From positions 1 through 64,000 of the IMG/VR virus record IMGVR_UViG_3300020577_003668: a stretch of 64,000 bases of DNA; one strand, written 5' to 3'. The notes beneath the pieces are model-generated. The model saw nothing but the letters and a program-made list of their open reading frames with translations. It was not told where the DNA came from and did no database searches. This DNA comes from a virus. Lineage: Duplodnaviria > Caudoviricetes. Numbering within the stretch: the stretch's first letter is position 1; every line of letters starts with the position of its first letter. Of the stretch, positions 1 through 64,000 are shown piece after piece. The position numbers and the translations under genes were made by a program.

Positions 1-1422
1 GGAGAAATTGGTACCGGCCGCTGTGTTTAGCAATGGTATAGATTGTAATGAGTAGCAGCTGTTGAACATGTTGGAGAAATCGGTACCGCGGATGGCGGTA
101 CCACTGCCGTCAGTTGTCATAACGATTGGTGCCCCGCCGTACGAGCCGGCCACCTGAAACGTATCGGCGGTGCGGTTGACCACGTAATACACAGTATCAA
201 TAGCAATGCCTGTCGTACCGGTGATCGAAGTGAATACGCAAGAATCACCGTCTCGAAAGCCATGCGACACGGCTGTTACCAAGTCTCCGGCGTCTGTGAA
301 CGTCACCCCCAACGTAGACGCTACTGCGGCGCTAGTTACAAAATTACCGTTGTTCTTTAAGTTGTAGGTAGCGTAGAACAGGTTACGCAATTGGCGCAAA
401 TCGCTAGCTTCAACGCTGAAGCTCTGGCACAAGCTGTGGCGGATTGCTTGAGTCTGAGTGCCCGGCGACTGCACGCCGAACCGTAAGTCGATCATTTGCT
501 CAAACGACATGACAATGTCCAACCAGCCGCTTGAGTAGGTCTGGAGCCCAGCTTGGCTGTGCTTAATGTGTAGATTGAAGCTGGTAACGTTGCTGGCATT
601 GGGCACAACAGTCACCACTACTTGACGGTATCTAGGGATGTACACCGAGCCGGTGCCATCCGTCGTTAGGGGTAATGCGGCTCCGCCGGCAGTGTTGGAG
701 ACCTGAAAAGTATCAGCGGTCCTGCCCACGATGAAGTACGTAGTGTAGGTGCTGATGCCTGTGGTGCTGACGATGACGCTGAAAGCCACCTGTTGTCCGT
801 CCTGCCAGCCGTGAGCTGTTAGATTAACAGTGTCACCGCTGTCAGTAAACGTGACGGCTTGAGCATCCGCAATACCAACATCACTGGTGTCAGGTGCATC
901 AGCCCAAGATATGTTGCGTTCTGCAGTTACGCCGCTTCCGATGTTGATATTGCCACTACCATCACCCCAATTTACGGTATAAGCACCGGCGGCGGATAGC
1001 GCCACGAAATTGGAGTTTTCAGGAAACACTGCATGTAGCCCAGCAAACTTTTGCACACCGGTCACGGAGGGCAGCGTAAGCCATGCTGGATTGCGAACCC
1101 AAGACGATATAGGCCCTAGCTTAGTCACTCCGGTCATGCTCGTGACTTCCATCTTTGAGCAGAAGACCGGGCTAGATCTGTGGTCGCCCACATCTAGCTT
1201 GTAGCAGACTAGGAATCCAAATCCACCTACTGGGAGGCCTGTGACATCATCTAGGTCAAGCGACAGGTAGCCGCTGGCATCGGTGGTGACGATGGCCGAC
1301 TGGCCTTTGATCAAACCTAGGTCGGGTGGAAGATCGCTGTCAAACCACATGACGGCAATGCCCGTGCCGCTGGCATAGGCAGCTCCTGTTTCGTCAAATA
1401 GTTGAACTGATACACCCTTCAT
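1..1422 (-). CDS. Tail fibre / receptor-binding-like protein, partial (runs off the left edge), with two FCCH-like beta modules and the start of DUF285/BspA-like leucine-rich repeats
   Basis: Not in the ORF track because no stop lies in the window. Manual translation from ATG at 1422 (MKGVSVQLFDETG...) is open to position 1. It has two copies of TFTDxGDxVxxxxHGxxDG...RTADTFQV and ends GTDFSNMFNSCYSLQSIPLLNTAAGTNFS. Confidence 0.75.
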   Translation of the reverse strand, partial: MKGVSVQLFDETGAAYASGTGIAVMWFDSDLPPDLGLIKGQSAIVTTDASGYLSLDLDDVTGLPVGGFGFLVCYKLDVGDHRSSPVFCSKMEVTSMTGVTKLGPISSWVRNPAWLTLPSVTGVQKFAGLHAVFPENSNFVALSAAGAYTVNWGDGSGNINIGSGVTAERNISWADAPDTSDVGIADAQAVTFTDSGDTVNLTAHGWQDGQQVAFSVIVSTTGISTYTTYFIVGRTADTFQVSNTAGGAALPLTTDGTGSVYIPRYRQVVVTVVPNASNVTSFNLHIKHSQAGLQTYSSGWLDIVMSFEQMIDLRFGVQSPGTQTQAIRHSLCQSFSVEASDLRQLRNLFYATYNLKNNGNFVTSAAVASTLGVTFTDAGDLVTAVSHGFRDGDSCVFTSITGTTGIAIDTVYYVVNRTADTFQVAGSYGGAPIVMTTDGSGTAIRGTDFSNMFNSCYSLQSIPLLNTAAGTNFS

Positions 1423-1425
1423 ATA

Positions 1426-1809
1426 TTAAGTTGGTTGATTAGATGTATAAACTAGTTGTGGGAAGTTCACGGTATTACCGGAAGTCACAACCTGGTCTGA
1501 GGTTTCATCCGTAACCCAGATTACGTTTGCAGTACCGTCAGTAAATGCAAAGTGTAGGTTAGGTGTAGCACCTGAACCAGCAGATGCAGTGGCAGATTTA
1601 CCTGCTGCAGTAGTTAGTGTGCGATTACTACCAGAATTTGCTAGCGTATAGTCTCCGCTAACCATTGTTACATCTGCTACGATATTACCTACAACAGTAG
1701 CGTATGAATCAGCTAGCGTGTATGCCTTGATTAAAAGCATGTGCGTAGCGTTTGTTTTAATATCATTAAGTCCGTTATCTAGGACTCCTGATCGTACCCA
1801 TTTTGCCAT
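1426..1809 (-). CDS. Small virion/tail protein
   Basis: 127 aa, Thr/Gly/Ser-rich beta-type sequence, AAGGA RBS, inside the tail-tip module. Confidence 0.55.
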   Translation of the reverse strand: MAKWVRSGVLDNGLNDIKTNATHMLLIKAYTLADSYATVVGNIVADVTMVSGDYTLANSGSNRTLTTAAGKSATASAGSGATPNLHFAFTDGTANVIWVTDETSDQVVTSGNTVNFPQLVYTSNQPT

Positions 1810-1831
1810 TTTATTTCCTTAAATAAGATAC

Positions 1832-2416
1832 TTAACGTGTAATTTCAGTATCAAGAGTTATATTACCATAGATAAAGGGCGTAACAACACTTCCCTTAAC
1901 TATTTCCATGCTGTACACAGCAGTTTTAAAAGTTAGCAGCTCAGTGTCTGCTGCAGGTATGGATATAGTAATCGTTTTATTAACGTCATTAATATTAATC
2001 ATACCGTTCAATGTAGTAAGTTCCAGTAGAATAGTCTCACTACCTACTTTAGGCCGTAACTGCATTCTAGCAGTACAACCAGATAAATCTTCTGGTTCAT
2101 TGTATTCTAGTATACCGCCACTAGTATAAGCTGAATAACCTACGGCATTTACATCATTTAATGTAACCGTGTCCGCTGTCGTATCTGTTACTATATAGTA
2201 TTCCGATGAATTTATCTCCTTCATTCCAGATACGTTAGATACTTTAGCTCGCCAGCCTACTGTGATGCCATGCGCTACAGCTGTTATTACAACAGGAGCG
2301 GCCTGGGTAATATTAGTTATAGGTTTATAAATCTTAGTAAAAGACTCCCAGCGTAACACTTGCGTAAACGTAGAGCCTTGGTACACTTTCAAATTTAGCT
2401 TCGTTGGGGCTATCAT
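1832..2416 (-). CDS. Tail-associated protein (FCCH-like domain inserted in a baseplate-upper-like domain)
   Basis: ITNITQAAPVVITAVAHG...GMKEIN motif and DLSGCTARMQLR. Start moved to ATG 2416 because of the GGAGGAG RBS. Confidence 0.55.
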   Translation of the reverse strand: MIAPTKLNLKVYQGSTFTQVLRWESFTKIYKPITNITQAAPVVITAVAHGITVGWRAKVSNVSGMKEINSSEYYIVTDTTADTVTLNDVNAVGYSAYTSGGILEYNEPEDLSGCTARMQLRPKVGSETILLELTTLNGMININDVNKTITISIPAADTELLTFKTAVYSMEIVKGSVVTPFIYGNITLDTEITR

Positions 2417-2460
2417 AGGCTCCTCCAGTAAAAATGCGCGTGCATATGCCAATTGGTACT

Positions 2461-2489
2461 ATTATACCACAAGGGCATAGTAGGGTCAA
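2461..2489 (-). promoter_or_regulatory. Sigma70-type promoter
   Basis: TTGACC-N17-TATAAT on the minus strand upstream of 2416. Confidence 0.7.
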
Positions 2490-2509
2490 GTTTAAAAACT
2501 AATCAGCGC

Positions 2510-2773
2510 TTAAGGTTTTGCTGTTGTTAGAACATACTGAACTACTCCGCTACCTACCACCGTAAGCACACCTATTGCAGCCCAAGAAATAACATTAGCT
2601 ATAATTTTCCTTCTAGAAGCCTCGAAATTTGCCTGGGCTGAGACTTGTTCTTTGTGAAATATTTTGTGAGAGCCGTAGTCTGGGTTACCGGACTCATCTT
2701 TAGGGAAAGCAGCTTCTAGATCGTGTAATCTAAGAAGTATATTTCGCTGTTGCTCTTCTTTGTCCTCACCCAT
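2510..2773 (-). CDS. Small protein with a C-terminal transmembrane helix (possibly holin-like)
   Basis: 87 aa, hydrophobic C-terminus VISWAAIGVLTVVGSGVVQYVL. Confidence 0.45.
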   Translation of the reverse strand: MGEDKEEQQRNILLRLHDLEAAFPKDESGNPDYGSHKIFHKEQVSAQANFEASRRKIIANVISWAAIGVLTVVGSGVVQYVLTTAKP

Positions 2774-2782
2774 TGCGTTCTC

Positions 2783-3208
2783 CTACTTTAGCACCCAGCA
2801 ATATTGTGGGATAATCCTACTAATATCTTCCTTAAACCTATCTAATCCACCTGCTTTGACAGCTGCTTCTACTAACTCGGAACAGAACCAGCTATCAAGA
2901 TCCGTCCATTTACCATTTCTAAATACAATACCAAAGATAGCGGTCCAATCGTACGGTTTACCAATTTGCTCTAGAAGAAAGCTTATAGCAGCTTCTTCGT
3001 TTGGCAACGGTAAATCTTGTATAATTACACGGTCATAAATTTTAGTGAAATTCTCGAAAGAACCACGTACCACTCCTTTAAAAGCGGCGGCTTCAATAAC
3101 AGTATTATCATCTAATAGAACTGCCATATGACTGAACTTACTTAGAGTAAATATTCGTAGTAGCATAGCTGGTATGTACTTTCTACGAGTAGCGAAAATT
3201 ATTCTCAT
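2783..3208 (-). CDS. Permuted papain-like NlpC/P60 (YaeF/YiiX family) protein
   Basis: N-terminal FSHMAV His motif, GKPYD, C-terminal WFCSELV Cys motif. Confidence 0.85.
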   Translation of the reverse strand: MRIIFATRRKYIPAMLLRIFTLSKFSHMAVLLDDNTVIEAAAFKGVVRGSFENFTKIYDRVIIQDLPLPNEEAAISFLLEQIGKPYDWTAIFGIVFRNGKWTDLDSWFCSELVEAAVKAGGLDRFKEDISRIIPQYCWVLK

Positions 3209-3209
3209 G

Positions 3210-4088
3210 TTATAGTTCCTCTATACTAACTTGTGTACTATAAATAGTATATGTAGAATGTACTATACTGTCCAGTGAAGACATCTTACCATATATCTGA
3301 AAATCTCTTTCCTTAGCAGGGTCTTCGTCTTCTGGGAATAGGGACACGAATAACGGTTTGGACAGTCCATTTGTTCTACAGATATTTAGGAAATTCAGCT
3401 TATCTGTGGAATCCATATACTTTAAATCCATTTTAAGTATATTGGATAGAGTACCCCTATTTGTATATAGATCTCCAGATACTGCCCGCTGAGAGGTGCT
3501 AGTGTCAGTGGGGGTTAGACTTAAACCGTAACTAGTGTTATACTTTGGGGACCAGCTTTTACCTACTACTAAATGGGAGGCCTCTATGTAGGACAGACTA
3601 GCGTCTGTAATTTGTATAGTCAGATGGGTTACAGCCTCTTGCATGCCTACTGGTATCCAACATCTAGCACACTGTCCCCCACCATAGGCATAAGTATTAG
3701 CACCGGCAGGTATAGACCCCGCCCCCCAAGGTACTACTCTCTCCCATGGGCATGCATTTATAGCAGTAGTATCAAACTCTACTGTGCCTCCAGAGATGGT
3801 AGGCACCGCTACCGTTCCACCTAGTGTGGGTGCGGTAGAGTATCCTATAACCTGAATAGTTGCAGCCGAGGTTAGATTAGTAAATGGTAGTATAATACCA
3901 TCCACTAATACACTACTACCAAGATTAACAAGTAGTATGGCTGTAGTAGTTGCCCCGGACCTCCAAACTAATCCCTTGGGATAAGCCGCTAGGTTCGAAG
4001 CTGGAGTAGTACCTCCGGCGGAGCTGGAGGCTGTAACGTTGCTACTAGTAACAAGGTTATTATAAATTACTTTTAAATTTTCACTCAT
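3210..4088 (-). CDS. Tail tip / distal tail-like structural protein
   Basis: 292 aa in the tail operon; N-terminal carbohydrate-binding-like segment and Dit-like C-terminus. Confidence 0.55.
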   Translation of the reverse strand: MSENLKVIYNNLVTSSNVTASSSAGGTTPASNLAAYPKGLVWRSGATTTAILLVNLGSSVLVDGIILPFTNLTSAATIQVIGYSTAPTLGGTVAVPTISGGTVEFDTTAINACPWERVVPWGAGSIPAGANTYAYGGGQCARCWIPVGMQEAVTHLTIQITDASLSYIEASHLVVGKSWSPKYNTSYGLSLTPTDTSTSQRAVSGDLYTNRGTLSNILKMDLKYMDSTDKLNFLNICRTNGLSKPLFVSLFPEDEDPAKERDFQIYGKMSSLDSIVHSTYTIYSTQVSIEEL

Positions 4089-4098
4089 AATATTCCTA

Positions 4099-5493
4099 TC
4101 ATGGTACGTCTATTTCAAAAGGTACCGAGTATTGAGCAGCATTAGCTCCTGCAGCACTAGTAGCTATATAAATTCTAATCACTCTGCGATAGTTACCTGG
4201 AGTAGTCTCCGTCATATACCAAATTCTGTCAGTACTAATAGCTTGATAAGTATCTAGTGTACCTGTTATAGTACCGGTACCGGCTTCCTGAACTACTTTA
4301 ATATATACTCCAGCTCCTATATCAGTTGAGGGTGGCTGATAGTAGGTAACTAGTTGGCTATAACTACCTCCAGAGGATTTCTTGATATTAACGTAACCGT
4401 CTTTGTCAAACTTTAGTCCAACCCATCCGGCATTAGAATATACTCCGGTAAAAGAAGTAATACCTGGTCCGCTTACTCCACCGTTCTTCTGCTTAAACAT
4501 CTGGAATTTAGCAGTTTGCGTAGCGTACGTAGCTCTAGTAGCTGTAAAGGTTATGTAGGGGGTATCATTTGAAGAACCAACTGCGGTCACAGTAGCAGTT
4601 TTCGTACTTCCGGAGGTAGGGGTTGTACTGCCAGAGTCCGATGCAAAGGAGAAAGACCAGTTTGCAGAGTCATCTGCCCCATCTTTATATACAAACATCT
4701 CAGTATTACACCCAGTGTAGCTAGTAACCACACCATCTGTAGTAGAAGGTAGGTTCCAACTAGAAGGTACCAAAGCGCTAGTTATTGCCGGCACGCGTAT
4801 GCGCACTGGGGTACCCCAAGCCCCATAAGCATCAGTAGTTCTAGACCACTCATCGGCATCAGTTCTTGTAACATGCCAAGGACCTGTACTACTAACTGAA
4901 TATTCAGTCATGGTCACTGGCTCTTTAGGATTAACTGTAAATCTAAGGGTAACATTGGGTTCACCTGATTTGGATGCAGTGATATCTACGTACTGTTCTG
5001 TGCTGCTAGATAAATATGCCGAGGGGGCTCCAGTAGCCGGTGATCTGCCGGCTCTTGATACTGTAAATGCGCACATATGCGTAGTACCACCGGAAGACAG
5101 TTGATCAAATGTAATCTTGGTAATGCTGTAAGTATTGCTAGAGGCTATCGAAACTTGACTTAGCATGGTTCCATTAACCCAGGTTTCTATGTAATCCCCA
5201 TTTCTAGTTAGTAGTATATAGAACCATGTATCTAGCGCTATAGTGTATCCAAGAGCACTATATGCTGGATACGTTTTCATAGCCCAGCCACTGCTTTGGG
5301 GGCCTGCCATTAGGTAGTCGGTACTACCGGCCCCATTTACAGACATAGTAGCTGTAAAGAAGGGGCTATCCGCTACAAAATTAGCCCTACTAACCATTTT
5401 AAAGTACCCACCTAATGACCAATTTCCTGTGCCAAATTGCCAATCGCTAGTAGTAATAGGTTCAAGTTGAAAATTTCCTGTAAATCCTGGCAC
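4099..5493 (-). CDS. Tail fibre/tip protein with LamG-like and Ig-like domains
   Basis: DWQFGTGNWSLGGYF and TWFYILLTRNG...WVNG are LamG-like; Ser/Thr/Gly-rich. Confidence 0.6.
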   Translation of the reverse strand: MPGFTGNFQLEPITTSDWQFGTGNWSLGGYFKMVSRANFVADSPFFTATMSVNGAGSTDYLMAGPQSSGWAMKTYPAYSALGYTIALDTWFYILLTRNGDYIETWVNGTMLSQVSIASSNTYSITKITFDQLSSGGTTHMCAFTVSRAGRSPATGAPSAYLSSSTEQYVDITASKSGEPNVTLRFTVNPKEPVTMTEYSVSSTGPWHVTRTDADEWSRTTDAYGAWGTPVRIRVPAITSALVPSSWNLPSTTDGVVTSYTGCNTEMFVYKDGADDSANWSFSFASDSGSTTPTSGSTKTATVTAVGSSNDTPYITFTATRATYATQTAKFQMFKQKNGGVSGPGITSFTGVYSNAGWVGLKFDKDGYVNIKKSSGGSYSQLVTYYQPPSTDIGAGVYIKVVQEAGTGTITGTLDTYQAISTDRIWYMTETTPGNYRRVIRIYIATSAAGANAAQYSVPFEIDVP

Positions 5494-5501
5494 GTTTACT
5501 C

Positions 5502-6638
5502 CTATTTAACTATTACGTAATATGTGCCGCCAGTAATGGGGCATCCAGTGGTAGAACTACTAACCGTAACACCTAGGCCTGAAGATATAGTGGCCTTTGT
5601 AGAGGAATCAGTTACTGGTAAGCTGGTACCTTCGGTACCTTTTATGTATCCCTTGACGTTAGAGTCAAATCCAGGAGTTATGTCAATATCAGTAATAGTA
5701 CATACGTTACTGACTAAGGTTGACGTAACGTTAACATCAACCTTAGAAAAAGTCCATGTAGCGTGATCAGCGGTAGCACCTTTGAATATTTCATATTGGG
5801 TAAACGCGTTAGCTAAGCTAACTAGTGAACCGTCAGGATTAACCAATACGGTAACAGAGGGTGGTTTTAGTTGGAAAGTGAAGTTTGATACTGGTTTTAG
5901 CTTAACGAAGAATTCTGTAACTGTAAACGTTTGTGCCAGGGTGTTACCTTGCGCATCTCTAACTGATACTGTGAATAATACCGTTGCAGTATCAGTACCC
6001 ATCGCAGTTATACTTCCGTATACTGAGGTAGTACCGCTATTAGTAACAGAACCGTAGGTCACTGAACCCGAAGTTACTGCGTAGGTTACGCTAAATGTGT
6101 TGGCCCCCGTGGCCCCGTAGTTAAGAGAAGCACCCCCTCTAGTAACCGATATAGTAGTATCAGTATTAGGTGCGGGGGTGGTAGTTAGAGCTCCTGTAGC
6201 GTCTACTGATACTAGAGCATTAGCTCTAGAGATATTAACTACAACGGGCTCATCTGCTTCCCTAAAGAAGGATATGGTAAAAGTAGGGCTAGTAGATGGT
6301 AAATATCCGCTTTGGCTGGCACTTACTCTGTAAAAGATAGCGCCGGATGTCGAGGATAGTAATGAGTCCACTGAGGAACCAGATATCGTTTTAGTACTAC
6401 CACTACCTAGTGGCACCCAACTACCTGGTGATGTTCCTAATGCATACTCCCACAAATACGTGGGACTAGTAAATACCGTAGGATTAGCAGTTAATGTAAT
6501 GTCTGCTGGAGTAACGGCGGCACCGTTCTTACCCTTATTAAAGAAAGCACCTGTTCCACTAATAGTTACGGTAGTAGCAATTAGGCGGGGGCCGCCGGAC
6601 TGTAGTATGTTGTCACGATCATTAATAATTGCTGCCAT
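5502..6638 (-). CDS. Tail fibre/tip protein (Ig-like repeats); possibly the N-terminal part of a gene continuing in 4099-5493
   Basis: 378 aa, Thr/Ser-rich beta modules; the C-terminus resembles the start of a LamG domain. Confidence 0.6.
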   Translation of the reverse strand: MAAIINDRDNILQSGGPRLIATTVTISGTGAFFNKGKNGAAVTPADITLTANPTVFTSPTYLWEYALGTSPGSWVPLGSGSTKTISGSSVDSLLSSTSGAIFYRVSASQSGYLPSTSPTFTISFFREADEPVVVNISRANALVSVDATGALTTTPAPNTDTTISVTRGGASLNYGATGANTFSVTYAVTSGSVTYGSVTNSGTTSVYGSITAMGTDTATVLFTVSVRDAQGNTLAQTFTVTEFFVKLKPVSNFTFQLKPPSVTVLVNPDGSLVSLANAFTQYEIFKGATADHATWTFSKVDVNVTSTLVSNVCTITDIDITPGFDSNVKGYIKGTEGTSLPVTDSSTKATISSGLGVTVSSSTTGCPITGGTYYVIVK

Positions 6639-8206
6639 TATAGATTCACAGCCTTTACATCAATAGTTGAAGAAGTCCAGTTGGGTGTTAACCCCACTAT
6701 TTGCATTAAAGTACCAACGCCCGAATTATATAAGTTAAACCTATGATGCGCAATTTGTACCTGCTGTCCTAGTTTTAATGATAATAGTGCAGAAGTACCT
6801 TTAAAAGAATAAACGCTTCTAGGTACTTTAAAGAAATTATTTAGTCTAGTAGCTTCCGCAGTTGCATCGCTGTGAGTCAATAGTAGTGTTTCTTTTGCAT
6901 CAGGATCTTCATGCAACTTATATCTAGATTTAACTGTTCCGTCCACAGAAGTCTTGGAAAACCATTCTGTAGCAAACATGTCTTTATGTTGCTCAGGAAT
7001 ACCAGTTAATAGACCTTCTTGTACTGTCCAGTTTTTACAATATCCTATCTTTGTAGCGGCACTAACTTCCGTTCTTTCTACTATAGTCAGTTCAGATAAC
7101 ATATCTTTTTCAGTAATAGTAACCGAAGGGTCAACTGTAACATCACCTAGTCTAAGAATCTGAAGCTTTCCCAATCTATTAAAGTATAGTTGTCCGCCTA
7201 CACTATCTACTAATCTACTACATATATCTATTACATTTTCTTTAGAGTTAATAATTACACCAACTCCGGCGGTATTACTAGCAAAAGCTGCTAAATTAGT
7301 TAAATCAAGCTCCGAGGTAGTAAGTCTAGTATACGACTTACCATACTGAGTGGTTATCAGGGCTACTAGATTTGCTATATTATTAACGTATGTGCCAGAT
7401 ACCAAGGCACCTGTAGTCAGATTTACAGAGTCCTTCACGCCTTGAATAGATGCAGTAATCTGCCCCGCTAGTGGATGTGTTAGTATAAACTTACCTGTGG
7501 TATGATTGATAGTAGCTCCACCTGTTAACACACCACGCGTATAGATAGGCACCCCATTATCTCTAATTTCTATAACAGATTCTGAGTTTCCTTGATTAAA
7601 GTAATATTCTAAAGTGGATGGGTCAATTAACATTGGCTCCATATTATGTACTTCACCGAATACTAGTGGAACTATGTCATCCTGATTATTCTGTAAATTA
7701 GCCCAGGTACCATAAGTACCGAGTTTAGTTTCCGTTACAGGAGAATTTATCTTATCCATGTTATCACGGAAACGTATATTTAAAGTATTAGCCTCTCGGC
7801 TATCAATATCTGCAATAATACCTGTATACATTAATATAAATGTACTCTTTACGGTCGCAATATCTGCACAAGATACTAGAGGATCACCATAGTAAATGCT
7901 GATTGCTCTATTTACCCATATATATTTAGTAGGATCCAACCAATTATCGTATACCCCGTTGAAGTTATACATTTCTAGATCGCCCACGGAGAAACTAACC
8001 CCTCCCTCCAGAGACATATTCTCTGAATATGAGAAGGATCCGGTTAGAATAGGTGAGAAACTAACATCTGCTGAACTAGTAACGTATCCACAAGAGGATA
8101 AATATAGTACTATTTCTGATGCTGCTACCACATCGTACACATTTACTTCCGCAAATATATGTCGTACTGCGGCAGGGTTTTCAAGCCATGTTTGGTCTAA
8201 TGCCAT
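6638..8206 (-). CDS. Tail tip hub / central tail protein
   Basis: 522 aa right after the tape measure; PLVFGEVHN motif typical of siphophage tail-tip proteins. Confidence 0.65.
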   Translation of the reverse strand: MALDQTWLENPAAVRHIFAEVNVYDVVAASEIVLYLSSCGYVTSSADVSFSPILTGSFSYSENMSLEGGVSFSVGDLEMYNFNGVYDNWLDPTKYIWVNRAISIYYGDPLVSCADIATVKSTFILMYTGIIADIDSREANTLNIRFRDNMDKINSPVTETKLGTYGTWANLQNNQDDIVPLVFGEVHNMEPMLIDPSTLEYYFNQGNSESVIEIRDNGVPIYTRGVLTGGATINHTTGKFILTHPLAGQITASIQGVKDSVNLTTGALVSGTYVNNIANLVALITTQYGKSYTRLTTSELDLTNLAAFASNTAGVGVIINSKENVIDICSRLVDSVGGQLYFNRLGKLQILRLGDVTVDPSVTITEKDMLSELTIVERTEVSAATKIGYCKNWTVQEGLLTGIPEQHKDMFATEWFSKTSVDGTVKSRYKLHEDPDAKETLLLTHSDATAEATRLNNFFKVPRSVYSFKGTSALLSLKLGQQVQIAHHRFNLYNSGVGTLMQIVGLTPNWTSSTIDVKAVNL

Positions 8207-8259
8207 TTGGTATCCTATTAAATATATAGTGGAGTGAATATCACCCCACTATACTTGCT

Positions 8260-11200
8260 TTACGCCAACTTAAACTGGTTTCTTTCTTTCCAATTATTTG
8301 CATTAGCATCATTAGCAGCCTTTACAGTATCCGCTGTCATGCCGTTAGCATCGTAATTAGACTTAATTAAATCGCCAGTTTGTTCTCTCTGCTCTTCTCT
8401 TAGTTTGGCTACTTCAGCGCGAAGAGCTCTAATTTCAGAAACTAGTTCCTGAGTATTACCCATCATCATTGAAGTATTATTAGCGCTGTATACTCTTCCA
8501 GGATTCTGGAAGTCTACAACCTCTCTTCCATACTCACCAACCATCGCCACGCCAGAGGCTAATCCGCCCTTAGCAAATGCCGGTAGTCCTAGAGTCTTTG
8601 CCCAATCAAGTGCAGTACCAGGAGCGTAGCCCATAATACTATCCACCATTTGGGAAGAGAAACCTTCAGAGACATACTTATTATATAGTCCATAAGGGTC
8701 GCTATTTACCATACTATTAATAGTTGCAGCAATTTCCTTACTAGTAGTTTTTAATCCTTTTGAACCCACCCAGCTGGCATCTTGTAGACTACCAGAAGCA
8801 CCTGTTGTTGCTACTGCAAACGGTGAAGATGCAGTAGGAGTTACAGCAGGTACAGCAACTTTAGCTTCCGCTACTTTGTTAGTAGCAATGACTAGCTCTT
8901 TAAGGATAGTTTCAACGGATCTACTAGAGTCCTTGAGTTCGCTTAAATAACCGTTACTAGTTTCTAGTTGTATTAATTGTTTTTCTGCGTCTGTCTGTTG
9001 AGCGTCTAGTGCTGCGCTGGTTTGATCCAGAATACTAAGCACTGTATTAAAGTCACTAGTATAAGCTTCGGAACTTGCGTATAAAGTACGAGAAGCTTCT
9101 AACCAGGCATTGGTTGCTCCTGGTAGTTTAGAAATCGCAGACTCTTTTTCTAGGCGCTGTGTTTCCGTAGTAGCTACGCTGGTGGCGATTGCGGCTAGGT
9201 TTAGCGCTTGTTGCTTAGCCTCAGCATATTTCTGCGTAGGATTTAGCACAGATAGATTAGACTGTAATAATTCAGCTCTGTAATCCTTAATAGCTCTAGA
9301 AGCGTCCTTTAATGTAGATACTGTAGATTTTAATGTATCTTTTTGTTTATCATACGCTTCCTGTAATTCATCCTTTAGTGCTTTTTCGTCTTCTAGTGCC
9401 CAGATGTATTGCTGAGCTGGACGTAATTGAGCATCCATGGTCTCTAGTTCTAAGTTTCTAGATAGTGCTAGGGCCTCTGATTTTTTACCTAGTAATTCCA
9501 GGATTGTAATCTGCTGCTGATTATGTTTATCGAGGATTTCTTTCTCGTCTTGTAGTCTCCAGATACGAATCTTTAGCTGTTGATCCACTGCAGACATACC
9601 GCGTAGTTCTAGGCGTCTTCTTGCAGTTGTAGCTGCCGAAATATCGCCCATAGCTTCCATAAGATCGATTTGTAGATTATCTGTAGCCATCTTATCTTGA
9701 ACAGCAAATATATACTGCTTAAGCTTAACTTCAGCTTCAGTTAATCCTTCTAATTCCATAGTCCTACTTCTTACTAGCGCTTCGTAAGAATAACCCAATG
9801 CGGATAGTCCATCAATTTCTAACTGACGAATTTTCTTCTGCGCTTCTATGGCGGCTATTTCATCTTCTCTTGCATATACTGACTCTTGCAGAGCATGGTT
9901 AGCAGGATCGATAGTAGCTAATTCTCGTTCACGAGATAGGGCTAGGGCTTGGGATTCTTTACCCTGAGCACGTAGTAGTTCTACCTCTAGATCGGCATAC
10001 TTCTGCTTAATACCAGTAACTGCTTGAATAATCCTTATTTCGTCTTCTCTTGCATACACTGACTCTTGTAGGCCCCGGTTAACAGGATCGATTGTATCTA
10101 GCTCTATTTTCCGAGATAATGCTAAAGCTTCGGATTCTTTACCCTGAGCACGTAGTAGTTCTACCTCTAAGTTGGCGTACTTCTGTTTAATATTAGTAGC
10201 TTCTTGTAATAACTTAATTTCATTTTCTCTAGCATATACAGACTGTTGTAGTTCACGATTAGCGGTATCAATAGTAGCTAGTTCTCGTTCACGAGATAGT
10301 GCTAGGGCTTGGGATTCTTTGCCTTGGGCTCTTAATAACTCTACCTCTAAGTTGGCGTACTTCTGTTTAATATTAGTTGCTTCCTGTGCAATCTTTATCT
10401 CATCTTTTCTAGTATTTATTTGTAGTTGTACTATTTTTTCCGATCTAGACATATTTTGCATCTCTAGTTCTCTAGACAGAGCTAGTGCTTCCACTTCCTT
10501 GCCCTGGGCCCTTAATAGATCAACTTCCATATTTCTATAGTCGATGTCCATCTTTAAAGCTTTTATAGTATACTCTAATGCTAGATTTTGTCTGTATTGT
10601 AGCTTTTCTTCGTCGGTATAGCTCTTTGTAACTTTATCAATATAGTCAAATTCAGACATTGTAAGCTTATCATATTGATCTTGTAAATCAAGATTAGCTT
10701 TCTTTAAGTCATTTAATACATTGCTAGTGTTTCTAGTTTCTTTGTAGACTTCAGCAAAGCCTTCGGCTACGTTCATTAAACCAGCATAGAGATCCTGATT
10801 GCTAGTTTGTGTAAGGTCTAGGCCTCTAACAACATTAGCAAATCCTTCTCTGGTATTAAGGCCAGCGATCTTAATAGATACACCGCTCTTATCCGCTACG
10901 CTTTGTAGTCTACTTAGTTCTTTAGTTACTCGTGCCTGTACAGGCGCTAGACGTTGAGCTTCAGTTAGGAAGTTCTCGTTAAAGAATTGTCCCTGGCTTA
11001 CAAACTTTTCTAGTCCACCTGATAGGTCAATTAGACTTTCTGTAATACGAACTGTTGCTTCCTGAATGCTTTCGCCTTGTCCTAGTGCCATAGCTATATT
11101 ACTAATGGCCATACCAGAAGCTTCTAGTACTAATGCTGATACCTGCACATCACGTGCTAGCCTTACAATAGTATCTCCAAACTCTTCGCCTGGCTTCCTG

Positions 11201-14200
11201 AACTTCTGGAATTCTGGCAGCACCTTTTCGGCTAACTGATTGAAAGTATTACTAAATTCGGCTTCTAGAGCTCCAGTTACTTCCTCAGGTTTTAAACCTT
11301 CAAAGCTGGTCTTAAATACTACTTCAAAACTATCCATTATAGAAGTAGTAATCTTTGGATCTTTACCTAATGCTTCCGCCGCTGAAGCTACAGTATCTCC
11401 AATACTTTTGAATATACTACCAAAAGCTTCCGCCTGAATAGCCTCAAGTTCTTGGAATTGAGTAGTTATATTTGTCTTATCGCTTCGGAACCATCCACCA
11501 GATACCGTAGTTTTTACGTTCTGATAGATAGCATTTAGCCCCTTTCCGCCTTCCTCTAGGGATTTTACTAAGCCGTTAATACTACCCGAGAAGGTAATAC
11601 CTAGGTCTAGTATCTCTGTTTTAGTCTTTCCTCCCCAGATGCTAGTATTTAGTTTATCTAGGTATTTACCTATTCCGGTATTGCCTAAACCTAGAGCCCC
11701 AAGTAATTGGGAGCCGCTTAAAATGTCTCCGATTTTAGTCATCATGTCGGTTTTGCGGGGACCTATACCAGTAACTACTTCACCATTTACATCTAACCCA
11801 CGAGTATTTAGTCCAGACTGAAGTATCATTGCTGATAAGCCTTCAGTATTTTTCTTAATACTCTTTAGATTGTCTAACATGTAGTTAGAGTATTCCATAG
11901 TGGAGAAGCTATGTTCTTCGATTTTGTCAATAGCGTTATTTAATGAGTTGGCCTTAGCAGTATTATCACCTAGTGCACCGCCTCCGCGATTTACTAGCTG
12001 GCCGTCCTGATACATCTGGCCAGTGCCTTGTACCTTTTGCTGAGATTCGGCTGTGAATCCGTTGGGCATGGATGCTTTGCCACCGCTGTATCCCATACTA
12101 GCCATTAATGCTATAAAGGCAGCGGCACCTGCAAAACCGGCCCAGCCACCTTGCGCAAATAAACTAGATACGCCTGCTGCCATATTTGGAAATATAGTAG
12201 CAACTGTAGAGGCTATAGCTTGTATATTACGTACTAAAGCAGCTGCATGTCCAATCTTTTCTACAGCTTCTAGTGCTTTGTATCCTGCTGTTCTTTCCTT
12301 AAACATTTTCTTGGCGGAGCCTGCTACCTGACCAATAGCTTCAGTAGCATATAGAGCTGTAGCCATTTCTCTAGCCTTAGAATCTTTAGCGTATTGTTTT
12401 TCTATCTTATCAATCTGATTCATCTTAGCAACTTCGCTAAGAGTGGCATCCTTAGTTATCTTATTCTTATCATCATTATATTTTTTCTCGGCCTCGAGCT
12501 TACTAGATACGTGCTCCTCTAATACTGCTGCAACCTTAACCATACTGGTCAATGTATCTCCTAAAGCTTTACCTGATTCTCCAAATAGAGCTACTAAGCT
12601 TTCGGTAATACCTTTAATGCTATTTTGTAGTACTTCCTCTGCAGCCAACAGTGTTAGGTATTTATTCTGAATTTCCAGCTTGGCATTTTGAATAGCTATA
12701 CCGTCAGTCATAAGTTTGTTAGCTTTTTCAATTTCTAGATTAGCTGCTCTTTCGATTTCTGCTTTTTGCGTATCAGTAGCGGCACCAACCAGTCTCTTTT
12801 CTTTTGTTTTATTAATTTCTAATATTTTATCAGTATTTGTATTTTCCAGGGTTGCAATAGCTTTTCTAGTATCTAACTCATTGTTTAGTATGTCTAACTG
12901 TGCCTGTTGCATAGTTATACTATTGGGATCAATGGACCCAATCTTAGATTTAAACTGTAGTGCTTTAGTTTTCTCTAGTATATCTAGTTCTTCTCTCGCT
13001 ATATCCAGCGCAGCACGATCTCTACTGAATGTATTAGCCTTTGCCTCGGAGGAGTACTTATCTTCAATTCTAGCCAATTTTTGTTGAAGTAATAGGCTCT
13101 CTTCTCTGGCACTATTCTCTTTCTGAACTGCCTCAAGAATTTCCTTACGCATTGTTAGATTAGCCTGGGAAGCTGCTAGAGATTCCTTTGTTATGGCCTT
13201 TCCCGCTTTGGTTAGTTCTGCTACAACTTTTTCTTGATCAGTTACATCTTTAGTCGCTGCAGCAATTGCATTTTTACTATCAAGTCTAAGTTTGGATAAC
13301 TCTACTAGTTCTAACTCAGCACGCAAGGTTTCTGATAATTCAGCTCCTTGTGAAGCTACTAGTTTTGCTTTTTCTACTTCTAGTGCCTTTAAATTGGAAG
13401 CGAACTGGTTACGTCGCTGCTCCAGGTCGGCTAGCTCTTTAGCTTGAGTAATTTCATTCTGCTTATCTAAACTAGCTTTCTCTCCAGACAGTTTGGCCCT
13501 CTGTGTAGCATTACCAATAGCCGATTTATAGAAAGGCTCTAATGCAGCCTTTAATTCATCCGGTAGAGTATTGAATATTCTTACTAGATCGGAGGAGTTC
13601 TTGGTAGTAATTAGCTGTAATCCTGCTTGTACGGTGGGCAATGTAGCTCTAGCGGTAGCTTGTTCTACGGGAGTACCTTCTTTCAGCTTTCTAGAAAGTT
13701 CAGCCTCTTGCATCACTAGTGCAGTCCTATTAGTTGCAAAGGTTAGATTTTCCATTGCAGTAATAGATTGAAGTTGTACGTCTATACTTCTTTTTGCTAA
13801 ATCCGTCTGTACCTGCGAGGTACCAACTCCTGACATAGTAGAAGTTGCCGTCTTTAAATAGTTTATATTGGCAATGGCTTGAGCAGTAGTTAAGGCCTTC
13901 TCTGCCCAAACAACTCCTGCGTCCACCATAATCTTAGCAGCTTTTTTATGACTATCAATTAGATCCGCAGCAATAGACCTAGCAACTTCTAGATCGCGCT
14001 GAGCCTGTTTTTCTCTTAGCTTTAATTGTGCGAGTACACCCTTTTCCAAAGCGTTGGCTTGTTCAGTAGCAGAATTACTTTCTGCAAGACCAGAGAAAGG
14101 AGAAGATGCTGTTTTTCGTAACTCCGCTATCTTATCAGTATAATCTTGAATAGCAGAGGAGGTTGCAACAACTACTTGTTGCTGTTGACCAATAGACTTT

Positions 14201-16779
14201 TGGAAGTACTCTAATTGAGGTAGTACTGCTAATAATTCTTTCTGTGCATTAACTGGAAGAAAGCGCAACTTAGAGGCATCAGTACCAATGGATATTAGCG
14301 AAGCCAGCCCACTATTAACATCTTTAAAAGTATCTCTAAGTGCAAATCCTGCGCTAATAGTTTGATTAGCTAGTTTGGATAAAGGATCAGAGTTATTAAG
14401 ACTTACAGTAAATTCATCGAAGGCTTTACTAGCATCGGTCATAGTAGTACCAAATGACTGTACTTTCTGAGCGCTCGCGCTCATGGTATTACTAGCAGTT
14501 TTTAACTTACCTATTAAACTTTCTACCTTTGGTAAAATACTGTCTATATCTCCGGAAGCGTTAAGAGCTGCTTTTAGCGAATCTTTACTAATAGTACCCA
14601 TTCCAGTAAATAAACTGCGTATATTTCTCTCAGCTTCCGCTTTAAGAGTGGGGTCATCTATGACTCTAAGACCTGCCATTACAGCATTACTAATAGTATC
14701 TACGTACGTACTTTGCAAATCTTTATCGGCTGCCTTCTTGATCCAGTTAATACTAGCATCCCACCAGTTATCTCCTGCTTCCTGGGCCTCTTTTAACTTT
14801 CTAGATAAGGGGGCTAAAGAATCGGTTAGTTCAGAGAACGCGGTAGCCCTGGCTTGAATACCCTGCACTGATATACCAAAGTCGCTTCTAGCACTTAGGT
14901 TATTTAAGGTGCTAGTTACAGTAGTAGCTGCAGTATTAACAGTTTCCATAGCATTGGATAGAGCTTCTAACTGCTTAGTATTCTTAGACAGCCAAGTATC
15001 TAGTAGTTGGAAAGCGCCTACTGCAATACCTACGGCCATTCCAACATTACCAAGAGACCCTAGGATACCCATAACTCGGGCCGATACTGCGGCGATTCCG
15101 CCTTTAGCTACTGTACTCCACTTATCCCAGCCTTTTAGTCCGTTATCTGTGATTTCTTTATTTAAGGCCGCCATGCTATTTCTAACGCCGATAATAGTGG
15201 CATTAGTTGCCGCGGTGGCCACAAGATTACCTTTAGTAGCAGACTTTTCTAGTCTCTCTAGCCTTCTCTGGGCTATCATTTCGGTGTCAGTTCTTCTCAG
15301 AGGCTTATCTGCCTGGTCTTGTAGCGATGCGCGAGCGGAGGCTAAAACCTTCTCCTGCAGTAGCTCCTCCTGCTTTAACAATACACCCTTCTTCCTTAGA
15401 ACTAATAGTTTTTCTAATGATGCAGTTTCTTGCTCTAGTCGTGCTTTTGTTTCTGCTTTTAGAGTGCCACTTGTTACTCTTTCAGCCTCTAGCTGTGCCT
15501 GTCTTTTTTCTAGGGCTCTGGTAACGTTATTTATGGTTTTTGTGGAGGTATCCCCCGCCGCTAAAGCATTAGCTGAAGCTAATTTAGGCGGTACAGTGAT
15601 AGCATTAATTTTCGCCTGATTCTTGGCTACTTCAAGAGCCGCAGCATCTAACTTCTTCTTGATATCAGGAATGCTAAATCTTGCTTCCATACGCTGCTGG
15701 AATTCGTCGTTGAAAGATTCCCTGAATGCTTTAGCTGTTTTTCTTGCTTCATCCGCAGAGGCTTTTAGTCCTTCCTTCCACATACCAATAGCAGGAATAG
15801 CTGTCTTTAATAAAATGGCCCCAATATAAGCCATAGCTGTAGCTAGGGCAGTAGGAGAATCTGCCAATACCTTAGCAATAGGACCTAGTACTTTGTTAAC
15901 TAACTCTAATCCTGCAAAGGCTACGTTTTGCAGATTTGCTAGTAATTTAGTATAAGGATTTGCGGGAATATCAATGGCGGAAAATTTCTGTTTTGCTTCA
16001 TCCAGTACAGCATTAGCAAACGCTTGCCTACGCTCAAAATCACTTAATGAGGTAACAGCCTTACCAATGGATCTAGCATAGTCTTGGGTAGATTTATCAA
16101 CCTTAGTAAATAATCCTAATTCGTCTAATAGTTCAGGCTCTAATTTGGAAATGCCACGTGTTAAACGACTAATAGCGTCGGACATATTTACACCTAACGC
16201 CTGAGAAGCTTTCTTCGCTGACTCAGCCATGTCCTCAATCTGCTTATTACTCATACCGGCAGCACTAGCTTTAGCAACTACTTCTAGGGACTCTCTTAGA
16301 GAAATAGCTCCATCAGCAGCTAGGGTAACCTGCTTAGCTAGTAAACTTAGATTCTTTCCTGAAGCAGCACCCAATTGGTCAAGACCCTTGACCATATTAG
16401 TTGTATCCGCAGCACGACTCAGCGCACCAAACGCAGCGGTTGCGGCGAAGATATTAGCGGCAAACGTAGCGTATAGACGAACTAAACCACCTAGACCTTG
16501 CGATTGCTTCGCAAAGTCTCGGCCCGCAGCACCAGTCAATCCCCCGATGCCTCTGGCAGTGCCAGAGTCTTCGGCGGCTTGACCTCCTGCGTCCCTGGCG
16601 GCACGTGCCGCTGCCACAGGAGTAGGCGCACTGGCTTTCTTTACTTTAGCCGTAGTGCGCTCTGCAGCTGTACCTGCTGCATCTAGTGTATTCTTTAATT
16701 CAGTAGCGCTCTTATTAACATTCTTTAGGGAACCGTTGTCGGTTACTAGAATATTATGTTTGCTAGATGTATCTGCCAT
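8260..16779 (-). CDS. Tape measure protein (T5 pb2-like)
   Basis: 2839 aa, Ala/Leu/Lys-rich coiled coil with hydrophobic segments and C-terminal FAKGG...VGEYGRE; follows the tail chaperones. Confidence 0.93.
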   Translation of the reverse strand: MADTSSKHNILVTDNGSLKNVNKSATELKNTLDAAGTAAERTTAKVKKASAPTPVAAARAARDAGGQAAEDSGTARGIGGLTGAAGRDFAKQSQGLGGLVRLYATFAANIFAATAAFGALSRAADTTNMVKGLDQLGAASGKNLSLLAKQVTLAADGAISLRESLEVVAKASAAGMSNKQIEDMAESAKKASQALGVNMSDAISRLTRGISKLEPELLDELGLFTKVDKSTQDYARSIGKAVTSLSDFERRQAFANAVLDEAKQKFSAIDIPANPYTKLLANLQNVAFAGLELVNKVLGPIAKVLADSPTALATAMAYIGAILLKTAIPAIGMWKEGLKASADEARKTAKAFRESFNDEFQQRMEARFSIPDIKKKLDAAALEVAKNQAKINAITVPPKLASANALAAGDTSTKTINNVTRALEKRQAQLEAERVTSGTLKAETKARLEQETASLEKLLVLRKKGVLLKQEELLQEKVLASARASLQDQADKPLRRTDTEMIAQRRLERLEKSATKGNLVATAATNATIIGVRNSMAALNKEITDNGLKGWDKWSTVAKGGIAAVSARVMGILGSLGNVGMAVGIAVGAFQLLDTWLSKNTKQLEALSNAMETVNTAATTVTSTLNNLSARSDFGISVQGIQARATAFSELTDSLAPLSRKLKEAQEAGDNWWDASINWIKKAADKDLQSTYVDTISNAVMAGLRVIDDPTLKAEAERNIRSLFTGMGTISKDSLKAALNASGDIDSILPKVESLIGKLKTASNTMSASAQKVQSFGTTMTDASKAFDEFTVSLNNSDPLSKLANQTISAGFALRDTFKDVNSGLASLISIGTDASKLRFLPVNAQKELLAVLPQLEYFQKSIGQQQQVVVATSSAIQDYTDKIAELRKTASSPFSGLAESNSATEQANALEKGVLAQLKLREKQAQRDLEVARSIAADLIDSHKKAAKIMVDAGVVWAEKALTTAQAIANINYLKTATSTMSGVGTSQVQTDLAKRSIDVQLQSITAMENLTFATNRTALVMQEAELSRKLKEGTPVEQATARATLPTVQAGLQLITTKNSSDLVRIFNTLPDELKAALEPFYKSAIGNATQRAKLSGEKASLDKQNEITQAKELADLEQRRNQFASNLKALEVEKAKLVASQGAELSETLRAELELVELSKLRLDSKNAIAAATKDVTDQEKVVAELTKAGKAITKESLAASQANLTMRKEILEAVQKENSAREESLLLQQKLARIEDKYSSEAKANTFSRDRAALDIAREELDILEKTKALQFKSKIGSIDPNSITMQQAQLDILNNELDTRKAIATLENTNTDKILEINKTKEKRLVGAATDTQKAEIERAANLEIEKANKLMTDGIAIQNAKLEIQNKYLTLLAAEEVLQNSIKGITESLVALFGESGKALGDTLTSMVKVAAVLEEHVSSKLEAEKKYNDDKNKITKDATLSEVAKMNQIDKIEKQYAKDSKAREMATALYATEAIGQVAGSAKKMFKERTAGYKALEAVEKIGHAAALVRNIQAIASTVATIFPNMAAGVSSLFAQGGWAGFAGAAAFIALMASMGYSGGKASMPNGFTAESQQKVQGTGQMYQDGQLVNRGGGALGDNTAKANSLNNAIDKIEEHSFSTMEYSNYMLDNLKSIKKNTEGLSAMILQSGLNTRGLDVNGEVVTGIGPRKTDMMTKIGDILSGSQLLGALGLGNTGIGKYLDKLNTSIWGGKTKTEILDLGITFSGSINGLVKSLEEGGKGLNAIYQNVKTTVSGGWFRSDKTNITTQFQELEAIQAEAFGSIFKSIGDTVASAAEALGKDPKITTSIMDSFEVVFKTSFEGLKPEEVTGALEAEFSNTFNQLAEKVLPEFQKFRKPGEEFGDTIVRLARDVQVSALVLEASGMAISNIAMALGQGESIQEATVRITESLIDLSGGLEKFVSQGQFFNENFLTEAQRLAPVQARVTKELSRLQSVADKSGVSIKIAGLNTREGFANVVRGLDLTQTSNQDLYAGLMNVAEGFAEVYKETRNTSNVLNDLKKANLDLQDQYDKLTMSEFDYIDKVTKSYTDEEKLQYRQNLALEYTIKALKMDIDYRNMEVDLLRAQGKEVEALALSRELEMQNMSRSEKIVQLQINTRKDEIKIAQEATNIKQKYANLEVELLRAQGKESQALALSRERELATIDTANRELQQSVYARENEIKLLQEATNIKQKYANLEVELLRAQGKESEALALSRKIELDTIDPVNRGLQESVYAREDEIRIIQAVTGIKQKYADLEVELLRAQGKESQALALSRERELATIDPANHALQESVYAREDEIAAIEAQKKIRQLEIDGLSALGYSYEALVRSRTMELEGLTEAEVKLKQYIFAVQDKMATDNLQIDLMEAMGDISAATTARRRLELRGMSAVDQQLKIRIWRLQDEKEILDKHNQQQITILELLGKKSEALALSRNLELETMDAQLRPAQQYIWALEDEKALKDELQEAYDKQKDTLKSTVSTLKDASRAIKDYRAELLQSNLSVLNPTQKYAEAKQQALNLAAIATSVATTETQRLEKESAISKLPGATNAWLEASRTLYASSEAYTSDFNTVLSILDQTSAALDAQQTDAEKQLIQLETSNGYLSELKDSSRSVETILKELVIATNKVAEAKVAVPAVTPTASSPFAVATTGASGSLQDASWVGSKGLKTTSKEIAATINSMVNSDPYGLYNKYVSEGFSSQMVDSIMGYAPGTALDWAKTLGLPAFAKGGLASGVAMVGEYGREVVDFQNPGRVYSANNTSMMMGNTQELVSEIRALRAEVAKLREEQREQTGDLIKSNYDANGMTADTVKAANDANANNWKERNQFKLA
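9830..10545 (-). repeat. About four tandem 180-bp (60-aa) repeats inside the tape measure gene
   Basis: LEVELLRAQGKE-type block recurs at 9961, 10141, 10321 and 10501. Confidence 0.85.
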
Positions 16780-16836
16780 ATTTTCTCCATCCCTAGGTCC
16801 CTAGATTTTAGGTACACTATTTCATGATCCCCTAAT

Positions 16837-16864
16837 TATATCAGGTATGCCACCTTATGTCAAG
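16837..16864 (-). promoter_or_regulatory. Sigma70-type promoter for the tape measure gene
   Basis: TTGACA-N17-TATAAT. Confidence 0.75.
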
Positions 16865-16883
16865 GCCCAAAATTTTTTTAGAC

Positions 16884-16920
16884 AAAAAAGAAGCCCCTGC
16901 TCTTTCGAGAGGGGCTTCTT
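16884..16920 (-). terminator. Intrinsic terminator
   Basis: AAGAAGCCCCT...AGGGGCTTCTT hairpin followed by a T run on the minus strand. Confidence 0.7.
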
Positions 16921-16921
16921 A

Positions 16922-17236
16922 CTACTTGTTAGTAGGCTTAGGCTTGTTAGCCGCAATAGCTTCTGACCTGTGTCTGTCAATCAAGCCAATTAGACTAAAT
17001 AAAGTCTTTCTATCTTCCTTAGGTACTTCTAGTATATCTAGTATGTCGCCTATACCGGCGTAACTTTTACCTAAGTAGTTACCATTCATCGTATCCCATT
17101 CATCTTTTAATTTATGATAGATATCCAAGGCTTCTTGAACTTCTACCAGCAAATCGTCGTACTCAACAGGGACTTCTGATTCTATAGGCGCTGAACCTAG
17201 CATCTCGCACATTTCATAATACGCATCTTTGGTCAT
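16922..17236 (-). CDS. Tail assembly chaperone, gpT-like part
   Basis: Between the gpG-like chaperone and the tape measure; frame open upstream to 17314. Confidence 0.7.
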   Translation of the reverse strand: MTKDAYYEMCEMLGSAPIESEVPVEYDDLLVEVQEALDIYHKLKDEWDTMNGNYLGKSYAGIGDILDILEVPKEDRKTLFSLIGLIDRHRSEAIAANKPKPTNK

Positions 17237-17277
17237 GCCTACTTGCGCATTATGATAGAAAGATTTTAGCTGGGCAC

Positions 17278-17700
17278 TTATACCTGAGTACTGTTCTTCG
17301 TAAAAGACGCTAAATCAGATACTGTCTCGCTAATGAATCCGTCGAAGTTAGAAGATGCTTCCATTAGTGCTAAAGCGTTTTCTTCTGAATAAGGAACTTC
17401 CTTATTATAGTCAGCTTCGGTAATGTTAGCAGGAGCTAGTTCATTCAAGTATTTATACTTGAAACCTGACCAGCCTTTGATCGCTGCAGCTACGTATAGC
17501 TTCAGGAATAGCTTGTCATCTAGTTCTTCAATAGGTTGACGGTTCTTAAACGTAGTCTTAGTAGATTTCTTACGAATACTTACTAGAGTTTCGCGAGATA
17601 GAAAGTTAAGATTAATCTTAAAACCTTCGAAGCCTGGAAACTCCACTTCTACATTCTTTGATGGAACTAGAAGGGACTTTAGGGATAGCGTTTCTGACAT
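17278..17700 (-). CDS. Tail assembly chaperone, gpG-like
   Basis: 140 aa directly after the tail tube gene; AIKGWSG motif; T5-like synteny. Confidence 0.75.
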   Translation of the reverse strand: MSETLSLKSLLVPSKNVEVEFPGFEGFKINLNFLSRETLVSIRKKSTKTTFKNRQPIEELDDKLFLKLYVAAAIKGWSGFKYKYLNELAPANITEADYNKEVPYSEENALALMEASSNFDGFISETVSDLASFTKNSTQV

Positions 17701-17776
17701 GGATTATTATCCTTATTTATTCTGTAATGTGGAGGAAAAAGAGCCCGCGGTGATCAAGCCGCGGACCATAAAACTA

Positions 17777-19219
17777 TTAACTAGAGAAGTAACGGATACG
17801 TAGATCGTTAGTATTTTCTAGGTCGAAGCCAGCAGATGAACCGCCTAAGTAATCAGTACCTTGAGCGGTAAAGTTAATAGTGGTGCTCATAACTGCTTGA
17901 GCGTCGATAGTTGGAATCTGTAACATAGCACCGAAGATGAATGTTTCAACACGAATAGCGTTAGCACTTCCACCGATAGCAATATTTAGAGAGTACTTAG
18001 TTTCAGCACTTGTAGCAGCATTCGTAAGCATAGTGCTTAGTAAACCTGCAGTATTAGAACTACCTGTACGTAGGTAAGCATTTACGCTACCAGATACAGA
18101 ACGTGTACCAGTGAAATAGCCAATAGGTAAGTTTACAGTACCTAGATTTGCTGGAACAACATAAGTGATGTTGTTAGCAATGGTAATATTACCGCCAGTT
18201 AGGGCTAGCGTGTAAGCAGAGCCACCTCCGCCGATTTCAGCGTTTAGCGTAATTGTAGATAGCTTGTTGGTAATATAGTTAGCAGCAGTGTTCTTGCCCT
18301 TCAATGTACCCGCTAGATCGCCCGTTAGTACAGGATCAGCAGCAGTAGACCAAGAAACAGCGCGTTCACGAATAGCAGTACCCTTAGCGGTCCAGGAAAC
18401 CATAGCAATACCGTCTAAGTTAAAGTCGATACTTGCCTGGTCCATAGCACAGTTATCAATAGCATAGGTAATACCGTCTACCTTGATAATTAGACCGAAT
18501 TTTTGTAGCTGGTTCTTGTTAGACATGGCAGTTGTAACTTGACCATATGGAACATTACCCACACCAGGTTCTGTATCTGCTGCAACTGCCGCATTATCAA
18601 CCCAAGCTGACTTGTTAAATTTAACACCTACACCAGCAGTTAAAGTCATAGCTGCAGTAGTACCACCTAGTAACTGTACAGTAATAGCGGCAGCGCCTAG
18701 TGTAAGTACTTTTCCTGGTACATTAGCACGGGACGCTGAAGCTCCACCAAGGCCAGAAATAGTAATAATATCTCCAACGGAGATACCAGCGTAAGTCATT
18801 GCCGCTCCGCCAATGGTCAGAATACCTGTACCAGTAGCGTATGTCGCAGTAGAAGGTGTTCCACCAAGAGTTACGGAAGTAGCTAAAGGCTGGTCACCTA
18901 ATAGGGCATTCCATAATACTGACTCTTCGGCGTTAACTGCCGCTACGGGCTTGTGGGGGCGTAGGTAAGTTGAGAAAGTAATTTCTACGTTATTTAAACT
19001 TGTATTGAATGAGCGCTGTCCACGAACAGGAGTGCTACCTGCTTCACTAATTTGTACAGCATCAGCGTTACTTTGTTGAGAAAAGCTAAATCCATCAAGA
19101 ACTTGTAATTCTTGAGTATTAGCTGTAGTAAATGCAGTAGCGGCTAATACACCAGTAGAAGCATCTACGTTTGTAGAGAAGAAAACTCTACTATTACGTA
19201 CCAGATTGAATGTTGCCAT
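17777..19219 (-). CDS. Major tail tube protein (T5 pb6-like)
   Basis: N-terminal LVRNSRVFFST...VLDGFSFSQ resembles T5-like tube proteins; synteny. Confidence 0.85.
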   Translation of the reverse strand: MATFNLVRNSRVFFSTNVDASTGVLAATAFTTANTQELQVLDGFSFSQQSNADAVQISEAGSTPVRGQRSFNTSLNNVEITFSTYLRPHKPVAAVNAEESVLWNALLGDQPLATSVTLGGTPSTATYATGTGILTIGGAAMTYAGISVGDIITISGLGGASASRANVPGKVLTLGAAAITVQLLGGTTAAMTLTAGVGVKFNKSAWVDNAAVAADTEPGVGNVPYGQVTTAMSNKNQLQKFGLIIKVDGITYAIDNCAMDQASIDFNLDGIAMVSWTAKGTAIRERAVSWSTAADPVLTGDLAGTLKGKNTAANYITNKLSTITLNAEIGGGGSAYTLALTGGNITIANNITYVVPANLGTVNLPIGYFTGTRSVSGSVNAYLRTGSSNTAGLLSTMLTNAATSAETKYSLNIAIGGSANAIRVETFIFGAMLQIPTIDAQAVMSTTINFTAQGTDYLGGSSAGFDLENTNDLRIRYFSS

Positions 19220-19317
19220 CCTTTTTCCTTTATTTCTATGTGTTCTAGTACTCTAACTAGATTATTATCTGTATTGGCATTCGAACACTATTTCTCCGTA
19301 CTAAGAGGTACGAAATC

Positions 19318-19770
19318 TCATTTCATTATTTGATAGCGTATAAGGATGTTTATTTCTCCTACTGCGTAGGGAGCTAATAAGCCCTCATCTGTTGTAATTG
19401 ATGTAATTGATATTTCGGAGGTTTCATAGCTATTAGTCGTATCGTATACTACAATACCTAGTGTACCATCTAAAACCTTTTCCACATCCTCTAATAGGTC
19501 TTCTAGTTCTGCTTGAGAATCTTCTCCCTTGCAGTATACTTTAATAGAAGCATTTAGATATCCCCAGGCAAATGCGGCTGGCATATACTCTCTGGATTCC
19601 GATCCTGTAACTACAAAGACCACCGGAAACATATTACATTCATCCCAGAACTTTAAACGGGCAGAAGCCTGACCATATAGGTTAACCTTATATGGCTCGT
19701 TTCCGTCAATAATCTTTAATTTTTCAGCAATTGCTTTTACTATACTTACACGTCTTGACATATTTTCCAC
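19318..19770 (-). CDS. Tail terminator protein
   Basis: ITSITTDEGLLAPYAVGEI motif; directly upstream of the tube gene. Confidence 0.75.
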   Translation of the reverse strand: MENMSRRVSIVKAIAEKLKIIDGNEPYKVNLYGQASARLKFWDECNMFPVVFVVTGSESREYMPAAFAWGYLNASIKVYCKGEDSQAELEDLLEDVEKVLDGTLGIVVYDTTNSYETSEISITSITTDEGLLAPYAVGEINILIRYQIMK

Positions 19771-20477
19771 CCCTTGTGGGACTTTCTATGCCCATTTAAT
19801 ACTTCTGTAAGATGATTACCTGCTAAATTATGTTCTCTTGCAAATTTATAGGCATTTTCTACTATATAAGAATTACCGTATGGGTCGAATAGTAAAGGAT
19901 AGGTAATTCCTTGAGCTTTAGCGGATAGTTTATCAGAAACTATATTACGAGAAGATTTTATTCTAGTACCTAATAATTGCTTTAACTGTCCATACTTAAC
20001 TGGAAACTCTTCGGATAACCAAGTATGTTGTTTTAAATTACTAATTGTAGTGATTGTATCTACGGGTACATTAGTTATATCCGAGATACTCTTATAAGAT
20101 AACTCAGGCTTATCTACTAATAAATTGAATACATTAATTATTTGATCTTGAGAATATTTGTTATTACCATAACCTAGTTCATTAGTATATTCAGGCACCT
20201 GGTTACTATATCTATATACATTAAATCCGTTGTCTACAGAATTAAATATTTCTATAGCCTCATCTTCCCAAGTGTCTAGTTCCTCTATAGGACATTCTAG
20301 TATAATATCTAATTCTGGTTTACCATATAATTTATTAGCTTCTAGTAGCTTAGTATTTGCACTACCATTTTTGATACTACGTAAATGCTCTAGGTATCTT
20401 ACTTCAATACGTACAGATTGTCCAATATACGTCTTATCTGTACCATTAAATATTAATCTATAAATTCCGATTGTCAT
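19746..20477 (-). CDS. GIY-YIG homing endonuclease
   Basis: GIY...YIG motif, conserved R and E, GFN, C-terminal NUMOD-like KSHKGW. Confidence 0.85.
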   Translation of the reverse strand: MTIGIYRLIFNGTDKTYIGQSVRIEVRYLEHLRSIKNGSANTKLLEANKLYGKPELDIILECPIEELDTWEDEAIEIFNSVDNGFNVYRYSNQVPEYTNELGYGNNKYSQDQIINVFNLLVDKPELSYKSISDITNVPVDTITTISNLKQHTWLSEEFPVKYGQLKQLLGTRIKSSRNIVSDKLSAKAQGITYPLLFDPYGNSYIVENAYKFAREHNLAGNHLTEVLNGHRKSHKGWKICQDV

Positions 20478-20478
20478 A

Positions 20479-21789
20479 TTAAACTAGTACCGCTCTCATT
20501 CTAGCACCTACGATTGGTGCTGCTAATTCTCGTACACTTTTCGATATCAACAGCTTAGGGTCTCTTGACTTTGGAAGTTGTTGTCTACCACCTTCGGAGA
20601 ATGTTCCATAAGGATTACGCATATATGAGTAAAATGCAGTAATCATACCCTGCCTTGATTCTGATAGGCGCTGCACTTGTACAGACTCTGCGAAACGTCC
20701 GGTTCTATAGTTTAGAACTCTATGCTCGTTTCCTTGTCCCATGTTCTTAGCTACTTGCTTATTAATACCCGCCTGTAGGATCGCTAGTAGGTTTATCGAG
20801 GATGTTCTAATCCGCGACATACTATTAGGTACAAAAGGTGTCGTCTTAGTTTTGGTAGTTTTTGAGGTTACCTTCACTCTGTTAGCTAGAGTTATATCTT
20901 TAGCTTGTACCACCTTTTTCGTATCAGGAGTTTTTACACCTGTTAAAGAAGCCACTGCTCTAGAGTGTATTTCTTGTAACAAATTATTAGAGAAATTAAG
21001 TTTTTTCAATTCTCTAGTAATTTCTGCTTCGATTTGTCCTTCTATCTGGTTACCATAAAAATATTGGTTTTCTAGCCTATCTTGTATGATAACTATATTA
21101 GCATTTACACTAAGTAAGAATTTATCAAAATCTTTCTTAAAAGTAGCTACTATTCGTCGGCCGTAGCTAGACTTTGATTTAAGCTTGTCGATAGCTTCAT
21201 CTACTGTTTTTTGAATATTGGTAATGTTATTACCAGAAGCTAGCGAAAGTCCTTGATCTATAGCCTGTTTTAAGTTTATTAGTTTTTGATATAAAGGTGT
21301 ACTAGCTACGTCTCCATATATTATATGTCCGACGTCTACACCCTTACTAATTTTAGTATTATCATACCTGGATTCTCTAAAGTATGGTAGTAGTGCCTTA
21401 TTTAAGTACTCTCTAAATAATCCATCGTATGCTCTGTCGTAGGACTTGAATAGAATACCTTGTAATTCATTACCATAATACACTGCATAAGGAAATCCGG
21501 TATCCAAGGTCTCTAGAAAATTATCGGGCAGGTTTAATACATCTATATTCTTTAAATTAGATTTAGTATTGATATATTTTACTAATCCAGAATATATAGC
21601 GTGTATATTATAGGCTTGCCCATATCCCTGAGTCTCTACCTCTTTTAAGGTGTTAAACACGTGTTTCAAGGTGATACTCAGAGACTTCTTGGTTATAGGT
21701 ACAAAATGGGGTCTCAGATTTAAAGATAGCTTTCTAGTATCTTTCCTAAATGCTGACTCTATACTACTTCTGAAAGGAGCTACTGACAT
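20479..21789 (-). CDS. Tail completion / neck protein with a long N-terminal extension
   Basis: C-terminal LNYRTGRFAESV...YSYMRNPY...RDPKLLISKS resembles T5-like tail completion proteins. Confidence 0.65.
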   Translation of the reverse strand: MSVAPFRSSIESAFRKDTRKLSLNLRPHFVPITKKSLSITLKHVFNTLKEVETQGYGQAYNIHAIYSGLVKYINTKSNLKNIDVLNLPDNFLETLDTGFPYAVYYGNELQGILFKSYDRAYDGLFREYLNKALLPYFRESRYDNTKISKGVDVGHIIYGDVASTPLYQKLINLKQAIDQGLSLASGNNITNIQKTVDEAIDKLKSKSSYGRRIVATFKKDFDKFLLSVNANIVIIQDRLENQYFYGNQIEGQIEAEITRELKKLNFSNNLLQEIHSRAVASLTGVKTPDTKKVVQAKDITLANRVKVTSKTTKTKTTPFVPNSMSRIRTSSINLLAILQAGINKQVAKNMGQGNEHRVLNYRTGRFAESVQVQRLSESRQGMITAFYSYMRNPYGTFSEGGRQQLPKSRDPKLLISKSVRELAAPIVGARMRAVLV

Positions 21790-21791
21790 AT

Positions 21792-22370
21792 TTAATCCCA
21801 GCTCGCTTTATATAGGTCAAGCACGCGTTTAATATGTGCTGGAAGTGCGGAACTAGTAATGTATTCTATCTGTACGCTGTTAGTACCTGGTGCTTTAGGG
21901 CTGTGCACAGAGGCATCATTTTTGATGTAGTACGTAACTAGGTCCATAACAGCCAGCTTTAGGTCTGTAGGTAGAGTCTCGTACCCAGCAGTATAGGTCA
22001 CCTGATACCCGTTCAGGCACTTGTCCCATTCACCACTAGCGGAAAGAGCAATGATATTGCCTCTTTCTACGTCTACTACATAATCAGTGAACTCTACTAG
22101 ATCAGTATAATTCTGACCGTAGTCAGTACTATACCCTACACCAGTTACCGAAATTATAGGATATTCGGCTAGTAGTAATTCTGCTCCGTAACCGCCACTA
22201 GTAGTTTCCACTTTAGCGTCATTAACGTAATCAACGAATGTTCTGCGGCAGTAGGTTTTTACTAACTCGCTTACTTTAGGAATCAGGGCATCAATAACTG
22301 TGTCAGAATTAGGGCTAGTAATTCCTACATATGCCTTGTATTCCGCTCTTGTTATTAATGGAAGTCCCAT
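21792..22370 (-). CDS. Head-tail adaptor / head completion protein
   Basis: YTAGY...PTDLKLAV...LPAHIKRVLDLY; directly after the capsid gene. Confidence 0.8.
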   Translation of the reverse strand: MGLPLITRAEYKAYVGITSPNSDTVIDALIPKVSELVKTYCRRTFVDYVNDAKVETTSGGYGAELLLAEYPIISVTGVGYSTDYGQNYTDLVEFTDYVVDVERGNIIALSASGEWDKCLNGYQVTYTAGYETLPTDLKLAVMDLVTYYIKNDASVHSPKAPGTNSVQIEYITSSALPAHIKRVLDLYKASWD

Positions 22371-22411
22371 TCTATCTCCTTATTATCTTTTATAAGGCTC
22401 TGGCCTTATAA

Positions 22412-22437
22412 AAGATAAGGGCCGAAGCCCTTATCTT
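22412..22437 (-). terminator. Hairpin terminator after the capsid gene
   Basis: AAGATAAGGGC-CGAA-GCCCTTATCTT. Confidence 0.65.
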
Positions 22438-22447
22438 AATCGTTAGA

Positions 22448-24388
22448 TTAGTTCCAACGTAGTACGGAAACTCCACCACCAACGTTAGTGGTTAGTTGTT
22501 GCATACCAGTACGTAGACTTGCTACTAGAACCTTACGTTGAGTTTCAACCAGGTCTTGAGTATCAAAACGTAGACCGCGCTGGTTACCAACGATGAAGTT
22601 GGAAGTAGCAACAGCGATAGCACCGTAGTTAGTAGTAGCACTAGAAGTACCGCCTGCGGCCTTATTATCTAGCTCTGCGCAAACTAGAACTGGACTATTA
22701 CCAACCATACCAATTTGGCCGGTTAGAATAGTAGCCTTAGTACCGACCTTATCCATGGTCTGGAAACTAGTATCTTCTAGTAGATCGTAGTAAACGTCAT
22801 TAGATACTAGGAACGTTACGCCATCGGGCTCTAGACCCCATGTACCTAGGTCCTTACGTAAAGCGCGTAGGGAGGCTACGCTAGCAGCACCAGTATTAGT
22901 TACTAGAACAGCGGAAGTAGCGTCATATAGAGCTAGACCCTTAACTGGATCAGCACCGGCGCCGGCTCCGCGAGCCATCGCCTTTTCAACAGACTTGGCA
23001 ACACGACGTACCATTGCATCCCGTACGATAGGTAGAAGAACAATCAATGAGTCTTCTTCTTCTTCATACATTAGATACTCTGTGGTAGCTAACTTGTAGC
23101 TATTTAGAGTAATTTCTTTCATTTGGTGAGTTTGAGCAGCACCAGGTGAGTTTGTAGTACCGAACTGCGCGTTAGTTACCCATGTACCATATCCAGCTTC
23201 TGGATTTAATGGCATAGTCATAACGTTAGTCGCCATATTAATATTGCGGATTAGAGGGGCAATAACTAGACGACGACGAATTTCGGCCTCCATGTTTAGG
23301 GATACTTCAAGTTCCCAAGTAGTAGAAGCCATGTGTGAAGGATCCTTACCACCAACAGCAGCCTTTTCAATTAGTTGGCGACCATACTTGGTACCTTCAA
23401 TTGACTTACCAGTGAACTTGGATAGTAGAACAGCCTTTTCACGTTCTTCATAAGTAGAAGACTCACCAGACTTATTTTCAGTGAAAGTCATCTTGCTCTT
23501 CTGTAGGGCAGCTAGTTCGTCAGCCTTTTCTTTAAGAGCGGCTTCAAGACCTTCTAGGGCCTTCTTTTGCGAATCAGCTTGTTCAGCGATACGCTTTTCT
23601 ACATCAGCTAGAAGCTTCTCAGCACCAGTGGTAGAAGGAGTTACGGCAGCAACTGCCTTGTTGATACGGTCTTGCATTGCGGCTTCTTCAGCAGCTTTCT
23701 TGTCGGCTAGAGCCTTTTCCGTAGCTTGTGCAGCTAGGACAGCTTCGGCAGCGGACTTGGCAGCATTCGCTAGCATTTGTTCTAATTCTTTTGGATCCAT
23801 TCCAATTTCCTTTAATGTTGTGCCTTTTGCTTCCTTAGAGGATTCTAGCCCTTTAGCTGACTCGCTTTTGGGTGCAAACTGCAGTTTAAAACTCTTACAT
23901 TCAGCGTCATTGTTAAATGACTTAGATAAACTAAACAACGTCTCTTGGTTCATTGGTACGGATACCACTGAAATTTCAATCAGTTCTAGTTCTTTAATTA
24001 CAAATAAATCTACATCTGGTTTATATTCCGCGTCTAGTACTCGGAAACCGACACTAAATGCAGTTAATACACCATCCTTAATTAGATTAAATACTTCTGC
24101 GGCTGCAGAAATTCTACCCTTTATCCATAGGCCCTTAGCGTCTACTTTATGTTCAACCATACGACCGATTGGATCGTCGTGATCATGGTAAGCTAATAGA
24201 ATAGGATTCTTTAGATAATTTGCCATACCTGCTTCCCAAGCAGTCGCTGGGATAACATCGCCGGTTCTATCTACATCAGTCGTACTAGCATATCCGCTAA
24301 TAAAGATACTATCAATAGGTTCATCCGCACTAGGGAGTTCTTTGATGAACTGACTATTTAGATGAAATACTTTATTTTTAATAGTCAT
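22448..24388 (-). CDS. Prohead protease (HK97/S78 type) fused in frame to scaffold and major capsid protein
   Basis: Protease motifs ISGYAST, LAYHDH, AFSVGF, EISVVSVP; coiled-coil scaffold; HK97-fold capsid; internal AAGGA RBS before ATG 23800. Confidence 0.9.
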   Translation of the reverse strand: MTIKNKVFHLNSQFIKELPSADEPIDSIFISGYASTTDVDRTGDVIPATAWEAGMANYLKNPILLAYHDHDDPIGRMVEHKVDAKGLWIKGRISAAAEVFNLIKDGVLTAFSVGFRVLDAEYKPDVDLFVIKELELIEISVVSVPMNQETLFSLSKSFNNDAECKSFKLQFAPKSESAKGLESSKEAKGTTLKEIGMDPKELEQMLANAAKSAAEAVLAAQATEKALADKKAAEEAAMQDRINKAVAAVTPSTTGAEKLLADVEKRIAEQADSQKKALEGLEAALKEKADELAALQKSKMTFTENKSGESSTYEEREKAVLLSKFTGKSIEGTKYGRQLIEKAAVGGKDPSHMASTTWELEVSLNMEAEIRRRLVIAPLIRNINMATNVMTMPLNPEAGYGTWVTNAQFGTTNSPGAAQTHQMKEITLNSYKLATTEYLMYEEEEDSLIVLLPIVRDAMVRRVAKSVEKAMARGAGAGADPVKGLALYDATSAVLVTNTGAASVASLRALRKDLGTWGLEPDGVTFLVSNDVYYDLLEDTSFQTMDKVGTKATILTGQIGMVGNSPVLVCAELDNKAAGGTSSATTNYGAIAVATSNFIVGNQRGLRFDTQDLVETQRKVLVASLRTGMQQLTTNVGGGVSVLRWN

Positions 24389-24429
24389 TCATCGATACTC
24401 CTTTTCCAGGTATATTTTTACATTGTCTT

Positions 24430-24458
24430 ATTATACTAGTTAGGCGCATAAAAGTCAA
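24430..24458 (-). promoter_or_regulatory. Sigma70-type promoter for the protease-capsid gene
   Basis: TTGACT-N17-TATAAT. Confidence 0.75.
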
Positions 24459-24564
24459 CCCCCATTTTTTACATGGGGGTTGCTTGTATTTCCTTATTTA
24501 TAGTCCACCTGGTTCAGTAACCCTAACTACACTTGGTAGTATTCCCCTTCTATAGCAATACCAC

Positions 24565-25785
24565 CTAAGTTTTCGGCTTCGGTTCCGTAGCAGGAGTTTT
24601 AGGTTTTCCACCCACACTAGGATTTGCAGCCGAACCAGCAATATTAGCAGGTACACGTAATTTATCACTTTCCGGGTCCTTATCCTTTTCGTATCTTAAC
24701 TCGACTCTTGCCTCGTTGGGAGTCAGTACACCGCCATTTACTAAGGTGGTGTGATACGCAGCGATGTCTTTTAGATCAGGCTGCAGTGCAGATACGCTAC
24801 TGGTTACGGCATCAATGTCATACCCAGTCATAAGTTCCATAGCAGAAATATACTTACGGACTATAGGCATTACAGTTTCTAGATAGAATAGTCTTAAGTT
24901 TGGGGCGATATTTGCCTGGTTTCCTCCGTCTAGGAGGACTGGTGGCACGCCTAGGGTTTCTAGTATTTTGACGTTATGAGTTTTAATACTAACATCAAAA
25001 TCTAGATCTTTGAATGTTGTGGACTGGCCCGCTAGTTGCATCGGTTTCAGTCCACTATCTAGAATCACTGGCTTCTTGCCACCGTTTCTAGGATTATAGT
25101 TGCGTAGCCAATTAGAGATAGTCTTATCTTTAGCTACCTGACTTAGTGTATTGTCTGTTGTAAGTGCTAGACCAAATACAGCTCCATTCTCGAAGAAGCC
25201 GCCTTGGAACTCTTGCATCTTATATAGTGTTCTGATATTACCTTCGGCCGCTTTTAGTCGACTAGCACCTCTATAGATAGAATCTGCACTAATATCTCGG
25301 AAGTGCGCGATCTCCTCTGGTCTGAAATCTGTAGTATTATTGTAGGTGTACTTATCTACGAAGGTTTTAGGATGTGGTACAATTTGAACATTTATTGCTG
25401 GTAGATGGTATATAAAAGCACCATCATAATAAATGAAAGCATTGCCCTCCATTATAAAGTCGGTAAAAATCGCTGCTCTAAATGCCTGTACGCTCTGGTA
25501 CGGATTAGGTCTAAAATTTAATAAGTTATATAATGTCTTGTTTCTAATTCCTGCGACAGTACCGTCATGTGTCTTCTCTTTAACATCATAGTCTAAGCTA
25601 GCGCAACCATTAACTATCATACTGATAGCTCTATTTACTGCCTCTAAGTTCTTAAATGACGCTATGTAGTTACTACTTGCATCGGAACCGATATTAGTCC
25701 CGGCCTCATAACTGATTGTTTCTTGTGCCGGGTTTAACTTCTCTACAGTTGTGTTAAACCAGGTTTTTGGGTTATACCAAGTCAT
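24565..25785 (-). CDS. Portal protein (HK97/T5 pb7-like)
   Basis: LLNFRPNPYQS, FFENGA, LGVPPVLL, GVLTPNEAR motifs. Confidence 0.92.
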   Translation of the reverse strand: MTWYNPKTWFNTTVEKLNPAQETISYEAGTNIGSDASSNYIASFKNLEAVNRAISMIVNGCASLDYDVKEKTHDGTVAGIRNKTLYNLLNFRPNPYQSVQAFRAAIFTDFIMEGNAFIYYDGAFIYHLPAINVQIVPHPKTFVDKYTYNNTTDFRPEEIAHFRDISADSIYRGASRLKAAEGNIRTLYKMQEFQGGFFENGAVFGLALTTDNTLSQVAKDKTISNWLRNYNPRNGGKKPVILDSGLKPMQLAGQSTTFKDLDFDVSIKTHNVKILETLGVPPVLLDGGNQANIAPNLRLFYLETVMPIVRKYISAMELMTGYDIDAVTSSVSALQPDLKDIAAYHTTLVNGGVLTPNEARVELRYEKDKDPESDKLRVPANIAGSAANPSVGGKPKTPATEPKPKT

Positions 25786-25793
25786 ATTTTTCC

Positions 25794-26228
25794 TTACGTA
25801 AATGCACTAAAGAAACTATGACCTATATTAGACACTACGTTAATTTCTCCACCAGCTATCTTAGCTTTTTGTTTCTCAATCCAGATCACTTGTTTATCAG
25901 CCGTGTGCAAAGCAGGTTTCTTGCCGTAGATTCCATGTAGCATTACGTGATGCCTATTACATAGAGTGAATACGTCATCATAAATCTCTTTGTGATGTTC
26001 GGCGATAAACTGATCTCGGACGGCTAAAATACCTTCGTCAGTAGAAATATCGAAGTGGTTCCTATGAGCCCAGTTCTCTAGTAGGACCGTTATTGAACGG
26101 GTGTGGTGTAGTTCTAGATCAAGATTAGTTCCACAAATATAGCAAGTGTCTTTTTTATCGTATGCAGCCTTAGCCTTATCACGAACCCATTTAACTGGGA
26201 TTCTATTATTACCTGTATTTTTTGCCAT
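25794..26228 (-). CDS. Nicking HNH-type endonuclease (T5-like)
   Basis: CYICG...LELHH...TLCNRHHVMLH; position between portal and terminase; start taken at MAKNT. Confidence 0.7.
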   Translation of the reverse strand: MAKNTGNNRIPVKWVRDKAKAAYDKKDTCYICGTNLDLELHHTRSITVLLENWAHRNHFDISTDEGILAVRDQFIAEHHKEIYDDVFTLCNRHHVMLHGIYGKKPALHTADKQVIWIEKQKAKIAGGEINVVSNIGHSFFSAFT

Positions 26229-26324
26229 AAAAATTTCTGTGGTTATCTCAACACTACCAATTATAACACCATAGATAGCAGTGTACAAGTTCAGAATTTC
26301 CGGGCACAAAAAAGCCGCCAGGCT

Positions 26325-26921
26325 TTAAACTGGCGGCTTTTGAAACAGGCGTTTCCACCAAGGTAATTCTAAATAATCTAATTTAGCAATTAAGTTAGAT
26401 ATAGTTTTATCATTTACCTCTGCTTCCGCATATAAAGTATCTATTTCTTCTTGCAACTTGGAGTAACAAGAAGCTTCTACCTCTTCTTTAGTTCTAGCTT
26501 TTCGAAGCTCCTCGATTTGATCGCGTTGAATAGCTATTAAGTCAGCACACTCTTGCATAGTGTCTCTACTATCAACAATAGTTTCAATGTGCTCAACAGT
26601 GGATAACTTTAATAGATCCCAATTTTCCATCAGCAGATCAAAGTCATCGTCGTGTATACATTTAGCTATGACACTATTTAAGGAAGGCCTTTCGCAGCTA
26701 ATATAGTATGCTTCTAGAATATCTATATGATCCTTGTGGGCTTCCATTAGTACTGAGAACTCTGGCATCCCATGAGTATGAAACGCATTCATCATCTTTT
26801 CAGAAGCTTTGTTTCTGTAAAAACTAGACTTATGCTCTTCCCAGCGTTTTTCTATGTTGTTGCTTTTACCAATATACTCATCGCCGTTTTTGAACGTAAG
26901 CTTGTAAATACCTGAGATCAT
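26325..26921 (-). CDS. GIY-YIG domain protein with coiled-coil C-terminus
   Basis: GIY...YIGKSNNIEKRWEEH. Confidence 0.7.
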   Translation of the reverse strand: MISGIYKLTFKNGDEYIGKSNNIEKRWEEHKSSFYRNKASEKMMNAFHTHGMPEFSVLMEAHKDHIDILEAYYISCERPSLNSVIAKCIHDDDFDLLMENWDLLKLSTVEHIETIVDSRDTMQECADLIAIQRDQIEELRKARTKEEVEASCYSKLQEEIDTLYAEAEVNDKTISNLIAKLDYLELPWWKRLFQKPPV

Positions 26922-27250
26922 ATAGATTCTAGTAGTTTTCTAATCTTTGCTACTTCGTCGGAAGTCATGGCCAAACCTTCTCTAGGTAGCATAGACTTCA
27001 ATTGCTGGACTTTTTCAGAAATAGTTTTTTCAAACTCTTTCTGCGCTTCTTCCGCGGTAAGAGTATGTGTAAAGTTGAAATAAACTTTGTCTAGTCCATA
27101 TACGACAATAGAATCCTGCTCAGTCTTTGGCACTCTAGCAGCTACTTTTTGTAAAATGGAGGTTACCCATCCAAATGGTGCTCCAGTATCTCGTTTGTTA
27201 ATTAGGTCCAGTGCTACATCTGTAGCTTTAATGGTAATTACTTGTTCCAT
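26918..27250 (-). CDS. Hypothetical protein
   Basis: 110 aa, translationally coupled in the packaging operon. Confidence 0.55.
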   Translation of the reverse strand: MEQVITIKATDVALDLINKRDTGAPFGWVTSILQKVAARVPKTEQDSIVVYGLDKVYFNFTHTLTAEEAQKEFEKTISEKVQQLKSMLPREGLAMTSDEVAKIRKLLESI

Positions 27251-27258
27251 AAAATACC

Positions 27259-28581
27259 TTATAATGTAAAAGTTACTAATGCATACCTTACAGCGTCAGG
27301 TATGTGACTATGAGTATGTACGGGTTTTTCTTTGGTGAGAGTTTCTCGATTATCCCATTGATACTGGTCGAATGCGGCTAGCGTTTTAGTACAGTGCGAG
27401 AGTATCTTAAGTCTACCTTGCTGTAGTAATCCTTGTACTAGAGCGATACCGGCTAGTACATCTTTTTTCGCCTTGATCGTAGCTATGTCATGGATATAAG
27501 CTAAATCACTGGCGAACTGAGCGGCGGCTGGGTCTATAAATATAGCGTCTATGCTCCACTTCTCTATGAGCTCTCTGAAACTTTCTGCATGTTCGGGGGT
27601 GGTCTTTTCTGACTCTAGGTACTCGTCAACTATGTAGAAACAATCCTCTAACTCAGCATACACAATTGGTATGAATGCAGTAGGGTCTTTATATCCAGGG
27701 TCAAGACCAGCAAAAGACTCACAACGATCCTGTACTTCAAACGATTCCACTACGTTACGGTCAGCTTCAATCTGGAAGATTTGGCCTTCGTACACGTTAA
27801 AGTTAGCATTATATTCTTGTTCGAATTCAGCCTTACTCATGGTACTTCTAGCTTCTTCAACGTCAGAAGGTTTCATTCTGTCGTTCTCAGTATAGTCAGC
27901 CTGAATAGAACACCACGCAGGATATTCGTCACTAAATCCACGCTGGAAGAATTCACTAAACCAGTTATTCTTACCACGAGGAGTGGAGATAAAGATAGCC
28001 TTTGCACCTGGCTTATCTAGCGTAGGACGTAGAGACACGTTAAATGCTTCTAGACCTCCGGTACTAAGAGCGGCTTCATCGAATATGATTAAGTCATAGG
28101 AACGTCCGACGCAGCTATCAACTGTTCCTACGGAACCCATTCTAATGGTGCTACCATTAGACAGTTCAATAATCTTATCTTTTAAGTTATCACGAGCTAC
28201 TTCTAGATCAAAGGTCTTAATAAGCTTTCGCTGAGATTCGAAACTAATAGACGATAATGAAAAGTTAGGTGACATAATTAGTACATTGCAATTAGGTACT
28301 AAACTAACAAGCTGACCTATTACATTTGCAATGAATGTCTTACCTAGACGCCTAGACAACGCCGCACATACGAACCTATACTTAGGATTATTGATTGCGT
28401 TGATCAATGCCTTCTGAGGTCTATTTAGGCAGTCTAGGGCATTTGTTTTTTCTAGAGTTTCTGGATCAGTAATCGGCAGAAGTTTCAGGTATGGAATTAT
28501 AGGTAGTTTTATGAACCTAGTCGCAGCATGGTACTCTGTAATAAGCTCAGTATCTACATCGGGTCTAGAAACGGTTAACAT
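27259..28581 (-). CDS. terL: Terminase large subunit
   Basis: Walker A RRLGKT, Walker B IIFDEAA, ISTP coupling motif, RNase H-like GLDPG...DAVRYA. Confidence 0.95.
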   Translation of the reverse strand: MLTVSRPDVDTELITEYHAATRFIKLPIIPYLKLLPITDPETLEKTNALDCLNRPQKALINAINNPKYRFVCAALSRRLGKTFIANVIGQLVSLVPNCNVLIMSPNFSLSSISFESQRKLIKTFDLEVARDNLKDKIIELSNGSTIRMGSVGTVDSCVGRSYDLIIFDEAALSTGGLEAFNVSLRPTLDKPGAKAIFISTPRGKNNWFSEFFQRGFSDEYPAWCSIQADYTENDRMKPSDVEEARSTMSKAEFEQEYNANFNVYEGQIFQIEADRNVVESFEVQDRCESFAGLDPGYKDPTAFIPIVYAELEDCFYIVDEYLESEKTTPEHAESFRELIEKWSIDAIFIDPAAAQFASDLAYIHDIATIKAKKDVLAGIALVQGLLQQGRLKILSHCTKTLAAFDQYQWDNRETLTKEKPVHTHSHIPDAVRYALVTFTL

Positions 28582-29291
28582 GGTCTACAGATCAGGTTAT
28601 GAGATGAATAGTCTTGATCCCAGATATTTACCTTATTACCATTAAAGTTGTTTTCTCTAAAGAGTCTAGGATAATGGCGCTCAATAGTATAACCCATTCC
28701 TTTGATCATTTCTTGTAAGTGTAAAGACTTATCAGGGCGATCATCTTCGATATACATTATAGGACGGTTACGCAGTATAGTCTGCCTAGCACCTCGCAAT
28801 ACTGCGGCTTCATGGCCTTCAACATCAATCTTAATGAAGCCTATGGGACTAAGCTCTAAAGAGTCTAAAGTGCGGCATTCTACTTCAATTACCCCTAATT
28901 CGCTTCTTTGACCAAGTGCTAAACCACCGTAGTTACCCTTTTCACCATATCTGATCCTAGGCATAGTGGATTTGCCGTTAAAGTCCGAGAGCGCGATTGG
29001 GAAGCTAAGGAAGTCCCAACCTTCTCTAGTACAGTTATCTAGTAGTAGATTATCTAGTGCTGGTTGAGGCTCAAAGGCTACAACTCGGCAACCGGCGGCT
29101 AGCATAGCCATAGACATAAAGCCAATATTAGCTCCTACGTCTAAAGACAACCCACCTCCTGAAACTGCTAAATCAGCAATAACCGAGGCTTCCTCTCCAC
29201 CCCACTCGCCGTAAGCATACAGCGATCGACCTATAAACATATCCTTACCATAGAACTTACACGGTCCGTAGGCTGTTTGACAACTTTTCAA
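28575..29291 (-). CDS. FkbM-family SAM-dependent methyltransferase
   Basis: LDVGANIG, AFEPQP, FIKIDVEGHE motifs. Confidence 0.9.
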   Translation of the reverse strand: MKSCQTAYGPCKFYGKDMFIGRSLYAYGEWGGEEASVIADLAVSGGGLSLDVGANIGFMSMAMLAAGCRVVAFEPQPALDNLLLDNCTREGWDFLSFPIALSDFNGKSTMPRIRYGEKGNYGGLALGQRSELGVIEVECRTLDSLELSPIGFIKIDVEGHEAAVLRGARQTILRNRPIMYIEDDRPDKSLHLQEMIKGMGYTIERHYPRLFRENNFNGNKVNIWDQDYSSHNLICRPC

Positions 29292-30468
29292 GTTCTATCT
29301 CCACATTTTTAAATACAACATCCCATGTTCCAGGATTCCTAAATACGCGTACTGATGGATACCAGACATTTTCGAATCCCATCGAGTCATCACCCCAACG
29401 CCAGTCAGGGTCCTTGCGCATATTCAGTAGCCAGCAAGGCTTTCCTAGAGAACCGCATAAGTGCGCAATGGAGGTATCCACACATATTACTAAGTCCAGC
29501 GTCTCGAGTGACGCTATAGTATCAGCCCAGCACGAAGATGCTAGATCGATAAAACCCAGTCTGCCAGCCTCGGTAGGGTTAAGAGTATATAGAGTACCAA
29601 ACTTTGCAAGAGGCCTAAAGTACTCGGATTTAACAGAACGATGCCTATCATTAGCATGGTTAGGATTGCCAGACCAGGTAACCCCAATATCCAGTTTTCC
29701 ATTTGGTATTTTTGAAACGTATTTATCACTTAGCCATTCTCCTATCGGTAATCCTTGATTAAATATACGGCCCAAGCTACACATCCCAATACCGTATACA
29801 GTACCAGGAATTTCACTAGGATCGCTACAGGTATTATACGAGGAGAAGAATATCTTCATTGACTCGTTACACTGTACATAAAGTTTATTGCAGCGCGTAG
29901 CAGCTAATGGGAGGTACCGACCCCACATTAGTTGATCCCCCATCCCTTGTTCTGCTAGAATACATAGTGTATCGACTTTCTCGCCGGTCCAATGTAGTAC
30001 TGGCGCGCGAGACTTTAGAGTTACAGGAGCTAGAGTACGCTTGAATCTATTCTCGTATAACTCCCAACAGAACTTCAAATTGTCATATTTGCGGCTAGAA
30101 TATTTACGCAGCAAAGTATTCGCCATATTCCAATAAGCATCGTAGTACTTAGGGTTAGCAGTTATAGCTCTACGATAGTAAATAAGCGAAACATCATCTT
30201 CTTGATACGTGCCGGCCATTAACCCTAGGTTATTAAGAGCTTCAGGATACTCATCTACGAAGCTGTTATTAGTGAAGGGTACTTGTGGATCAGCCGCTAG
30301 AAGATACATTTCGATTGCATCGTCATCTCTGTCTAGCATTTTATAGCAGGAACCTAGGTTTAAGTAGATTTCCTTGTATTCAGCTCCATCTTTAAGCAAT
30401 TTCATAAATAGAGGGATTGCTTTTTCTGGACGCTTGTTAGTTAGATATTTAAGTGCCTTGTTGAACAT
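29257..30468 (-). CDS. TPR-repeat glycosyltransferase (GT-B, GT9-like C-terminus)
   Basis: N-terminal TPR motifs (YLNLG, ALNNLG); AEQGMGD, IGVTWSGNP, LDLVICVDTSIAHLCGSLGKP, DWRWG, WYPSVRVFR. Confidence 0.88.
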   Translation of the reverse strand: MFNKALKYLTNKRPEKAIPLFMKLLKDGAEYKEIYLNLGSCYKMLDRDDDAIEMYLLAADPQVPFTNNSFVDEYPEALNNLGLMAGTYQEDDVSLIYYRRAITANPKYYDAYWNMANTLLRKYSSRKYDNLKFCWELYENRFKRTLAPVTLKSRAPVLHWTGEKVDTLCILAEQGMGDQLMWGRYLPLAATRCNKLYVQCNESMKIFFSSYNTCSDPSEIPGTVYGIGMCSLGRIFNQGLPIGEWLSDKYVSKIPNGKLDIGVTWSGNPNHANDRHRSVKSEYFRPLAKFGTLYTLNPTEAGRLGFIDLASSCWADTIASLETLDLVICVDTSIAHLCGSLGKPCWLLNMRKDPDWRWGDDSMGFENVWYPSVRVFRNPGTWDVVFKNVEIELEKLSNSLRTV

Positions 30469-30934
30469 TGCCTAATAGTGATTGGATTAATTGACTATAC
30501 CTACTACCGTCGGAGACTCCGTCGTTAATCTGTACATTTACTTGATTCTTGATATTCGTCTGACGCAGCTTTTCCAGTTCAGTCTGGGCCTTTAGCTCAT
30601 CCATAGTCATCTTATGCTTGAGAGCTAGAAGCTCGGCGATATCTTTGGTTGATCCCATTCCGGACTCTTCTAGCTCCTGAAACTTCTGCTTAAGTACTGC
30701 GTCCATTGCGGCGTGAATCTTAAACCGATTATTGAAGCCTATGTTCATGAACACATGGTCGATATACGCCTTTACCTCACGTCTAGTTAGTATTTGTGTA
30801 ACTAGTTCGACTGTGATATCAAGATTTTCAGCGGTCTCTTTGACGTCCTGGCATTGAAGGTAAGCGTTTGCTACCTCTAGTGCCTCTGGGCTTATATCTA
30901 GCGTCTCCGCTGGTGTAGTGACTGGAAGGCTCAT
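30449..30934 (-). CDS. terS: Terminase small subunit (T5-like)
   Basis: ISPEALEVANAYL HTH, KDIAELL, QVNVQIN; first gene of the packaging operon. Confidence 0.8.
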   Translation of the reverse strand: MSLPVTTPAETLDISPEALEVANAYLQCQDVKETAENLDITVELVTQILTRREVKAYIDHVFMNIGFNNRFKIHAAMDAVLKQKFQELEESGMGSTKDIAELLALKHKMTMDELKAQTELEKLRQTNIKNQVNVQINDGVSDGSRYSQLIQSLLGNVQQGT

Positions 30935-30964
30935 AATTTTATTATAGTTGTACGAATATGTTAT

Positions 30965-30993
30965 ATTATAGCGCTTGTGGGTGGGTAGCGCAA
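30965..30993 (-). promoter_or_regulatory. Sigma70-type promoter of the packaging operon
   Basis: TTGCGC-N17-TATAAT. Confidence 0.65.
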
Positions 30994-31252
30994 GTGCAAA
31001 AATTTTCTGGGCTATGGAATCTAGATTTGACTGTAGAGGTTGATTAGGATATAATATTTATTGATCTGGGAAAGTGTGATGATTGATGCCGTAGGCATCT
31101 GGCTGCCTTGGTCAGTCTATAGGCACCGAAAGTATTGGTCATAAAAATCTAAAATAGGCCCGGAGGATGGGTATTGTAGATTATAACACATTTTTAGTCT
31201 CCTAACCGGCCCTATTTGTAACAGTCTGTAACTTGTGTAACAACATGTAAGA

Positions 31253-31787
31253 TGTAACAACCTGTAACTCGTAGGGTTATTGCTGTCAATAAGGGTTAAC
31301 ACCTATTGACACGCAAAAGATGTAACAACCTGTAACTCGTAGGGTTATTGCTGTCAATAAGGGTTAACACCTATTGACGCGCAAAAGATGTAACAACCTG
31401 TAACTTACAGGTTGTTATATTTGCGGCCCTAAATTGTACCATACAATTTAGGGCCGCGGCAAGAAAAAAGTTGTAACAACCTGTAACTCGTAGGGTTATT
31501 GCTGTCAATAAGGGTTAACACCTATTGACACGCAAAAGATGTAACAACCTGTAACTCGTAGGGTTATTGCTGTCAATAAGGGTTAACACCTATTGACGCG
31601 CAAAAGATGTAACAACCTGTAACTTACAGGTTGTTATATTTGCGGCCCTAAATTGTACCATACAATTTAGGGCCGCGGCAAGAAAAAAGTTGTAACAACC
31701 TGTAACTCGTAGGGTTATTGCTGTCAATAAGGGTTAACACCTATTGACACGCAAAAGATGTAACAACCTGTAACTCGTAGGGTTATT
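31253..31787. repeat. Higher-order tandem repeat: a 219-bp unit (68+68+83 bp) in about 2.4 copies
   Basis: TGTAACAACCTGTAAC starts at 31253, 31321, 31389, 31472, 31540, 31608, 31691 and 31759. Confidence 0.92.
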
Positions 31788-31863
31788 CGCACGCACTGCT
31801 AAAATCGTGTACATTACTTATATGGATTCTTCATCCTACCCCCTCCCCTCTAAGGCCGCTGCC

Positions 31864-32061
31864 ATGTTCGATTTTAAGGTTGAATTTTCTAAGGCCATTA
31901 CGCAAGCTATTGCCTCTAGCGACCGTAATCTTTATACTGCGCAAGCCGTTGCAGAATTGGCCGCTACGTTGGTGCCGGCAGATGTAGCAAAAGCCTATGG
32001 CCCTAACATGCTTAAGTCTTTGACTCGCACTGTACAAAACCTGCGTATTTGTGTAGCCTGA
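31864..32061 (+). CDS. Hypothetical pre-early protein
   Basis: ORF track 31807-32061; start chosen at MFDF after TAAGG. Confidence 0.55.
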   Translation: MFDFKVEFSKAITQAIASSDRNLYTAQAVAELAATLVPADVAKAYGPNMLKSLTRTVQNLRICVA

Positions 32062-32272
32062 TATACAACCAAGTATCGCCATGTAATCCAAGCATACCCT
32101 ACGGGGTATGCAGTCGCGCCGAAAATGTAACAACCTGTAACTTACAGGTTGTTACATTTGCGCCTAAATTGTACCACACAATTTAGGCCCGCGTCAATAA
32201 AAAAGTTGTAACAACCTGTAACAACATGTAAGATGTAACAGATTGTAATAAATTGTATTAATTTGTAACATT

Positions 32273-32407
32273 GCATACCCTACGGGGTACAGTACATGAG
32301 CATACCCTACGGGGTACAGTACATGAGCATACCCTACGGGGTACAGTACATAGGCATACCCTACGGGGTACAGTACATAGGCATACCCTACGAGGTACAG
32401 TACATAG
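32273..32407. repeat. Five tandem 27-bp repeats, each with a TACCCTACGGGGTA palindrome
   Basis: GCATACCCTACGGGGTACAGTACAT(GA/AG) repeated; the last copy has one substitution. Confidence 0.9.
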
Positions 32408-32505
32408 ATGTAACAGTTTGTAAAAGCACACACAGACGGACTAGGATGCGCTATATTAGGTACATGGATTCTTCATCTACCCTCACCCTGACGGAAGGAC
32501 TTGCC

Positions 32506-32640
32506 ATGTCTTCATTCTTCAAGCTGCAAGCGTATCACACTGCTGTTGCCAACGGCAGCATTAAGACTACACGCGCACAATGGGACATGCTGAATGCGCA
32601 CTATCATCGCATGGTTGCGATGTACATCCTCGGCTTCTAA
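32506..32640 (+). CDS. Small hypothetical pre-early protein
   Basis: GGAAGGA RBS, MSSFFKLQAYH... Confidence 0.5.
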   Translation: MSSFFKLQAYHTAVANGSIKTTRAQWDMLNAHYHRMVAMYILGF

Positions 32641-32769
32641 GGACCATCATGCAAGAAGAAGTTATGAGCGCATACATTGAAGGCTTGGACACTGAGACAA
32701 TTATGCGCATCTTTGACTTGACCTACCCCGAATTGTGCGCGATAATCATGGAGTACTAAGGAGATCATC

Positions 32770-32997
32770 ATGTATGCACTGCGCTCTGTTTCTTCCCCTC
32801 TGTTGTTACTTGCTGCCCACGGCAAGACCTATCCCACCATGGTAGCGATGCGCGCTGGCTGGGCGCGTGGCGATGACTTCAAGATGTATGGCTCCAGTTC
32901 GTACACTAGCATCCGTGACTTGGCCCGCCTGCAATGTGACAGCTCTAGCATCACACTGCATGACGTGCGCACTGGTGTTTCAATTGTTGTTGGTTAA
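32770..32997 (+). CDS. Hypothetical pre-early protein
   Basis: AAGGAG RBS, 75 aa. Confidence 0.6.
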   Translation: MYALRSVSSPLLLLAAHGKTYPTMVAMRAGWARGDDFKMYGSSSYTSIRDLARLQCDSSSITLHDVRTGVSIVVG

Positions 32998-33307
32998 CCA
33001 CTAGGAGAAATGAGAATGAACCTTAAGCAGATCAATGAGTTCCGCGTGTCGCACGGTCTGGCCCCCCTGCCTGCCCCTGCGCGTAAGGCGAACAGCGGTA
33101 ACGCTGCGAAGCGTGCCCAAGAATGCCGCGATCTGAAGGCCCGCCGTAGCAGCAACAAGAAGTAAGGATAGCATACCCCTAGGGGGTATGCGGGCGCCAT
33201 TTTACCATAGTAAAATGGGCCGCGTCAATCACTGTTACAAAGATTTACAACGTAAAGAAATGTAAAACCGCTGGACAGGTGGTTACCTAGCATATACTAT
33301 ATTAGAT

Positions 33308-33501
33308 GCATGGACACGAAACAAACCCGCAGCGAATACCTGGCAAACTTGCGGCTTGCCGAAAACGTGGATGCTCGGGCCAGCAGTTGGCGCGTGGCAT
33401 CTCCCTCCTGGGCTGATCCTGCTCCTGCGCGTGTTGTGCATCGCACTGTCAAGCGTAGCGCGTTGATTACCCTGAAAACCCTGTTCACATTCTGGAGATA
33501 G
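33308..33501 (+). CDS. Hypothetical pre-early protein
   Basis: About 63 aa directly after a -10 box (possibly leaderless); exact start uncertain. Confidence 0.45.
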
Positions 33502-33885
33502 TCGAATGTTTAAACTATTGCATAATGGTAAGACCATTTTGCGAGGTACGTATCGGCAATGCGTTATGCGACGTGCTGAGTTGCGCTCTGGTGATGGCGC
33601 ATTCTTTAATTCTCTAACTATCGTGCCGTGCGATATTGATTTTGACGGTTTCACTGGCTATTCACTGTAACAAAAGCCGACCAATTTGGTCGGCTTTTTG
33701 CGGCGCCGAAAATGTAACAACCTGTAACTTACAGGTTGTTACAAGTTTTACAGTTTGCGCCGATTTTATCATAGAAAATCGGGCCGCGTCAATAGGGTAA
33801 CTACCTATTGACAGCAGAAAGTTGTAACAACCTGTAACTTGAAGGGGTATAAGCATATAGGCCGAAAATGCGCTAGAATCGCGGT

Positions 33886-34275
33886 ATGGCACAGACACTG
33901 GCTCACCTGATCGCACTGGCAGATATTCGTCGCAATATCGTATGGGATAAGTTGCGCAAGATTTACCCCGATATTCAAATTCGTTACCCTGCCATTATCA
34001 TCAATAAGCGGCTGAAAACTACTGGCGGGCGGGCATTTACTTGGAAGAATCCCCAGTATATTGATTTGAGCCATGATTTGCTTTTGGAGCATGGCGAATC
34101 TTTTATTAATTGGGTAGTACCCCACGAATTAGCCCACTTGGTTGCCTATACTAAATACGATGATAATGGGCACGGTAATGGCTGGAAAACAGTAATGCAA
34201 AAGGATCTGGGTATCCTGCCAGAAAGATGCCATCCTTTTGAAAATACTAAATGGGTGGCGAGTCGCGCAAAATGA
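33886..34275 (+). CDS. SprT-like zinc metalloprotease domain protein
   Basis: RLKTTGGRA, HELAH, HGNGWKTVM, CH motifs. Confidence 0.85.
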   Translation: MAQTLAHLIALADIRRNIVWDKLRKIYPDIQIRYPAIIINKRLKTTGGRAFTWKNPQYIDLSHDLLLEHGESFINWVVPHELAHLVAYTKYDDNGHGNGWKTVMQKDLGILPERCHPFENTKWVASRAK

Positions 34276-34527
34276 AAAACTTTCCTAGTTTGTTGGCGGT
34301 AATTGGCGCATGGCTTTGTGCCATTGGTTTGATTCTGCCGGGTATTATTGCGTTTTTGTGCAGTTCGCTAGTCGCAATATATATTAATGAGGATCATTCG
34401 ATTTTCACGTTTGCATTCTTTGCTGCTAATATCGTCGCATTTTTCAGGCTGATTTAATATGCTGCAATATACATTCTTGATTGTTGTTGTTTACGCATTT
34501 GCTCCAATCATCATCATTTATTTCTGC

Positions 34528-34783
34528 GATGAACACTGAAATTCTCGGCTGGATTGGCTCCCTATTGTTCGCAGTATGCGGCGCACCGCAAGCGTGGCAA
34601 TGTATGCGGGATGGACATTCTAGGGGGCTGAATTGGTTTTTCCTTTTGGCGTGGCTAGGGGGTGAGATACTGACAATCATTTATGTTATTCCCAAAATGG
34701 ATTTGCCTTTACTGTCAAACTATTTTGCGAATCTTTTGTTTCTAGGCGTGATGATACGTTATAAACTCTGGGAAAGAAAATGA
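34528..34783 (+). CDS. PQ-loop / SemiSWEET-like small membrane protein
   Basis: GWIGSLLFAVCGAPQAW...SRGLNWFFL with three hydrophobic helices. Confidence 0.75.
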
Positions 34784-34997
34784 AACTATTTGAGATTGTT
34801 TTCGCTGACGGTCGCAGCATTATTCAATTCGCAAATACTCGGCGCGAATTGCGTATTAAGTTTGCCGGGTATATGATTCGTGAAATTAACCGCGTGGATA
34901 TTCATTAATGGCTGAATACATTTTTACCACATTATTGTGGGTATTGATTGTGTATATGTGTTGGGGTTATCGCAAATATATGCACAGATAATCAAAA

Positions 34998-35022
34998 TTA
35001 CCCGACTGATTTAGTCGGGTAA
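34998..35022. promoter_or_regulatory. IscR type-1-like box, doubling as a terminator hairpin
   Basis: TTACCCGACTGATTTAGTCGGGTAA against consensus ATASYYGACTRWWWYAGTCRRSTAT. Confidence 0.7.
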
Positions 35023-35094
35023 TTTGCGCCAAAATTATATCATATAATTTTGGGCCGCGTCAACAAAAAAGTTGTAACAGTTTGTAACAGCATA

Positions 35095-35110
35095 AGCAAG
35101 AAGCGTGCCA
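35095..35110 (-). promoter_or_regulatory. Sigma54 -24/-12 site
   Basis: TGGCAC-GCTTC-TTGCT. Confidence 0.75.
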
Positions 35111-35303
35111 GGTTTCTGTATACCCCTACGGGTACCCATATATACCATACGTGGTAGGGTACACTGGCCACCTAAGAAGATGGATACCCTACGGTGTATT
35201 AATTATGGATACCTAAGAAGGCGTCGATCTTTTTGTGCCGATAGGTGGGGGGCTTGAACCCGAAAATCGGCACGATTCGGCGTGTGAGGCGTTTATGGGG
35301 CCA

Positions 35304-35319
35304 AGCAAGACGTGTGCCA
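35304..35319 (-). promoter_or_regulatory. Sigma54 -24/-12 site
   Basis: TGGCAC-ACGTC-TTGCT. Confidence 0.75.
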
Positions 35320-35492
35320 GAAATTAGAAATCCGCGCCAAAATTGTAACAACCTGTAACTTGTAGGGGTAAGGGTAAACACCTATTGACATGTAATAGTT
35401 TGTAAAACCACTTGACCACACAATTTAGTAGGACATTGCGCACACTGGCTGGAAACGTGCTAAGATCGTCACTCAACAACGGAAGGTCTTAA

Positions 35493-35969
35493 ATGCCCGC
35501 AATTACTAAGGTTTCCATCTATGATATGGATGGCACTATCGTGGATTCAACCCACAGATATCGCACAGTTACTGTGAATGGTATTGAAAAGATTGATCTG
35601 GAATACTGGCGTGCAAATGAATATCGCGCGATGGATGATGGTTTGCTGCCATTGGCTGAACAGTATCGCAGAGAATTGCGCGATGAAAATACATATGTGA
35701 TTATTGCCACTGCGCGGGTTATGGGCGCGGCAGATTGGCAGTTTGTCGATGAAATTCTCGGCAAACCCGATTATTTCATTAGTCGTCGCGCAGGTGAAAC
35801 TATTTCTGGCGGTCAATTGAAAATCAACGGCCTGCAAAAGTTTTTTAACCTGAAACAGTTTCGCAAGGCTGACGCAGTATTTTATGAAGATAATACTTCA
35901 TACTTGAAAGCAGTTTGCGATCATTTCCAAATCCGTGGCGTTTATATTCCTTCAAAACAGGGTCATTAA
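35493..35969 (+). CDS. HAD-superfamily phosphatase / nucleotidase
   Basis: DMDGT motif I, IATAR motif II, FYEDN motif IV. Confidence 0.85.
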   Translation: MPAITKVSIYDMDGTIVDSTHRYRTVTVNGIEKIDLEYWRANEYRAMDDGLLPLAEQYRRELRDENTYVIIATARVMGAADWQFVDEILGKPDYFISRRAGETISGGQLKINGLQKFFNLKQFRKADAVFYEDNTSYLKAVCDHFQIRGVYIPSKQGH

Positions 35970-36501
35970 TATGTGGAAAATGCTCAATTTTAAAAGAGAT
36001 AAGCGCACTGTTAAAAATGTGCTCAAGTTTCCATTTATCATTATGGGGGGTTTTGTGACTATGTTTTTCTGGCTTATCGAATATATTCATTTTGAATGGT
36101 CTGAGGTAGTTTGTGATAAACTACCTAAATGGGATATGTAATATGTCATTAGTTATTTTCTTGGTTGTTTGTACTGCGATTCTCGCAGTATTTGGAGCAG
36201 TATTCTTTATTAAATGGCTATATAACGAATATATTATATGGGCGTTTGAACAGTAAATAATAGCCGCAATATGCGGCTATTATTTTGCCCATACTCTGTT
36301 ACATTCTGTTACATATGGGCGCCAAAATTATAGCATATAATTTTGGGCCGCGTCAAGCGGCAAGGTGTAACAGTTTGTAACAGCAACAGGGCGAGTTGTA
36401 ACAATTTGTAATAACGCTTGACAGACTGATTTAGTAGGACATTGCGCGGGCTGGCTGGAAACGTGGTACACTCAGGTTCCCTAAACAACGGAGTTTCTAG
36501 C

Positions 36502-37200
36502 GTGGCTGCAAAACAGTATTTTCTGATTGTCGATACTGAAACTAGTATTTCAGATAAGGTTGTCGATTTTGGCGCTGTTATCTGTGATCGGCAAGGCAAT
36601 ATATATTCTCAATGTGCGGTTTTGATTAATACCGTTTTCGGCGTAGATTCTCTATTCTACGACAAAGCCGCTTCGGGTATCTGGTCTGTTAATAGCGTGC
36701 AGCGTCGCATGGATAATTATAATAATATGCTGAATACTGGGTCTAGAATGCTTGCCTCAGTTAATGCTATTAATCGCTGGCTTGATAAGGCAAATGCCAA
36801 GTATAGCCCCGAACTTACCGCTTATAATCTGGCTTTCGATATGGGTAAATGCCGCAATACTGGTATCGAACTGGATATCTTTCAAAAGCGGTTTTGCTTG
36901 TGGGCTGCGTCTATCGGCAATATCTGCAATACTAAGGCATACCGCGAATTTGTTTTGAATAATCACCTTTTCAATGCTCGTACTGATAAGGGAAACATGA
37001 CTTATTCGACTACCGCCGAGAATGTCACGGGGTTTCTCACTGGTACTCTGACCGATGAACCCCATACTAGTATCGAGGATATTATCGGTTATGAATTGCC
37101 GACCCTGGTGCATATTGCCAAAAAGGCAAAATGGCGAGATAAGATTACTCCGTATTCGTGGAATCACCATCAAGTTAACCAACATTTCAAGGTGAAATAA
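36502..37200 (+). CDS. DEDDh (DnaQ-like) 3'-5' exonuclease
   Basis: IVDTET, AYNLAFD, HTSIED; GTG start after GGAG. Confidence 0.8.
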   Translation: MAAKQYFLIVDTETSISDKVVDFGAVICDRQGNIYSQCAVLINTVFGVDSLFYDKAASGIWSVNSVQRRMDNYNNMLNTGSRMLASVNAINRWLDKANAKYSPELTAYNLAFDMGKCRNTGIELDIFQKRFCLWAASIGNICNTKAYREFVLNNHLFNARTDKGNMTYSTTAENVTGFLTGTLTDEPHTSIEDIIGYELPTLVHIAKKAKWRDKITPYSWNHHQVNQHFKVK

Positions 37201-37201
37201 T

Positions 37202-37582
37202 ATGATGGATATTGGTACTATGATTCTCACAGCCTGTAAGGCTTTGAATATCAATATACCCGTGAGGGTTACTCTGGTCAATAAGTTTACTAAGAAAATG
37301 AAGGACACCGCTGGAATAACTTATACCATTTACCGCAAAAACAAAATCCAGTATTTCAAGATATCCATTTGCTTGAGTGAATGCCTTATGTCTGGATATT
37401 CGGTGAGTGATACCATATTGCATGAACTGGTACACGCTAGTATGGTCGAGAATAATAAGTTTAATAATGACTACCATCACGACGCCGTATTTCAGGATAT
37501 CTGCGAGAAACTCAAGACCTATATGCAAGAAATGGGTTTCCCGGTGGGGGTACTATATAATCCTGATATTGATAAGAGTTAA
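37202..37582 (+). CDS. SprT-like HExxH metalloprotease domain protein
   Basis: TILHELVHA...HHDAVF. Confidence 0.7.
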   Translation: MMDIGTMILTACKALNINIPVRVTLVNKFTKKMKDTAGITYTIYRKNKIQYFKISICLSECLMSGYSVSDTILHELVHASMVENNKFNNDYHHDAVFQDICEKLKTYMQEMGFPVGVLYNPDIDKS

Positions 37583-37962
37583 TTTCACAAACCCGCTCCG
37601 GCGGGTTTTTTTATTATCTCGATACTATACCCCCGGGGGTACCCGGGCGCCAATTTTACCACGTAAAATTGGGCCGCGTCAAGCGACTGTTACATCTGTT
37701 ACGTACGGCGGCGGATACCCTACGGGGTACCCTATATACCCTACGGGGTAGGGCAATACCCGACTGAATTACTCAACAATGCGCACAGACTGCGAAAGTC
37801 TGTTATATTTATGTCTCTGGATTACGCAACGCAGCAAAGGACGCAAAAACCCTACACTTGACTCGGAATTGAAACCTGAGTTATACTAGTTTCAACGGTT
37901 ATCGGTGCTACCGGCAAAACGCAAAAGCCCCGATTGTTCCTAGTTTTTCTGGAGTATTGAAA

Positions 37963-38454
37963 ATGGCGAAGACTGAAAAGGTTGTGAATTACACTGACGC
38001 GCAAGCGTCCGAACTCAAGGCGGCGTATGTTGCGAATCCTACCAAGGAAACCGTGGCAACTTTTGCTGCGAAGTTTGGTAAGACTACACGGAGCATCGTT
38101 GCCAAACTGGCAAAGATGGAAGTTTACCAAAAGGCTGAATATGTCAGCAAAACTGGCGAAAAGCCTGTCAAGAAGGATGCCCATGCCGATGCTATCGCTA
38201 AGGTGCTGGGCCTGTCCGAAAACGATGCGGAATCGTTGACCAAGGCGAATAAGACCGCACTTGTTAAGGTGTTTTCCGCTTTGGCAAATTCCGTGCCAGT
38301 TGAAGCGGAAACTCCCGAGGAAACGGCCGCAAAGCCGGATTCTATCGCGGTGCTGGTGCGAGTCGCGGGCTTGACTGCCGAGGATGCTAAGAGCATCGGT
38401 CGGGTGCGCGGTGCGGTGCTGGCCAAGTTGGCAGCGGTTTTCGCTGACGAATGA
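37963..38454 (+). CDS. T5 A2/D3-like DNA-binding protein
   Basis: NYT..Q...L...Y, FGKTTRSIVAKL...VY, ESLTKA pattern; duplicated C-terminal module. Confidence 0.7.
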   Translation: MAKTEKVVNYTDAQASELKAAYVANPTKETVATFAAKFGKTTRSIVAKLAKMEVYQKAEYVSKTGEKPVKKDAHADAIAKVLGLSENDAESLTKANKTALVKVFSALANSVPVEAETPEETAAKPDSIAVLVRVAGLTAEDAKSIGRVRGAVLAKLAAVFADE

Positions 38455-38555
38455 CAATAGGGGGAAACCCCTATTGCAAAAACGGGCAACGCACTCGGAA
38501 GCTAATTGCATGCGTGTAGGTGTTGGAAATCCGCAACACTGAACTATTCGGTAGA

Positions 38556-38580
38556 ATAGCCGACTAATATAGTCGGCTAT
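38556..38580. promoter_or_regulatory. IscR type-1 box (full consensus match), doubling as a terminator hairpin
   Basis: ATAGCCGACTAATATAGTCGGCTAT followed by a T run. Confidence 0.75.
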
Positions 38581-38839
38581 TTTTTGGCCGCGCGCTGTTA
38601 CAAACTGTTACACTTTAATGCTTGACACGGCACGCTGCGCGTGCTATAATGAAAGCGCTGGCGCGCCAAAATTTTGTTACAATTGGTTACAAAGGCTAAT
38701 TATACCATCAAAATCGTGCCCGTGTCAAGAAATATAAATAGCCCTGCAATCTGGTCAACAATGCACACAGGCTGCGATTCTGGCTTATACTGTGTTCCTG
38801 GGTTGGCGATGTTGCTGCCCCTAACTTGAAAGGTTCGAT

Positions 38840-39148
38840 ATGATCTCCAATTCCAAGCTTACCAAGGAACAAAAGGAAGCTCGCAAGGTGCATAAGGCTA
38901 CAATCGTTGCTCAGGGTGGTGCGATTGTCACTAGTTCCGATGGCTCAGTTACCGTTGCTTTCATGCCTGAGTTTCAGGGTTCACGCATGCTGGCTGTCGG
39001 CGTTTCCGTTGCTTCACCGTATGAACGCAAGATTCGTGCCAAGGTGGGCGAATATCATGCGCTGGACAATTTGATGTTCGGCAATGCGATCAAGGTGCCC
39101 GATGGCGTAGATATGTACGCGCTGGCTGATGTAATCGCGGATCATTAA
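38840..39148 (+). CDS. Hypothetical protein
   Basis: 102 aa, GAAAGG RBS. Confidence 0.6.
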   Translation: MISNSKLTKEQKEARKVHKATIVAQGGAIVTSSDGSVTVAFMPEFQGSRMLAVGVSVASPYERKIRAKVGEYHALDNLMFGNAIKVPDGVDMYALADVIADH

Positions 39149-39217
39149 TCAATAGGGGGAAACCCCTATTCTAGCGGCGCATCAGACTGCTAGAATAGGT
39201 GCTTCACTTGGGAGTAA

Positions 39218-39451
39218 ATGATGCTTTCACCTTACGAATATCCAGTTGACCGTGTTATCGGTCAGGTCAATACTAGCGAAATGAATCCGCAATTGCCAGT
39301 CGCTGAAATTCAGGGTTTGCACAATTCCGGCTTGTCAACTGACGAGGATGGCGAAACCATTTTCGACGTTGATGATCCCGAAATCCCTTTCGGCTGGCGT
39401 ATTATTGAAGCCGATGATCTTTCCCTTTTCTTTCCCTCGGAGATTCTGTGA
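39218..39451 (+). CDS. Hypothetical acidic protein
   Basis: 77 aa, GGGAG RBS. Confidence 0.55.
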   Translation: MMLSPYEYPVDRVIGQVNTSEMNPQLPVAEIQGLHNSGLSTDEDGETIFDVDDPEIPFGWRIIEADDLSLFFPSEIL

Positions 39452-39807
39452 TGCGTGAATATGTACCCTTTTCGGCTCTGTTGGGCCTGACGTTTGCCAA
39501 TGTCGTGGCTGAAGATGATAAGGTTATCTTCACTCATGCCGATGGCCGCGTTTTCACTTTGGAACATATTCAAGATTGTTGCGAGCATGTATACATTGAA
39601 AGTATCGTCGGTGATCTGCCTGATCTGGTGGATAGCGAGATTCTGCGCGCTAATGAGGAAACGCAGTATGATCCAGATACTGAGTATGGCGAGTGGACCT
39701 TTTACAAACTGGCTACCTGTAAAGGTTATGTCGATATTCGGTTCTATGGTTCCAGTAATGGTTACTATGGCGTAGGCGTGGACCTTTGGGTAGATATTCC
39801 CGAATAA
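39448..39807 (+). CDS. Conserved phage hypothetical protein
   Basis: HIQDCCEHVYIE...WTFYKLAT.KGYVDIRFYGSSNGYY. Confidence 0.7.
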   Translation: MMREYVPFSALLGLTFANVVAEDDKVIFTHADGRVFTLEHIQDCCEHVYIESIVGDLPDLVDSEILRANEETQYDPDTEYGEWTFYKLATCKGYVDIRFYGSSNGYYGVGVDLWVDIPE

Positions 39808-39963
39808 CTAGAAAAACCCGAGATAATCGGGTTTTTCAATACTTTAAATTGTAACAACCTGTAACTTACAGGTTGTTACAATTTGCGCCAAAATTATACC
39901 ATAATTTTGGCACCCGCGTCAAGCGTTGTTACAAACACTTACACGCTGTTGTTTTTGCGCAAC

Positions 39964-39979
39964 TGGCACGATTCTTGCT
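39964..39979 (+). promoter_or_regulatory. Sigma54 -24/-12 site
   Basis: TGGCAC-GATTC-TTGCT. Confidence 0.75.
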
Positions 39980-39989
39980 TGCAGGCCTG

Positions 39990-40008
39990 AATGCGAATCA
40001 TTCTCGTT
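39990..40008. promoter_or_regulatory. Fur-like box
   Basis: AATGCGAATCATTCTCGTT, two mismatches to the palindrome AATGAGAATCATTCTCATT. Confidence 0.6.
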
Positions 40009-40406
40009 CGCATTGTTAGTAAGCGCTAACTGGGGCGATATGTAACAACCTGTAACTTGTAGGGTTATTCGGAAGTTAGTGAGCACTAACTAACTTTTTT
40101 CACTACCAAAATTGCGCACGCTTTCGCGCGGCGCCAGTGGTAGATCTTGGCAAGTGCAAAATCTCAGATGCGATTTGCGCCAAATTATACCAGTGGTAAA
40201 CCTTGGCAGTCAAGTAAGAATTTTCAATCGTAAAACACAGCCTCTGCAACCATCAAACTTTTTTTCTTGAAGAATTTTATGTAATCGGGCATAATAATGA
40301 AATGCGTTAGGGAATCAAGGAAAGCATAGCCAGCGCGACCATAAAACGTGCGGGCGGAACTATCCGAAATTATCGAATGCATCAACATAGCGGCGAAATT
40401 TCTTTC

Positions 40407-41094
40407 TTGATTGCCGCGGTTCTCTTCTCTATAATAGATATATCGGATGGGGAAACACCCTGGAAGTTACCCTCAGTAACCATCTGAATTTCTCTGTTGA
40501 TCCTCAACCTGTTGTGTTATATAATATTTCTTTGAAAGGGAATATATGGCTACCGAAAAGACCGTGAACTACACTGAAGCCCAAACCACCGAACTGGTGC
40601 AGGCCTACGTTGCTACCCCGACTGACGAGACCGTCAAGTCGTTCGCCGAGAAGTTCGGCAAGACCACTCGTTCGATTGTTGCCAAGCTGGCTAAGGAGAA
40701 GGTTTACGTCTCCAAGGCTAAGGAAGCTGGCAAGCGCGATATGCTGAAGAGCGAAATGATCGCGAAGATCGCCGGCCTGGTGGGCCGTAGCGAAGAACAG
40801 CTGGAAAGCCTGGAGAAGGCTACCGGTGTGGCTCTGAAGGCAGTGATCGAGGCGCTGGAAGCGCGCGACGCTGAGATCAAGTCGCTGACCGAAGAAGTCA
40901 CCGCTTGATTAACGGCAGGTGCCAGCCAGGCGGCTGGTTAAATGAACAAGGCCTGAACAGCCTGCCAAAATTTTCACTTGATTTGTGTCCCCGATTTCTA
41001 TATAATAGATATATCGGATGGGAAAGCAGCGACAGACTCCAGCGTGAAGCATTAAAAATTCTGTCTTGATTCGCTGCTCAAATCCCTGTATAAT
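40407..41094 (+). promoter_or_regulatory. Cluster of strong T5-like early promoters
   Basis: TTGAT(T/C)-N17/18-TATAAT near 40407, 40497, 40978 and 41066. The same type recurs near 52373, 53732, 55201, 56760, 57411, 60849 and 63684; several share the leader AGATATATCGGATGGG. Confidence 0.8.
40546..40908 (+). CDS. T5 A2/D3-like DNA-binding protein (paralog)
   Basis: Shares EKxVNYT and FGKTTRSIVAKLAK with 37963-38454. Confidence 0.7.
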   Translation: MATEKTVNYTEAQTTELVQAYVATPTDETVKSFAEKFGKTTRSIVAKLAKEKVYVSKAKEAGKRDMLKSEMIAKIAGLVGRSEEQLESLEKATGVALKAVIEALEARDAEIKSLTEEVTA

Positions 41095-41219
41095 GAATGT
41101 ATGGCCGGCGCATGACCATCGGCAAACGTAGCAGGATGGGCTTGAAGCCACAGCCATTTTATGCCCCGATAGCAGGGGCGCGTAGCCAGCAAGTCGCGCT
41201 GGATGTGATACTAGTATAA

Positions 41220-41329
41220 TGGGTGGACAGCGGTATGTAGGGTTGATACGCCCTCGTAAGCGTCCTTAATTGCCGGGAATTCTAGAGAGGTAGCCTGCAG
41301 CTACAAACCTAGGGCCGAGCGTCAGCCCT
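41220..41329 (+). ncRNA. Unidentified structured RNA, copy 1 of a tandem pair
   Basis: Conserved blocks TGGGTGGACAGCGGT, AAGCGTCCTTAATTGCCGGGAA and GCCGANCGTCAGCCCT separated by variable hairpins. Confidence 0.65.
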
Positions 41330-41344
41330 CACGTAGATTTAATA

Positions 41345-41454
41345 TGGGTGGACAGCGGTGCGCAGTACGGTTCCTCAATCTGTACATAGCAAGCGTCCTT
41401 AATTGCCGGGAAGATGCCAGATCAGAGGCTAGTGCATCGCCGATCGTCAGCCCT
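41345..41454 (+). ncRNA. Unidentified structured RNA, copy 2 of a tandem pair
   Basis: Same three blocks with unrelated hairpin inserts. Confidence 0.65.
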
Positions 41455-41653
41455 TCACAGACTTTCCAAGTGAGCCTAGCAGCTCTATACCTTCGGTAGC
41501 AAATGTTCTATCGGCAACAAACTAATGCTAGGCTCACTTGGGTGGTTTGAGACCAGTATGTATCTGGATAAAAGCTTAATTGTGATTGAAGCTCAGATCA
41601 CAGCCTAGCTCGTTAGTCACTCAGCAAGTCTGTTTTCTACTGAGTCTATTTTT

Positions 41654-41729
41654 GCCCTGTTCGACTTCAGGTTGAGGTCAACGTCCTTTCAAGTCGTGCA
41701 GATGGGTTCGATTCCCATACAGGGTACCA
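41654..41729 (+). tRNA. tRNA-Glu(TTC)
   Basis: Cloverleaf, loop CTTTCAA, T loop TTCGATT, CCA end. Confidence 0.9.
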
Positions 41730-41730
41730 T

Positions 41731-41829
41731 TCCTCTGATGAGTCCATGCAAGTTGGACGAAATCCTAGCGGCCCCAGGCAGGCCTCCTGATCCTTCCCAG
41801 GATCAACCTGCCCGGAGCTAGGATCAGGA
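41731..41829 (+). ncRNA. Type I hammerhead ribozyme
   Basis: CTGATGA 41735-41741, stem II GTCC/GGAC, GAAA 41759-41762, stem III TCCTAGC/GCTAGGA, AUC cleavage triplet 41823-41825, stem I TCCT/AGGA. Confidence 0.85.
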
Positions 41830-42265
41830 TATTCATACATATTGATGCTACGGCTGGCGTATGTACGAAATCTACTCGCGACCCAGAGTATAAATATGGT
41901 TAGTGTGCACACTATAAATGCCGGCCTGTGCCGTGAACACAAGGACCTAATATCCTGCTCGTGGGACTAGGTAGCGATACACGAGCGTTAGCCTACTCAG
42001 TACGGACGCTAGCAGTAGAGGTGAAGTTTAGAAGCCGAATAGGGTGAGAAGCCCTTATTAGAAATAATGTACGCGTGTGTGCATTTATTGCCTTGAATGT
42101 ATAGTTTTGCAAGACTCTACAGCCAACTATTATTTCTAGCAAAATCCTGAGCAGAGGTTTGATCACCCGAGCAATATGGTGGGACACCAGGGCCCTTGCA
42201 CCTGGCTAGTACGAGTAATTTACTATTCCAACGTATCTAGTAACAAAATCGGTGGTACGATTTAC

Positions 42266-42300
42266 AGCCCCTGCAGCAGAAATGCTCAGGGGCTGCTTTC
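42266..42300 (+). terminator. Terminator-like hairpin closing the ncRNA operon
   Basis: AGCCCCTG...CAGGGGCT followed by TTT. Confidence 0.55.
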
Positions 42301-42399
42301 ATTCGCGAGTCTCTTTTCTACGTGCGGCACCCAAATCCGCATAGCGGCGCCAATTTTACAGTGCTAAACCTTGACTGTCAAGAGAGAATTTAGAAACGA

Positions 42400-42780
42400 C
42401 AAAAGCCCTCAACAGCTAAACTGGAGGGCGAGGTAGGGCCTTGAAGGTTTGATAAACTAGCAAGGTATAGGAAGTTATGTGCTGCTTGAGGGTGAGCCAA
42501 CCCAGGTGCGCAGGCAAGAGCCGAAGGCTCAGATTGCGAGGCTAGAGTAATTTAATAAGGCGCTATTTTATAGTTACTAGAATATTCACTGGGGCCATAC
42601 TTTACGTATCATTTCCCACCGGATAGGTTCGATCGAGTTTGCAGTTAATTTAAGGCTTACAGCCACCAGTAACTCTCAATAAGTTATTCCGATCTCTCAG
42701 TATCAATTCTTCAGTCTTGTAGTGATGGTCCTAGAGAAAAAGTCCTCTGGCCAATGGGCCGAACATAAAATCTGTGCGGT
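42400..42780 (-). ncRNA. Candidate ~380-nt non-coding transcript
   Basis: TTGCAA-N17-TATAAT promoter near 42786-42815, no ORF of 60 aa or more, GCCCTC...GAGGGC-TTTT terminator near 42400-42430. Confidence 0.45.
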
Positions 42781-42861
42781 TAATATATTATAACCTAGGG
42801 GCAAAAAAATTGCAAGTTTAAATTTAAAAAGCCACCAAATTTCACAATTTGGTGGCGTTTT

Positions 42862-43167
42862 TCATTTATCAGCCGTTAAAGCGTCTTCTAACAACTTAAG
42901 TACGTTTTTATTGACTTTCTCTAGAGATTCTAGTCGATCAATGTTGACGTTAAGTAATATGGCGAGCCTATCGATGTACTCTTCCTTCTTAATCGGTACC
43001 TCACCGCGTTTGTTGAGGTAGGACTTCTTCTGGTAAACACCTAGGGAGGATAATTTAGCAATTACCGAGCGTACTGGTACGTCTAATTGAGCTGCAAGCT
43101 CCTCGGTTGACGCACCTGCTTGGTAGTCTGTTACCAGTTTGGCAGTTACTTCAGGAGTGTACTTCAT
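42862..43167 (-). CDS. T5 A2/D3-like DNA-binding protein (third paralog)
   Basis: KYTPEVT, RSVIAKLSSLGVY, LESLEKVNK. Confidence 0.65.
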   Translation of the reverse strand: MKYTPEVTAKLVTDYQAGASTEELAAQLDVPVRSVIAKLSSLGVYQKKSYLNKRGEVPIKKEEYIDRLAILLNVNIDRLESLEKVNKNVLKLLEDALTADK

Positions 43168-44138
43168 TACCATGGCAGATTCGCGTCTGTGTACTTAGAA
43201 GCTTTACCACTTGCAATAGGATCCATAGTGATAAGGGGATCAGGCATACTATCCCAGTCCAACGGGTTTAGGATCATATACTTAGTACGGTTGTTAGGGT
43301 GAGCACACCAGGTCTGGCACATCATGATCCTAAGCAGTAGTGGTGTGCCACTTAACGCAGTTCCAGCTGGAGTATACAGTGAGTAAGTAGTCAGGGCGCT
43401 ACGTAAGGTGCCAGCGTCGTTACCTGTCTTAACCTTAAGACTCTCATCACGAATCGCTAGTACCTCATCTACACTAACTTCTGGAAGCGTAGTCAAGGTC
43501 ATAACCTCAGCTAGTCCCTTCTCAGTAATACCGTGAATCTCGCTAGGATCCCAGTCCATGTAAGGCACGTTCTGATAGCGTTTAAAGGCACTCATAATCA
43601 AAGGCACTAGTGAGCAGTAATTACGATGTTTGATATCCGTTTGCTTATCTAGGAAGGTGGACCTAGTGGGGTGCCTACTCAGTAGCCACATACCCATCAT
43701 AGTGTCATTACTCTTAAAGTGGTCTAGAAATAAGTGTTTGGCACTGTATTTGCCAGAGTCGTTCTTACGCAGTTCTAAAGTGCCGATCTTTGCTAGCATC
43801 TGAGATAGGAACCACTCAGCATTCTTCTTCAGCTGATAGTCTGTGGCAAACTTCTCCACTAGTGCAGTCAGTTCCGACCCTAAGCCGGGCCAACCTGCGA
43901 ATCTATTCGCAACCTGGCCTTCTAGATCAAACTCTGAGTAATCACCTTCGTAGCTCCCTTCACCACCGTGGCTAGCATCAATCTGTAGCTTTAGTTTAGC
44001 TAGAAACTCCTGTTTAGCTTGTGCTAGTCGCTCTTGATTGTCAGCCACTAGATCACGGTAATCCCGTCCCAAGTGCTCAAGCGGAATACTTGATAAATCA
44101 GAAATACGTGTGTTGTATACTTTAGTCTTAGAATACAT
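43167..44138 (-). CDS. Conserved T5-like early protein of unknown function
   Basis: LVPLIMSAFKR...PYxxWD and MxQTW...KYMI motifs recalled from T5-like phages, not verified. Confidence 0.6.
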   Translation of the reverse strand: MYSKTKVYNTRISDLSSIPLEHLGRDYRDLVADNQERLAQAKQEFLAKLKLQIDASHGGEGSYEGDYSEFDLEGQVANRFAGWPGLGSELTALVEKFATDYQLKKNAEWFLSQMLAKIGTLELRKNDSGKYSAKHLFLDHFKSNDTMMGMWLLSRHPTRSTFLDKQTDIKHRNYCSLVPLIMSAFKRYQNVPYMDWDPSEIHGITEKGLAEVMTLTTLPEVSVDEVLAIRDESLKVKTGNDAGTLRSALTTYSLYTPAGTALSGTPLLLRIMMCQTWCAHPNNRTKYMILNPLDWDSMPDPLITMDPIASGKASKYTDANLPW

Positions 44139-44431
44139 TAAAATCCCGGAAAAATTGGGTCAGTCGGAGCGGCTCTTAAAGGTAAAAAGCCGTTAAATTC
44201 GGATTATTTCTTAGTAAAAAATTATTTGGGGGTTAAAAAAAAAAAATACGCTCCGCGTTTAGATCACTTGATTAAAATACTCTACGGAGTGGTTTCTCTA
44301 GAACGTGCAAAACAATCAAAACAACGCAGTGGTTTTGTGGTTGTTTAGACGTTCTGAAGAGAACCCCTCCGTAGGTGGAGGGCTATTTATTGTCATTATA
44401 GATATATTATATCACAACTTCCCTGCCGAAG

Positions 44432-44638
44432 TCAAGGTATAATTTTTTCTACCGGGTAATAGCTAGGATCAGCCCTGTCACTCAGTAAATCGGCAATTTC
44501 GTCAGCGATATAGCTGTTGGGCTTCGCATAGTCTAATAAGTGCTCTAGTACCAAGTATACTAGCTTACCAGCCCTAGGAGCAAGGTTAGGGGCCGCGTAC
44601 CCTGCTTCTTGCATCAGCTCGTACAGCTTAGAGTTCAT
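44432..44638 (-). CDS. Hypothetical protein
   Basis: AAGGTGG RBS, 68 aa. Confidence 0.5.
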   Translation of the reverse strand: MNSKLYELMQEAGYAAPNLAPRAGKLVYLVLEHLLDYAKPNSYIADEIADLLSDRADPSYYPVEKIIP

Positions 44639-44753
44639 TTATACCACCTTTTTTACTTACATGCAAACAGGGATAGGCAGGGCAACAATAGTAATCGCAC
44701 TTACCATTGTTGTAAAATCCCAGTAAGAAAAAGTTTAAATATTAGTAGTACAG

Positions 44754-45518
44754 TCATAGTTCAATCACCAGAGGTTCATAGGGTTCCTTACACTCGCCTG
44801 GGTAGCCAACTGGCCGCGCTAGGCAACGTACCTGGCCTACAGTCACATCCACGGCATCGTGAGTATGACCAAATAGCCAAGTCGCGTCATCTAGCGTTGC
44901 TAACCACTCGCCCAGGCTAGAGAAAAAGTACTGGTTTAAGATGCTAGAAGCCACATCCACATTTTTCCAGCGTTCAGAAATACATTCCTGGGCTGGACCA
45001 AAGTGACTGAAGAATACTTGCTTCTTATCACGATCCCTATTCTCATAGGCCGTCTTAAAATACTCTGTATGGTGCTTGTTGATACTTCTAAGATTATAAG
45101 CCGTACCATCGGGAATACGACGGTAGTCTTGAATGAACTTTTGGTACATTAGCTCAGTATGAGGATGACTACCAAAGTCTGTCCACAGCGTGGCACCGTG
45201 GAATTCCACGTCATCGATCACAATACTACCCGGGTTAAGCATACGCACATTGCTGGGCAGCTTGTTAGAGAACTCATGGGCAATATTAAAGCCGTTAAGC
45301 TCTAGACCACCGTAGTACTCGTGGTTGCCTGGACAATACAGAACCTGCTTGTAGTGCCGAGCAAGCATCTTTAGGGTCTGGAGCGTGTTAGTACGCCCCA
45401 CGTTAATGTCGCCAGCGGCGACTAGTACGTCGGCTGGGCGAATGAGAGCCTCAAGCCTTTCAACTTGATCTTCTCTCCAAAATTCGACGTGAATGTCACT
45501 TAATAGTTGAATCTTCAT
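44754..45518 (-). CDS. Calcineurin-like metallophosphoesterase
   Basis: SDIH, AGDI, GNHE, FGHTH motifs. Confidence 0.9.
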   Translation of the reverse strand: MKIQLLSDIHVEFWREDQVERLEALIRPADVLVAAGDINVGRTNTLQTLKMLARHYKQVLYCPGNHEYYGGLELNGFNIAHEFSNKLPSNVRMLNPGSIVIDDVEFHGATLWTDFGSHPHTELMYQKFIQDYRRIPDGTAYNLRSINKHHTEYFKTAYENRDRDKKQVFFSHFGPAQECISERWKNVDVASSILNQYFFSSLGEWLATLDDATWLFGHTHDAVDVTVGQVRCLARPVGYPGECKEPYEPLVIEL

Positions 45519-45841
45519 CTTAGTTGGTACCATACGGTAATTTCTTCGTCTTTTGATATTGGCTGTTTAGAATAGAAGTCTAAATGGCCTTCGGGATTTA
45601 GTTCCATCCTAGCATTTGGTGTTATACTACTATTAGTAAACATAAGTTCATCTGGCGAGCCATAAAAATCTAGATAAACATTGTCCGATATACGTAAAAT
45701 TACATATGGATCCACAACTTTTCTAGCCTCTTCTAGTGTAATACGCTTACCATGCATCTCCCCGATCTTGGTATCCGCAGGTATATCTTCAGTAGCAAAT
45801 ACACCGTTGCCATGAATTGGACTTGGTTTAACTGTTATCAT
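45515..45841 (-). CDS. SET-domain protein
   Basis: SPIHGNGVFATEDI, FTNSSITPNA, ISKDEEITVWY. Confidence 0.85.
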   Translation of the reverse strand: MITVKPSPIHGNGVFATEDIPADTKIGEMHGKRITLEEARKVVDPYVILRISDNVYLDFYGSPDELMFTNSSITPNARMELNPEGHLDFYSKQPISKDEEITVWYQLR

Positions 45842-46085
45842 TTTTCTTAAAAAGGTTAATAATTCTATTTTTCAGAGTAGGTTCCCAGTATTTACCATTA
45901 GGTCCGCAGCCGTATAAAGTAGTCCGCTCCTCTAGCGGAAAAGTATCTTGCAAGGGTACATAGGTACTGCCGTATATCAGGTCCGGGTACTCTCTAGGTA
46001 TTGGCCTTTCACACATATCACGCAGACTACTATGACGTAACAATATACGAGTAGTAAGATGTTTACAATCTTTACACAACTTCAT
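45828..46085 (-). CDS. Small Cys-rich (CxxC) protein
   Basis: MKLCKDCKH...C...R...CGPNGKYW. Confidence 0.6.
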   Translation of the reverse strand: MKLCKDCKHLTTRILLRHSSLRDMCERPIPREYPDLIYGSTYVPLQDTFPLEERTTLYGCGPNGKYWEPTLKNRIINLFKKNDNS

Positions 46086-46293
46086 AATATTTTCCAGTCT
46101 GGCTGCACATATTCTCAGATACTCTAGCGGTAACTGCTGCTACCCTACCTTCATATTTATCAGAGAATAATTTACACAATCCTTTATAGTAATAAGTACA
46201 GTTACTACAGCTTATTAAAGTAATAGGCGTCTTTTCCACACTTTCCATTTGCGCTCCTAGCTCGGCTACATAAAACAAGTTGTGATCTCCCAT
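46072..46293 (-). CDS. Small Cys-rich protein (start uncertain)
   Basis: CSNC...C...R...CSQTGKYY. Confidence 0.45.
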   Translation of the reverse strand: MGDHNLFYVAELGAQMESVEKTPITLISCSNCTYYYKGLCKLFSDKYEGRVAAVTARVSENMCSQTGKYYEVV

Positions 46294-46387
46294 AGACAGG
46301 TTCAGGTGGGTTTACGGATGGATGTGTACAAATAGCTCTGAATAAAGTAGTGTTGTGAAAATGTTTGCAATCTTTACACAATTTCAT
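46205..46387 (-). CDS. Small Cys-rich (CxxC) protein
   Basis: MKLCKDCKH...C...R...CGKDAYYF. Confidence 0.6.
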   Translation of the reverse strand: MKLCKDCKHFHNTTLFRAICTHPSVNPPEPVYGRSQLVLCSRARSANGKCGKDAYYFNKL

Positions 46388-46598
46388 TTAGTGTATACCT
46401 TACAAAGTCATTCTTACCGTTACACCCGCCGAATATTCTCCATGTGGTACGTCTAGTGATCACCAATGGAAAGATGGCCTCTCCCGTGATCCTACTATGA
46501 CCCCTCTCTTTTCTGTAGCAGTACGGTTGTAGGGCAACCGTACCATCCTTGTTACGCTCCACATAGGCACAACGATAGCAAAAATCTCCATCCTTCAT
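46374..46598 (-). CDS. Small Cys-rich protein
   Basis: CYRC...C...R...C. Confidence 0.5.
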   Translation of the reverse strand: MKDGDFCYRCAYVERNKDGTVALQPYCYRKERGHSRITGEAIFPLVITRRTTWRIFGGCNGKNDFVRYTLNEIV

Positions 46599-46610
46599 GA
46601 TATAGTCCTA

Positions 46611-47042
46611 TTATTCATAAAATATATGATTGTTAATTTGAGTTACCTTGTTAAGAGATTTAGACCATTTAGGTCTAATTTTAGTTGTATGGTAGTGAGT
46701 AGCTTCTAATGGGTAGTCTCTACTCATCCAGGCAGCATGCCATGCTACAGCATATGCTCGCTTATCCTTTATACTTCTATCTTTCTTTGTGGTCCAAGAG
46801 AATTGAGCATGTTGATAAACTGTCTCACAAACGGTTGAAGCCCATTTCCCGACACGATTAAGTGTGACTCTAGCCACAGCAATCTGACCTTCAAAAGGTT
46901 CTCCACGAGCTTCATGATACACATTCTCCACTAAACATTTCAATTCTTTTCGATCAAGCCAGGTAATTTTTTGATCGTTCTGCGCCCACCCCGAAAATAG
47001 CGGTAGTGCGACAAGAGCGGTAGCAACTATGAGTTTGCGCAT
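46611..47042 (-). CDS. Cell wall hydrolase, SleB / Hydrolase_2 family
   Basis: Signal-like N-terminus, NVYHEARGE, VTLNRV, QFSW, HIFY. Confidence 0.9.
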   Translation of the reverse strand: MRKLIVATALVALPLFSGWAQNDQKITWLDRKELKCLVENVYHEARGEPFEGQIAVARVTLNRVGKWASTVCETVYQHAQFSWTTKKDRSIKDKRAYAVAWHAAWMSRDYPLEATHYHTTKIRPKWSKSLNKVTQINNHIFYE

Positions 47043-47275
47043 GGTCGAAATCTATCAGCCTCGCTAGTAAGCCATCTGCCATGCACAGCGGGATTTAGAT
47101 TCCTCCACATCCCGTGCTTACGTTGCGAAGCTAGTCCAATAATTGAGTGCTCATTAGCTATTTTCTCTAAGCGCGTAATGTGGGAGGCCACTGTATCCAA
47201 ATACAACCTAGAACGATCAGTAAGTTGGTTCTCTTGAATAACTACTTCAAGTAAAGTTAGCAGTGTATTCTTCAT
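47027..47275 (-). CDS. Hypothetical protein
   Basis: Coupled ORF in the leftward operon. Confidence 0.5.
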   Translation of the reverse strand: MKNTLLTLLEVVIQENQLTDRSRLYLDTVASHITRLEKIANEHSIIGLASQRKHGMWRNLNPAVHGRWLTSEADRFRPCANS

Positions 47276-47501
47276 TCATAACCTTTCTATACTCTTCCAG
47301 GGGGTTCGAGGTATCTAGTACCGTCATCTCCCTAGTTTGTAATTGTTGTAATGTACGGGATGCAGAGTCGTTCAGCGCAGCTAAATGCTGAATTGCTTTA
47401 GCTGCGCGTAACATGACTGCGGTAGGAGTTCTAATACCACTGGGGGTAATAACCGGCTCATTTAATTCTTTAATTAGATTTTGCATATACTGCATTCCCA
47501 T
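47247..47501 (-). CDS. Hypothetical protein
   Basis: First ORF after the leftward promoter near 47515-47543. Confidence 0.5.
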   Translation of the reverse strand: MGMQYMQNLIKELNEPVITPSGIRTPTAVMLRAAKAIQHLAALNDSASRTLQQLQTREMTVLDTSNPLEEYRKVMNEEYTANFT

Positions 47502-47626
47502 AGTTTAATAAAACATTATAGACTGTTTTGGGGAACAAATCAAGTGCAAGTTTTTCAGGTATCGAAAATTTATATTTGCGCGACGATAGCCCACATGCTA
47601 TAATATAAAAAGATCATGGAGGAATA

Positions 47627-47809
47627 ATGCAAGATTATACTAGGCAATTAGAAACGCTCATTATTGATGTGCTACTACCAGTGTACTTAGAGCATGCCCG
47701 CCGTACAGGAGATACAGAAGCCTATAGGAAGATTAATTCCGAACTTCTAGCAGCTATGAAAGCTAAAAAGAAGGTTCCTAGGCTATTGATGAAGGATAGT
47801 TATGGATGA
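47627..47809 (+). CDS. Hypothetical protein
   Basis: GGAGG RBS, promoter near 47576-47604. Confidence 0.55.
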   Translation: MQDYTRQLETLIIDVLLPVYLEHARRTGDTEAYRKINSELLAAMKAKKKVPRLLMKDSYG

Positions 47810-47987
47810 ACCCGACCCAAAGTTTACTAGTAGGAAGTTTGGCTTAACCTGCATAATTATAGTAACCTCTATAACTTTACTAGTATGTAAGATAATTACT
47901 CCAGAGATATATCTTACCCAAACCTCGGCCGCAATGGCTTTGTACTTTGCTAGTAATGTAGCCGAGAAATATATACCAAAAACTTAG
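47802..47987 (+). CDS. Small two-helix membrane protein
   Basis: FTSRKF followed by two hydrophobic segments. Confidence 0.55.
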   Translation: MDEPDPKFTSRKFGLTCIIIVTSITLLVCKIITPEIYLTQTSAAMALYFASNVAEKYIPKT

Positions 47988-48380
47988 CGTGGTGTTTAGT
48001 GTTGACCACGAATGAGGATAGAACCCAAGAAACAACTCAACTACTATAACGTCGATGTATGCCCAACGTCTAGAAGCCGCGGGAGTTTCGATGTGTAAGG
48101 GCGCAAGCAATCTCATTCTAGTGAGTGTGCCCGGACTGGCGACAAGAGTTATGTGAATAAGAGAAATGCTCCGTGACAAACAAGACTCGGACCAGAATAT
48201 CAACATAATACCTGCCACCTATTAGTCCTACAATGCAAAGTAAATCCTATAATGCAAGTGCGAAAGCAGCCAACCGTCGAAGATAACCAGATTGTTCGGT
48301 GCATAGGTTAGTAAAGAGTCTGATGCAATGTTAGACTGATCCCCTTCTCGGGGGATCACTCTAGCAACAACCCACCAACC

Positions 48381-48917
48381 ATGAAAAAGAAAATGAATAA
48401 GTTACGTCGCAAAGAAGATTGGCCGTTCCCACCAGTAGAGCCTAGTGAAGAAGTACATGTAAACCCAGTAGGTAATACCGCTAAGAATTATACGGACGGC
48501 TTTTATGATAGCTCCAATCATCTAAGTATACCAGCATATTTAAAACCAATAGCAACTACTGTATTGCCACCACTAGAAACAGACCCTACGGGCGGATCAC
48601 TCAACGAGCCAGGCAAGAAAGCAGATGCGGGTAAATTGTTGCCATGGTTATTCTTCTCAGGCTTTGCCAATGCACTAGAAAAGGTAGCTGAAGTTACTAC
48701 ATTAGGTGCTAGAAAATATACACCCAATGGTTGGGCCAATGTTCCTAACGGACCCGAGCGCTACATGGAGGCCGCAATGCGTCATCTGATCTATCTTGGA
48801 CAAGGTGAGAAGCTAGATAACGGCAAGGGCGGGATCGGAACGCTGCACAAAGCACAAATTATATGGAATCTTCTAGCCTCCTTAGAGCTAGAACTACGCG
48901 AAGAGAAGAAAACGTGA
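48381..48917 (+). CDS. dATP/dGTP diphosphohydrolase-domain (DUF5664-like) protein
   Basis: KADAGK, VAEVTTLGARKY..NGW, AAMRHL, H......N motifs. Confidence 0.75.
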   Translation: MKKKMNKLRRKEDWPFPPVEPSEEVHVNPVGNTAKNYTDGFYDSSNHLSIPAYLKPIATTVLPPLETDPTGGSLNEPGKKADAGKLLPWLFFSGFANALEKVAEVTTLGARKYTPNGWANVPNGPERYMEAAMRHLIYLGQGEKLDNGKGGIGTLHKAQIIWNLLASLELELREEKKT

Positions 48918-49237
48918 AAATTGAACCAGTGGCCTATAATAATCCTAGAAAGAATAACAATAGGCATCCTAAGATTGAAGCCGTAGCTGTTCTAGATGTG
49001 GATCGTGAACACATGTTCGTGTTACCTCCGCCAAATAGGCATCACCATGTTATACGTGGAATGATGGAAAATGGTATTGTAGCTGGCAAAGAAGGGTTTA
49101 TCACAGACGAGCTGAAATTCGTGGATCGTGAAGTTGCTTTAATCTACGCAATGTCTAACAAGCAATTACGTATTCGCCCCGCTGCAAGTCCTACTGACTA
49201 CGCTGGTAGCGAGTTGTTTAGCGAAGATCTATGGTAA
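48914..49237 (+). CDS. Hypothetical phage protein
   Basis: RHHH...EGFIT...FVDR...LFSEDLW. Confidence 0.6.
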   Translation: MKIEPVAYNNPRKNNNRHPKIEAVAVLDVDREHMFVLPPPNRHHHVIRGMMENGIVAGKEGFITDELKFVDREVALIYAMSNKQLRIRPAASPTDYAGSELFSEDLW

Positions 49238-49446
49238 AGCTTAATTCTCTAGACTATGTCCTATACAAGACGCATAAATCCGTGCTTGAAGCCTGTCGTG
49301 AATTGATGATAGAATATCATTCTGAAGTCGAAATTCATCTAAAGCAATGCACATCTTGCGGCATCTGGCTCAAACCGGAACAGCTCAAGAAGGATTTAGA
49401 TGGGCTAGATATTTGCAATACTTGTTTAACAGCTTACGGACCCTAA
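49231..49446 (+). CDS. Small zinc-finger protein
   Basis: CTSC...CNTC. Confidence 0.55.
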   Translation: MVKLNSLDYVLYKTHKSVLEACRELMIEYHSEVEIHLKQCTSCGIWLKPEQLKKDLDGLDICNTCLTAYGP

Positions 49447-49447
49447 A

Positions 49448-49765
49448 ATGCTTTGGCTTATTAATTACGAATCTTCTGAGTGGTGTGGTGGAGAATCGCA
49501 CGTCGTTGTAGTTGCTGAAACCGCCGACGAGGCAAACTATCTTGCCGAAGACCACATGGAATCGACCATGCGTGAACTTTTTAGCGATGAGTACGCCGAA
49601 CTGGAAGCAGAATACGCAGAATACGCAGAAGACGGTATAGACGCAGTTTTTGACTGTGCTTATACTATCAACAGTATTGAAGCGTTTGACGAGAATCATG
49701 AACACTGGAAGTTCTATTGCGATCCTAGTCAAGAACAGTTCTATCCTACTATTGGTAGGTTCTGA
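49448..49765 (+). CDS. Acidic hypothetical protein
   Basis: 105 aa, Glu/Asp-rich. Confidence 0.55.
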   Translation: MLWLINYESSEWCGGESHVVVVAETADEANYLAEDHMESTMRELFSDEYAELEAEYAEYAEDGIDAVFDCAYTINSIEAFDENHEHWKFYCDPSQEQFYPTIGRF

Positions 49766-49921
49766 TGCCTGAAGATGTAAAGTCCCGTATAGAAGATATT
49801 GAGAACCAGCTGCGATATCTGGATCAGCGTCTAGAAGAAAATCCTCTAAATGCTACGGCCAGGGCTAGATATACGTATCTAGAAACGCTACTTAAAGAGC
49901 TAACTAAATTTCAGAATTAAT

Positions 49922-50001
49922 ACGACTGTACCTCAACGCTCTTCTAAAGCGTAGCAGAGTAAGTGGAGTCAATGTAGGTTCGAATCCTATCAGTCGTGCC
50001 A
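49922..50001 (+). tRNA. Atypical tRNA-like RNA, anticodon TCT (Arg), no D arm at the normal position
   Basis: ACGACTG/CAGTCGT acceptor, ACGCT-CTTCTAA-AGCGT, 21-nt variable region, canonical T arm, CCA. Confidence 0.7.
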
Positions 50002-50015
50002 AATATTACGTATAC

Positions 50016-50091
50016 GCCTCGTTAACTCAATGGATAGAGTACTGCGCTCCTATCGCAATAGTTAGTCGTTCGATTCGACTACGAGGCTCCA
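50016..50091 (+). tRNA. tRNA-Arg(CCT)
   Basis: Cloverleaf, loop CTCCTAT, CCA. Confidence 0.85.
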
Positions 50092-50778
50092 TCCTTTAGT
50101 GCTTTTAGCCTTTCCATTTAATACTTCGTTAAGGTGAGAATTACTCAAGTTATAGGCTCTAGCAATTTCACTAATATTGGTTATATTACTAATAATTTCC
50201 CCCGTTTTATTATTTATAATGGCGGGATATACTTTACCCTTTGCGATGGTATTACGAGTAACTAATCTATTGGTGGTATTAAGCTGTGTATACTTTTCAG
50301 GAAACTTATCAGATAACCAAGTATGGCGTTTTCCTAGATTAATATCTCTAACTAAAGACACATTAGTCTCTGTAATATCTGCTATTTCTTGATATAGTAA
50401 TTCTGGCATTTCGGTAAGATAGTAAAATATTTCTATAATTGTATCGTTATCAAATTTAGAGCCAGGATGACTATCACCTACTAGCCCTTTACCGTTACAT
50501 ACTTTATTTCTACTATTAAGACCCGAATTATAGGAATCGTATTTACTAATCATTAGCTCCTCTAAGTTATCTAATTCATGTTCTAAACATTCAGTCAATA
50601 TTTCATAGGTAAATGGGCCGTACCTATTATATGCGTCCTGTAACTTAATGCTAGAAGCTCCTCCCTTAAGTTTTGTTTTATGCGAACTAATTCTACGCTC
50701 TATATTTACCGCTTGTCCGATATAGACACTATCTGAACCTTTAAACCTCAAAATATAAATACCACATGTCATTTTCAA
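50062..50778 (-). CDS. GIY-YIG homing endonuclease (inverted orientation)
   Basis: GIY...YIG, paralog of 19746-20477; own promoter near 50799-50827. Confidence 0.85.
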   Translation of the reverse strand: MKMTCGIYILRFKGSDSVYIGQAVNIERRISSHKTKLKGGASSIKLQDAYNRYGPFTYEILTECLEHELDNLEELMISKYDSYNSGLNSRNKVCNGKGLVGDSHPGSKFDNDTIIEIFYYLTEMPELLYQEIADITETNVSLVRDINLGKRHTWLSDKFPEKYTQLNTTNRLVTRNTIAKGKVYPAIINNKTGEIISNITNISEIARAYNLSNSHLNEVLNGKAKSTKGWSLVVESND

Positions 50779-50858
50779 CCTCCTTATGTTATCCTATAAT
50801 TATATAGTTTTAGGATAACATAAGCAAGTGGAAAATTTTTGACCCTGGACCAATTAAA

Positions 50859-51692
50859 ATGAATGATTTTCATAAGCATTTCCCTGCTAATACTAAGGGA
50901 AGAGATTTCGTGGTTGGCGACCTTCATGGTAGCCTATCTATTCTTGAGCACATGCTTAAGGAACTTAATTTTAACGAACAAACAGATCGCCTGTTTAGCG
51001 TAGGCGACATTGTAGATCGCGGGCCGGATAGTATAGGTTGTCTACGTTTGCTACGTAAGCCTTGGTTCCACGCTATCATGGGGAATCATGAAGACATGAT
51101 GCTTCGTGGGCTATCTGGAGAAGATTTGGGCCTGTGGCTAGCTAACGGTGGGAATTGGTACATTTACCTTACTCGTGACGACGTGTATGATACTAAAGAT
51201 TTGTGCATTGAGCATGTACAGCATCTGCCTTTTGCAGCTACTGTTGATATGACAGACGGCCGCAAGTTCCATCTAGTACATGCTGAGTTTGATAACGTTG
51301 AGCCGATCAACGACAATGATCTTGCGCAGCGTATGCCGGAACTAATGAATGAGTTTTCTTTCGATGGTCCATTTCCTCTTTGGGGGCGTAAGCTATTTGA
51401 ACTTATTTTTTGGCGCGATTTAAGTGCTAAAGATATAGAGGAATACGTGGTGCAGATGAACAGCTTTAGGGCTATGGAACACTTTGGTAATCTGTCCACT
51501 ATTTTCTCAGGACATACTCCAGTTCGTAAGCCAACACAAATTGGTCCCCAGATTAATCTGGATACCTTTGGGTACAGAGCATATGAAGGTATGGAAGATG
51601 CGGCTCTAACTATCGCAGAGCCCTTTACAGGCAAGTTCTGGTCGTCAACCGGCGGTCCAGTGGTCGAAGTTAACAAATTGGTAATCGTATGA
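50859..51692 (+). CDS. Ser/Thr protein phosphatase (PPP, lambda NinI-like)
   Basis: GDLHG, GDIVDRG, GNHE, GHTP motifs. Confidence 0.92.
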   Translation: MNDFHKHFPANTKGRDFVVGDLHGSLSILEHMLKELNFNEQTDRLFSVGDIVDRGPDSIGCLRLLRKPWFHAIMGNHEDMMLRGLSGEDLGLWLANGGNWYIYLTRDDVYDTKDLCIEHVQHLPFAATVDMTDGRKFHLVHAEFDNVEPINDNDLAQRMPELMNEFSFDGPFPLWGRKLFELIFWRDLSAKDIEEYVVQMNSFRAMEHFGNLSTIFSGHTPVRKPTQIGPQINLDTFGYRAYEGMEDAALTIAEPFTGKFWSSTGGPVVEVNKLVIV

Positions 51693-52005
51693 AAGAAACC
51701 CCAGAAGAACGTGAAGAACGTAAGCAACGTGAAAAGGATCGTCGCAATGCCAGACGTACAAAACGACCTCCGGTGGAAGAAGCCGTTCAACTGGGATGAG
51801 TTGTTAAGTTCCACCATTAGGTGGAACGACGACTTACCAGAAGTAGTGCATCTTGATGCTGACGAAGAAGAATGGAAGGCTGGCTGGAATCAGTATTGTT
51901 TAGCCGCAGGTCTTCTGCAGGATACTGATTGGGCAGGATTAGAAAACGAGACTTGCGGGCCCGAATTGATTGTTCTATAATAGATATTCGATTGGGGGAA
52001 ACAGC

Positions 52006-52182
52006 ATGATTAATCAAGCCACACTAAACCAAGTTAATTTGCTTACTACTAAGCAACTTATTAAGCAGATTAAATCTGCTATTTCTTTCGAGGAAAAGCA
52101 TCCGGAATTTAAGCATGGTTGGCACAACGAATACGTCCAGCATATGAAGATGATTCTAGCTAACCGTATAGGAAAGAAATAG
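52006..52182 (+). CDS. Hypothetical protein
   Basis: GGGGG RBS after a promoter. Confidence 0.5.
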   Translation: MINQATLNQVNLLTTKQLIKQIKSAISFEEKHPEFKHGWHNEYVQHMKMILANRIGKK

Positions 52183-52183
52183 T

Positions 52184-52381
52184 ATGGCTAGTGGATATAC
52201 AAAAGACTTTCTAGTATCGGCTTTTCTAAGTCGATACTACTCGCTTCCAGAAGATAAGTTTGACGCACTGGAAAAGATGGCTAATAGTTTCTATGATGAA
52301 GTGGGGCGCGACAAGTTCCGCGTTTCGTGCTCTCTAGATGCTGATGCTATCAAGACCGCTAAAAATTCTGGCTTGATCTGA
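52184..52381 (+). CDS. Hypothetical protein
   Basis: Coupled 65-aa ORF. Confidence 0.5.
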   Translation: MASGYTKDFLVSAFLSRYYSLPEDKFDALEKMANSFYDEVGRDKFRVSCSLDADAIKTAKNSGLI

Positions 52382-52709
52382 TTGGTCTTTATCTATATAA
52401 TAGATATATCGGATGGGAAAACAAGCCAAGCGCATAGATGTTATATCGAACGTGTAACTCATAGCATTCCTATCCTACAGCCGTTACTGCTTAGGCTTGA
52501 TTAAGCTGCTCCCTGACTTCGTGGAGTGAAAGTTGTCCTTAATGGGAGACTAAACCATTAAGTCTGAATACTACTAGAAGTAGTTTACGCAGAGAAACGA
52601 AACACTGCCACCTATAGGACACACGTATTTGTGTTCTTTGTGAGAGCATGATCCGATGGTATCTGTATCGCTAACTCTAACGCTGGCCAGCATAGTGTTC
52701 AGACTTAAT

Positions 52710-52796
52710 GGGACCCTTTCCTGCCGGGAGTCTGTAAAACTCTTGCTATATAAGGCGGGTTGGCTGCGTGAGGATCGAAACCTCGGGGGCCCACCA
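52710..52796 (+). tRNA. Atypical tRNA-like RNA, anticodon GTA (Tyr), D arm relocated
   Basis: GGGACCC/GGGGCCC acceptor, GGGAGT-CTGTAAA-ACTCTT, CCTGCC can pair with GGCGGG in the variable region, T arm, CCA. Confidence 0.65.
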
Positions 52797-53203
52797 GAAT
52801 GTGGCTGTTGAATAGGGTGCCTTTACCGGCAATTCAACATAAGTGAGACTAACAATTGGCAGTGGACATGCCTTACAGCGCACGTTAGACCTTTCCTAGT
52901 TGAGCCCATTAGTTAAATCTAAGAGTTATGAGCATGTTACTTAGGATCAAAACGGCTCGCCTGCCCCGGGCGCTATTCTAGATGTTCTCTAGGGGACGTA
53001 TAGCAAGTACGAAGAAGTGCTCACCCGCTGGTTTAACGCGGTAATCCAGCCCCAGGACGCGCGGTAACCTGGAACTATAAATTAGTATACTTAGGCTATG
53101 CAGAGAATGTTATAAAGCCTAGTGACCACAAAGCTGGTAGTATACTAACTTATAGTTAGAGAGTAATTAACTTTAACTGTAGCTGGGAGTCATGAACCTA
53201 GTG

Positions 53204-53297
53204 ATCCGTGGTGATGAAATGGCAAACATAGGCCCCCGATAGGGTCGGCGTAGCTAAATAACGCTTGCAGGTATCGTAGTCCTGCCCACAATGGATC
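53204..53297 (+). pseudogene. Degenerate long-variable-arm (Leu-type) tRNA
   Basis: D arm ATG-AAATGGCAAA-CAT and T stem GCAGG/CCTGC present; anticodon and T loops aberrant; no CCA. Confidence 0.45.
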
Positions 53298-53400
53298 AAT
53301 TATATTTTAGCAGTTTACCTCTACCAGTCCAGCTGGCTCGGTAGGATAAGTACGGATAAAGAAGAGGTCCGTGCCTGCTAAAATATAATTAGGAATAGTA

Positions 53401-53754
53401 ATGAAAGAAGAGTTTCCAAGACAACTAACTGAGGACTACTACGACGATGGTAGAGGTCCGTCATTGACCTATCACGGGTACAATCTGTATAAAACCTGTA
53501 TCGCGTGTCCTGAACAGTACGACGTGTTTAAGGATGGAAAGCTTGTAGGATATATTAGGCTTCGTGGTGGTTGGCTTCAGGCTTTTTGCCCTGATGTTTT
53601 CCTTGAGCGAGTTTACTTCCACGAGTTTCCTAACGACGAGTGGAAGGGTTGCTTTGAAACTGACGAAGAACAGGACTACTATCTAGAGTACGTAATCATA
53701 GCGATTGATGATTGGGTACGAAAAAACGAACTTGAATCGCAAAGCCTTTCTTGA
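53401..53754 (+). CDS. Hypothetical phage protein
   Basis: TCIACPEQYDV...VGYIRLRGG. Confidence 0.6.
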   Translation: MKEEFPRQLTEDYYDDGRGPSLTYHGYNLYKTCIACPEQYDVFKDGKLVGYIRLRGGWLQAFCPDVFLERVYFHEFPNDEWKGCFETDEEQDYYLEYVIIAIDDWVRKNELESQSLS

Positions 53755-54339
53755 TATAATAATTGTTCGATATGTGATAATACCAAGCATACCGCTGAGG
53801 TACAAGGCGTAGTATGTTAGCCGGATCGCAAGACGCAAAACGAGTAATGCGGCGCACTCGGGTATATTTACTAGAGGATGAGCGCTCTAGTATCTTAATG
53901 TAGCTTCGATACCCAGGAAGACTGGTCACGGTCCTGGCAGTAATATGTGACCGTCTACAGACCCAGAGTTGAGTTTACAACTCTTCAAAAAGAAAACTGG
54001 TGGAACAGTCTAACTATCGACATTAAATTTAGTCAATCTGTGAAACACCAGGTTGGTCCCGACAGTCGCAAGTCTTTAACACGCGAGTAGGTAATATGTC
54101 TGACTATTCCGTCGAAAGATACGGTGCATTGGGGAAGACACGCTTTAAGCTGCTAACAGGCGTTTTCTATTGAGTTAGCCCAGGACCGAGTAACCTGGAC
54201 CTTTATACGAAGTAATTAAGGCTGGACGGATACGACGTACTTGAACTACGTCCGATAACGACCGCTGAGAATTGGTTGGTCCCTTTTCTACAGCTTCTAG
54301 CACGACCACTTAGTTGCTTCCTATAAAGGTTTTGAATTA

Positions 54340-54444
54340 CCCTGTATTGCTAATATTGGTAAAGAGCGACCCTTATAAAGTCGTAGTAAGCACTCAATAG
54401 ATAATTGAGCTTCAATCTTGGTTCGATTCCAAGTGCAGGGACCA
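54340..54444 (+). tRNA. tRNA-Ile(TAT) with a large variable arm
   Basis: CCCTGTA/TGCAGGG, loop CTTATAA, about 33-nt variable region, T arm, CCA. Confidence 0.7.
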
Positions 54445-54448
54445 CAAC

Positions 54449-54515
54449 AGGCGAAAAGGGTAGCTCCCCTGACAGTGCCTATATCACTGTATAGCCTATC
54501 TTATATAGGAAGAGT
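54449..54515 (+). promoter_or_regulatory. Three-way-junction leader with a loop complementary to the SD (copy 1)
   Basis: AGGC-GAAAA-GGGTAGCTCCC-hairpin(loop CCTATAT)-TA-GCCT, then ATATAGG. Confidence 0.75.
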
Positions 54516-55106
54516 ATGTATACTAAAGAAATAGTCCCATTAAAGGGCCTAAAAGCTGGCTATGTAATATTCAGAGATCATAGCCACCCCTTAGCCTATG
54601 ATGATGGCGCTGTATATTTGCACAGACATGTTGCAAGTATTAAGTTGGGGAGATGGGTTACAAGCGAAGAGTATGTTCATCATATTGATGAAAATAAGTT
54701 AAATAATGAACCTTATAATCTAGAAATACTATCTAACTCAGAGCATAGTAAGATACATAATCCAAATAATTTAAGTAAGATTATTTGCCCAACATGTAAA
54801 AAAGAATTCCAACCCATTAGTTGCAAAATACAATATTGTTCTCCTAAATGTTACGCAGTAACAACTATTAAAAATACAAAGATAACAAAAGAATTATTAG
54901 ATGAACTTATACCTAAGACTTCTTGGAGAGATTTAGGTAATATGTTTGGATATTCAGATAACGGAATAAAGAAGCGTGCTAAGGCTTTAGGGTGTGACAC
55001 TTCTAATGCAAAGAATAAGCGAATGCCAGCTAGACCGAATGGGGGGTACACGCTTGATAAGCGTGCTGTACTTGGATCGAAACCAAGAGTTGGTACCAAA
55101 GGATAA
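54516..55106 (+). CDS. HNH homing endonuclease
   Basis: VYLHRHV, VHHIDENKLNN, EHSKIH, CxxC...CxxxC. Confidence 0.85.
   Translation: MYTKEIVPLKGLKAGYVIFRDHSHPLAYDDGAVYLHRHVASIKLGRWVTSEEYVHHIDENKLNNEPYNLEILSNSEHSKIHNPNNLSKIICPTCKKEFQPISCKIQYCSPKCYAVTTIKNTKITKELLDELIPKTSWRDLGNMFGYSDNGIKKRAKALGCDTSNAKNKRMPARPNGGYTLDKRAVLGSKPRVGTKG
55025..55098 (+). tRNA. tRNA-Ile(GAT), nested in the 3' end of the HNH ORF
   Basis: GCCAGCT/AGTTGGT, CACGC-TTGATAA-GCGTG, CCA. Confidence 0.75.
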
Positions 55107-55107
55107 T

Positions 55108-55190
55108 GCCCCTGTGACTTATGCAAATTGGCACAGCTACGAGTCTTAGAAGCTCGGTTTTTCCCGGTTCGAATCCGGGCGGGGGTACCA
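55108..55190 (+). tRNA. tRNA-Leu(TAG), short variable arm
   Basis: Loop CTTAGAA, T arm CCCGG-TTCGAAT-CCGGG, CCA. Confidence 0.85.
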
Positions 55191-55235
55191 AATTTTCAGA
55201 TTGATTTTAGAATCCATCCATAGTATAATTATATT

Positions 55236-55874
55236 ATGGAGGACTCAAAAATGATCGAAGAATTAGTATACAAAATATGTACAGTAATCGGGGAGGACCC
55301 CGATAAAAAAATAAAGAGACCTATAAGAGGTCTACCAGGTATAACTGTATTTAGTCTAATAGAGGCGCTATTAGTAGCCGGTACCCTTAATAAGGCTGCT
55401 GAATATTTAGGATATACCACCAATCCCGTAAAACAGGCAATTAAAGAGGTACTAATACCTACCTTTAGTACTAGGCATAAAGAATATGGTAGTGGAGGTG
55501 GTCTAACCCCCTGGAAATACGAGTTACTAAAGTGTATTAACTATAAGTGTTGTGGCCAATGTAATAGAATATTGCCACATAGCGAATATTACTCTAATAC
55601 GTCTAGAATAGTAGATGGGCTTGCAAGTTTTTGTAAATCGTGTAATATAGCTGCTTCAAAATCCCACAAGTATTATATAGTACAAAGAACCCCTTCCTGG
55701 TCGGAACTAGACTTAATAGCCGAATTCTATAGAAACTGTCCTATAGGTTATCACGTAGATCATATATTACCCCTCAGAGGGAATAACGTAAGTGGCTTAC
55801 ACGTATTAAGTAATCTACAATATCTCTCCGCCACAGAAAACATGAAAAAGGGTAATAAGTTTAGTATTGAATAA
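55236..55874 (+). CDS. HNH endonuclease
   Basis: CxxC pairs, YHVDHILPL...GLHVLSNLQ...ENMKKGN. Confidence 0.85.
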   Translation: MEDSKMIEELVYKICTVIGEDPDKKIKRPIRGLPGITVFSLIEALLVAGTLNKAAEYLGYTTNPVKQAIKEVLIPTFSTRHKEYGSGGGLTPWKYELLKCINYKCCGQCNRILPHSEYYSNTSRIVDGLASFCKSCNIAASKSHKYYIVQRTPSWSELDLIAEFYRNCPIGYHVDHILPLRGNNVSGLHVLSNLQYLSATENMKKGNKFSIE

Positions 55875-55876
55875 TT

Positions 55877-55961
55877 GCCAGAGTGGAGTAACGGTAGCCT
55901 CTGCGGACTTAAAATTCGCCGTCCTTGTGGCGTACGGGTTCGATTCCCGTCTCTGGTACCA
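55877..55961 (+). tRNA. tRNA-Leu(TAA)
   Basis: Loop CTTAAAA, long variable arm, CCA. Confidence 0.9.
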
Positions 55962-55967
55962 AATAAT

Positions 55968-56043
55968 ACGAAAATAACTCAAATGGCTAGAGTCCCGCCT
56001 CTTAAGCGGTGAGATCCTGGTTCGATCCCAGGTTTTCGTACCA
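55968..56043 (+). tRNA. tRNA-Lys(CTT)
   Basis: Loop CTCTTAA, T arm, CCA. Confidence 0.8.
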
Positions 56044-56160
56044 AGAACAGCGGAGTTGAGACCCGAAAACTAGAACCAACCGTATAAGTTACCTTATACG
56101 ACTTAGGTGGTCGAATTCTAGCACGATAGTTGAAGCCTTAGACTATCCTCTTACGTTTCT

Positions 56161-56306
56161 AAAACCGCGGGCTAGTTTAATAGGAAAAACACCGCGCGCG
56201 AAACTCCCTACCCTATGGCAGTATGTACGGTCTGCAGCCGACTATATACGTAAGCAATGGGACATACATGTGAGATACATCTTTCGAAGGATGTGCCCAC
56301 GGTTTT
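56161..56306 (+). ncRNA. tRNA-like scaffold with the anticodon arm replaced by a long structured insert
   Basis: CCGCGGGC/GCCCACGG acceptor-like stem, D arm GTTT-AATAGGAA-AAAC, T-like arm ACATC/GATGT. Confidence 0.5.
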
Positions 56307-56322
56307 AGGAACTTAACATAAA

Positions 56323-56757
56323 ATGATTACATATACAAAAGGTAACGTAGCTTTAGCTAGAGAAGCTCATATTGCTCATGGCTGTAATGCTCAAGGCGTT
56401 ATGGGTTCTGGCGTAGCTAAGGAAATTCGTAGGCTATACCCTGATGCATATACTGCATATCGTATGGCGTACTTGCGTACAGGGCTTGAACTTGGTTCAG
56501 TTGTTGTAGCTACTCCTATTGACGGTAAGATCATCTATAACTGCATTACTCAGCAGTATTATGGTAATGATGATAAGGTATACGCTTCGTATGAAGCAAT
56601 TGCTAAATGCTTCGCCTTCATGAACGGTTGGGTAGCGGGCAGAGCTGCTTTAGCAATTCCACGTATTGGCTGTGGGCTTGGTGGACTTGAATGGGATAAA
56701 GTAGAAGCTATTATCTTGAAGGCTGCACGTTACGACGTTGTAGTCTACGATATTTGA
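56323..56757 (+). CDS. Macro-domain (ADP-ribose processing) protein
   Basis: IAHGCN...MGSGVA, PRIGCGLGGLEW. Confidence 0.9.
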   Translation: MITYTKGNVALAREAHIAHGCNAQGVMGSGVAKEIRRLYPDAYTAYRMAYLRTGLELGSVVVATPIDGKIIYNCITQQYYGNDDKVYASYEAIAKCFAFMNGWVAGRAALAIPRIGCGLGGLEWDKVEAIILKAARYDVVVYDI

Positions 56758-56812
56758 TCTTGATTTCAGCGCTTAGACAGTATATAATATTGTCTAATCA
56801 GTGAGATTTTGA

Positions 56813-57124
56813 ATGACTAAAAAGAGATTTGGCGTGACCGCTATCATTTATGATAAGCGTGGTCGGGTTTTGAGTGTTGGTAGTAATAGTTATGTAAAGA
56901 CCCACCCGCTTCAAGCGGATCACGCTCGTCGTGCCGGGGAACCCAGTAAGATTTACCTACACGCGGAAATTCATGCGATTACTCGCTGCCGCGACATTTC
57001 TAAAGCCTATCGTATGGCTATTTTTAGGTATCTTGAAGATGGTTCCCCGGCGAGGGCGTGTCCTTGTAATATCTGTCGTAGCGCTATTGACGCTACCCCT
57101 ATTAAGATTGTTGAGCATACATGA
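56813..57124 (+). CDS. Zn-dependent cytidine/dCMP deaminase-like protein
   Basis: HAE...PCNIC. Confidence 0.8.
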   Translation: MTKKRFGVTAIIYDKRGRVLSVGSNSYVKTHPLQADHARRAGEPSKIYLHAEIHAITRCRDISKAYRMAIFRYLEDGSPARACPCNICRSAIDATPIKIVEHT

Positions 57125-57318
57125 CCACTAATACTAAAGGTACCCCCAAGTCTTGTTCGTGTTCCCAATGCCGTAGAGGCAAACACGACGGAGCAAAAGA
57201 TATTGTAAAAGCAGATGAGCGGGCTTATCGGCACGCTGCAAAAATTGCTCTAGCTAATATGGATCTAGAAGAAGGCGTTGTGCTTAATTCTGGGCCCATT
57301 GGAAATTACTACGATTAA
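57121..57318 (+). CDS. Small hypothetical protein
   Basis: CSCSQC motif, coupled ORF. Confidence 0.5.
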   Translation: MTTNTKGTPKSCSCSQCRRGKHDGAKDIVKADERAYRHAAKIALANMDLEEGVVLNSGPIGNYYD

Positions 57319-57319
57319 A

Positions 57320-57395
57320 CTCTCATAAGTGTTGCCTGATGGCATACTGCGTTTGGGGCGCAGTGGGGAAGGTTTGAATCCTTCATGGGAGACCA
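57320..57395 (+). tRNA. tRNA-Pro(TGG)
   Basis: CTGCG-TTTGGGG-CGCAG, CCA. Confidence 0.8.
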
Positions 57396-57453
57396 ATTAA
57401 AAAAATTAACTTGATTTTGTGCTGCATTTCAAGTATAATGATTACTAATCAGT

Positions 57454-57529
57454 GGGATTGTGGCGAAAGGGTTATCGCATCACCCTTTTAAGGTGTAAGT
57501 TATTGGTTCGAATCCAATCAGTCCTACCA
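57454..57529 (+). tRNA. tRNA-Lys(TTT)
   Basis: Loop CTTTTAA, T arm, CCA. Confidence 0.9.
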
Positions 57530-57752
57530 AAGAATTACCGAGCATTTTAGCTGGCGCTTCCGACAACCTCCGGATAGGCTACTATGTGTGTTAGAGGTGA
57601 CGCGAGTAAGTGGCGATCTCAAGGGCCTAGCGTTAATGCAACGTATAGGATATCCAAGTATCAAAACCTCGTTCGGTGTAGTGAGCTAATTTTGTATTTT
57701 TTACGAGTTCACTTTAATCTCTAGACGTTAAAAACCCTTAGTTCGCTAAGGC

Positions 57753-57825
57753 GTGATCTTATCTCAAGTGGAAGAGAGCAAGGCTGTGAACCTTGTAAGT
57801 ACGATTTCGACTATCGTAGATCACC
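57753..57825 (+). tRNA. tRNA-His(GTG)
   Basis: CAAGG-CTGTGAA-CCTTG, C discriminator. Confidence 0.85.
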
Positions 57826-57845
57826 CCTTAACGAATTAAATTTAT

Positions 57846-57921
57846 TGCGGGCGAGGAAGACGGCAATCCAGCAGGCTCATAACCTGAAAATACTCAGTTC
57901 AACTCTGAGGCTCCGCAACCA
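57846..57921 (+). tRNA. tRNA-Met(CAT), initiator-like
   Basis: Loop CTCATAA, T loop TTCAACT, CCA. Confidence 0.8.
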
Positions 57922-58140
57922 ATAAATAGCATAGGCGGTAGCATTATGCGTAGGTGAGACTCCTACAACTAATTAAAGACTTAAGGTAACGAATATACGT
58001 AGGCAGGATGACCGGATCAAGTCGCTTCGGCGAATGAGAGTTCAAATCGAACTTGTTCTTGTGAATAAGCCCATGCGCGGTGACGTACTTTTCGCGGAAC
58101 TGAGGATACTGCGCTGGTAATTGTCGCCCTCATTATTTTA

Positions 58141-58212
58141 GCGGCTAAGGTGTTTATGGACGCACGTTAGTCTTCCAAACTTAAGGAGTCGGATCGTTAC
58201 CGACTAGCCGCT
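58141..58212 (+). tRNA. tRNA-Gly(TCC)
   Basis: GCGGCTA/TAGCCGC, loop CTTCCAA, U discriminator. Confidence 0.85.
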
Positions 58213-58219
58213 CATCTAT

Positions 58220-58289
58220 AAGACGAAAAGGGTAGCTCCCCTGTCATTGCCTATATCAATGACTAGTCTTTTCTTATATAGGAAGAATT
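58220..58289 (+). promoter_or_regulatory. Three-way-junction leader with a loop complementary to the SD (copy 2)
   Basis: AAGAC-GAAAA-GGGTAGCTCCC-hairpin(loop CCTATAT)-TA-GTCTT, then ATATAGG. Confidence 0.75.
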
Positions 58290-59009
58290 ATGACAATAGG
58301 AATATACTCTCTTTATTGGGAGAAAGAAGACTTAGTTTATGTTGGGCTGTCTCAGAATATAGAAGATAGATACAGAGAACATATTCTAAAAATGAGAAAA
58401 TTAAAGCATTCTAACTATAAAGTGCAGAATGCATATAATTTATATGGAATACCCAGACTAGCTATATTAGAAGAATGTAGTATACCAGAATTAAACGATA
58501 AAGAAATCTTTTGGACAAAAGAATTTAATTCTATTAATGCTGGGTTAAATATAGTAGAGGCAGGCGAAGTAGGTTGGGGTGTTAATTCGAATGCATCCAA
58601 ATATACTAAAAGACAAATATTAAAAGTATTTGCTGTATTATACAATACTTTTAATTCTGCCGAACAAATAGCTAGTAGGTGCGGAGTCCCTACGTCTTTT
58701 GTGCACACTATCTCTAAAGGAGATAGTCATAAGTGGTTGGAAGATGAATACCCGCAACAATTTGCAAAAATGCGTAAAATTGCTGAGTCGAGGGTAAGAC
58801 AGAAATTTTCTTCTGATATTATCTATATTAAAAACAATATAGTATATCTAAAAAGTCCTACTGGTGAAATAGTAAAAATAGATACCTCTATACGTGAGTT
58901 TTGTAGAAAACATAATTTAAACTCAGGCCCTATGTCTGAAGTTATAAAGGGCCAGAGAAATCAAAATAAAGGGTGGACTTTACATGCCCATTCTAAGAAA
59001 GAGGTATAG
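58290..59009 (+). CDS. GIY-YIG homing endonuclease
   Basis: GIY...YVG, paralog of the genes at 19746 and 50062. Confidence 0.85.
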   Translation: MTIGIYSLYWEKEDLVYVGLSQNIEDRYREHILKMRKLKHSNYKVQNAYNLYGIPRLAILEECSIPELNDKEIFWTKEFNSINAGLNIVEAGEVGWGVNSNASKYTKRQILKVFAVLYNTFNSAEQIASRCGVPTSFVHTISKGDSHKWLEDEYPQQFAKMRKIAESRVRQKFSSDIIYIKNNIVYLKSPTGEIVKIDTSIREFCRKHNLNSGPMSEVIKGQRNQNKGWTLHAHSKKEV

Positions 59010-59048
59010 TACGACCCGCAAATCAGTACTGCAAATAGAGATATTTGC

Positions 59049-59133
59049 TCCAAGGTGGCCAGAGTGGTAATGGTCCTCGCTGTTAACGAGATATGGTTAA
59101 CTACCTTCGTAGGTTCGATCCCTACCCTTGGAG
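59049..59133 (+). tRNA. tRNA-Asn(GTT) with a long variable arm
   Basis: TCCAAGG/CCTTGGA, loop CTGTTAA, G discriminator. Confidence 0.8.
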
Positions 59134-59322
59134 CAAATATCTTTAGATACTACTAATAATTAAGTATTCTTTTGGGTATGAGTGTTAGACGTAACACCTA
59201 TGGGCCTGTTCTGGCGAGGAACTACCCTGATATAACTGTCTAGTCGCTATGGGATGAAAGCATCAGACCCCTAAATAGGACATAAGAATACTTAATTATT
59301 GGGCTTGTAGTATAGAATTATA

Positions 59323-59397
59323 GGGCTGTTCGTATACTGGGTATTACTTCTGTTTTGCATGCAGAAAAAGGCGGATCGTAACCGCCACGGTCCACCA
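59323..59397 (+). tRNA. tRNA-Ala(TGC)
   Basis: G3:U70, loop TTTGCAT, CCA. Confidence 0.88.
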
Positions 59398-59400
59398 TAT

Positions 59401-59473
59401 TAAGCGAAAAGGGTAGCTCCCCCGCTGTTGCCAACTCAACAGCTAGCTTATTAGTTTCTAGTTGGAGATAAAA
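59401..59473 (+). promoter_or_regulatory. Three-way-junction leader with a loop complementary to the SD (copy 3)
   Basis: TAAGC-GAAAA-GGGTAGCTCCC-hairpin(loop CCAACT)-TA-GCTTA, then AGTTGG. Confidence 0.75.
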
Positions 59474-59974
59474 ATGATTATAAAAGAATTTGTATCTAAG
59501 GATACATCTAATAGAACTCGTATGTTTTTAGAACTTCAATGCGAAGTTTGTAAGACTATATTTAGTAGGCAAAAAAGACTAGTAAATACACATACGTGTT
59601 CTGCTAAATGTAGAAATGCCTTTACAGGTATAACTGTAGAATTACAGTGTGATAACTGTGGGGTACCTTTCTTTAGAGCTAAATCTAAACTAGATAATTC
59701 TAAGTCTGGTAAGTATTTTTGCTGTAGACAGTGTAAAGATACTGCACAAACATATATGGAAGAAATAAGGCCGGAACATTATGGTAATGGTAGAGCTTCC
59801 TATAGAGAAAAAGCTTTTAGACATTATAAACCTATTTGTACAAAATGTGGTTTTTCTAATAGATTAGCCCTAGAAGTTCATCATAAAGACAAAGATCGTA
59901 ATAATAACGAAATAGATAATTTAGAAATATTATGTGCTAATTGTCATAATATTTCTCATGCTCTTTTAGCTTAG
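59474..59974 (+). CDS. HNH endonuclease with Zn-ribbon repeats
   Basis: Several CxxC, LEVHHKDKDRNNN...LCANCH. Confidence 0.85.
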   Translation: MIIKEFVSKDTSNRTRMFLELQCEVCKTIFSRQKRLVNTHTCSAKCRNAFTGITVELQCDNCGVPFFRAKSKLDNSKSGKYFCCRQCKDTAQTYMEEIRPEHYGNGRASYREKAFRHYKPICTKCGFSNRLALEVHHKDKDRNNNEIDNLEILCANCHNISHALLA

Positions 59975-60034
59975 TGGAAAAGCCCCTACTTGGTATGTAG
60001 GAGAGCGTTAGTTCGATTCTAACATAGAGCACCA
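59960..60034 (+). tRNA. tRNA-Thr(GGT)
   Basis: CCTAC-TTGGTAT-GTAGG, CCA; overlaps the HNH stop codon. Confidence 0.85.
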
Positions 60035-60142
60035 TATTACTATTATTCGATCTGGATTCGTCTCGCTAACTACTGTAGTTTATGAGTCAGTATCGCAAAT
60101 AGCTCATGGCGATAGAGTTACTATGCCAACTAATTAAATACT

Positions 60143-60454
60143 ATGAAAATTAAAGACTTGATCGCTGAACTGGAAGCATTGTATAATACATATGATGATG
60201 AATACAAAGAGATTATGGGCGAGCCTGGAATCTCTTTGGATGTGTTTAGACGAAAGTACCCAGGCAGTCCTAACCCTGATAGGTTATATGCTGGTATTAC
60301 TGCTGATATCAAAATAGAAAAGTATCCACGTAACTGGTACGAACCAGTTATCAACGCTTTTGCGGAACCTTATGATGAAGATCACGATAAAACTGAAGAA
60401 GGCAAGAAACGTATTGGTAGTCCTTGCCCGTGGCCGCAAAGCTGGCAAACATAA
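60143..60454 (+). CDS. Hypothetical protein
   Basis: 103-aa ORF. Confidence 0.55.
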   Translation: MKIKDLIAELEALYNTYDDEYKEIMGEPGISLDVFRRKYPGSPNPDRLYAGITADIKIEKYPRNWYEPVINAFAEPYDEDHDKTEEGKKRIGSPCPWPQSWQT

Positions 60455-60679
60455 AATTTCTGCTAGAAAGCTGGCACGTAACGAAGTATGAAAAGAGCTC
60501 TAGGATTTATTTTTATAATAGGCTCAGCGTTAGCTAGCTAGTTACAAAAGGGTTGCTGCACTCCGCAACTGTATTCATTATTCTAGCCTGCTCGTCATTT
60601 ATATTGGCCGAGCTAGAAGATATTAAGGATAAACTAAAATGAAAGATTTATCGCGACAGCAGTCGATCGCCGCATCTAA

Positions 60680-60754
60680 TGCCGGTAAATCGACTGTATC
60701 AGATACTTGGCTTTGACCCAAGGTAAGTAGGTTAGATTCCTACACCGGCTGCCA
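60680..60754 (+). tRNA. tRNA-Gln(TTG)
   Basis: CTTGG-CTTTGAC-CCAAG, CCA. Confidence 0.8.
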
Positions 60755-60760
60755 AACATT

Positions 60761-60837
60761 CCCACCTTCGTATAACGGATTTATTACACAACGCTACGAA
60801 CGTTAAAATTGGGGTTCGATTCCCTAAGGTGGGTCCA
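60761..60837 (+). tRNA. tRNA-Arg(ACG)
   Basis: Loop CTACGAA, T arm, CCA. Confidence 0.88.
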
Positions 60838-60902
60838 TTAATTTTTACTTGAATACGCCAAGTTATTAGCGTATAATAGATTTATCGGTTGAGAGATCAG
60901 CC

Positions 60903-61135
60903 AGCTAAAGTAAGCTCCTATTGTAGCGAGGTATTCAGTTACTTCATATAATAGAACTGTCCTGTAAAACCTTGGAGATAATAAACTCTTTAAAGTTGGG
61001 ACAAAAACAAGAACCTTGACAAACGCATGAAATAAAGCAAAGCTAATGGAATACCGCTAGCTAGATAAGTGGTCAAGCAAAAATAACACTTATCGGTCCT
61101 GAATCGAATAATCTCGATAGGAACTTACTTTAGCT
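60903..61135 (+). ncRNA. Y RNA-like 1 (long variable domain)
   Basis: TAGCG...ATTCAG-TTACTTC...CTGAAT inside a long closing stem. Confidence 0.6.
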
Positions 61136-61269
61136 GTAGCGACATAGATAGTTACTTCTTGGTTCAACTCCAAGTTTCGGGGCTTTGAGTATTATGTACT
61201 CAAAGCCCCGAAACTGAGCATGGTGCTCAACAGCCAGCAATGGCTACTATTTATAAATTTTACTCAGCT
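61132..61269 (+). ncRNA. YrlA-type Y RNA 2
   Basis: TAGCG...ATAGATAG-TTACTTC, T arm, long acceptor-like hairpin, D-like arm, CTATTTAT. Confidence 0.75.
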
Positions 61270-61277
61270 TCTTAATA

Positions 61278-61431
61278 TTGTGTGGTGTTAGAAACGGTTA
61301 CTTCATTTTGGATATGACTGTATGTGGGTTCGAGTCCCGCCGGCCCTAATAAATGTACTAAGTATATTTATTAGGGCCGTAGGCAAATTGGTAAAGCCGG
61401 TAAAAAGCTCTGTTTCGCCTTGTTCCCACAG
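61278..61431 (+). ncRNA. YrlA-type Y RNA 3 (permuted tRNA-like domain, TGG anticodon-like loop)
   Basis: GAAACGG-TTACTTC, TCAT-TTTGGAT-ATGA, GTGGG-TTCGAGT-CCCGC, acceptor hairpin, D arm, CTGTTTC...TTGTTC. Confidence 0.85.
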
Positions 61432-61442
61432 TTTTTAAATAC

Positions 61443-61550
61443 GACATAGCGTATTATTAGTTACTTCACTCACCACTTTAGAGTATGAACTGGTTCAATC
61501 CCAGACAGAGCTAGTCGGAATTGCTCATTACTAATAAGTTTGTTCTTGTC
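61443..61550 (+). ncRNA. YrlA-type Y RNA 4
   Basis: GACA-TAGCG...TTATTAG-TTACTTC, T arm, CTAATAA...TTGTTCT-TGTC. Confidence 0.75.
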
Positions 61551-61577
61551 ACCTTCTAATTAATTAAAGAAAACAAA

Positions 61578-62909
61578 ATGTCTAGCCTAAATCGTACTGT
61601 ATATCGCCAAAATATTACTGGTGCCCAAATGGCCCAGAATCATCACGGCCTGAAGGTTACTGCCCTATCTCCTGAAGCCAAGCTGACTCGCCTAACCATG
61701 GCGCACATGCTTTGGGAAAAGCAATTCTATGTTGACGGACAGAAGTCCGCCGACCTAATGGCGTCCCTTGTTACCAAGGTGTCACCATCGTTCGTGTCCA
61801 ACCTGGCTCGCCAGGCGCGCGATAAGTTCAAGCTTCGTCACGTGCCTCTGCACCTGATGCGTTCACTTGCGAAGTCAGGCGCTCTCAAGGCGGCTGATCT
61901 AGCTGAAGTGATCCAACGTCCGGACGAACTTTCCGAGTTCGTTTCCCTTTACTGGGCCGACAAGAAGCAACCTCTGTCCAACCAGGTTAAGAAGGGTCTT
62001 GCACTTGCCTTTGGTAAGTTCAACGAATACCAACTTGCTAAGTGGGATAAGAACTCCGCAGTGGTATCGCTGCGCGACGTGATGTTCCTAGCACACCCAA
62101 AGCCTGCTAACGCAGAGCAAGCTGCCCTTTTCAAGAAGGTAGCAGACCAAAAGCTAGAAACCCCTGATACTTGGGAAACCAATCTATCTGCGGGTGCGGA
62201 TAAGAAGGCTACTTTTACCACCCTAATGCAGGATGGTAAGCTAGGTGCGCTTGCGTTCCTACGTAACCTTCGTAACATGGTGGAATCTGGTGTATCCGAA
62301 TCTCTGATTCGTGATTACTCCAAGACAGTTAACACTGATCGTGTTCTACCTTTCCGTTTCCTTGCGGCAGCCCGCATTGTTCCTCAATTTGAGGACATGC
62401 TAGAAGCAATGATGTTCCGTTCCTGCGAAGGTATGGAAAAGCTGCCAGGCAAGACTAAGCTATACGTAGACGTTTCCGGCTCCATGTATACCCCTAAGGT
62501 TAGTGAAAAGTCCGACCTAACACGTCAGGATGCTTCGCTTGCCCTAGCTATTCTGTGTCGGGAACTATGCGAAGAAGTAGAAATCTACAGCTTCAGCGGA
62601 AAATCTCTACGTATTGCCCCTCGCCGAGGGTTTGCTCTAGCAGACGCTATCAAGACCAGCCAAGGCTGCTCTGGTACTCAGCTAGGACATAGTCTGAAAG
62701 AAACCGAATCTAAAGCTGATCGCATCGTTGTAATCACTGATGAACAATCTAGTGATATGCCTTCTGCTCCTTTTGGTGGAGCCAAGGGTTACCTAATCAA
62801 CGTAGGTAGCTATCAGAACGGCGTTAACCATAACGCCTGGACTAGCATTACTGGCTTCTCCGAAGCTGTATTTAGCTATATCCAAATGTTCGAACGCGAA
62901 GGCGTTTAA
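61578..62909 (+). CDS. rsr: Ro60 / TROVE-domain RNA-binding protein with C-terminal vWA domain
   Basis: IQRPDE, FNEYQLAKW, LRDVMFLAHPKP, PDTWETNLS, LRNLRN, LPFRFL, VDVSGSM MIDAS, VITDEQ. Confidence 0.93.
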   Translation: MSSLNRTVYRQNITGAQMAQNHHGLKVTALSPEAKLTRLTMAHMLWEKQFYVDGQKSADLMASLVTKVSPSFVSNLARQARDKFKLRHVPLHLMRSLAKSGALKAADLAEVIQRPDELSEFVSLYWADKKQPLSNQVKKGLALAFGKFNEYQLAKWDKNSAVVSLRDVMFLAHPKPANAEQAALFKKVADQKLETPDTWETNLSAGADKKATFTTLMQDGKLGALAFLRNLRNMVESGVSESLIRDYSKTVNTDRVLPFRFLAAARIVPQFEDMLEAMMFRSCEGMEKLPGKTKLYVDVSGSMYTPKVSEKSDLTRQDASLALAILCRELCEEVEIYSFSGKSLRIAPRRGFALADAIKTSQGCSGTQLGHSLKETESKADRIVVITDEQSSDMPSAPFGGAKGYLINVGSYQNGVNHNAWTSITGFSEAVFSYIQMFEREGV

Positions 62910-63161
62910 TACCTTTTCCCAGTAATCGACGAGGCTAGTGCCGCACTAGTACTGGGAATAAAAACCACCTCCGGATAGGTCGGGGTTCGACTAAACTAAG
63001 AAGCGATAAGAAACCACACGCTGGCCGGTGACATTGGTGGAAGCCTTAGGGAAGGGGTCGACAATTAGGGTCAAAGCCTTATAAATAAATCTCCATTAAT
63101 GACTGACCTGTAGTCAAGCAGGACGTACCCCCCAGATGGGGGTGAGAGAACCCAAAGCTTT

Positions 63162-63254
63162 AGGGCTTTGGTAAGTATTTAGCGTATGGAATAGGTACTT
63201 CACTTGTAACGAAACCCACCCTTTTCCGCTTGTTCTAATACTTTCCAAAGCCTT
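63162..63254 (+). ncRNA. Y RNA-like 5 (minimal, TGT anticodon-like loop)
   Basis: TAGCG...GGAATAGG-TACTTC...CCTTTTCC...TTGTTCT inside a long closing stem. Confidence 0.7.
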
Positions 63255-63334
63255 AGCGATATAAACAGTTACTTCAATTTTTCCTTCCACGAAAACTCGC
63301 CGAAAGGCAGTACGCTGTTTAGCCTGATCTAGGC
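63250..63334 (+). ncRNA. Y RNA-like 6 (TCC anticodon-like loop)
   Basis: GCCT-TAGCG...TAAACAG-TTACTTC, TTTTC-CTTCCAC-GAAAA, CTGTTTA...CTGATCT-AGGC. Confidence 0.7.
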
Positions 63335-63345
63335 CCCTATTAAAT

Positions 63346-63462
63346 CCTTAGCGAATTTATCAGCTACATCCGCCAGTGGGTAAGACCACACTAATCATCT
63401 AGAGGCTGTCAATGGAATAAACAGTCCAGTCGAAAGACTATCTCTGATATAATTGTTCTAGG
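63346..63462 (+). ncRNA. Y RNA-like 7
   Basis: CCT-TAGCG...TATCAG-CTACATC...CTGATA...TTGTTCT-AGG. Confidence 0.65.
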
Positions 63463-63573
63463 TGTATATTTATTATGAAAAGAACTATTCTTGATTACTG
63501 CATCTACTTATTCATTCTAGCAGTAGCAATTTTTAGTGTAATTTATCCCTTATGGCCGAAGTAAGTAATTAAT

Positions 63574-63666
63574 GGATGGCTGCTAGAGCGGCAATAGTCT
63601 GGTTTGCTAAACCAAGGATATTCGGGAAGACCGGGTACATAGGTTCGATTCCTATGCCATCCTCCA
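63574..63666 (+). tRNA. tRNA-Ser(GCT)
   Basis: GGATGGC/GCCATCC, loop TTGCTAA, long variable arm, CCA. Confidence 0.88.
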
Positions 63667-63743
63667 AGCATTTAAAATTTAATCTTGATTTATTTGGCCC
63701 ATTGCAGTATAATGATTACTCAATGGGCCAAACTATTTTTAGA

Positions 63744-63914
63744 ATGACTAAACTAATCAACGATTTTAATACTAAATTTAAGGGCTCAACGGCTCCTAAA
63801 CCAAGACAAATCTATACAGGCACAGAAATGATCGGCATCGCTCAGATTCCTAAGTCTAATGCGGTACCAGTTTTTAGCGCTAAAGAAGCGCAAGGCACTG
63901 TGAAGGTGAAGTAA
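63744..63914 (+). CDS. Small conserved phage protein
   Basis: YTGTEMIGIAQIPKSNAVPVF; downstream of a promoter. Confidence 0.5.
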   Translation: MTKLINDFNTKFKGSTAPKPRQIYTGTEMIGIAQIPKSNAVPVFSAKEAQGTVKVK

Positions 63915-63979
63915 GATTGTCGTAATTCGGATCAAGCAGATGTGGGCCAGACGGGGCTTCGCCGCCCCCACCTCCACCA
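63902..63979 (+). ncRNA. tmRNA-like 3' end (possible acceptor piece or remnant)
   Basis: GAC-GGGGC-TTCGCC-GCCCC-CACCTCC-A-CCA. Confidence 0.4.
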
Positions 63980-64000
63980 GTTAGTATAGAGTATAGATGC

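Follow-up and report, generated by a model that had tools for sequence, protein, structure and literature searches.

Composite spacers with candidate IscR and sigma54 sites in the pre-early-type region of an uncultured T5-like phage

Introduction

Does the DNA that a T5-like phage presumably injects first carry sites for host transcription factors in the spacers between its gene cassettes, and if so, for which factors? The question is raised by a 9-kb region (Table 1) of the window, a stretch of 64,000 nucleotides (positions 1 to 64,000 of IMG/VR record IMGVR_UViG_3300020577_003668), for which the first-pass annotation had proposed a library of sites for about six host factors. If such sites are used, the phage may read the state of its host at the start of infection. 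The genome used here is the 105.5-kb record of this uncultured phage, 96 kb of which lie outside the region, and 390 relatives were found in IMG/VR with the small terminase (TerS) as anchor.

Results

On one side the region borders the late operon at its terminase end, and on the other a tRNA-rich early region. TerS is the final gene of the leftward late operon, the large terminase (TerL) is 45% identical to those of T5-like phages, and the order TerL-TerS, region, tRNA-rich early genes is as in T5 (TerL-TerS-...-right terminal repeat). The region also encodes a homolog of T5 Dmp that is kept in the relatives, dmp being one of the pre-early hallmark genes in the T5 terminal repeat. Synteny, gene content and the Dmp homolog support an assignment as the equivalent of the T5 FST/terminal-repeat/pre-early DNA and, judged by sequence, this T5-type pre-early (first-step-transfer) module belongs to a large uncultured clade of T5-like phages. 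The earlier description as first-injected, terminally repeated DNA holds to that extent, but the "direct terminal repeat" of the record is only a 51-bp assembly overlap. Among the other products, a D-T-E-T stretch in the conserved 252-aa protein recalls DEDD exonucleases, with no family match. The helix-turn-helix (HTH) protein belongs to a paralog family that weakly matches GcrA and sigma70 region 4 and has a predicted three-helix N-terminal domain; it is a phage-encoded candidate to bind the lineage-specific boxes described below.

Every spacer contains the hairpin terminator of the upstream cassette, a leftward extended -10 promoter set in a palindrome, at least one box array and a rightward cassette promoter with a weak -35 and a good -10. 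The dominant element is the leftward promoter, with eleven strong sigma70-type copies, about one per spacer. It went without mention in the first-pass annotation and is the most conserved element: hardly any of the related lineages examined lacks it, almost all have 3-8 copies per 10 kb, and it is absent from their structural side. The palindrome between its spacer and -10 covaries, and the transcripts predicted to start there form strong hairpins (z -5 to -10). The layout described earlier for the rightward promoters, with a weak GCGCAC-like -35 and a good -10, is present with a 17-nt spacer at 31787, 35438, 36444, 37781 and 38763.

Table 1. Features of the pre-early-type region and its flanks, by position in the window.
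Position	Strand	Feature	Remarks
30449-30934	-	TerS gene	phrog_3802, E 8e-40
31200-40220		Pre-early-type region	Small rightward cassettes with repeat-rich spacers between them
31218-40056		Span of 24 GTAA(C/A)-N5-GTAA(C/A) tandem boxes	10-bp phasing
31249-31905	+	Tandem array, 219-bp unit x2.6	68/83-bp sub-units with GTAAC box, AGGG..CCT palindrome, leftward promoter
31433-31462	-	Leftward extended -10 promoter	TTGCCG, 18 nt, TACAAT, with TG
31652-31681	-	Leftward extended -10 promoter	Copy in tandem array
32168-32197	-	Leftward extended -10 promoter	Predicted transcript crosses GTAAC palindrome hairpin and TACCC hairpin
32273-32407	+	Five tandem 27-bp units	Each with TACCC..GGGTA palindrome; upstream of GTAAC box and rightward promoter
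33174-33188		TACCC..GGGTA palindrome	3' of stop codon; hairpin in predicted leftward transcript
33199-33228	-	Leftward extended -10 promoter	
33673-33697		Terminator hairpin, same stem family as IscR-like sites	21/25 to IscR consensus
33763-33792	-	Leftward extended -10 promoter	-35 adjoins AGGG..CCT palindrome; second TTGACA on its far side
34998-35022		IscR type-1-like palindrome	23/25 to consensus
35034-35063	-	Leftward extended -10 promoter	IscR-like palindrome at ~+1 to +25 of predicted transcript
35095-35110	-	sigma54 -24/-12 consensus	Exact
35304-35319	-	sigma54-like site	1 mismatch
35438-35466	+	Rightward promoter, dmp cassette	GCGCAC, 17 nt, TAAGAT
35493-35969	+	T5 Dmp (deoxynucleoside-5'-monophosphatase) homolog	36% identity over 87 aa, E 7e-15
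36327-36356	-	Leftward extended -10 promoter	
36418-36442	+	Second box first annotated as IscR-like	Only 18/25; adjoins promoter 36444-36472
36442-37200	+	Conserved 252-aa protein	phrog_20187; kept in L042, L046, L047
37653-37682	-	Leftward extended -10 promoter	
37716-37750	+	Two TACCC..GGGTA palindromes	Just upstream of IscR-like box 37756
37756-37780	+	IscR type-1-like 25-mer	23/25; not a hairpin; directly adjoins weak -35 of promoter 37781-37809
37781-37809	+	Rightward promoter	GCGCAC, 17 nt, TATATT
37957-38454	+	HTH protein	Paralog family, 2-4 copies in region of most relatives examined
38283-38298	-	sigma54-like site	1 mismatch; within and antisense to HTH gene; kept in L041
38556-38580		IscR type-1 consensus	25/25; also rightward terminator stem-loop, then T run
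38622-38650	+	Rightward sigma70 promoter	12/12 consensus
38699-38728	-	Leftward promoter	12/12 consensus with TG; faces promoter 38622-38650
39026-39041	-	sigma54-like site	1 mismatch; within and antisense to ORF 38840-39148; kept in L041
39893-39922	-	Leftward extended -10 promoter	Predicted 77-nt transcript = 18-bp hairpin + terminator; aligned with relatives
39964-39979	+	sigma54 consensus	Exact; identical 15-mer in same place in L041, L097, L103 (twice), L104, L107
40184-40213	-	Leftward extended -10 promoter	Right edge of region
40546-40908	+	Second HTH paralog, same family	Directly right of region

When motif density in the region was compared with that in the rest of the genome, five of the six motif classes were enriched far above chance and essentially confined to 31.2-40.2 kb of the 105.5-kb genome: all IscR, GTAAC, TACCC and AGGG motifs and five of the six sigma54 sites lie in these 9 kb, against expectations of 4e-5 to 0.1. 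Fur was the exception and is not supported, as the best Fur-like box (at 39987) matches at 13/19 positions and only 6 of the 44 Fur-like sites of the genome fall in the region.

Matches to the IscR type-1 consensus, the string of which was confirmed in the literature (PMC3899308, PMC6599224), number one at 25/25 and two at 23/25 where 4e-5 were expected, and the genome outside the region has none at four or fewer mismatches. The sequence at 34998-35024 matches, at 24 of 27 positions, a single place in 5376 of 5426 E. coli genomes, and that place lies ~110 bp upstream of iscR. In 80 relatives, eight sites with at most two mismatches were found in 363 kb of region side (0.002 expected) and none in 495 kb of structural side. 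Copies that are not hairpins adjoin promoters in the window and in L041, L048, L083 and L091 in one shared layout (25-mer, 6, 17-18, -10), and in L083 and L091 the differences within the site fall only at degenerate positions of the consensus. Having been proposed to act as a switchboard, a decoy array or landing pads, the sites show a geometry that favours, for IscR, the switchboard. Terminator stems double as IscR-like sites in three of the four best cases, and in L041 and L050 a compensatory pair change (GACC..GGTC) keeps the hairpin while departing from the IscR consensus; part of the IscR likeness may therefore reflect a hairpin family.

Sites resembling sigma54 -24/-12 promoters number two exact copies and three with one mismatch (0.06 expected at this threshold), and the other 96 kb hold one, where 0.5 were expected. 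In the five copies TGGCAC and TTGC are invariant and the 4-nt spacer varies at fixed length. The site at 39964 is kept in place in relatives that have diverged flanks and ~64% identical TerS, its 15-mer being conserved with the spacer included, which is not required for a sigma54 site. Four of the five copies face left, where they have no gene to transcribe, and two are located within genes. No upstream activator site was detected, and the pair at 35.1-35.3 kb is missing from the closest relative. A domain search of the whole genome, with positive controls, detected no Rrf2, Trans_reg_C (OmpR-type), CsoR-family, Sigma54_DBD or Sigma54_activat domain, in agreement with the earlier statement that no such regulator is encoded. 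Because the IscR- and sigma54-like sites recur across lineages, one of them matches the iscR site at 24/27, and the phage encodes no regulator of these kinds, it is plausible that they are bound by host IscR and sigma54 holoenzyme.

The remaining classes behave differently. All 24 GTAA(C/A) tandem boxes lie within 31.2-40.1 kb (0.1 expected in the region), and 15 are one identical 16-mer, spacer too, on the plus strand with C at the fifth position. Five are contained in perfect 31-nt palindromes a short way downstream of leftward promoters; the rest are found between divergent promoters or immediately upstream of the -35 of a leftward one. The TACCC-N-GGGTA (10 copies) and AGGG(T/G)WAAC(A/C)CCT (six copies) palindromes likewise occur exclusively in the region. 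These counts are inflated by the 219-bp array, which holds eight of the GTAAC boxes and five of the AGGG palindromes. Neither the array nor the surrounding stretch 31268-32647 is matched in L041, the closest relative, except for a 137-bp piece that is repeated in the array, and the array is evidently a strain-specific expansion. In general, the GTAAC boxes and both palindrome types change with lineage and keep their position relative to the conserved promoter, a pattern expected of operators particular to the phage, or of RNA hairpins, more than of CpxR/OmpR or CsoR sites.

Of the proposed library of host sites, the IscR and sigma54 classes match host sites and recur across diverged lineages; Fur is not supported, and the three lineage-specific classes (GTAAC, TACCC and AGGG..CCCT) are more likely phage elements. 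As physical motifs, those reported in the spacers were largely recovered, among them the GTAA boxes at 32410-32424 and 33252-33266, the TACCC and AGGG palindromes and the IscR-like site at 37756-37780; the exceptions are the Fur box and the supposed IscR box at 36418-36442. Where three consensus sigma54 sites had been counted, two copies are exact, at 35095(-) and 39964(+), and three others have one mismatch.

Discussion

We propose, with confidence evenly poised between belief and doubt, that the spacers are composite control units of a T5-type pre-early module with input from host IscR and sigma54. Host sigma70 polymerase would fire the leftward promoters into the adjacent hairpins to give short structured RNAs, and the rightward cassette promoters would need assistance at the weak -35. 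For several of the cassettes this assistance, or a block, might come from host holo-IscR on the 25-mer at about -36 to -60, and the expression of these cassettes would then track host Fe-S status. Type-1 IscR sites are repressor sites that overlap promoters, and we know of no characterised precedent for one at -36 to -60. As many as five sites could each hold host sigma54 holoenzyme in a closed complex, the conserved site being near the inner edge of the region, and the GTAAC boxes and TACCC and AGGG..CCCT palindromes would be operators for the phage HTH paralogs or RNA hairpins, not host CpxR/CsoR sites.

Compatible with this proposal, and not an alternative to it, is the idea that the spacers are mainly recombination modules that shuffle cassettes among co-infecting relatives, in the manner of PeSLs, the promoter-stem-loop cassettes described in T4-type phages (PMC2839356, PMC4122927), with regulation left to ordinary early promoters and terminators. 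As their main role we consider this possible, if somewhat doubtful. In the closest relative (TerS 98% identical) whole spacer-bounded segments are replaced or lost (31268-32647, 34918-35472 and 35974-36205), more distant relatives have only dmp, the 252-aa gene and the HTH gene in common, and metagenome contigs join one spacer to another, albeit weakly, by short sides. Shuffling accounts for turnover but leaves unexplained why exact consensus sites of host type are present and kept in place across lineages, and why the -10 palindrome covaries.

It is unlikely, in our opinion, that every motif class is phage-specific (operators of the HTH paralogs, or RNA/DNA hairpins such as terminators and RNA ends) and that the IscR and sigma54 likeness arose by coincidence or by convergence on similar palindromes. 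An HTH family conserved in the region of most relatives examined, lineage-dependent boxes at constant positions around the leftward promoter, compensatory changes that preserve the hairpin of IscR-like stems, and the strong folds of the leftward transcripts would all agree with such an origin. However, matches of 25/25 and 23/25 (twice) to the consensus and of 24/27 to the E. coli iscR site are very improbable by chance, the non-hairpin promoter copies of five lineages vary only at degenerate positions, the sigma54 copies differ from one another at just those positions that are variable in sigma54 sites, and no terminator in the other 96 kb has an IscR-like stem.

The first-pass annotation knew of no such arrangement in a lytic phage; a precedent is the T5 terminal repeat, which has three conserved untranslated repeat regions and in which host DnaA boxes have been proposed as the injection stop (bioRxiv 10.1101/866236). 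Unlike the region described here, the T5 repeat has no IscR-type or sigma54-type sites. In T5 the stop region is formed by a block of conserved, untranslated repeats where the terminal repeat has its inner end, and the inner edge of our region as defined by synteny (39.8-40.25 kb) carries the conserved sigma54 site, a neighbouring palindrome and clade-wide repeats. This raises the prospect, which we judge to be quite improbable, that the host-type sites serve as landing pads, halting or pacing the entering DNA instead of controlling transcription. The first-entered DNA would then be held at the inner edge by sigma54 closed complexes, by IscR, and by sigma70 polymerase at consensus promoters that it does not escape. 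Sigma54 holoenzyme does form stable closed complexes without transcribing, and the leftward promoters oppose the presumed direction of entry and so cannot pull DNA in. Against this, the IscR-like sites are scattered over 4 kb and adjoin promoters, paired DnaA boxes are absent from the region (one box, without enrichment), the T5 stop model is itself a proposal, and two-step injection and the physical ends are presumed for this clade.

Least probable, and highly doubtful to us, is that the GTAAC boxes are sites of a host OmpR-family regulator such as CpxR that tie promoters to infection-caused envelope stress: the CpxR consensus is GTAAA-N(4-8)-GTAAA (PMC5063474), the box at 33252-33266 matches it exactly with N5 and three others are one base off, L116 and L106 have GTAAA versions in the same place, the phage lacks an OmpR-type protein, and the T5 terminal repeat has three exact GTAAA-N5-GTAAA boxes against ~0.2 expected by our own estimate, but the identical 16-mer has C, not A, at the fifth position, several lineages have other repeats in place of the boxes, and the five palindromic copies resemble RNA hairpins.

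Genome setting and syntenic equivalence to the T5 terminal repeat

The virus record is 105,545 bp in length, the window being its first 64 kb, and its "direct terminal repeat" consists only of a 51-bp overlap between the record ends (which lie in window 1-51 and genome 105422-105545). This overlap, together with the presence of the first 30 nt of the record twice more near its opposite end, 72 bp apart, identifies the record as a circular-type assembly. Because an ORF is truncated at the first base of the record and the overlap adjoins a 72-bp direct repeat, the overlap seems to have arisen when the assembly was closed, and it does not resemble a genuine genome end. The late operon is leftward and its last genes encode the terminase (see table), thirteen tRNA genes are situated at 41.6-63.7 kb, and the large terminase has 45% identity to its counterparts in T5-like phages. 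In T5 the leftward order likewise ends TerL-TerS and is followed by 3 kb of small genes and then the right terminal repeat; the left repeat, which has the same sequence, is the one that enters the cell first. Based on this matching gene order, 31.2-40.2 kb is by synteny the equivalent of the T5 terminal repeat, probably collapsed to a single copy in the assembly, and we infer that it would be physically duplicated and injected first.

Other properties of the region are also those of a T5-type terminal repeat. It is situated between the terminase genes that close the late operon and the tRNA-rich early genes, it contains large conserved untranslated repeat blocks, and its ORF 35493-35969 is related to Dmp, the pre-early deoxynucleoside-5'-monophosphatase of T5 (36% identity, E 7e-15). 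The largest ORF of the region (36442-37200), the sole ORF compared with T5 A1, had no similarity to it, and pairwise matches of the two helix-turn-helix (HTH) paralogs to T5 A2 were not significant. The public data available for the terminal-repeat check were the assembled contigs of 24 runs, in which read starts and copy number are not visible; contig depth, which is not a measure of copy number, was 12.7-20.3 over the region in the best run vs. 12.9 and 17.8 in the flanks, values that give no sign of a doubling. Contigs from RNA libraries span cassettes, with DNA carry-over possible and strand and ends not visible. When the region was searched by megablast in a set of 50,697 phage records, no match was returned, and an Rfam scan of 30.9-41.7 kb produced only sub-threshold chance matches.

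Coordinates of features in the window
Feature	Position	Strand	Remarks
Leftward late operon	1-30934	-	tape measure, major tail, protease-capsid fusion, portal, large and small terminase
SprT-like metalloprotease-domain genes (two)	33886-34275, 37202-37582		
PQ-loop membrane protein	34481-34783		
IscR type-1-like site	34998-35022		23/25 to consensus
Sigma54 consensus	35095	-	exact
Sigma54-like	35304	-	one base off
Conserved 252-aa protein	36442-37200		D-T-E-T stretch near N-terminus; no Pfam match
IscR type-1-like site	37756-37780		23/25 to consensus
HTH paralogs (two)	37957-38454, 40546-40908		weak matches to PHROGs "DNA binding protein" and "D5-like regulator"
Sigma54-like	38283	-	one base off
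IscR type-1-like site	38556-38580		25/25 to consensus
Sigma54-like	39026	-	one base off
DUF7448 protein	39448-39807		
Sigma54 consensus	39964	+	exact

Motif enrichment in the region

The first-pass annotation had described six recurring motif classes in the spacers between cassettes. A scan of the whole genome confirmed five of these (the IscR, sigma54, GTAAC, TACCC, and AGGG classes) as real, since relative to the remaining genome they are confined to or strongly enriched in 31.2-40.1 kb; the sixth, the Fur-like box, was not sustained, its best copies scoring 13-14/19 with no enrichment over background. All 24 GTAA(C/A)-N5-GTAA(C/A) tandem boxes of the genome (0.1 expected) are located between 31.2 and 40.1 kb, as are all ten TACCC..GGGTA palindromes, all six AGGG..CCT palindromes, and every match to the IscR type-1 consensus with up to four mismatches. 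With expected counts calculated from composition for a 9.3-kb region, IscR type-1 sites with two or fewer mismatches numbered three in the region against 4e-5 expected, and sigma54 sites with at most one mismatch numbered five against 0.06, compared with one against 0.5 in the other 96 kb. These counts should be read with caveats, because one third of all GTAAC boxes, and all but one of the six AGGG palindromes, come from a single array at 31249-31905 (a 219-bp unit in 2.6 copies), and because 31268-32647 (the 219-bp array and a five-fold 27-bp TACCC array) has no counterpart in the closest relative, barring one 137-bp repeated piece. DnaA boxes were not enriched (of 12 TTWTNCACA matches genome-wide, one falls in the region), the region contains no DnaA boxes paired in inverted repeats such as characterize the T5 injection stop, and a scan with the IscR type-2 consensus gave no match.

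Leftward promoters and the layout of the spacers

Every spacer also contains a leftward promoter, an element missing from the original list. The 11 leftward promoters of the region have the form TTGAC(G/A), 15-16 nt, TG, one base, TA-AAT; all have an 18-nt spacer with a TG extension and one matches the consensus at 12/12 positions. We fetched 80 relatives, out of approximately 390 metagenomic ones, using the small terminase (TerS) as anchor. Down to 58% TerS identity, almost all lineages examined have 3-8 leftward-type promoters per 10 kb on the region side of TerS; promoters in the relatives are nearly all leftward and the structural side of TerS has none. The sequence TTGGCGC is conserved immediately after the leftward promoters, and the promoter spacer forms an inverted repeat of the -10 plus TTGGCGC tail, whose arms covary among copies and lineages. 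The predicted leftward transcripts are short and run into a strong hairpin or a pair of them, which also serve the upstream cassette as terminators (e.g., a predicted 77-nt RNA from 39884 to 39808, fold z -10.5). From left to right a spacer thus consists of the terminator hairpin of the previous cassette, the strong leftward promoter, box arrays, the rightward promoter and the next cassette.

The rightward cassette promoters have a good -10 and a GCGCAC-like -35, as had been proposed from the sequence. A good -10 paired with a non-canonical element in the -35 place suggests activator dependence. The T4 middle promoters, in which a MotA box replaces the -35, share this arrangement, although the analogy is one of mechanism only and the upstream element in the window, unlike that of T4, varies among cassettes.

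Some further details of the promoters are recorded here. Two 12/12 sigma70 promoters lie face to face (rightward, 38622-38650; leftward, 38699-38728), with predicted starts approximately 35-40 bp apart and a reversed GTAAC box in between. The TTGGCGC after each leftward -10 (e.g., 35021-35033) fits purine-GCGC, the consensus for single-strand nicks in the T5 record. A conserved leader, ATGGATTCTTCATC followed by a C-rich tract, lies between promoter and start codon in two cassettes (approximately 31824-31850 and 32463-32490).

IscR-type sites

The 25-bp IscR type-1 consensus was used as printed in PMC3899308 and PMC6599224. IscR-like boxes had been assigned to two rightward promoters; that at 37756-37780 stands, at its promoter, whereas that at 36418-36442 matches the consensus at only 18/25 positions. 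A blastn search of 34990-35029 against 5,426 complete E. coli genomes found a single place in 5,376 of them, with 24/27 bases identical, approximately 110 bp upstream of iscR (E. coli may not be the host of the phage). We take this place to be the distal type-1 site, footprinted site A, of the iscR promoter. The phage site at 34998-35022 is a symmetrised copy of the better half-site of the E. coli sequence. Among the 80 relatives, eight sites with two or fewer mismatches were located in the 363 kb of region-side sequence, for which 0.002 would be expected, vs. none in the 495 kb of the structural side.

Part of the IscR-like sites in the relatives are terminator stems, and a compensatory pair change in such a stem, found in the closest relative (L041) and in relative L050, keeps the hairpin but departs from the consensus sequence, so that the hairpin itself must be to some extent under selection. 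Searched against cultured phages, the IscR-like terminator gave chance matches only. Other copies do not form hairpins and abut the weak -35 of a rightward promoter directly (25-mer, 6 nt, 17-18 nt, -10). Such copies occur at 37756 in the window and its counterpart in L041, once each in relatives L048 and L083, and two to three times in L091. Between L083 and L091 the flanks of one site are identical and four differences lie within it, all at degenerate positions of the consensus, as would be expected under selection for IscR binding. Of the two variants, one is similar to the distal E. coli iscR site and the other to the proximal site.

These two sets of copies bear on the main rival to the explanation that we favor below, namely that everything in the spacers is phage-specific and the likeness to host sites accidental. 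The stem changes that abandon the consensus are what such a view would predict, the L083/L091 pattern is what IscR binding would predict, and we regard the rival as possible but hardly probable. Compared with the type-1 sites of E. coli iscRSUA, the phage sites are similar in sequence and include promoter-proximal copies, but they are predicted sites that belong to a lytic phage, some double as terminator stems, and those at promoters lie upstream of the -35 without overlapping it. PMC4169559 describes type-1 sites as specific for cluster-bearing IscR.

Sigma54-type sites

The five sigma54-type sites conform to TGGCACG-N4-TTGCW, which has GG at -24 and GC at -12, two of them exactly and three with one mismatch. 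TGGCAC and TTGC are common to all five and differences occur only between these elements, which is how sigma54 sites vary. As in bacterial RpoN -24/-12 promoters, TGGCAC, five bases and TTGC are in the canonical spacing; unlike these promoters, the phage copies have no recognizable phage activator and mostly no downstream gene, and two are inside coding sequence on the antisense strand. Four of the five point leftward with no ORF following, and the 39964 site is approximately 580 nt from the next sizeable ORF. Approximately 70 bp separate this site from the leftward promoter 39893-39922 on its left, and the homologous promoters of L041, L097, L103 (twice), L104, and L107 have its 15-mer equally far away, with diverged flanks. 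The sigma54 block had no BLAST match in E. coli genomes.

Resistance to Aji_GE, a T5-like phage, is seen in Salmonella with mutations in rpoN, himA/D, or nfuA, but the authors trace the resistance to RpoS (PMC8744999), so that it is no evidence for direct use of sigma54. Taken together, the IscR-type and sigma54-type sequences point to Proteobacteria as the putative host. The promoter spacer TGGCTGGAAACGTG (promoters 35438 and 36444) was also considered as a sigma54 site and rejected, because it has at least three mismatches and does not keep the -12 GC.

Lineage-specific boxes and candidate phage regulators

The likenesses of the remaining boxes to CpxR/OmpR and CsoR operators are real as geometry, yet the boxes are lineage-specific. 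The CpxR consensus is GTAAA-N(4-8)-GTAAA (PMC5063474); 33252-33266 is an exact copy with N5, the only one of exact form, and the 10-11 bp phasing of CpxR/OmpR sites is present, most boxes being GTAAC with a fixed spacer. The type-2 CsoR-family operators have the consensus ATATACCCCT-N-AGGGGTATAT and follow a TAC-X9-GTA rule (PMC3902906). The phage TACCC..GGGTA palindromes share their order of TAC, C-tract, G-tract and GTA, and the copy at 33174 is nearly equal to the Streptomyces copZA operator (CsoR-family); CsoR operators, however, are known mainly from Gram-positive bacteria, and the palindromes are restricted to certain lineages. The isolated TACCC copies (32095, 33174, and 37628) are hairpin-forming and at the 3' ends of cassettes. 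The palindrome had no BLAST match in E. coli genomes, and a literature search for its string found nothing.

GTAAC boxes take one of two positions relative to a leftward promoter: immediately upstream of its -35 or, where they form perfect palindromes of 31 nt, immediately downstream of the promoter. Lineages without them have other repeats in both positions (e.g., GTTGTA-AT-rich-ACA in L077 and L084). The TACCC and AGGG..CCCT palindromes likewise vary from lineage to lineage while hairpins at the cassette ends persist. Turnover of sequence with positions kept is easier to reconcile with RNA hairpins, or with operators for a phage protein that evolves along with them, than with universal host-factor sites.

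The claim that no matching regulator is encoded was borne out: searches of the whole phage genome, with positive controls in each, found no Rrf2, OmpR-type, CsoR-type, sigma54 or enhancer-binding domain. The HTH family is a candidate for the protein that binds the lineage-specific boxes. It is the best-conserved protein of the region, with 2-4 paralogs there in most relatives examined; the nearest copy in each of these has 52-69% identity. In Pfam the family matches GcrA and sigma70 region 4, though only weakly. The predicted N-terminal domain is a three-helix bundle; a fold search gave no significant match, only homeodomain-like three-helix ones, and a PDB sequence search gave only weak matches (GcrA, E 0.77). 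For the HTH gene and the gene of the 252-aa protein no cultured-phage relatives were found. To our reading alone, the D-T-E-T stretch of the 252-aa protein recalls DEDD 3'-5' exonucleases, and the protein might take over the part of T5 A1 in degrading host DNA.

A proposed composite explanation and comparison with known systems

The explanation that we favor, to which we would give an even chance, is composite: host sigma70, holo-IscR and sigma54 sites, recognized here by sequence likeness, would coexist with lineage-specific boxes that serve phage proteins or RNA structure. Host sigma70 polymerase would act at the leftward promoters to produce the short hairpin RNAs; because their -35 is poor, the promoters of the rightward cassettes would depend on factors bound upstream, in several cassettes host holo-IscR; and host sigma54 holoenzyme may sit as a closed complex at up to five sites.

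A bolder proposal is that the T5-like clade wires its first-expressed DNA to host sensors without a regulator of its own. Holo-IscR beside the weak -35 would gate single pre-early cassettes by Fe-S/redox state, and parked sigma54 holoenzyme at the inner edge would replace the DnaA boxes of T5, marking a stop of entry or of read-through. We consider this doubtful; if it were true, a lytic phage would read host physiology at injection through borrowed host sites.

Quite unlikely, in our judgement, is that the host-type sites are chiefly a landing pad or injection stop, after Davison's DnaA model for T5, a role that would be possible above all for the conserved block 39.8-40.25 kb. The region resembles the T5 terminal repeat in its place by synteny, between terminase end and early genes; in its neighbors, dmp and small pre-early genes; in its dense direct repeats, inverted repeats and palindromes, with host-protein boxes proposed as functional; and in non-coding blocks conserved better than many genes. 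It differs in having no sequence similarity to T5, no paired DnaA boxes, repeats at every cassette junction where T5 has three blocks, and cassettes that are all rightward, T5 dmp, A1, and A2 being leftward. A scan of the T5 terminal repeat revealed no IscR-type or sigma54-type sites. The left terminal repeat of T5 has three exact GTAAA-N5-GTAAA boxes (approximately 0.2 expected by estimate), one in Repeat Region 1, and Fur-like boxes of 15-16/19 are inside its annotated injection stop signal; the positions for both types are 5080, 7519, 3089, and 9653-9712.

The possibility that the repeats shuffle cassettes is supported by segment replacements between close relatives and is compatible with all of the other readings. 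The precedent is the PeSLs, promoter-stem-loop cassettes of T4-type phages (PMC2839356, PMC4122927). As with PeSLs, the small early ORFs, which vary, are separated by repeated composites of promoter and stem-loop, and what distinguishes close relatives is entire cassettes with repeats at their borders. In the window, by contrast, the strongest conserved promoter points away from the following cassette, the units add operator-like box arrays and host-type sites, and the sequences are unrelated. Some metagenome contigs have spacer-to-spacer joints with short sides (20-32 nt), which may be repeat artefacts.

The halt of T5-like phages after 8% of the DNA has been injected, and the timing of their pre-early genes, have been open for 60 years, and host DnaA boxes are the sole sequence-based proposal so far. 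The arrangement had been thought undescribed in a lytic phage. As repeat-rich conserved non-coding DNA with proposed host boxes has already been published for T5, the arrangement as such is not new; for IscR-type or sigma54-type sites in T5-like phages we found no description in the literature. What is new is the clade itself, whose best cultured homolog for the genes tried appears to be the TerL match at 45% identity; the presence of one module per junction with a conserved outward-facing promoter; and, as far as motif matches can tell, the kind of host-type site. The clade makes the repeat-rich architecture of DNA that presumably enters first a general one, with host-type sites that differ by lineage (of IscR and sigma54 type in this clade, as against DnaA and Fur-like boxes in T5), and it offers very strong, compact and conserved promoters and terminators. 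If IscR control were true, the iron-sulfur status of the host would be linked directly to the start of lytic infection.

Additional observations

A gene-free, hairpin-rich stretch of 180 nt on the minus strand, 35111-35292, lies between two leftward sigma54-type sites (fold z -2.7 vs. shuffles) and could be a small RNA gene; 34918-35472, which contains it, is missing from the closest relative. At the right edge, 40100-40215, there is a clade-wide repeat of GCGCCAGTGG, 6-8 nt and CAAGTGCAAAA in one to three copies, which is also found in relatives L092, L097, L106, L113, and L116 and may be a repeat boundary or packaging site. One copy in the window is itself the leftward promoter 40184-40213, and the adjacent copy resembles such a unit without the -10.

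Follow-up and report, generated by a model that had tools for sequence, protein, structure and literature searches.

Few selfish genes are as common in phages as those of homing endonucleases. To our knowledge, the ways in which they avoid harming their carrier are known for a few T4 genes only. Previous work showed that structures hiding the ribosome-binding site repress endonuclease genes of T-even phages, e.g., I-TevI, I-TevII, I-TevIII, segB and Aeh1 mobE (PMC2988022). Those hairpins are gene-specific and are relieved by an embedded late promoter, which gives a shorter, translatable transcript (PMC2988022). The leader described here is similar in that a cis leader RNA pairs with the Shine-Dalgarno (SD) sequence of a homing endonuclease gene and is taken to limit translation of a potentially harmful nuclease. 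However, the SD pairing is a pseudoknot and not a hairpin arm (89 of 101 copies), one conserved family is common to all the nuclease folds and to many phage lineages, and the leader travels with the cassette, with the promoter, where present, upstream of the whole structure.

SAM-II, preQ1-II, preQ1-III and guanidine-III are translational riboswitches in which a pseudoknot covers the SD. The leader resembles them in its compact conserved core, covarying helices and marginal SD pseudoknot at the 5' end of the mRNA; an aptamer-like core, covarying helices and an expression platform overlapping the SD are all present. On the other hand, it has no match in Rfam at E values up to 1 and precedes unrelated selfish nucleases instead of the genes of a metabolic pathway, and an association with ligand-handling genes was not found. 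The PeSL cassettes of T4-type phages, reportedly described by Arbiol et al. in 2010, are said to consist of early promoters and stem-loops and to serve as DNA recombination sites. They are also short regulatory sequences that flank and travel with mobile genes in phage genomes, but the present leader differs from them in being an RNA fold that covaries and is linked to the SD.

An Rfam search, named as a check in a preliminary description of the locus, showed no described family that matches the leader. Scanning of positions 40000-64000 with Rfam 15 (cmscan, E up to 1) gave only tRNAs and weak unrelated hits, none of them at the leaders, and no paper matching the family was found in the literature. 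The models to which the leaders thus had no match include those of riboswitches, hammerhead, twister, pistol and hatchet ribozymes, tRNA and r-protein leaders. The leader is thus an RNA family absent from Rfam. A hammerhead ribozyme, whose three-way junction has the core strands CUGANGA and GAA and a cleavage-site H, is not supported: the GAA strand and a three-way junction are present, but the other strands are only CU and UA, and no Rfam match was obtained.

Leader copies and their neighbourhood

The window, i.e., the whole stretch analysed, comprises the first 64,000 nucleotides of a 105.5-kb virus record (IMG/VR IMGVR_UViG_3300020577_003668). The features concerned are as follows.

54340..54444, + strand: degenerate tRNA-like gene (ARAGORN, relaxed threshold; acceptor stem, T arm, long variable arm, CCA)
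54449..54518, + strand: leader copy 1 (direct reading, core match, model R1 69.2 bits), with the parts below from the architecture parse
54449-54452 with 54494-54497, + strand: copy 1, P1
54453-54457, + strand: copy 1, J1/2, GAAAA
54458-54460 with 54466-54468, + strand: copy 1, P2; P2 loop 54461-54465
54469-54471 and 54491-54493, + strand: copy 1, J2/3 and J3/1
54472-54477 with 54485-54490, + strand: copy 1, P3; loop L3 54478-54484
54498-54502, + strand: copy 1, linker
54503-54509, + strand: copy 1, pseudoknot 3' strand, whose last two bases are the first GG of the SD; ATG 54516
54516..55106, + strand: HNH_3 homing-endonuclease-like ORF, 196 aa, behind copy 1 (Pfam PF13392, E 4.2e-10)
58141..58213, + strand: tRNA-Gly(UCC) (ARAGORN, Rfam)
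58220..58292, + strand: leader copy 2 (direct reading, core match, parse, model R1 69.1 bits)
58220-58224 with 58266-58270, + strand: copy 2, P1 (parse); core 58225-58242
58243-58249 with 58257-58263, + strand: copy 2, P3 (parse); L3 58250-58256; TA 58264-58265
58271-58275, + strand: copy 2, linker (parse); pseudoknot 3' strand 58276-58282; ATG 58290
58290..59009, + strand: GIY-YIG endonuclease ORF, 239 aa, behind copy 2 (Pfam PF01541, E 3e-05)
59323..59397, + strand: tRNA-Ala(UGC), with its 3' end 3 nt away from P1 of copy 3
59401..59476, + strand: leader copy 3 (direct reading, core match, parse, model R1 76.1 bits)
59401-59405 with 59446-59450, + strand: copy 3, P1 (parse); core 59406-59423
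59424-59430 with 59437-59443, + strand: copy 3, P3 (parse); L3 59431-59436; TA 59444-59445
59451-59459, + strand: copy 3, linker (parse); pseudoknot 3' strand 59460-59465; ATG 59474
59474..59974, + strand: HNH endonuclease ORF, 166 aa, behind copy 3 (Pfam PF01844, E 8.8e-06)

The preliminary description had placed three copies at 54449, 58220 and 59401, with the layout P1, core, P3 hairpin, TA and P1' and with two HNH types and a GIY-YIG gene downstream. Direct reading of the sequence and the core match bear out the copies and their layout, and Pfam assigns the genes to HNH_3, GIY-YIG and HNH. Within the window the 16-base core is matched exactly at three positions and no more (54453, 58225 and 59406), each time on the + strand; 0.33 chance matches would be expected there with three mismatches allowed. 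The 105.5-kb record, searched in full, contains no other copy. The loop/SD complements reported earlier, CCTATAT/ATATAGG twice and CCAACT/AGTTGG once, were also read directly; in each case the last bases are the first G's of the SD, 7-8 nt 5' of the ATG. That each copy lies just after a tRNA holds for copies 2 and 3, which follow tRNA-Gly and tRNA-Ala, but copy 1 follows only the tRNA-like gene, which was not called by ARAGORN at default settings or by Rfam and whose 3' end lies 4 nt before P1. Copy 2 starts 6 nt after tRNA-Gly, the 3' end of which is the left edge of the copy 2 cassette. The 3' ends of the HNH_3 and HNH ORFs overlap an Rfam-called tRNA (55025-55095) and tRNA-Thr (59960-60034), respectively, and the GIY-YIG ORF carries an I-HmuI-type NUMOD-like tail (PF22083).

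Conserved fold

At least 120 exact matches of the 16-base core were present in IMG/VR, nearly all with one common architecture, which could be parsed in 101 of 103 distinct copies. It is a three-way junction of P1 (4-6 bp), a 3-bp P2 and a 7-bp P3, in which the whole P3 loop (6-7 nt) is complementary to the bases leading into the first two G of the SD. The strands of the conserved junction are G-A-A-N-A, which joins P1 to P2, (C)U, which joins P2 to P3, and U-A, which joins P3 to P1'. Among 92 distinct rows, compared with shuffles and slid partners, 90.9% of cells were paired vs 69.3% in shuffles, and the covariation score was 0.555 vs 0.18 (shuffled) and at most 0.10 (slid partners). Two-sided changes occurred in all pairs of P1 (five) and P3 and in five of the six pseudoknot pairs. 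The fold is therefore established by covariation, and the co-variation of P1 and P3 first noticed in three copies extends to these 92 rows. The compensatory change between loop and SD likewise recurs in about 100 distinct copies: at least six contiguous pairs are formed in 89 of 101, with 49 different loops. The last two bases of the pseudoknot are GG or AG, with AG(A/G) next to them and the start codon 7-8 nt downstream, in 73 of 95 copies; its linker to P1' measures 4-19 nt.

The pseudoknot duplex is weak (median -5.5 kcal/mol), and the minimum-energy fold gives the three-way junction for copies 2 and 3. Copy 1 prefers a different nested fold and the z-scores of the minimum energies are unremarkable (-0.7 to -1.8), both of which count against the lock described below.

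The core had been described as invariant and unpaired, suggesting a pocket for a ligand or protein. The core is, however, partly helical: its GGG and CCC pair as the purine/pyrimidine helix P2, which covaries in variants elsewhere (GGG:CCC, GAG:CUC, GGA:UCC and GGG:CCU). It is possible, though doubtful, that a small molecule or a universal factor (a ribosomal protein, the 30S subunit or an RNA chaperone) binds at the three-way junction and governs the pseudoknot lock, which would confine nuclease synthesis to one stage or state of infection. In favour of such a mobile sensor, G-A-A, U and U-A of the junction stay unchanged even in divergent variants, while every helix covaries. However, across the wider family the P2 loop differs in sequence and is 4-8 nt long, and position 4 of J1/2 may be A, G or C; with P2 itself paired, the case for a pocket is weaker than the three copies suggest. 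Moreover, a conserved alternative (anti-pseudoknot) pairing was not found.

The strand was considered from the G-U and A-C cells, which numbered 8:0 in P1, 20:16 in P3 and 2:3 in the pseudoknot, the P3 count not being decisive. It is very improbable that the fold belongs to the opposite strand, as a small RNA against the ribosome site of the nuclease mRNA. Helix covariation would be equal on either strand, the 16 A-C cells of P3 would become G-U, and P2 with the A run would read as a small hairpin and then a U run. However, P1 has eight G-U and no A-C pairs, and a stop at the U run would omit one strand of P1, yet all five P1 pairs covary. The variants GAAGA, GAACA and GAAC would also interrupt the U run, sense promoters stand at a fixed upstream distance, no antisense promoter was found near the window copies, nor could ORFs that are unrelated have one in common.

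Downstream genes and promoters

Pfam families downstream of the leader include HNH (four families), GIY-YIG, T5orf172/MUG113, PD-(D/E)XK, LAGLIDADG and DUF559, and nine of ten orphan ORFs match endonuclease PHROGs, two of them weakly (E about 1e-4). The downstream genes thus span every homing-endonuclease fold. Building a model and listing the genes behind it, as the preliminary description advised, gave nuclease genes of unrelated families, and a portable leader common to unrelated nuclease genes is supported. These nucleases have at least five unrelated folds and show no association with making, using or transporting a ligand. That the controlled genes lack metabolic logic and are alike only as selfish nucleases argues against a sensor.

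It had also been suggested that the leader makes it possible for toxic nucleases to reside in a highly transcribed tRNA operon. This is not general, since only eight of 101 distinct copies are found 60 nt or less downstream of a tRNA and about 40% have a promoter -10 box of their own, 6-8 nt upstream of P1. A near-consensus -35 box stands before the extended -10 box, with 17 nt as the spacer. The tRNA context is thus local, and transcripts from such promoters would contain the whole structure. A search without phage-specific late promoters found no promoter-like site inside the window copies.

The same positions bear on an RNA processing or stability element, in which the 5' junction would act as a tRNA-like or RNase signal or as cap-like protection and set the mRNA end and half-life, the SD pairing being secondary. 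P1 starts 3-6 nt past tRNA 3' ends in the window, eight of 101 copies follow a tRNA, P1 lies at the expected transcription start in about 40% of copies, P1 and P3 together make 11-12 bp, resembling an acceptor/T minihelix, and ACCA follows P1' immediately in about one-fifth of copies. However, neither the Rfam tRNA model nor ARAGORN matches the leader, ACCA is limited to one subgroup while most copies have a U-rich linker, and the tracking of each gene's SD flank by the loop through 49 variants would be left unexplained. We regard this element as improbable. A tRNA-like RNase P substrate was rejected on the same absence of ARAGORN and Rfam tRNA calls and the low frequency of ACCA.

Mobility and distribution

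Copy 2 lies in a segment missing in a related phage.

58214..58997, + strand: mobile cassette (6 nt, leader copy 2 and nearly the whole GIY-YIG ORF)

In contigs of the related phage from RNA-library data (public runs X15 and X18), only CAA separates position 58213 from 58998. Substitutions are scattered over the flanks, which makes the junction an allele of the relative and not a splice. A second natural empty site is seen between phages EP_H11 and IME392, the homology of which stops 9 nt before P1; EP_H11, a cultured E. coli phage (OP688485.1), has one leader copy at 22496-22566. The presence/absence polymorphism, with the element inside the insert, is that of a free-standing homing-endonuclease cassette, and the leader lies inside it at its 5' edge.

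The leader is sporadic in T5-like, HMO-2011-like, T4-like and Pseudomonas/E. coli phages, and no copy was found in the close relatives T5, PG07, HMO-2011, CRP-1 and vB_PsaM_M1. It is phage-only: the genomes of 185,579 species gave one match, in a metagenome-assembled genome, where the contig measures 4 kb. Phages of Alpha- and Gammaproteobacteria, on T4-like as well as T5-like backbones, have an identical canonical core. This identity could favour a sensor, any partner of which must then be universal.

The position of the core at the edge of a mobile cassette and its invariance in most copies might also indicate a DNA-level site, either a recombination or homing site or a protein operator, with incidental RNA helices. 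This is extremely unlikely, as compensatory change in three helices and the SD-tied pseudoknot have no DNA-level explanation, nucleases of unrelated folds would not have one common target, and the core is positioned downstream of the -10 box.

Possible function

The reading to which we incline, with some reserve, is a self-contained translational lock that works by its fold alone, as attenuator and insulator, and has no dedicated ligand. The leader, which is part of the homing-endonuclease cassette, would be a sense-strand, cis-acting 5' RNA of about 70 nt. Its short closing helix P1 would isolate the domain from upstream sequence, and the junction would place P1 and the 7-bp P3 side by side, so that the P3 loop could reach over the 4-19-nt linker to the SD flank and pair with bases running into the first two G of the GGAG SD. 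The pseudoknot is weak alone and probably relies on the junction scaffold. It would hinder 30S binding and keep nuclease translation low, whatever the promoter or operon into which the cassette had landed. Since the P3 loop pairs with each gene's own ribosome-binding site, nuclease synthesis is most likely kept low, although repression may be mild because only the first two or three SD bases are paired. Repression, the side-by-side geometry and ligand independence are what we infer here. Of the portable translational silencer or sensor first proposed, the portable leader and the conserved loop/SD pairing stand, while repression and a ligand belong to interpretation.

Unrelated phage lineages carry an exact 19-base core even though their helices have drifted, and this speaks against a lock by fold alone. 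Such conservation exceeds the need of a plain structural lock and is typical of aptamers. Similarly, a near-consensus promoter before a permanent lock is an odd design unless the lock gets opened, and the strong promoters, like the marginal stability that the pseudoknot shares with SD-covering pseudoknot riboswitches, favour a sensor. The leader could accordingly be a mobile aptamer, a riboswitch-like class carried from phage to phage by selfish nuclease genes, which we consider rather unlikely. A universal small molecule or conserved cell component would then be sensed at the invariant junction and nuclease translation timed to a particular state of the infected cell.

Implications

One small, precisely conserved RNA fold belongs to the mobile unit itself. 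It is common to HNH, GIY-YIG, LAGLIDADG and PD-(D/E)XK nucleases and is spread over podo-, sipho- and myovirus backbones infecting different bacterial classes, and with this spread the leader would be a regulatory module independent of host and context. It is a candidate new Rfam family and a marker by which free-standing nuclease cassettes, together with their 5' edges, can be annotated in metagenomes, and may be usable as a ready-made insulated translation attenuator. If the junction does bind something, the leader would be the riboswitch of a selfish element and not of a metabolic pathway.

Leader copies in the tRNA region of the window

The window comes from a 105.5-kb IMG/VR virus record that carries direct terminal repeats, and covers its first 64 kb. 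The 16-base core of the leader, which starts with GAAAA, has just three exact matches in the window (54453, 58225 and 59406), always on the + strand; the window search had a chance expectation of 0.33 matches at up to three mismatches. No further copy was detected by the covariance model across the whole 105.5-kb record. Direct reading of the sequence gave the same order in each copy, i.e., a closing helix (P1) of 4-5 bp, the core, a P3 hairpin of 6-7 bp, (A)TA, P1' and a short linker, and thus bore out the layout proposed in the preliminary description. The stretch 3' of the linker complements the entire P3 loop without a mismatch and extends into the first G's of the SD, with the ATG start codon 7-8 nt beyond it. 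The genes that follow are of three kinds, two different HNH types and a GIY-YIG, as had been described.

Features of the tRNA region of the window
54340-54444 (+), degenerate class-II-like tRNA gene with good acceptor stem, T arm, long variable arm and encoded CCA
54449 (+), leader copy 1, followed by an HNH_3 ORF
55025-55095, tRNA (Rfam), overlapped by the 3' end of a nuclease ORF (55025-55106)
55236-55874 (+), HNH-like ORF without a Pfam hit, its DH..N..N motif lying close to the C-terminus
56323-56757 (+), Macro-domain ORF inside the tRNA cluster
56813-57124 (+), small cytidine/dCMP-deaminase-like ORF inside the tRNA cluster
58220 (+), leader copy 2, starting 6 nt past tRNA-Gly and followed by a GIY-YIG ORF
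59401 (+), leader copy 3, starting 3 nt past tRNA-Ala and followed by an HNH ORF
59960-60034, tRNA-Thr, overlapped by the 3' end of a nuclease ORF (overlap 59960-59974)
61324-61381 and 63918-64000 (+), sub-threshold Rfam matches to permuted tmRNA (22.4 and 24.9 bits, respectively; gathering score 47)
61578-62909, TROVE/Ro60 gene (Pfam E 9e-15)

Each copy had been placed just after a tRNA. This held for copies 2 and 3, while copy 1 follows only the degenerate tRNA-like gene, which was missed by ARAGORN and Rfam at default settings and was called as 'Tyr(ata)' with a 6-nt intron at a relaxed threshold; the reading of its anticodon is ambiguous. No promoter was found directly ahead of the window copies, the nearest on the + strand being TTGATT-17-TATAAT at 55201, 56760 and 57411, and the copies are therefore predicted to be read within the tRNA transcript. 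Because of the overlaps between nuclease ORFs and the next tRNA, excision of the tRNA would sever the nuclease mRNA upstream of the stop codon. Several long stretches between the tRNAs are free of ORFs and have no Rfam assignment (53755-54340, 56044-56322, 57530-57752, 57918-58140 and 59135-59322); the TROVE/Ro60 gene lies near them.

As a general rule the tRNA setting failed, since only 8 of 101 copies in the wider family were located within 60 nt downstream of a tRNA. In about 40% of the copies a -10 hexamer, mostly TGnTATAAC, ends 6-8 nt upstream of P1, and in the HMO-2011-like group TTGACA is present at 17 nt ahead of this hexamer. With either a promoter or a tRNA upstream, P1 is predicted to coincide with the expected RNA 5' end or to lie within a few bases of it.

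Architecture and covariation of the leader family

At least 120 stretches with the exact 16-mer were present in IMG/VR, and the flanks of the core matches listed showed the same architecture nearly everywhere. Among these listed matches, 101 of 103 distinct copies could be parsed into a common architecture, in a sample which is biased to the canonical core, being drawn from an exact-match scan. It consists of a P1 of 4-6 bp, the core and then CU, a P3 of mostly 7 bp, UA and P1'. The P3 loop is mostly 6 nt long, with C as its first base and C or U as its second. The whole loop pairs with the tail, at least six contiguous pairs being formed in 89 of the 101 copies with 49 different loop sequences; the mean run was 6.0 with the copies' own tails vs. 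4.2 when loops were matched to tails of other copies. The 3' strand of this pseudoknot ends in GG or AG followed by AG(A/G), and the pairing of the SD is limited to its first two or three bases.

In the alignment of the leader (99 sequences, 92 distinct rows), standard pairs occupied 90.9% of the cells vs. 69.3% in shuffles, although kinship among the phages inflates such cell counts. The covariation score was 0.555, compared with 0.18 in shuffled alignments and at most 0.10 when the partners were slid. Two-sided changes occurred at every P1 and P3 pair and at five of the six pseudoknot pairs; the sixth (34-96) changed on one side only. The covariation of P1 and P3, and the loop/SD pairing kept by compensatory change, both first described from the three window copies, therefore extend to the wider family. 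These comparisons establish a conserved fold that is compatible with the sense strand, and a P3 loop that tracks the SD flank of each gene.

The same data bear on three further explanations. That the element is a site acting at the DNA level is extremely improbable, for the compensatory changes would be left unexplained. An antisense RNA is also very improbable: with pairs counted in a fixed geometry, P1 contained eight G-U and no A-C pairs, sense promoters are present, and the putative antisense terminator, composed of P2 and the A run, was rejected because it would remove one of the covarying P1 strands and is broken in variants. A role in RNA processing or stability is improbable as well, as it does not account for the tracking between loop and SD.

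The core as a three-way junction

In the exact-match scan the core is invariant by construction, and variants were sought on whole contigs with the covariance model, and also in the 5' regions of nuclease genes homologous to those downstream. The P1-to-P2 strand appeared as GAAAA, GAAGA, GAACA, GAAC, GAAA and GAAAAA; P2, a 3-bp helix within the core, as GGG:CCC, GGG:CCU, GAG:CUC and GGA:UCC, with purines always on the 5' side; and the P2 loop as UAGCU, UCGCU, UUGCU, UUGCAA, UUGA and one loop of 8 nt. When variants were included in the alignment, all cells of P2 were paired (100%), with changes on both sides at two of the three pairs. The bases fixed across variants were G-A-A after P1, U before P3, U-A after P3 and the first C of the loop. 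The earlier view of an invariant unpaired core accordingly does not hold as stated: the core is a three-way junction with a paired P2, and its junction strand, P2 and P2 loop vary elsewhere in the family. The minimum-energy fold of ViennaRNA was the junction in four of five leaders with ordinary z-scores, so the support for the fold comes from covariation and not from energy.

Several additional pairings and identities were considered and rejected. The U-rich linker (UUUUC) is often complementary to the GAAAA junction strand, but copies with GAACA, GAAC or GAAA had no matching change in the linker. A kissing-loop dimer through the AGCU palindrome of the P2 loop is inconsistent with variants carrying UCGCU, UUGCU, UUGA or the 8-nt loop. 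Candidates for a changed first G of P2 in an otherwise canonical core were reduced to one identical chance match (GAAAAAGG...) in four contigs, with no leader structure after it. A tRNA-like reading was suggested by a subgroup with ACCA, which is not general among the copies. Also conserved is the CU directly 5' of the pseudoknot 3' strand (74 and 79 of 97 copies), which several of the core variants retain and for which no partner for pairing was found.

Downstream genes and mobility

When the genes downstream of the motif were listed, 98 of the 101 parsed copies were followed at SD spacing by an ORF of 40 aa or more. These 98 ORFs formed 19 BLAST clusters, and those named by Pfam represent nuclease families of unrelated folds, including Endonuclease_7, HNH_3, HNH and HNH_2 among the HNH type and GIY-YIG, T5orf172/MUG113, PD-(D/E)XK_5, LAGLIDADG_1, LAGLIDADG_3, DUF559 and zf-His_Me_endon among the others (Pfam). 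Nine of ten orphan ORFs matched endonuclease PHROGs, two of them weakly (E ~1e-4). The leader is not obligatory for nuclease genes: the HNH-like ORF at 55236-55874 has the plain promoter at 55201 and no leader. Relatives of one HNH gene at 67% identity or more carried the leader in 14 of 14 cases, and the core was found by eye in none of the 17 relatives of the same set below 50% identity (110 nt upstream).

Escherichia phage EP_H11 (OP688485.1) carries one canonical copy (81.7 bits) ahead of a 303-aa ORF, for which no PHROG or PDB relative was found and the GIY-YIG match was sub-threshold (E 0.026). Phage vB_EcoM_IME392 (MH719082.1) is 96% identical to EP_H11 up to 9 nt before P1, differs from there until just inside the next gene, and is without both the leader and the ORF. 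Its empty site (1492-1652) holds 161 nt unrelated to EP_H11 with hairpin-like self-complementarity by eye, possibly a leader of another kind for the downstream gene. Similarly, contigs of two public sequencing runs pass from 58213, where tRNA-Gly ends, to 58998 across just three bases, CAA, and therefore derive from a relative of the window phage without leader copy 2 and the GIY-YIG gene. In both pairs of phages the leader makes up the 5'-terminal part of the insertion, and these comparisons establish that it belongs to the mobile nuclease cassette. A second polymorphic site of the tRNA region was seen in one of these runs (X15), where the contig of the relative has 244 other bases in place of 59303-59958 (tRNA-Ala, leader copy 3 and the HNH ORF).

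Distribution

The phage of the window, a siphovirus distantly related to T5, has a capsid protein with 40% identity to its counterparts in Vibrio and Aeromonas Demerecviridae, and DNA near-identical to that of the window was present in activated-sludge, river, wastewater and freshwater runs of several studies. Other carriers belong to different backgrounds, and no relative of the window terminase was detectable in four of five large carriers.

Carriers of the leader outside the window phage; host assignments rest on terminase (TerL) similarity
Carrier; relatives; TerL identity
60-kb phages; nearest cultured HMO-2011 and CRP-1, podoviruses of Alphaproteobacteria; 70-79%
AT-rich contig; T4-like, best hits cyanomyoviruses; 42%
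87-kb phage; nearest cultured Pseudomonas phage vB_PsaM_M1; 84%
Tail-sheath (myovirus) contigs; -; -

No copy was found in the cultured phages T5, PG07 and D420 of Vibrio, Aeromonas AhP_Mru1, vB_PsaM_M1, HMO-2011, CRP-1 and CRP-345. Against GenBank phages, megablast of the window region gave no match, and short-query blastn matched EP_H11 only. A single match to the 19-mer core came from the genomes of 185,579 species of bacteria and archaea; it lies on a 4-kb contig belonging to a metagenome-assembled genome. The leader is thus phage-specific, sporadic and horizontally moved.

Possible function and novelty

The linker starts from the outer end of P1 and can be as short as 4 nt in bridging to the P3 loop, a span that would require the junction to arrange P1 and P3 side by side. 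As a bare duplex the pseudoknot is weak (median -5.5 kcal/mol), and its formation is therefore probably brought about by the junction scaffold. Pairing of the first G's of the SD would hinder 30S binding, and P1 would insulate the leader from flanking sequence, which would suit a gene landing in arbitrary operons. We lean towards the leader being an intrinsic, context-independent attenuator that would repress its gene, in parallel with the RBS-sequestering leader hairpins of T-even homing-endonuclease genes (PMC2988022).

The main rival is a sensor, in which a ligand or factor of universal occurrence would bind at the invariant junction and set or release the lock. Such a sensor is favoured by an identical core in unrelated phage backbones, by the marginal stability of the pseudoknot and by the odd combination of a near-consensus promoter with a lock; on the other hand, the controlled genes have no common metabolic logic, and the P2 loop and one junction base are variable, and we regard it as possible but rather unlikely.

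No family in Rfam 15 matched the leader at E <=1, and a known ribozyme or riboswitch was rejected on this ground and because the junction strands are unlike the hammerhead core. A literature search did not find the core sequence in a relevant context and returned only T4 work and general RNA-discovery papers without a description of the leader. Endonuclease leaders do not figure in the main text, as distinct from the supplements, of a 2023 survey that catalogued some 10,000 structured RNA candidates from viruses (PMC10690425), and the leader could be an unnamed entry in those supplements. Structural occlusion of the ribosome site in phage homing-endonuclease genes is already known; what appears to be new is a conserved, portable family of junction and pseudoknot as part of the mobile unit.

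What the first reader, a model, noticed from the sequence alone, without database searches (positions are those of the whole stretch)
60849..63462. Phage Ro60 flanked by seven diversified Y RNAs
Seen: four RNAs upstream and three downstream of the TROVE gene share TAGCG...stem-TTACTTC...stem...TTGTTCT. The inner stem co-varies fully (ATTCAG/CTGAAT, ATAGATAG/CTATTTAT, GAAACGG/CTGTTTC, TTATTAG/CTAATAA, GGAATAGG/CCTTTTCC, TAAACAG/CTGTTTA, TATCAG/CTGATA). The payloads differ: a full permuted tRNA (copy 3), T/acceptor/D arms only (copy 2), bare anticodon-like hairpins (TGT, TCC), and a payload of about 150 nt (copy 1). Neighbouring copies overlap at their closing stems. Established: YrlA RNAs mimic tRNA, lie beside rsr and occur in some phages. 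Inference: one Ro60 ring with interchangeable RNA adaptors, for example decoys for host anticodon nucleases or tethers to different RNases, next to a large tRNA set.
Basis: partly seen in the sequence, partly recalled or inferred. Interest (0 to 1): 0.8.

Follow-up and report, generated by a model that had tools for sequence, protein, structure and literature searches.

The report
Phage Ro60 gene with seven Y RNAs
A 105-kb T5-like phage encodes the ring-shaped RNA-binding protein Ro60 and, packed around the gene, seven small RNAs that share one protein-binding "handle" but carry different heads (three imitate tRNA). It is a real and large example of a known protein-RNA partnership, and such arrays turn out to be routine in phages that carry this gene.

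Summary
Seven units lie on the + strand, four upstream and three downstream of a TROVE/Ro60 gene (61578-62909). Each has a closing stem, a doubly bulged conserved helix, an inner stem and UUACUUC, then a variable payload.

A covariance model built here ranks exactly these seven as the top hits in the 64-kb window. It finds nothing else in the 105.5-kb genome.

The same handle occurs 118 times beside Ro60 genes in 31 phage loci, always on the Ro60 strand. Counts run from 2 to 8 per locus, median 4. Caulobacter phage CcrColossus has eight and Xanthomonas phage MET23-P3 five. Covariation is strong: 91% of cells pair, and 16 of 17 pairs show compensatory changes.

So these are Y RNAs of the YrlA/YrlB kind. 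The handle variant falls below the Rfam YrlA threshold.

Copy 3 is a complete circularly permuted tRNA mimic. Copies 2 and 4 carry T and D arms. Anticodon-like loops recur across the family.

The decoy idea remains untested. This scan has already reported arrays with the same handle on other phage DNA.

Verdict: new variant of a known kind, moderate interest.

The parts
60849..60877 (+). Sigma-70-like promoter candidate (TTGAAT-17-TATAAT) just upstream of unit c1
   Evidence: scores it 10 of 12. The region as a whole has no more such sites than shuffled sequence, so this is only a candidate.
60902..61136 (+). Y RNA unit c1. Closing stem of 21 bp plus 1 mismatch (60902-60923 with 61115-61136). 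Handle TAGCG...AATCT, inner stem ATTCAG/CTGAAT, 158-nt payload without tRNA-like arms.
   Evidence: R1 scores 15.1 bits, E 0.07. Stem measured, payload folded. This unit is the weakest match to the family.
61131..61270 (+). Y RNA unit c2. The payload runs T arm, 19-bp closed stem, D-like arm, extra hairpin. The handle sits where the variable loop would be. Its 5' closing strand lies inside c1's 3' strand.
   Evidence: R1 scores 26.3 bits, E 4e-5, and the unit was not in the training set. Fold. ARAGORN does not call the re-linearised form a tRNA.
61277..61432 (+). Y RNA unit c3 (YrlA-like). Handle variant TGGTG...TTCC. The payload runs a hairpin with a 7-nt loop UUUGGAU, T arm, 14-bp closed acceptor-like stem, UA, D arm.
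   Evidence: R1 scores 56.4 bits, E 7e-14, and the unit was not in the training set. Rfam YrlA scores 21.8 bits over model positions 24-84, the best YrlA hit in the genome. ARAGORN calls the re-linearised domain tRNA-Pro(UGG).
61441..61552 (+). Y RNA unit c4. The payload runs a hairpin, T arm and D arm, with no acceptor-like stem. It ends 25 nt before the Ro60 start codon.
   Evidence: R1 scores 41.9 bits. The positional and sequence ortholog L004:1977-2090 aligns along the whole length.
61578..62909 (+). Ro60 / TROVE-vWA protein gene (443 aa)
   Evidence: Pfam TROVE E 9e-15, above cut-off. PHROG 850 RNA-binding protein E 5e-39. The best solved structure is Thermus phage phiLo Ro60 (9KOP/9L5Y), E 5e-24 over residues 20-399, with the MIDAS motif DVSGSM kept.
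63160..63256 (+). Y RNA unit c5, the minimal type. Closing stem of 19 bp plus 1 mismatch, 24-nt loop UACUUC...GAAAC.
   Evidence: R1 scores 61.7 bits. Stem measured. Positional orthologs with 18-20 bp stems lie about 70-150 nt downstream of Ro60 in L003, L005, L006, L007, L008 and L013.
63248..63336 (+). Y RNA unit c6. The payload has a weak hairpin UUUUC-CUUCCAC-GAAAA and a GCC-GAAA-GGC tetraloop hairpin. Its 5' closing strand lies inside c5's 3' strand.
   Evidence: R1 scores 51.9 bits. Fold and pair probabilities. Positional orthologs carry 7-nt CU-NNN-AA loops.
63343..63465 (+). Y RNA unit c7. Handle TAGCG...TTGTTCT, variant junction CUACAUC, 80-nt payload with three small hairpins.
   Evidence: R1 scores 17.2 bits, E 0.017, and the unit was not in the training set. 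Fold.
60519..60590 (+). Possible degenerate eighth unit. It has a handle-like bulged helix only, with no inner stem or UUACUUC. Two tRNA genes separate it from c1.
   Evidence: R1 scores 12.5 bits, E 0.39. This is not significant, and no relative was found.

Best explanation
The seven units are phage-encoded Y RNAs, the small non-coding RNA partners of the Ro60 ring protein encoded between them.

**Shown here**
- Each unit pairs its 5' and 3' ends into a closing stem.
- Next comes a conserved helix: a bulged U, then two pairs (A-U/G-C or G-C/G-C, co-varying), then a bulged C or U, then an invariant G.U pair.
- Above that sit a short internal loop, an 8-bp covarying inner stem and the invariant junction UUACUUC. 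A payload follows that differs from unit to unit.
- The handle is confined to Ro60 loci and to the Ro60 strand in 31 phages.

**Inferred**
- Ro60 binds the bulged helix on its outer surface, as in Xenopus and Deinococcus Y RNAs and as shown in vitro for the homologous phiLo Ro60 with Yrl1 and Yrl2.
- The payload then decides what the particle touches. The tRNA-like payloads (c2, c3, c4) would present a tRNA elbow. The short ones (c5, c6) would present a single loop. Either could gate the Ro60 cavity or tether Ro60 to host enzymes such as PNPase or tRNA-binding proteins.
- The phage has no RtcB or Rnl2-type ligase, so any partner would be a host protein.
- The units are probably transcribed with Ro60 and the surrounding tRNA genes as one precursor, then cut out.
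- The first unit of each cluster (c1 and c5) has a closing stem of about 20 bp. These stems look like RNase III entry sites, and cutting them would also free the 5' strand of the next unit.
For: - **Protein:** TROVE domain and homology to phiLo Ro60.
- **Within the genome:** the seven copies are the top seven hits of model R1 in the window. The whole-genome search finds matches only inside these units: five full-length, plus two weak partial matches inside c3 and c1.
- **Across phages:** 118 units in 31 Ro60 loci, all on the Ro60 strand, 2-8 per locus.
- **Whole-genome scans of cultured phages:** hits only next to TROVE in CcrColossus (8 units in 280 kb) and in MET23-P3 (5 units in 43 kb).
- **Covariation:** 91.0% of cells pair, against at most 52% when partners are slid. 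16 of 17 pairs show compensatory change. The A-U/G-C switch at columns 8/329 runs 70 G-C, 40 A-U and 4 U-A, with one non-pair. The G.U pair is invariant in 115 of 115.
- **5' strand motif:** the consensus UGG(C/U)GAA fits the published YrlA motif GNCGAAN0-1G (PMC4201824). The invariant UA after the stem fits the conserved 23UA24 of YrlA (10.1101/312249).
- **tRNA likeness:** c3 matches the Rfam YrlA core and folds as a permuted tRNA.
- **Precedent:** phiLo Ro60 binds two phage Y-like RNAs and host PNPase in vitro (PMC12135203).
Against: - There is no expression, processing or binding data for this phage or any relative.
- No unit reaches the Rfam YrlA gathering score (21.8 against 69 bits).
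- c1 and c7 are weak matches to the family model (E 0.07 and 0.017).
- c1, c2 and c6 deviate at the nearly invariant U two positions before the C[U/C] dinucleotide, so some copies may bind Ro60 poorly or be decaying.
- The training units for the model were picked with a descriptor that required pairing, and alignment A2 is fitted to the model. The pairing percentages are therefore somewhat inflated.
- RNase III processing and the identity of any effector are pure inference.
Confidence: 0.8

Rival explanations
1. The RNAs are decoys or sponges. Each displays a tRNA part (anticodon loop, elbow or whole tRNA) on the Ro60 handle, to absorb host tRNA-targeting defence nucleases or other tRNA-binding factors and so protect the phage's tRNA set. 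This is a rival about function only; it accepts that the units are Y RNAs.
For: - The first payload hairpin has a 7-nt loop in 36 of 117 units.
- 17 of these have the strict anticodon frame Y-U-NNN-R-A, against 0-3 in 20 sets of random start points.
- Orthologous units with the same stem differ in the middle triplet. Examples are L005 GUU against L006 GCU, and L003, L009, L002 and L013 with stem TAGA/TCTA.
- The commonest triplets are GUU and UUU. From my own memory, not tested here, these match tRNAs cut by colicin E5-type and PrrC/PARIS-type nucleases.
- The array sits inside a tRNA cluster of at least 15 genes.
Against: - The units are related, so these counts are not independent events.
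- Only about 15% of units have the strict frame, and none of this window's seven does. c3 has loop UUUGGAU, c6 CUUCCAC, and c5 has no stable stem.
- c3 has A at position 37, where the phage's tRNA-Pro has G.
- In the published YrlA model this hairpin is the variable arm and YrlA lacks an anticodon loop (10.1101/312249).
- Anticodon-like loops could simply be relics of an origin from tRNA dimers.
Confidence: 0.1
2. The handles are cis-acting elements of the Ro60 mRNA, that is, autoregulatory Ro60-binding sites or stabilising structures in the 5' and 3' untranslated regions, not free small RNAs.
For: - c4 ends 25 nt before the start codon, and c5 follows the gene.
- All units lie on the mRNA strand.
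- No terminator-like site separates the units from the gene.
Against: - Relatives carry units kilobases from Ro60, separated by tRNA genes or ORFs. Examples are L005:5894, L006:6304 and RsoM2USA, at 4.8 and 30 kb.
- Eight tandem units with elaborate tRNA-like payloads are hard to explain as leader structure.
- Known bacterial Y RNAs are processed from rsr operon transcripts.
Confidence: 0.06
3. The units are decayed or rearranged tRNA genes and processing punctuation of the tRNA operon, with no functional link to Ro60.
For: - Three units carry T and D arms.
- The array is embedded in a tRNA cluster with homing endonucleases, which promote rearrangement.
Against: - Four units have no tRNA-like arm.
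- The conserved part is the handle, not the tRNA-like part.
- The handle is found only in genomes with Ro60, and mostly next to the gene.
- Purifying selection on pairing is evident.
Confidence: 0.03

Closest known systems
YrlA / YrlB Y RNAs with Rsr (Ro60) of Salmonella Typhimurium, Mycobacterium smegmatis and 22 phages (Chen et al. 2014, PMC4201824; Rfam RF02553; structure in bioRxiv 10.1101/312249)
   Same: - Encoded next to Ro60 on the same strand.
- Terminal stem with a conserved 5'-strand motif (GNCGAA-like) and a conserved UA after the stem.
- A modular second domain. In c3 (and in c2 by manual inspection) the order is T arm, closed acceptor-like stem, UA, D arm.
- More than one Y RNA per locus, some without a full tRNA-like domain (as with YrlB).
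   Different: - No unit reaches the Rfam gathering score.
- The handle consensus differs: a U bulge, R-G pairs, a Y bulge, a G.U pair, and the invariant UUACUUC.
- There are 7 units here and 2-8 in relatives, against roughly 1.3 reported per genome (355 RNAs in 276 genomes).
- The array is split on both sides of the gene.
- Payloads attach to the handle at different points of the tRNA fold (c2 against c3).
- The hairpin in the 'variable arm' position often has an anticodon-type loop.
Thermus phage phiLo Ro60 with Yrl1 and Yrl2 (NAR 2025, PMC12135203; PDB 9KOP, 9L5Y)
   Same: The closest solved homolog of the protein (E 5e-24). It is a phage Ro60 with its own Y-like RNAs upstream of the gene, a stem-bulge-stem design and a CGAA-type motif. 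In vitro it forms a complex with host PNPase.
   Different: It has two RNAs rather than seven, and no tRNA-like payloads are described in what I read. I could not fetch the phiLo sequence, so model R1 was not tested on Yrl1 or Yrl2.
Deinococcus radiodurans Yrn1-Rsr-PNPase (RYPER) and metazoan Y RNAs / nematode stem-bulge RNAs
   Same: The functional logic is shared. A bulged conserved helix near the paired ends binds Ro60, and a variable loop or domain recruits effectors or gates the ring. These are multi-member families within one genome.
   Different: There is no detectable sequence homology: Rfam Y_RNA gives no hit at E <= 10. These relatives are chromosomal rather than in a phage tRNA operon. 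The parallel with the bulged C and G.U of the metazoan site comes from my memory of that site and was not tested here.

Membership tests
Y RNA (Ro60-partner non-coding RNA, functional class) | Encoded beside a Ro60/TROVE gene, on the same strand | tested here: met
   All seven units lie within 680 nt of the gene on the + strand. 118 of 118 family members in 31 loci are on the Ro60 strand.
Y RNA (Ro60-partner non-coding RNA, functional class) | 5' and 3' ends pair into a long stem that contains a conserved bulged helix | tested here: met
   Closing stem plus U bulge, two pairs, C/U bulge and an invariant G.U pair. 92% of helix-1 cells pair, and 8 of 9 pairs show compensatory change.
Y RNA (Ro60-partner non-coding RNA, functional class) | Conserved 5'-strand motif GNCGAAN0-1G / CGAA (PMC4201824, PMC12135203) | tested here: inconclusive
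   The family consensus UGG(C/U)GAA fits at 5-6 of 6 positions. The window copies read AGCGA(N), AGCGU or GGUGU, fitting at 3-5 of 6 positions.
Y RNA (Ro60-partner non-coding RNA, functional class) | Physical binding to Ro60 | not testable with these tools
   This needs EMSA or RIP-seq. The only precedent is the homologous phiLo protein (PMC12135203).
YrlA (Rfam RF02553) | Score at or above the gathering threshold of 69 bits | tested here: not met
   The best score is c3 at 21.8 bits over model positions 24-84. No other unit matches at E <= 10.
YrlA (Rfam RF02553) | tRNA-like domain in the order T arm, closed acceptor-like stem, UA, D arm | tested here: met
   Met for c3, with the Rfam alignment and the ARAGORN cloverleaf after re-linearisation. 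Met for c2 by manual inspection only: the UA linker is absent, and ARAGORN does not call the re-linearised form a tRNA. c4 lacks the acceptor-like stem. c1, c5, c6 and c7 have no such domain, so they are YrlB-like or other.
YrlA (Rfam RF02553) | Conserved UA dinucleotide directly after the 5' strand of the stem (23UA24; 10.1101/312249) | tested here: met
   In the UUACUUC junction, U is invariant in 116 of 116 units and A is present in 107 of 116.
Canonical tRNA (Rfam RF00005) | Contiguous cloverleaf detected by a tRNA model | tested here: not met
   Neither ARAGORN nor Rfam tRNA hits any unit. c3 is called only after artificial circular permutation.
Ro60 / TROVE protein | TROVE HEAT-repeat ring plus vWA domain with a MIDAS motif | tested here: met
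   Pfam TROVE scores 55 bits against a cut-off of 23. vWA_Ro60 scores 19.9 bits, below its cut-off of 27.7. The alignment to phiLo Ro60 spans both domains and keeps DVSGSM and TDEQ.

The most novel reading that the evidence does not exclude
The array is a library of tRNA-part mimics mounted on a common Ro60 handle: an anticodon-loop mimic, an elbow mimic and a whole permuted tRNA, attached at different points. In this reading the library serves the phage in conflict with the host. It would intercept tRNA-targeting defence nucleases, or steer host tRNA and RNA enzymes. The anticodon-like triplet would change between closely related phages as an arms-race character.
Probability: 0.1. Interest if true: 0.8.

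Novelty: new variant of a known kind. Interest (0 to 1): 0.42.

Why it matters
Ro60 and Y RNAs are conserved from bacteria to humans, yet what the bacterial and phage particles do is still largely open.

This locus, and the 31 related loci found here, show that phage Ro60 genes usually come with a set of 2-8 Y RNAs. The sets share one strongly covarying handle that current Rfam models miss.

Such arrays exist unannotated in culturable phage-host pairs: CcrColossus on Caulobacter, Xanthomonas phages, and crAss-like phages on Bacteroides.

This gives a ready covariance model for annotation. It also gives tractable systems in which to ask what the different payloads recruit.

It corrects annotation too. 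Gaps of 0.6-1.2 kb upstream of TROVE in these cultured genomes hold RNA genes, and at least one annotated tRNA lies inside a Y RNA unit.

The system itself is not new.

Tried and rejected
1. A structure-only descriptor (bulged helix plus two stems, without UUACUUC) gave 24 hits in the window against 7-20 in shuffles. It also missed c1, c5 and c7, so it was dropped in favour of a covariance model.
2. Rfam at E <= 10 returned only a sub-threshold YrlA hit on c3 and spurious microRNA hits on the long hairpins.
3. No control genome gave a true YrlA, so I could not display the ends of the YrlA consensus for a direct comparison of handles.
4. The supplement tables of Chen 2014, with its phage list and copy numbers, are not held. 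Nor are two Wolin-lab reviews. I therefore cannot say how many units per phage that study listed.
5. phiLo did not appear among the rows listed from the phage collection, so R1 was not tried on Yrl1 or Yrl2.
6. ARAGORN does not call the re-linearised c2 a tRNA.
7. The 250-nt gap between Ro60 and c5 is not a handle unit: R1 gives no hit there. It holds a separate element shared with L004.
8. RtcB and Rnl2-type RNA ligases are absent from the phage, so it has no self-contained RNA-repair operon of the bacterial rsr-rtcBA kind.
9. A DNA-level repeat or mobile element is rejected. The hits are strand-specific, and G.U pairs and compensatory changes are preserved.
Full report
**What is there**

The window is the first 64 kb of a complete 105,545-bp virus record with direct terminal repeats. 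Its large terminase is nearest to those of T5-like phages at 45-50% identity.

From about 41.6 kb onward the + strand carries a tRNA cluster. ARAGORN finds 13 tRNA genes and Rfam adds two more. HNH and GIY-YIG homing endonuclease genes are interspersed among them.

Inside this cluster, ORF 61578-62909 encodes a 443-aa TROVE protein.
- Pfam TROVE gives E 9e-15.
- PHROG 850 gives E 5e-39.
- The nearest solved structure is Ro60 of Thermus phage phiLo, at E 5e-24 over residues 20-399. The MIDAS motif DVSGSM is kept.

**Checking the observation**

The pattern TAGCG-N6-14-TAC[AT]TC occurs six times between 60924 and 63370 on the + strand. It occurs nowhere else on either strand of the window. Copy 3 carries TGGTG instead.

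Reading the copies and folding them gives one architecture:
- a closing stem of 3-21 bp;
- an unpaired U;
- two pairs, AG with CU, or GG with CC in c3;
- an unpaired C, or U in c3;
- a G.U pair;
- 2-4 unpaired nucleotides opposite 4-6;
- an inner stem of 6-9 bp;
- the junction UUACUUC, or CUACAUC in c7;
- the payload.

I built covariance model R1 from 19 compact units, of which only c4, c5 and c6 came from this window. With filters off, over all 64 kb and both strands, the seven best hits are exactly the seven copies.
- Not in the training set: c3 (56.4 bits), c2 (26.3), c7 (17.2, E 0.017) and c1 (15.1, E 0.07).
- An eighth candidate, at 60519-60590, has only the bulged helix (E 0.39).
- Everything else has E > 1.

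The whole-genome search finds matches only inside these units: five full-length matches, plus two weak partial matches inside c3 and c1.

**Relatives**

A scan of IMG/VR with the protein returned 26 loci with Ro60 at 39-65% identity. R1 found 94 units in them, all on the Ro60 strand.

GenBank phages also encode related Ro60 proteins. R1 results for them are below.

| Phage | R1 units | Position |
|---|---|---|
| Caulobacter phage CcrColossus | 8 in tandem | In the 1.2-kb gap upstream of TROVE gp139; nowhere else in 280 kb |
| Xanthomonas phage MET23-P3 | 5 | All directly upstream of its TROVE gene |
| Brevundimonas phage Bambus | up to 6 | Upstream of the gene |
| Microcystis phage Mvi-JY20 | 2 | Downstream of the gene |
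| crAss-like phage cr106_1 | 2-3 | Downstream of the gene |
| Ralstonia phage RsoM2USA | 4 | Ro60 strand, but 4.8 and 30 kb from the gene |

None of these units is annotated.

Over the 31 loci counted here there are 118 units, 2-8 per locus, with a median of 4. 26 loci have at least one unit with a T-loop motif.

**Covariation**

On the 19-sequence alignment, 91.6% of cells pair and 14 of 17 pairs show compensatory change. On 116 units aligned to the model:
- 91.0% of cells pair, against 41-52% when partners are slid by 1-3 columns;
- 16 of 17 pairs show compensatory change;
- the pair next to the U bulge is G-C in 70 units, A-U in 40 and U-A in 4, with one non-pair;
- the G.U pair is invariant in 115 of 115;
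- U, C, U and C of UACUUC are invariant or nearly so.

Two caveats apply. The training units were chosen with a descriptor that demanded pairing, and A2 is fitted to the model. However, the A-U/G-C switch was not imposed by my descriptor.

**What kind of RNA this is**

The features match published Y RNAs.
- The units lie next to Ro60 on the same strand.
- The RNA ends pair into a stem with a conserved bulged helix.
- The family's 5'-strand consensus, UGG(C/U)GAA, fits the YrlA motif GNCGAAN0-1G (PMC4201824).
- A conserved UA follows the stem, like 23UA24 of YrlA (10.1101/312249).
- The RNA is modular, with a second domain.

Details of the payloads:
- **c3.** The Rfam YrlA model aligns to it over positions 24-84: T arm, closed acceptor-like stem, UA, D arm. 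The score is 21.8 bits, far below the 69-bit threshold, yet it is the best YrlA hit in the genome. I cut the closed acceptor loop in silico and joined the D arm to the hairpin that follows UUACUUC. ARAGORN then called a tRNA-Pro(UGG) cloverleaf. c3 is therefore a complete, circularly permuted tRNA mimic.
- **c2.** It has a T arm, a 19-bp closed stem, a D-like arm and a further hairpin. The handle enters at the variable-loop position.
- **c4.** It has a hairpin, a T arm and a D arm, with no acceptor-like stem. It has a clear ortholog in L004.
- **c5.** This is the minimal type, with a 24-nt loop.
- **c6.** It has two small hairpins.
- **c7 and c1.** Their payloads are 80 and 158 nt, with no tRNA-like arm.

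**Anticodon-like loops**

The UUC of UUACUUC forms the base of the first payload hairpin.

In c3-like units of relatives this hairpin has a 7-nt loop of the form CU-NNN-AA. The triplets differ (GUU, GCU, UCU, UGU), sometimes between otherwise near-identical orthologs.

Across the family, 36 of 117 units have a 7-nt first loop. 17 have the strict anticodon frame, against 0-3 in random start points.

In this window the evidence is weak.
- c5 forms no stable stem.
- c6's hairpin scores -0.4 kcal/mol.
- c3's loop has A37, where the phage's own tRNA-Pro has G37.

In the published YrlA model this hairpin is the variable arm, and the stem leading to Ro60 is the anticodon stem. The loops could also be relics of an origin from tRNA dimers (10.1101/312249).

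**How it probably works**

Shown: the anatomy, the covariation and the genomic linkage.

Inferred:
- Ro60 binds the bulged helix.
- The payloads act as gates or tethers to host factors. The precedents are Deinococcus Yrn1 with PNPase, and phiLo Ro60 with Yrl RNAs and host PNPase in vitro (PMC12135203).
- Any partner would be a host protein, because the phage has no RtcB or Rnl2-type ligase.

On processing:
- The units are packed with spacers of 6-10 nt.
- A promoter-like site lies at 60849-60877.
- The first unit of each cluster has a closing stem of about 20 bp: c1 has 21 bp and c5 has 19 bp.
- The next unit's 5' strand lies inside that stem. The same arrangement appears downstream of Ro60 in L003 and L008.
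- I infer RNase III cleavage of these stems, which would release both neighbouring units.

**Literature and earlier notes**

Full-text searches found Chen et al. 2014, which reported YrlA-like RNAs beside Ro60 in 254 bacteria and 22 phages, 355 RNAs in all. They also found the YrlA structure preprint, the phiLo paper and a jumbo-phage survey that mentions TROVE. None describes arrays of 4-8 units or the UUACUUC handle. Supplement tables and two reviews were not available.

This scan's own earlier notes already report arrays with the same handle in at least six other phage genomes. They mostly judged them members of the known system. My tests agree.

**Verdict**

The RNAs are Y RNAs of a handle variant that Rfam does not capture. 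The count of seven is at the upper end of a common pattern, and the decoy idea remains untested.

Noticed in passing
window 63918-64000, continuing to genome position 64183 (L031:2076-2341): The phage encodes a two-piece (circularly permuted) tmRNA, scoring 96.7 bits on Rfam tmRNA_permuted against a cut-off of 47. It lies just downstream of the Y RNA array and tRNA-Ser.
   Followed up: partly
window 62983-63078: A 97-nt element between the Ro60 stop codon and unit c5 is 85.6% identical to L004:4253-4347, which sits at the same position in that relative. Its flanks are conserved and a central hairpin changes sequence while keeping its pairing. It is not a handle unit and matches no Rfam family.
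   Followed up: partly
window 60519-60590: A handle-like bulged helix (GGCU-C-AG-C-G ... UUCU-AGCC) encloses a small hairpin. It has no inner stem or UUACUUC. It could be a degenerate eighth unit, or chance (R1 E 0.39).
   Followed up: partly
window 60680-60751 and 49922-49998: Rfam calls two tRNA genes here (39.8 and 38.3 bits) that ARAGORN does not report.
   Followed up: no
window 63476-63565: A short ORF of 29 codons encodes a hydrophobic peptide. It starts 10 nt after unit c7 and ends just before tRNA-Ser.
   Followed up: no
L035:2173-2240 (Caulobacter phage CcrColossus, JX100810.1 109217-109284): The record's annotated tRNA-Gln lies inside one of the eight Y-RNA-like units (L035:2169-2333). 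It may be the tRNA-like payload of that unit and not a free tRNA gene.
   Followed up: no
Ralstonia phage RsoM2USA, MG752970.1 49860-50070 and 75201-75506 (- strand): This phage has the closest named Ro60 (54% identity). Its four handle units are not adjacent to the gene but lie 4.8 kb and 30 kb away, in two pairs.
   Followed up: no
window 58290-59009 and 59462-59974: GIY-YIG and HNH homing-endonuclease genes sit between tRNA genes, immediately upstream of the Ro60 locus.
   Followed up: no
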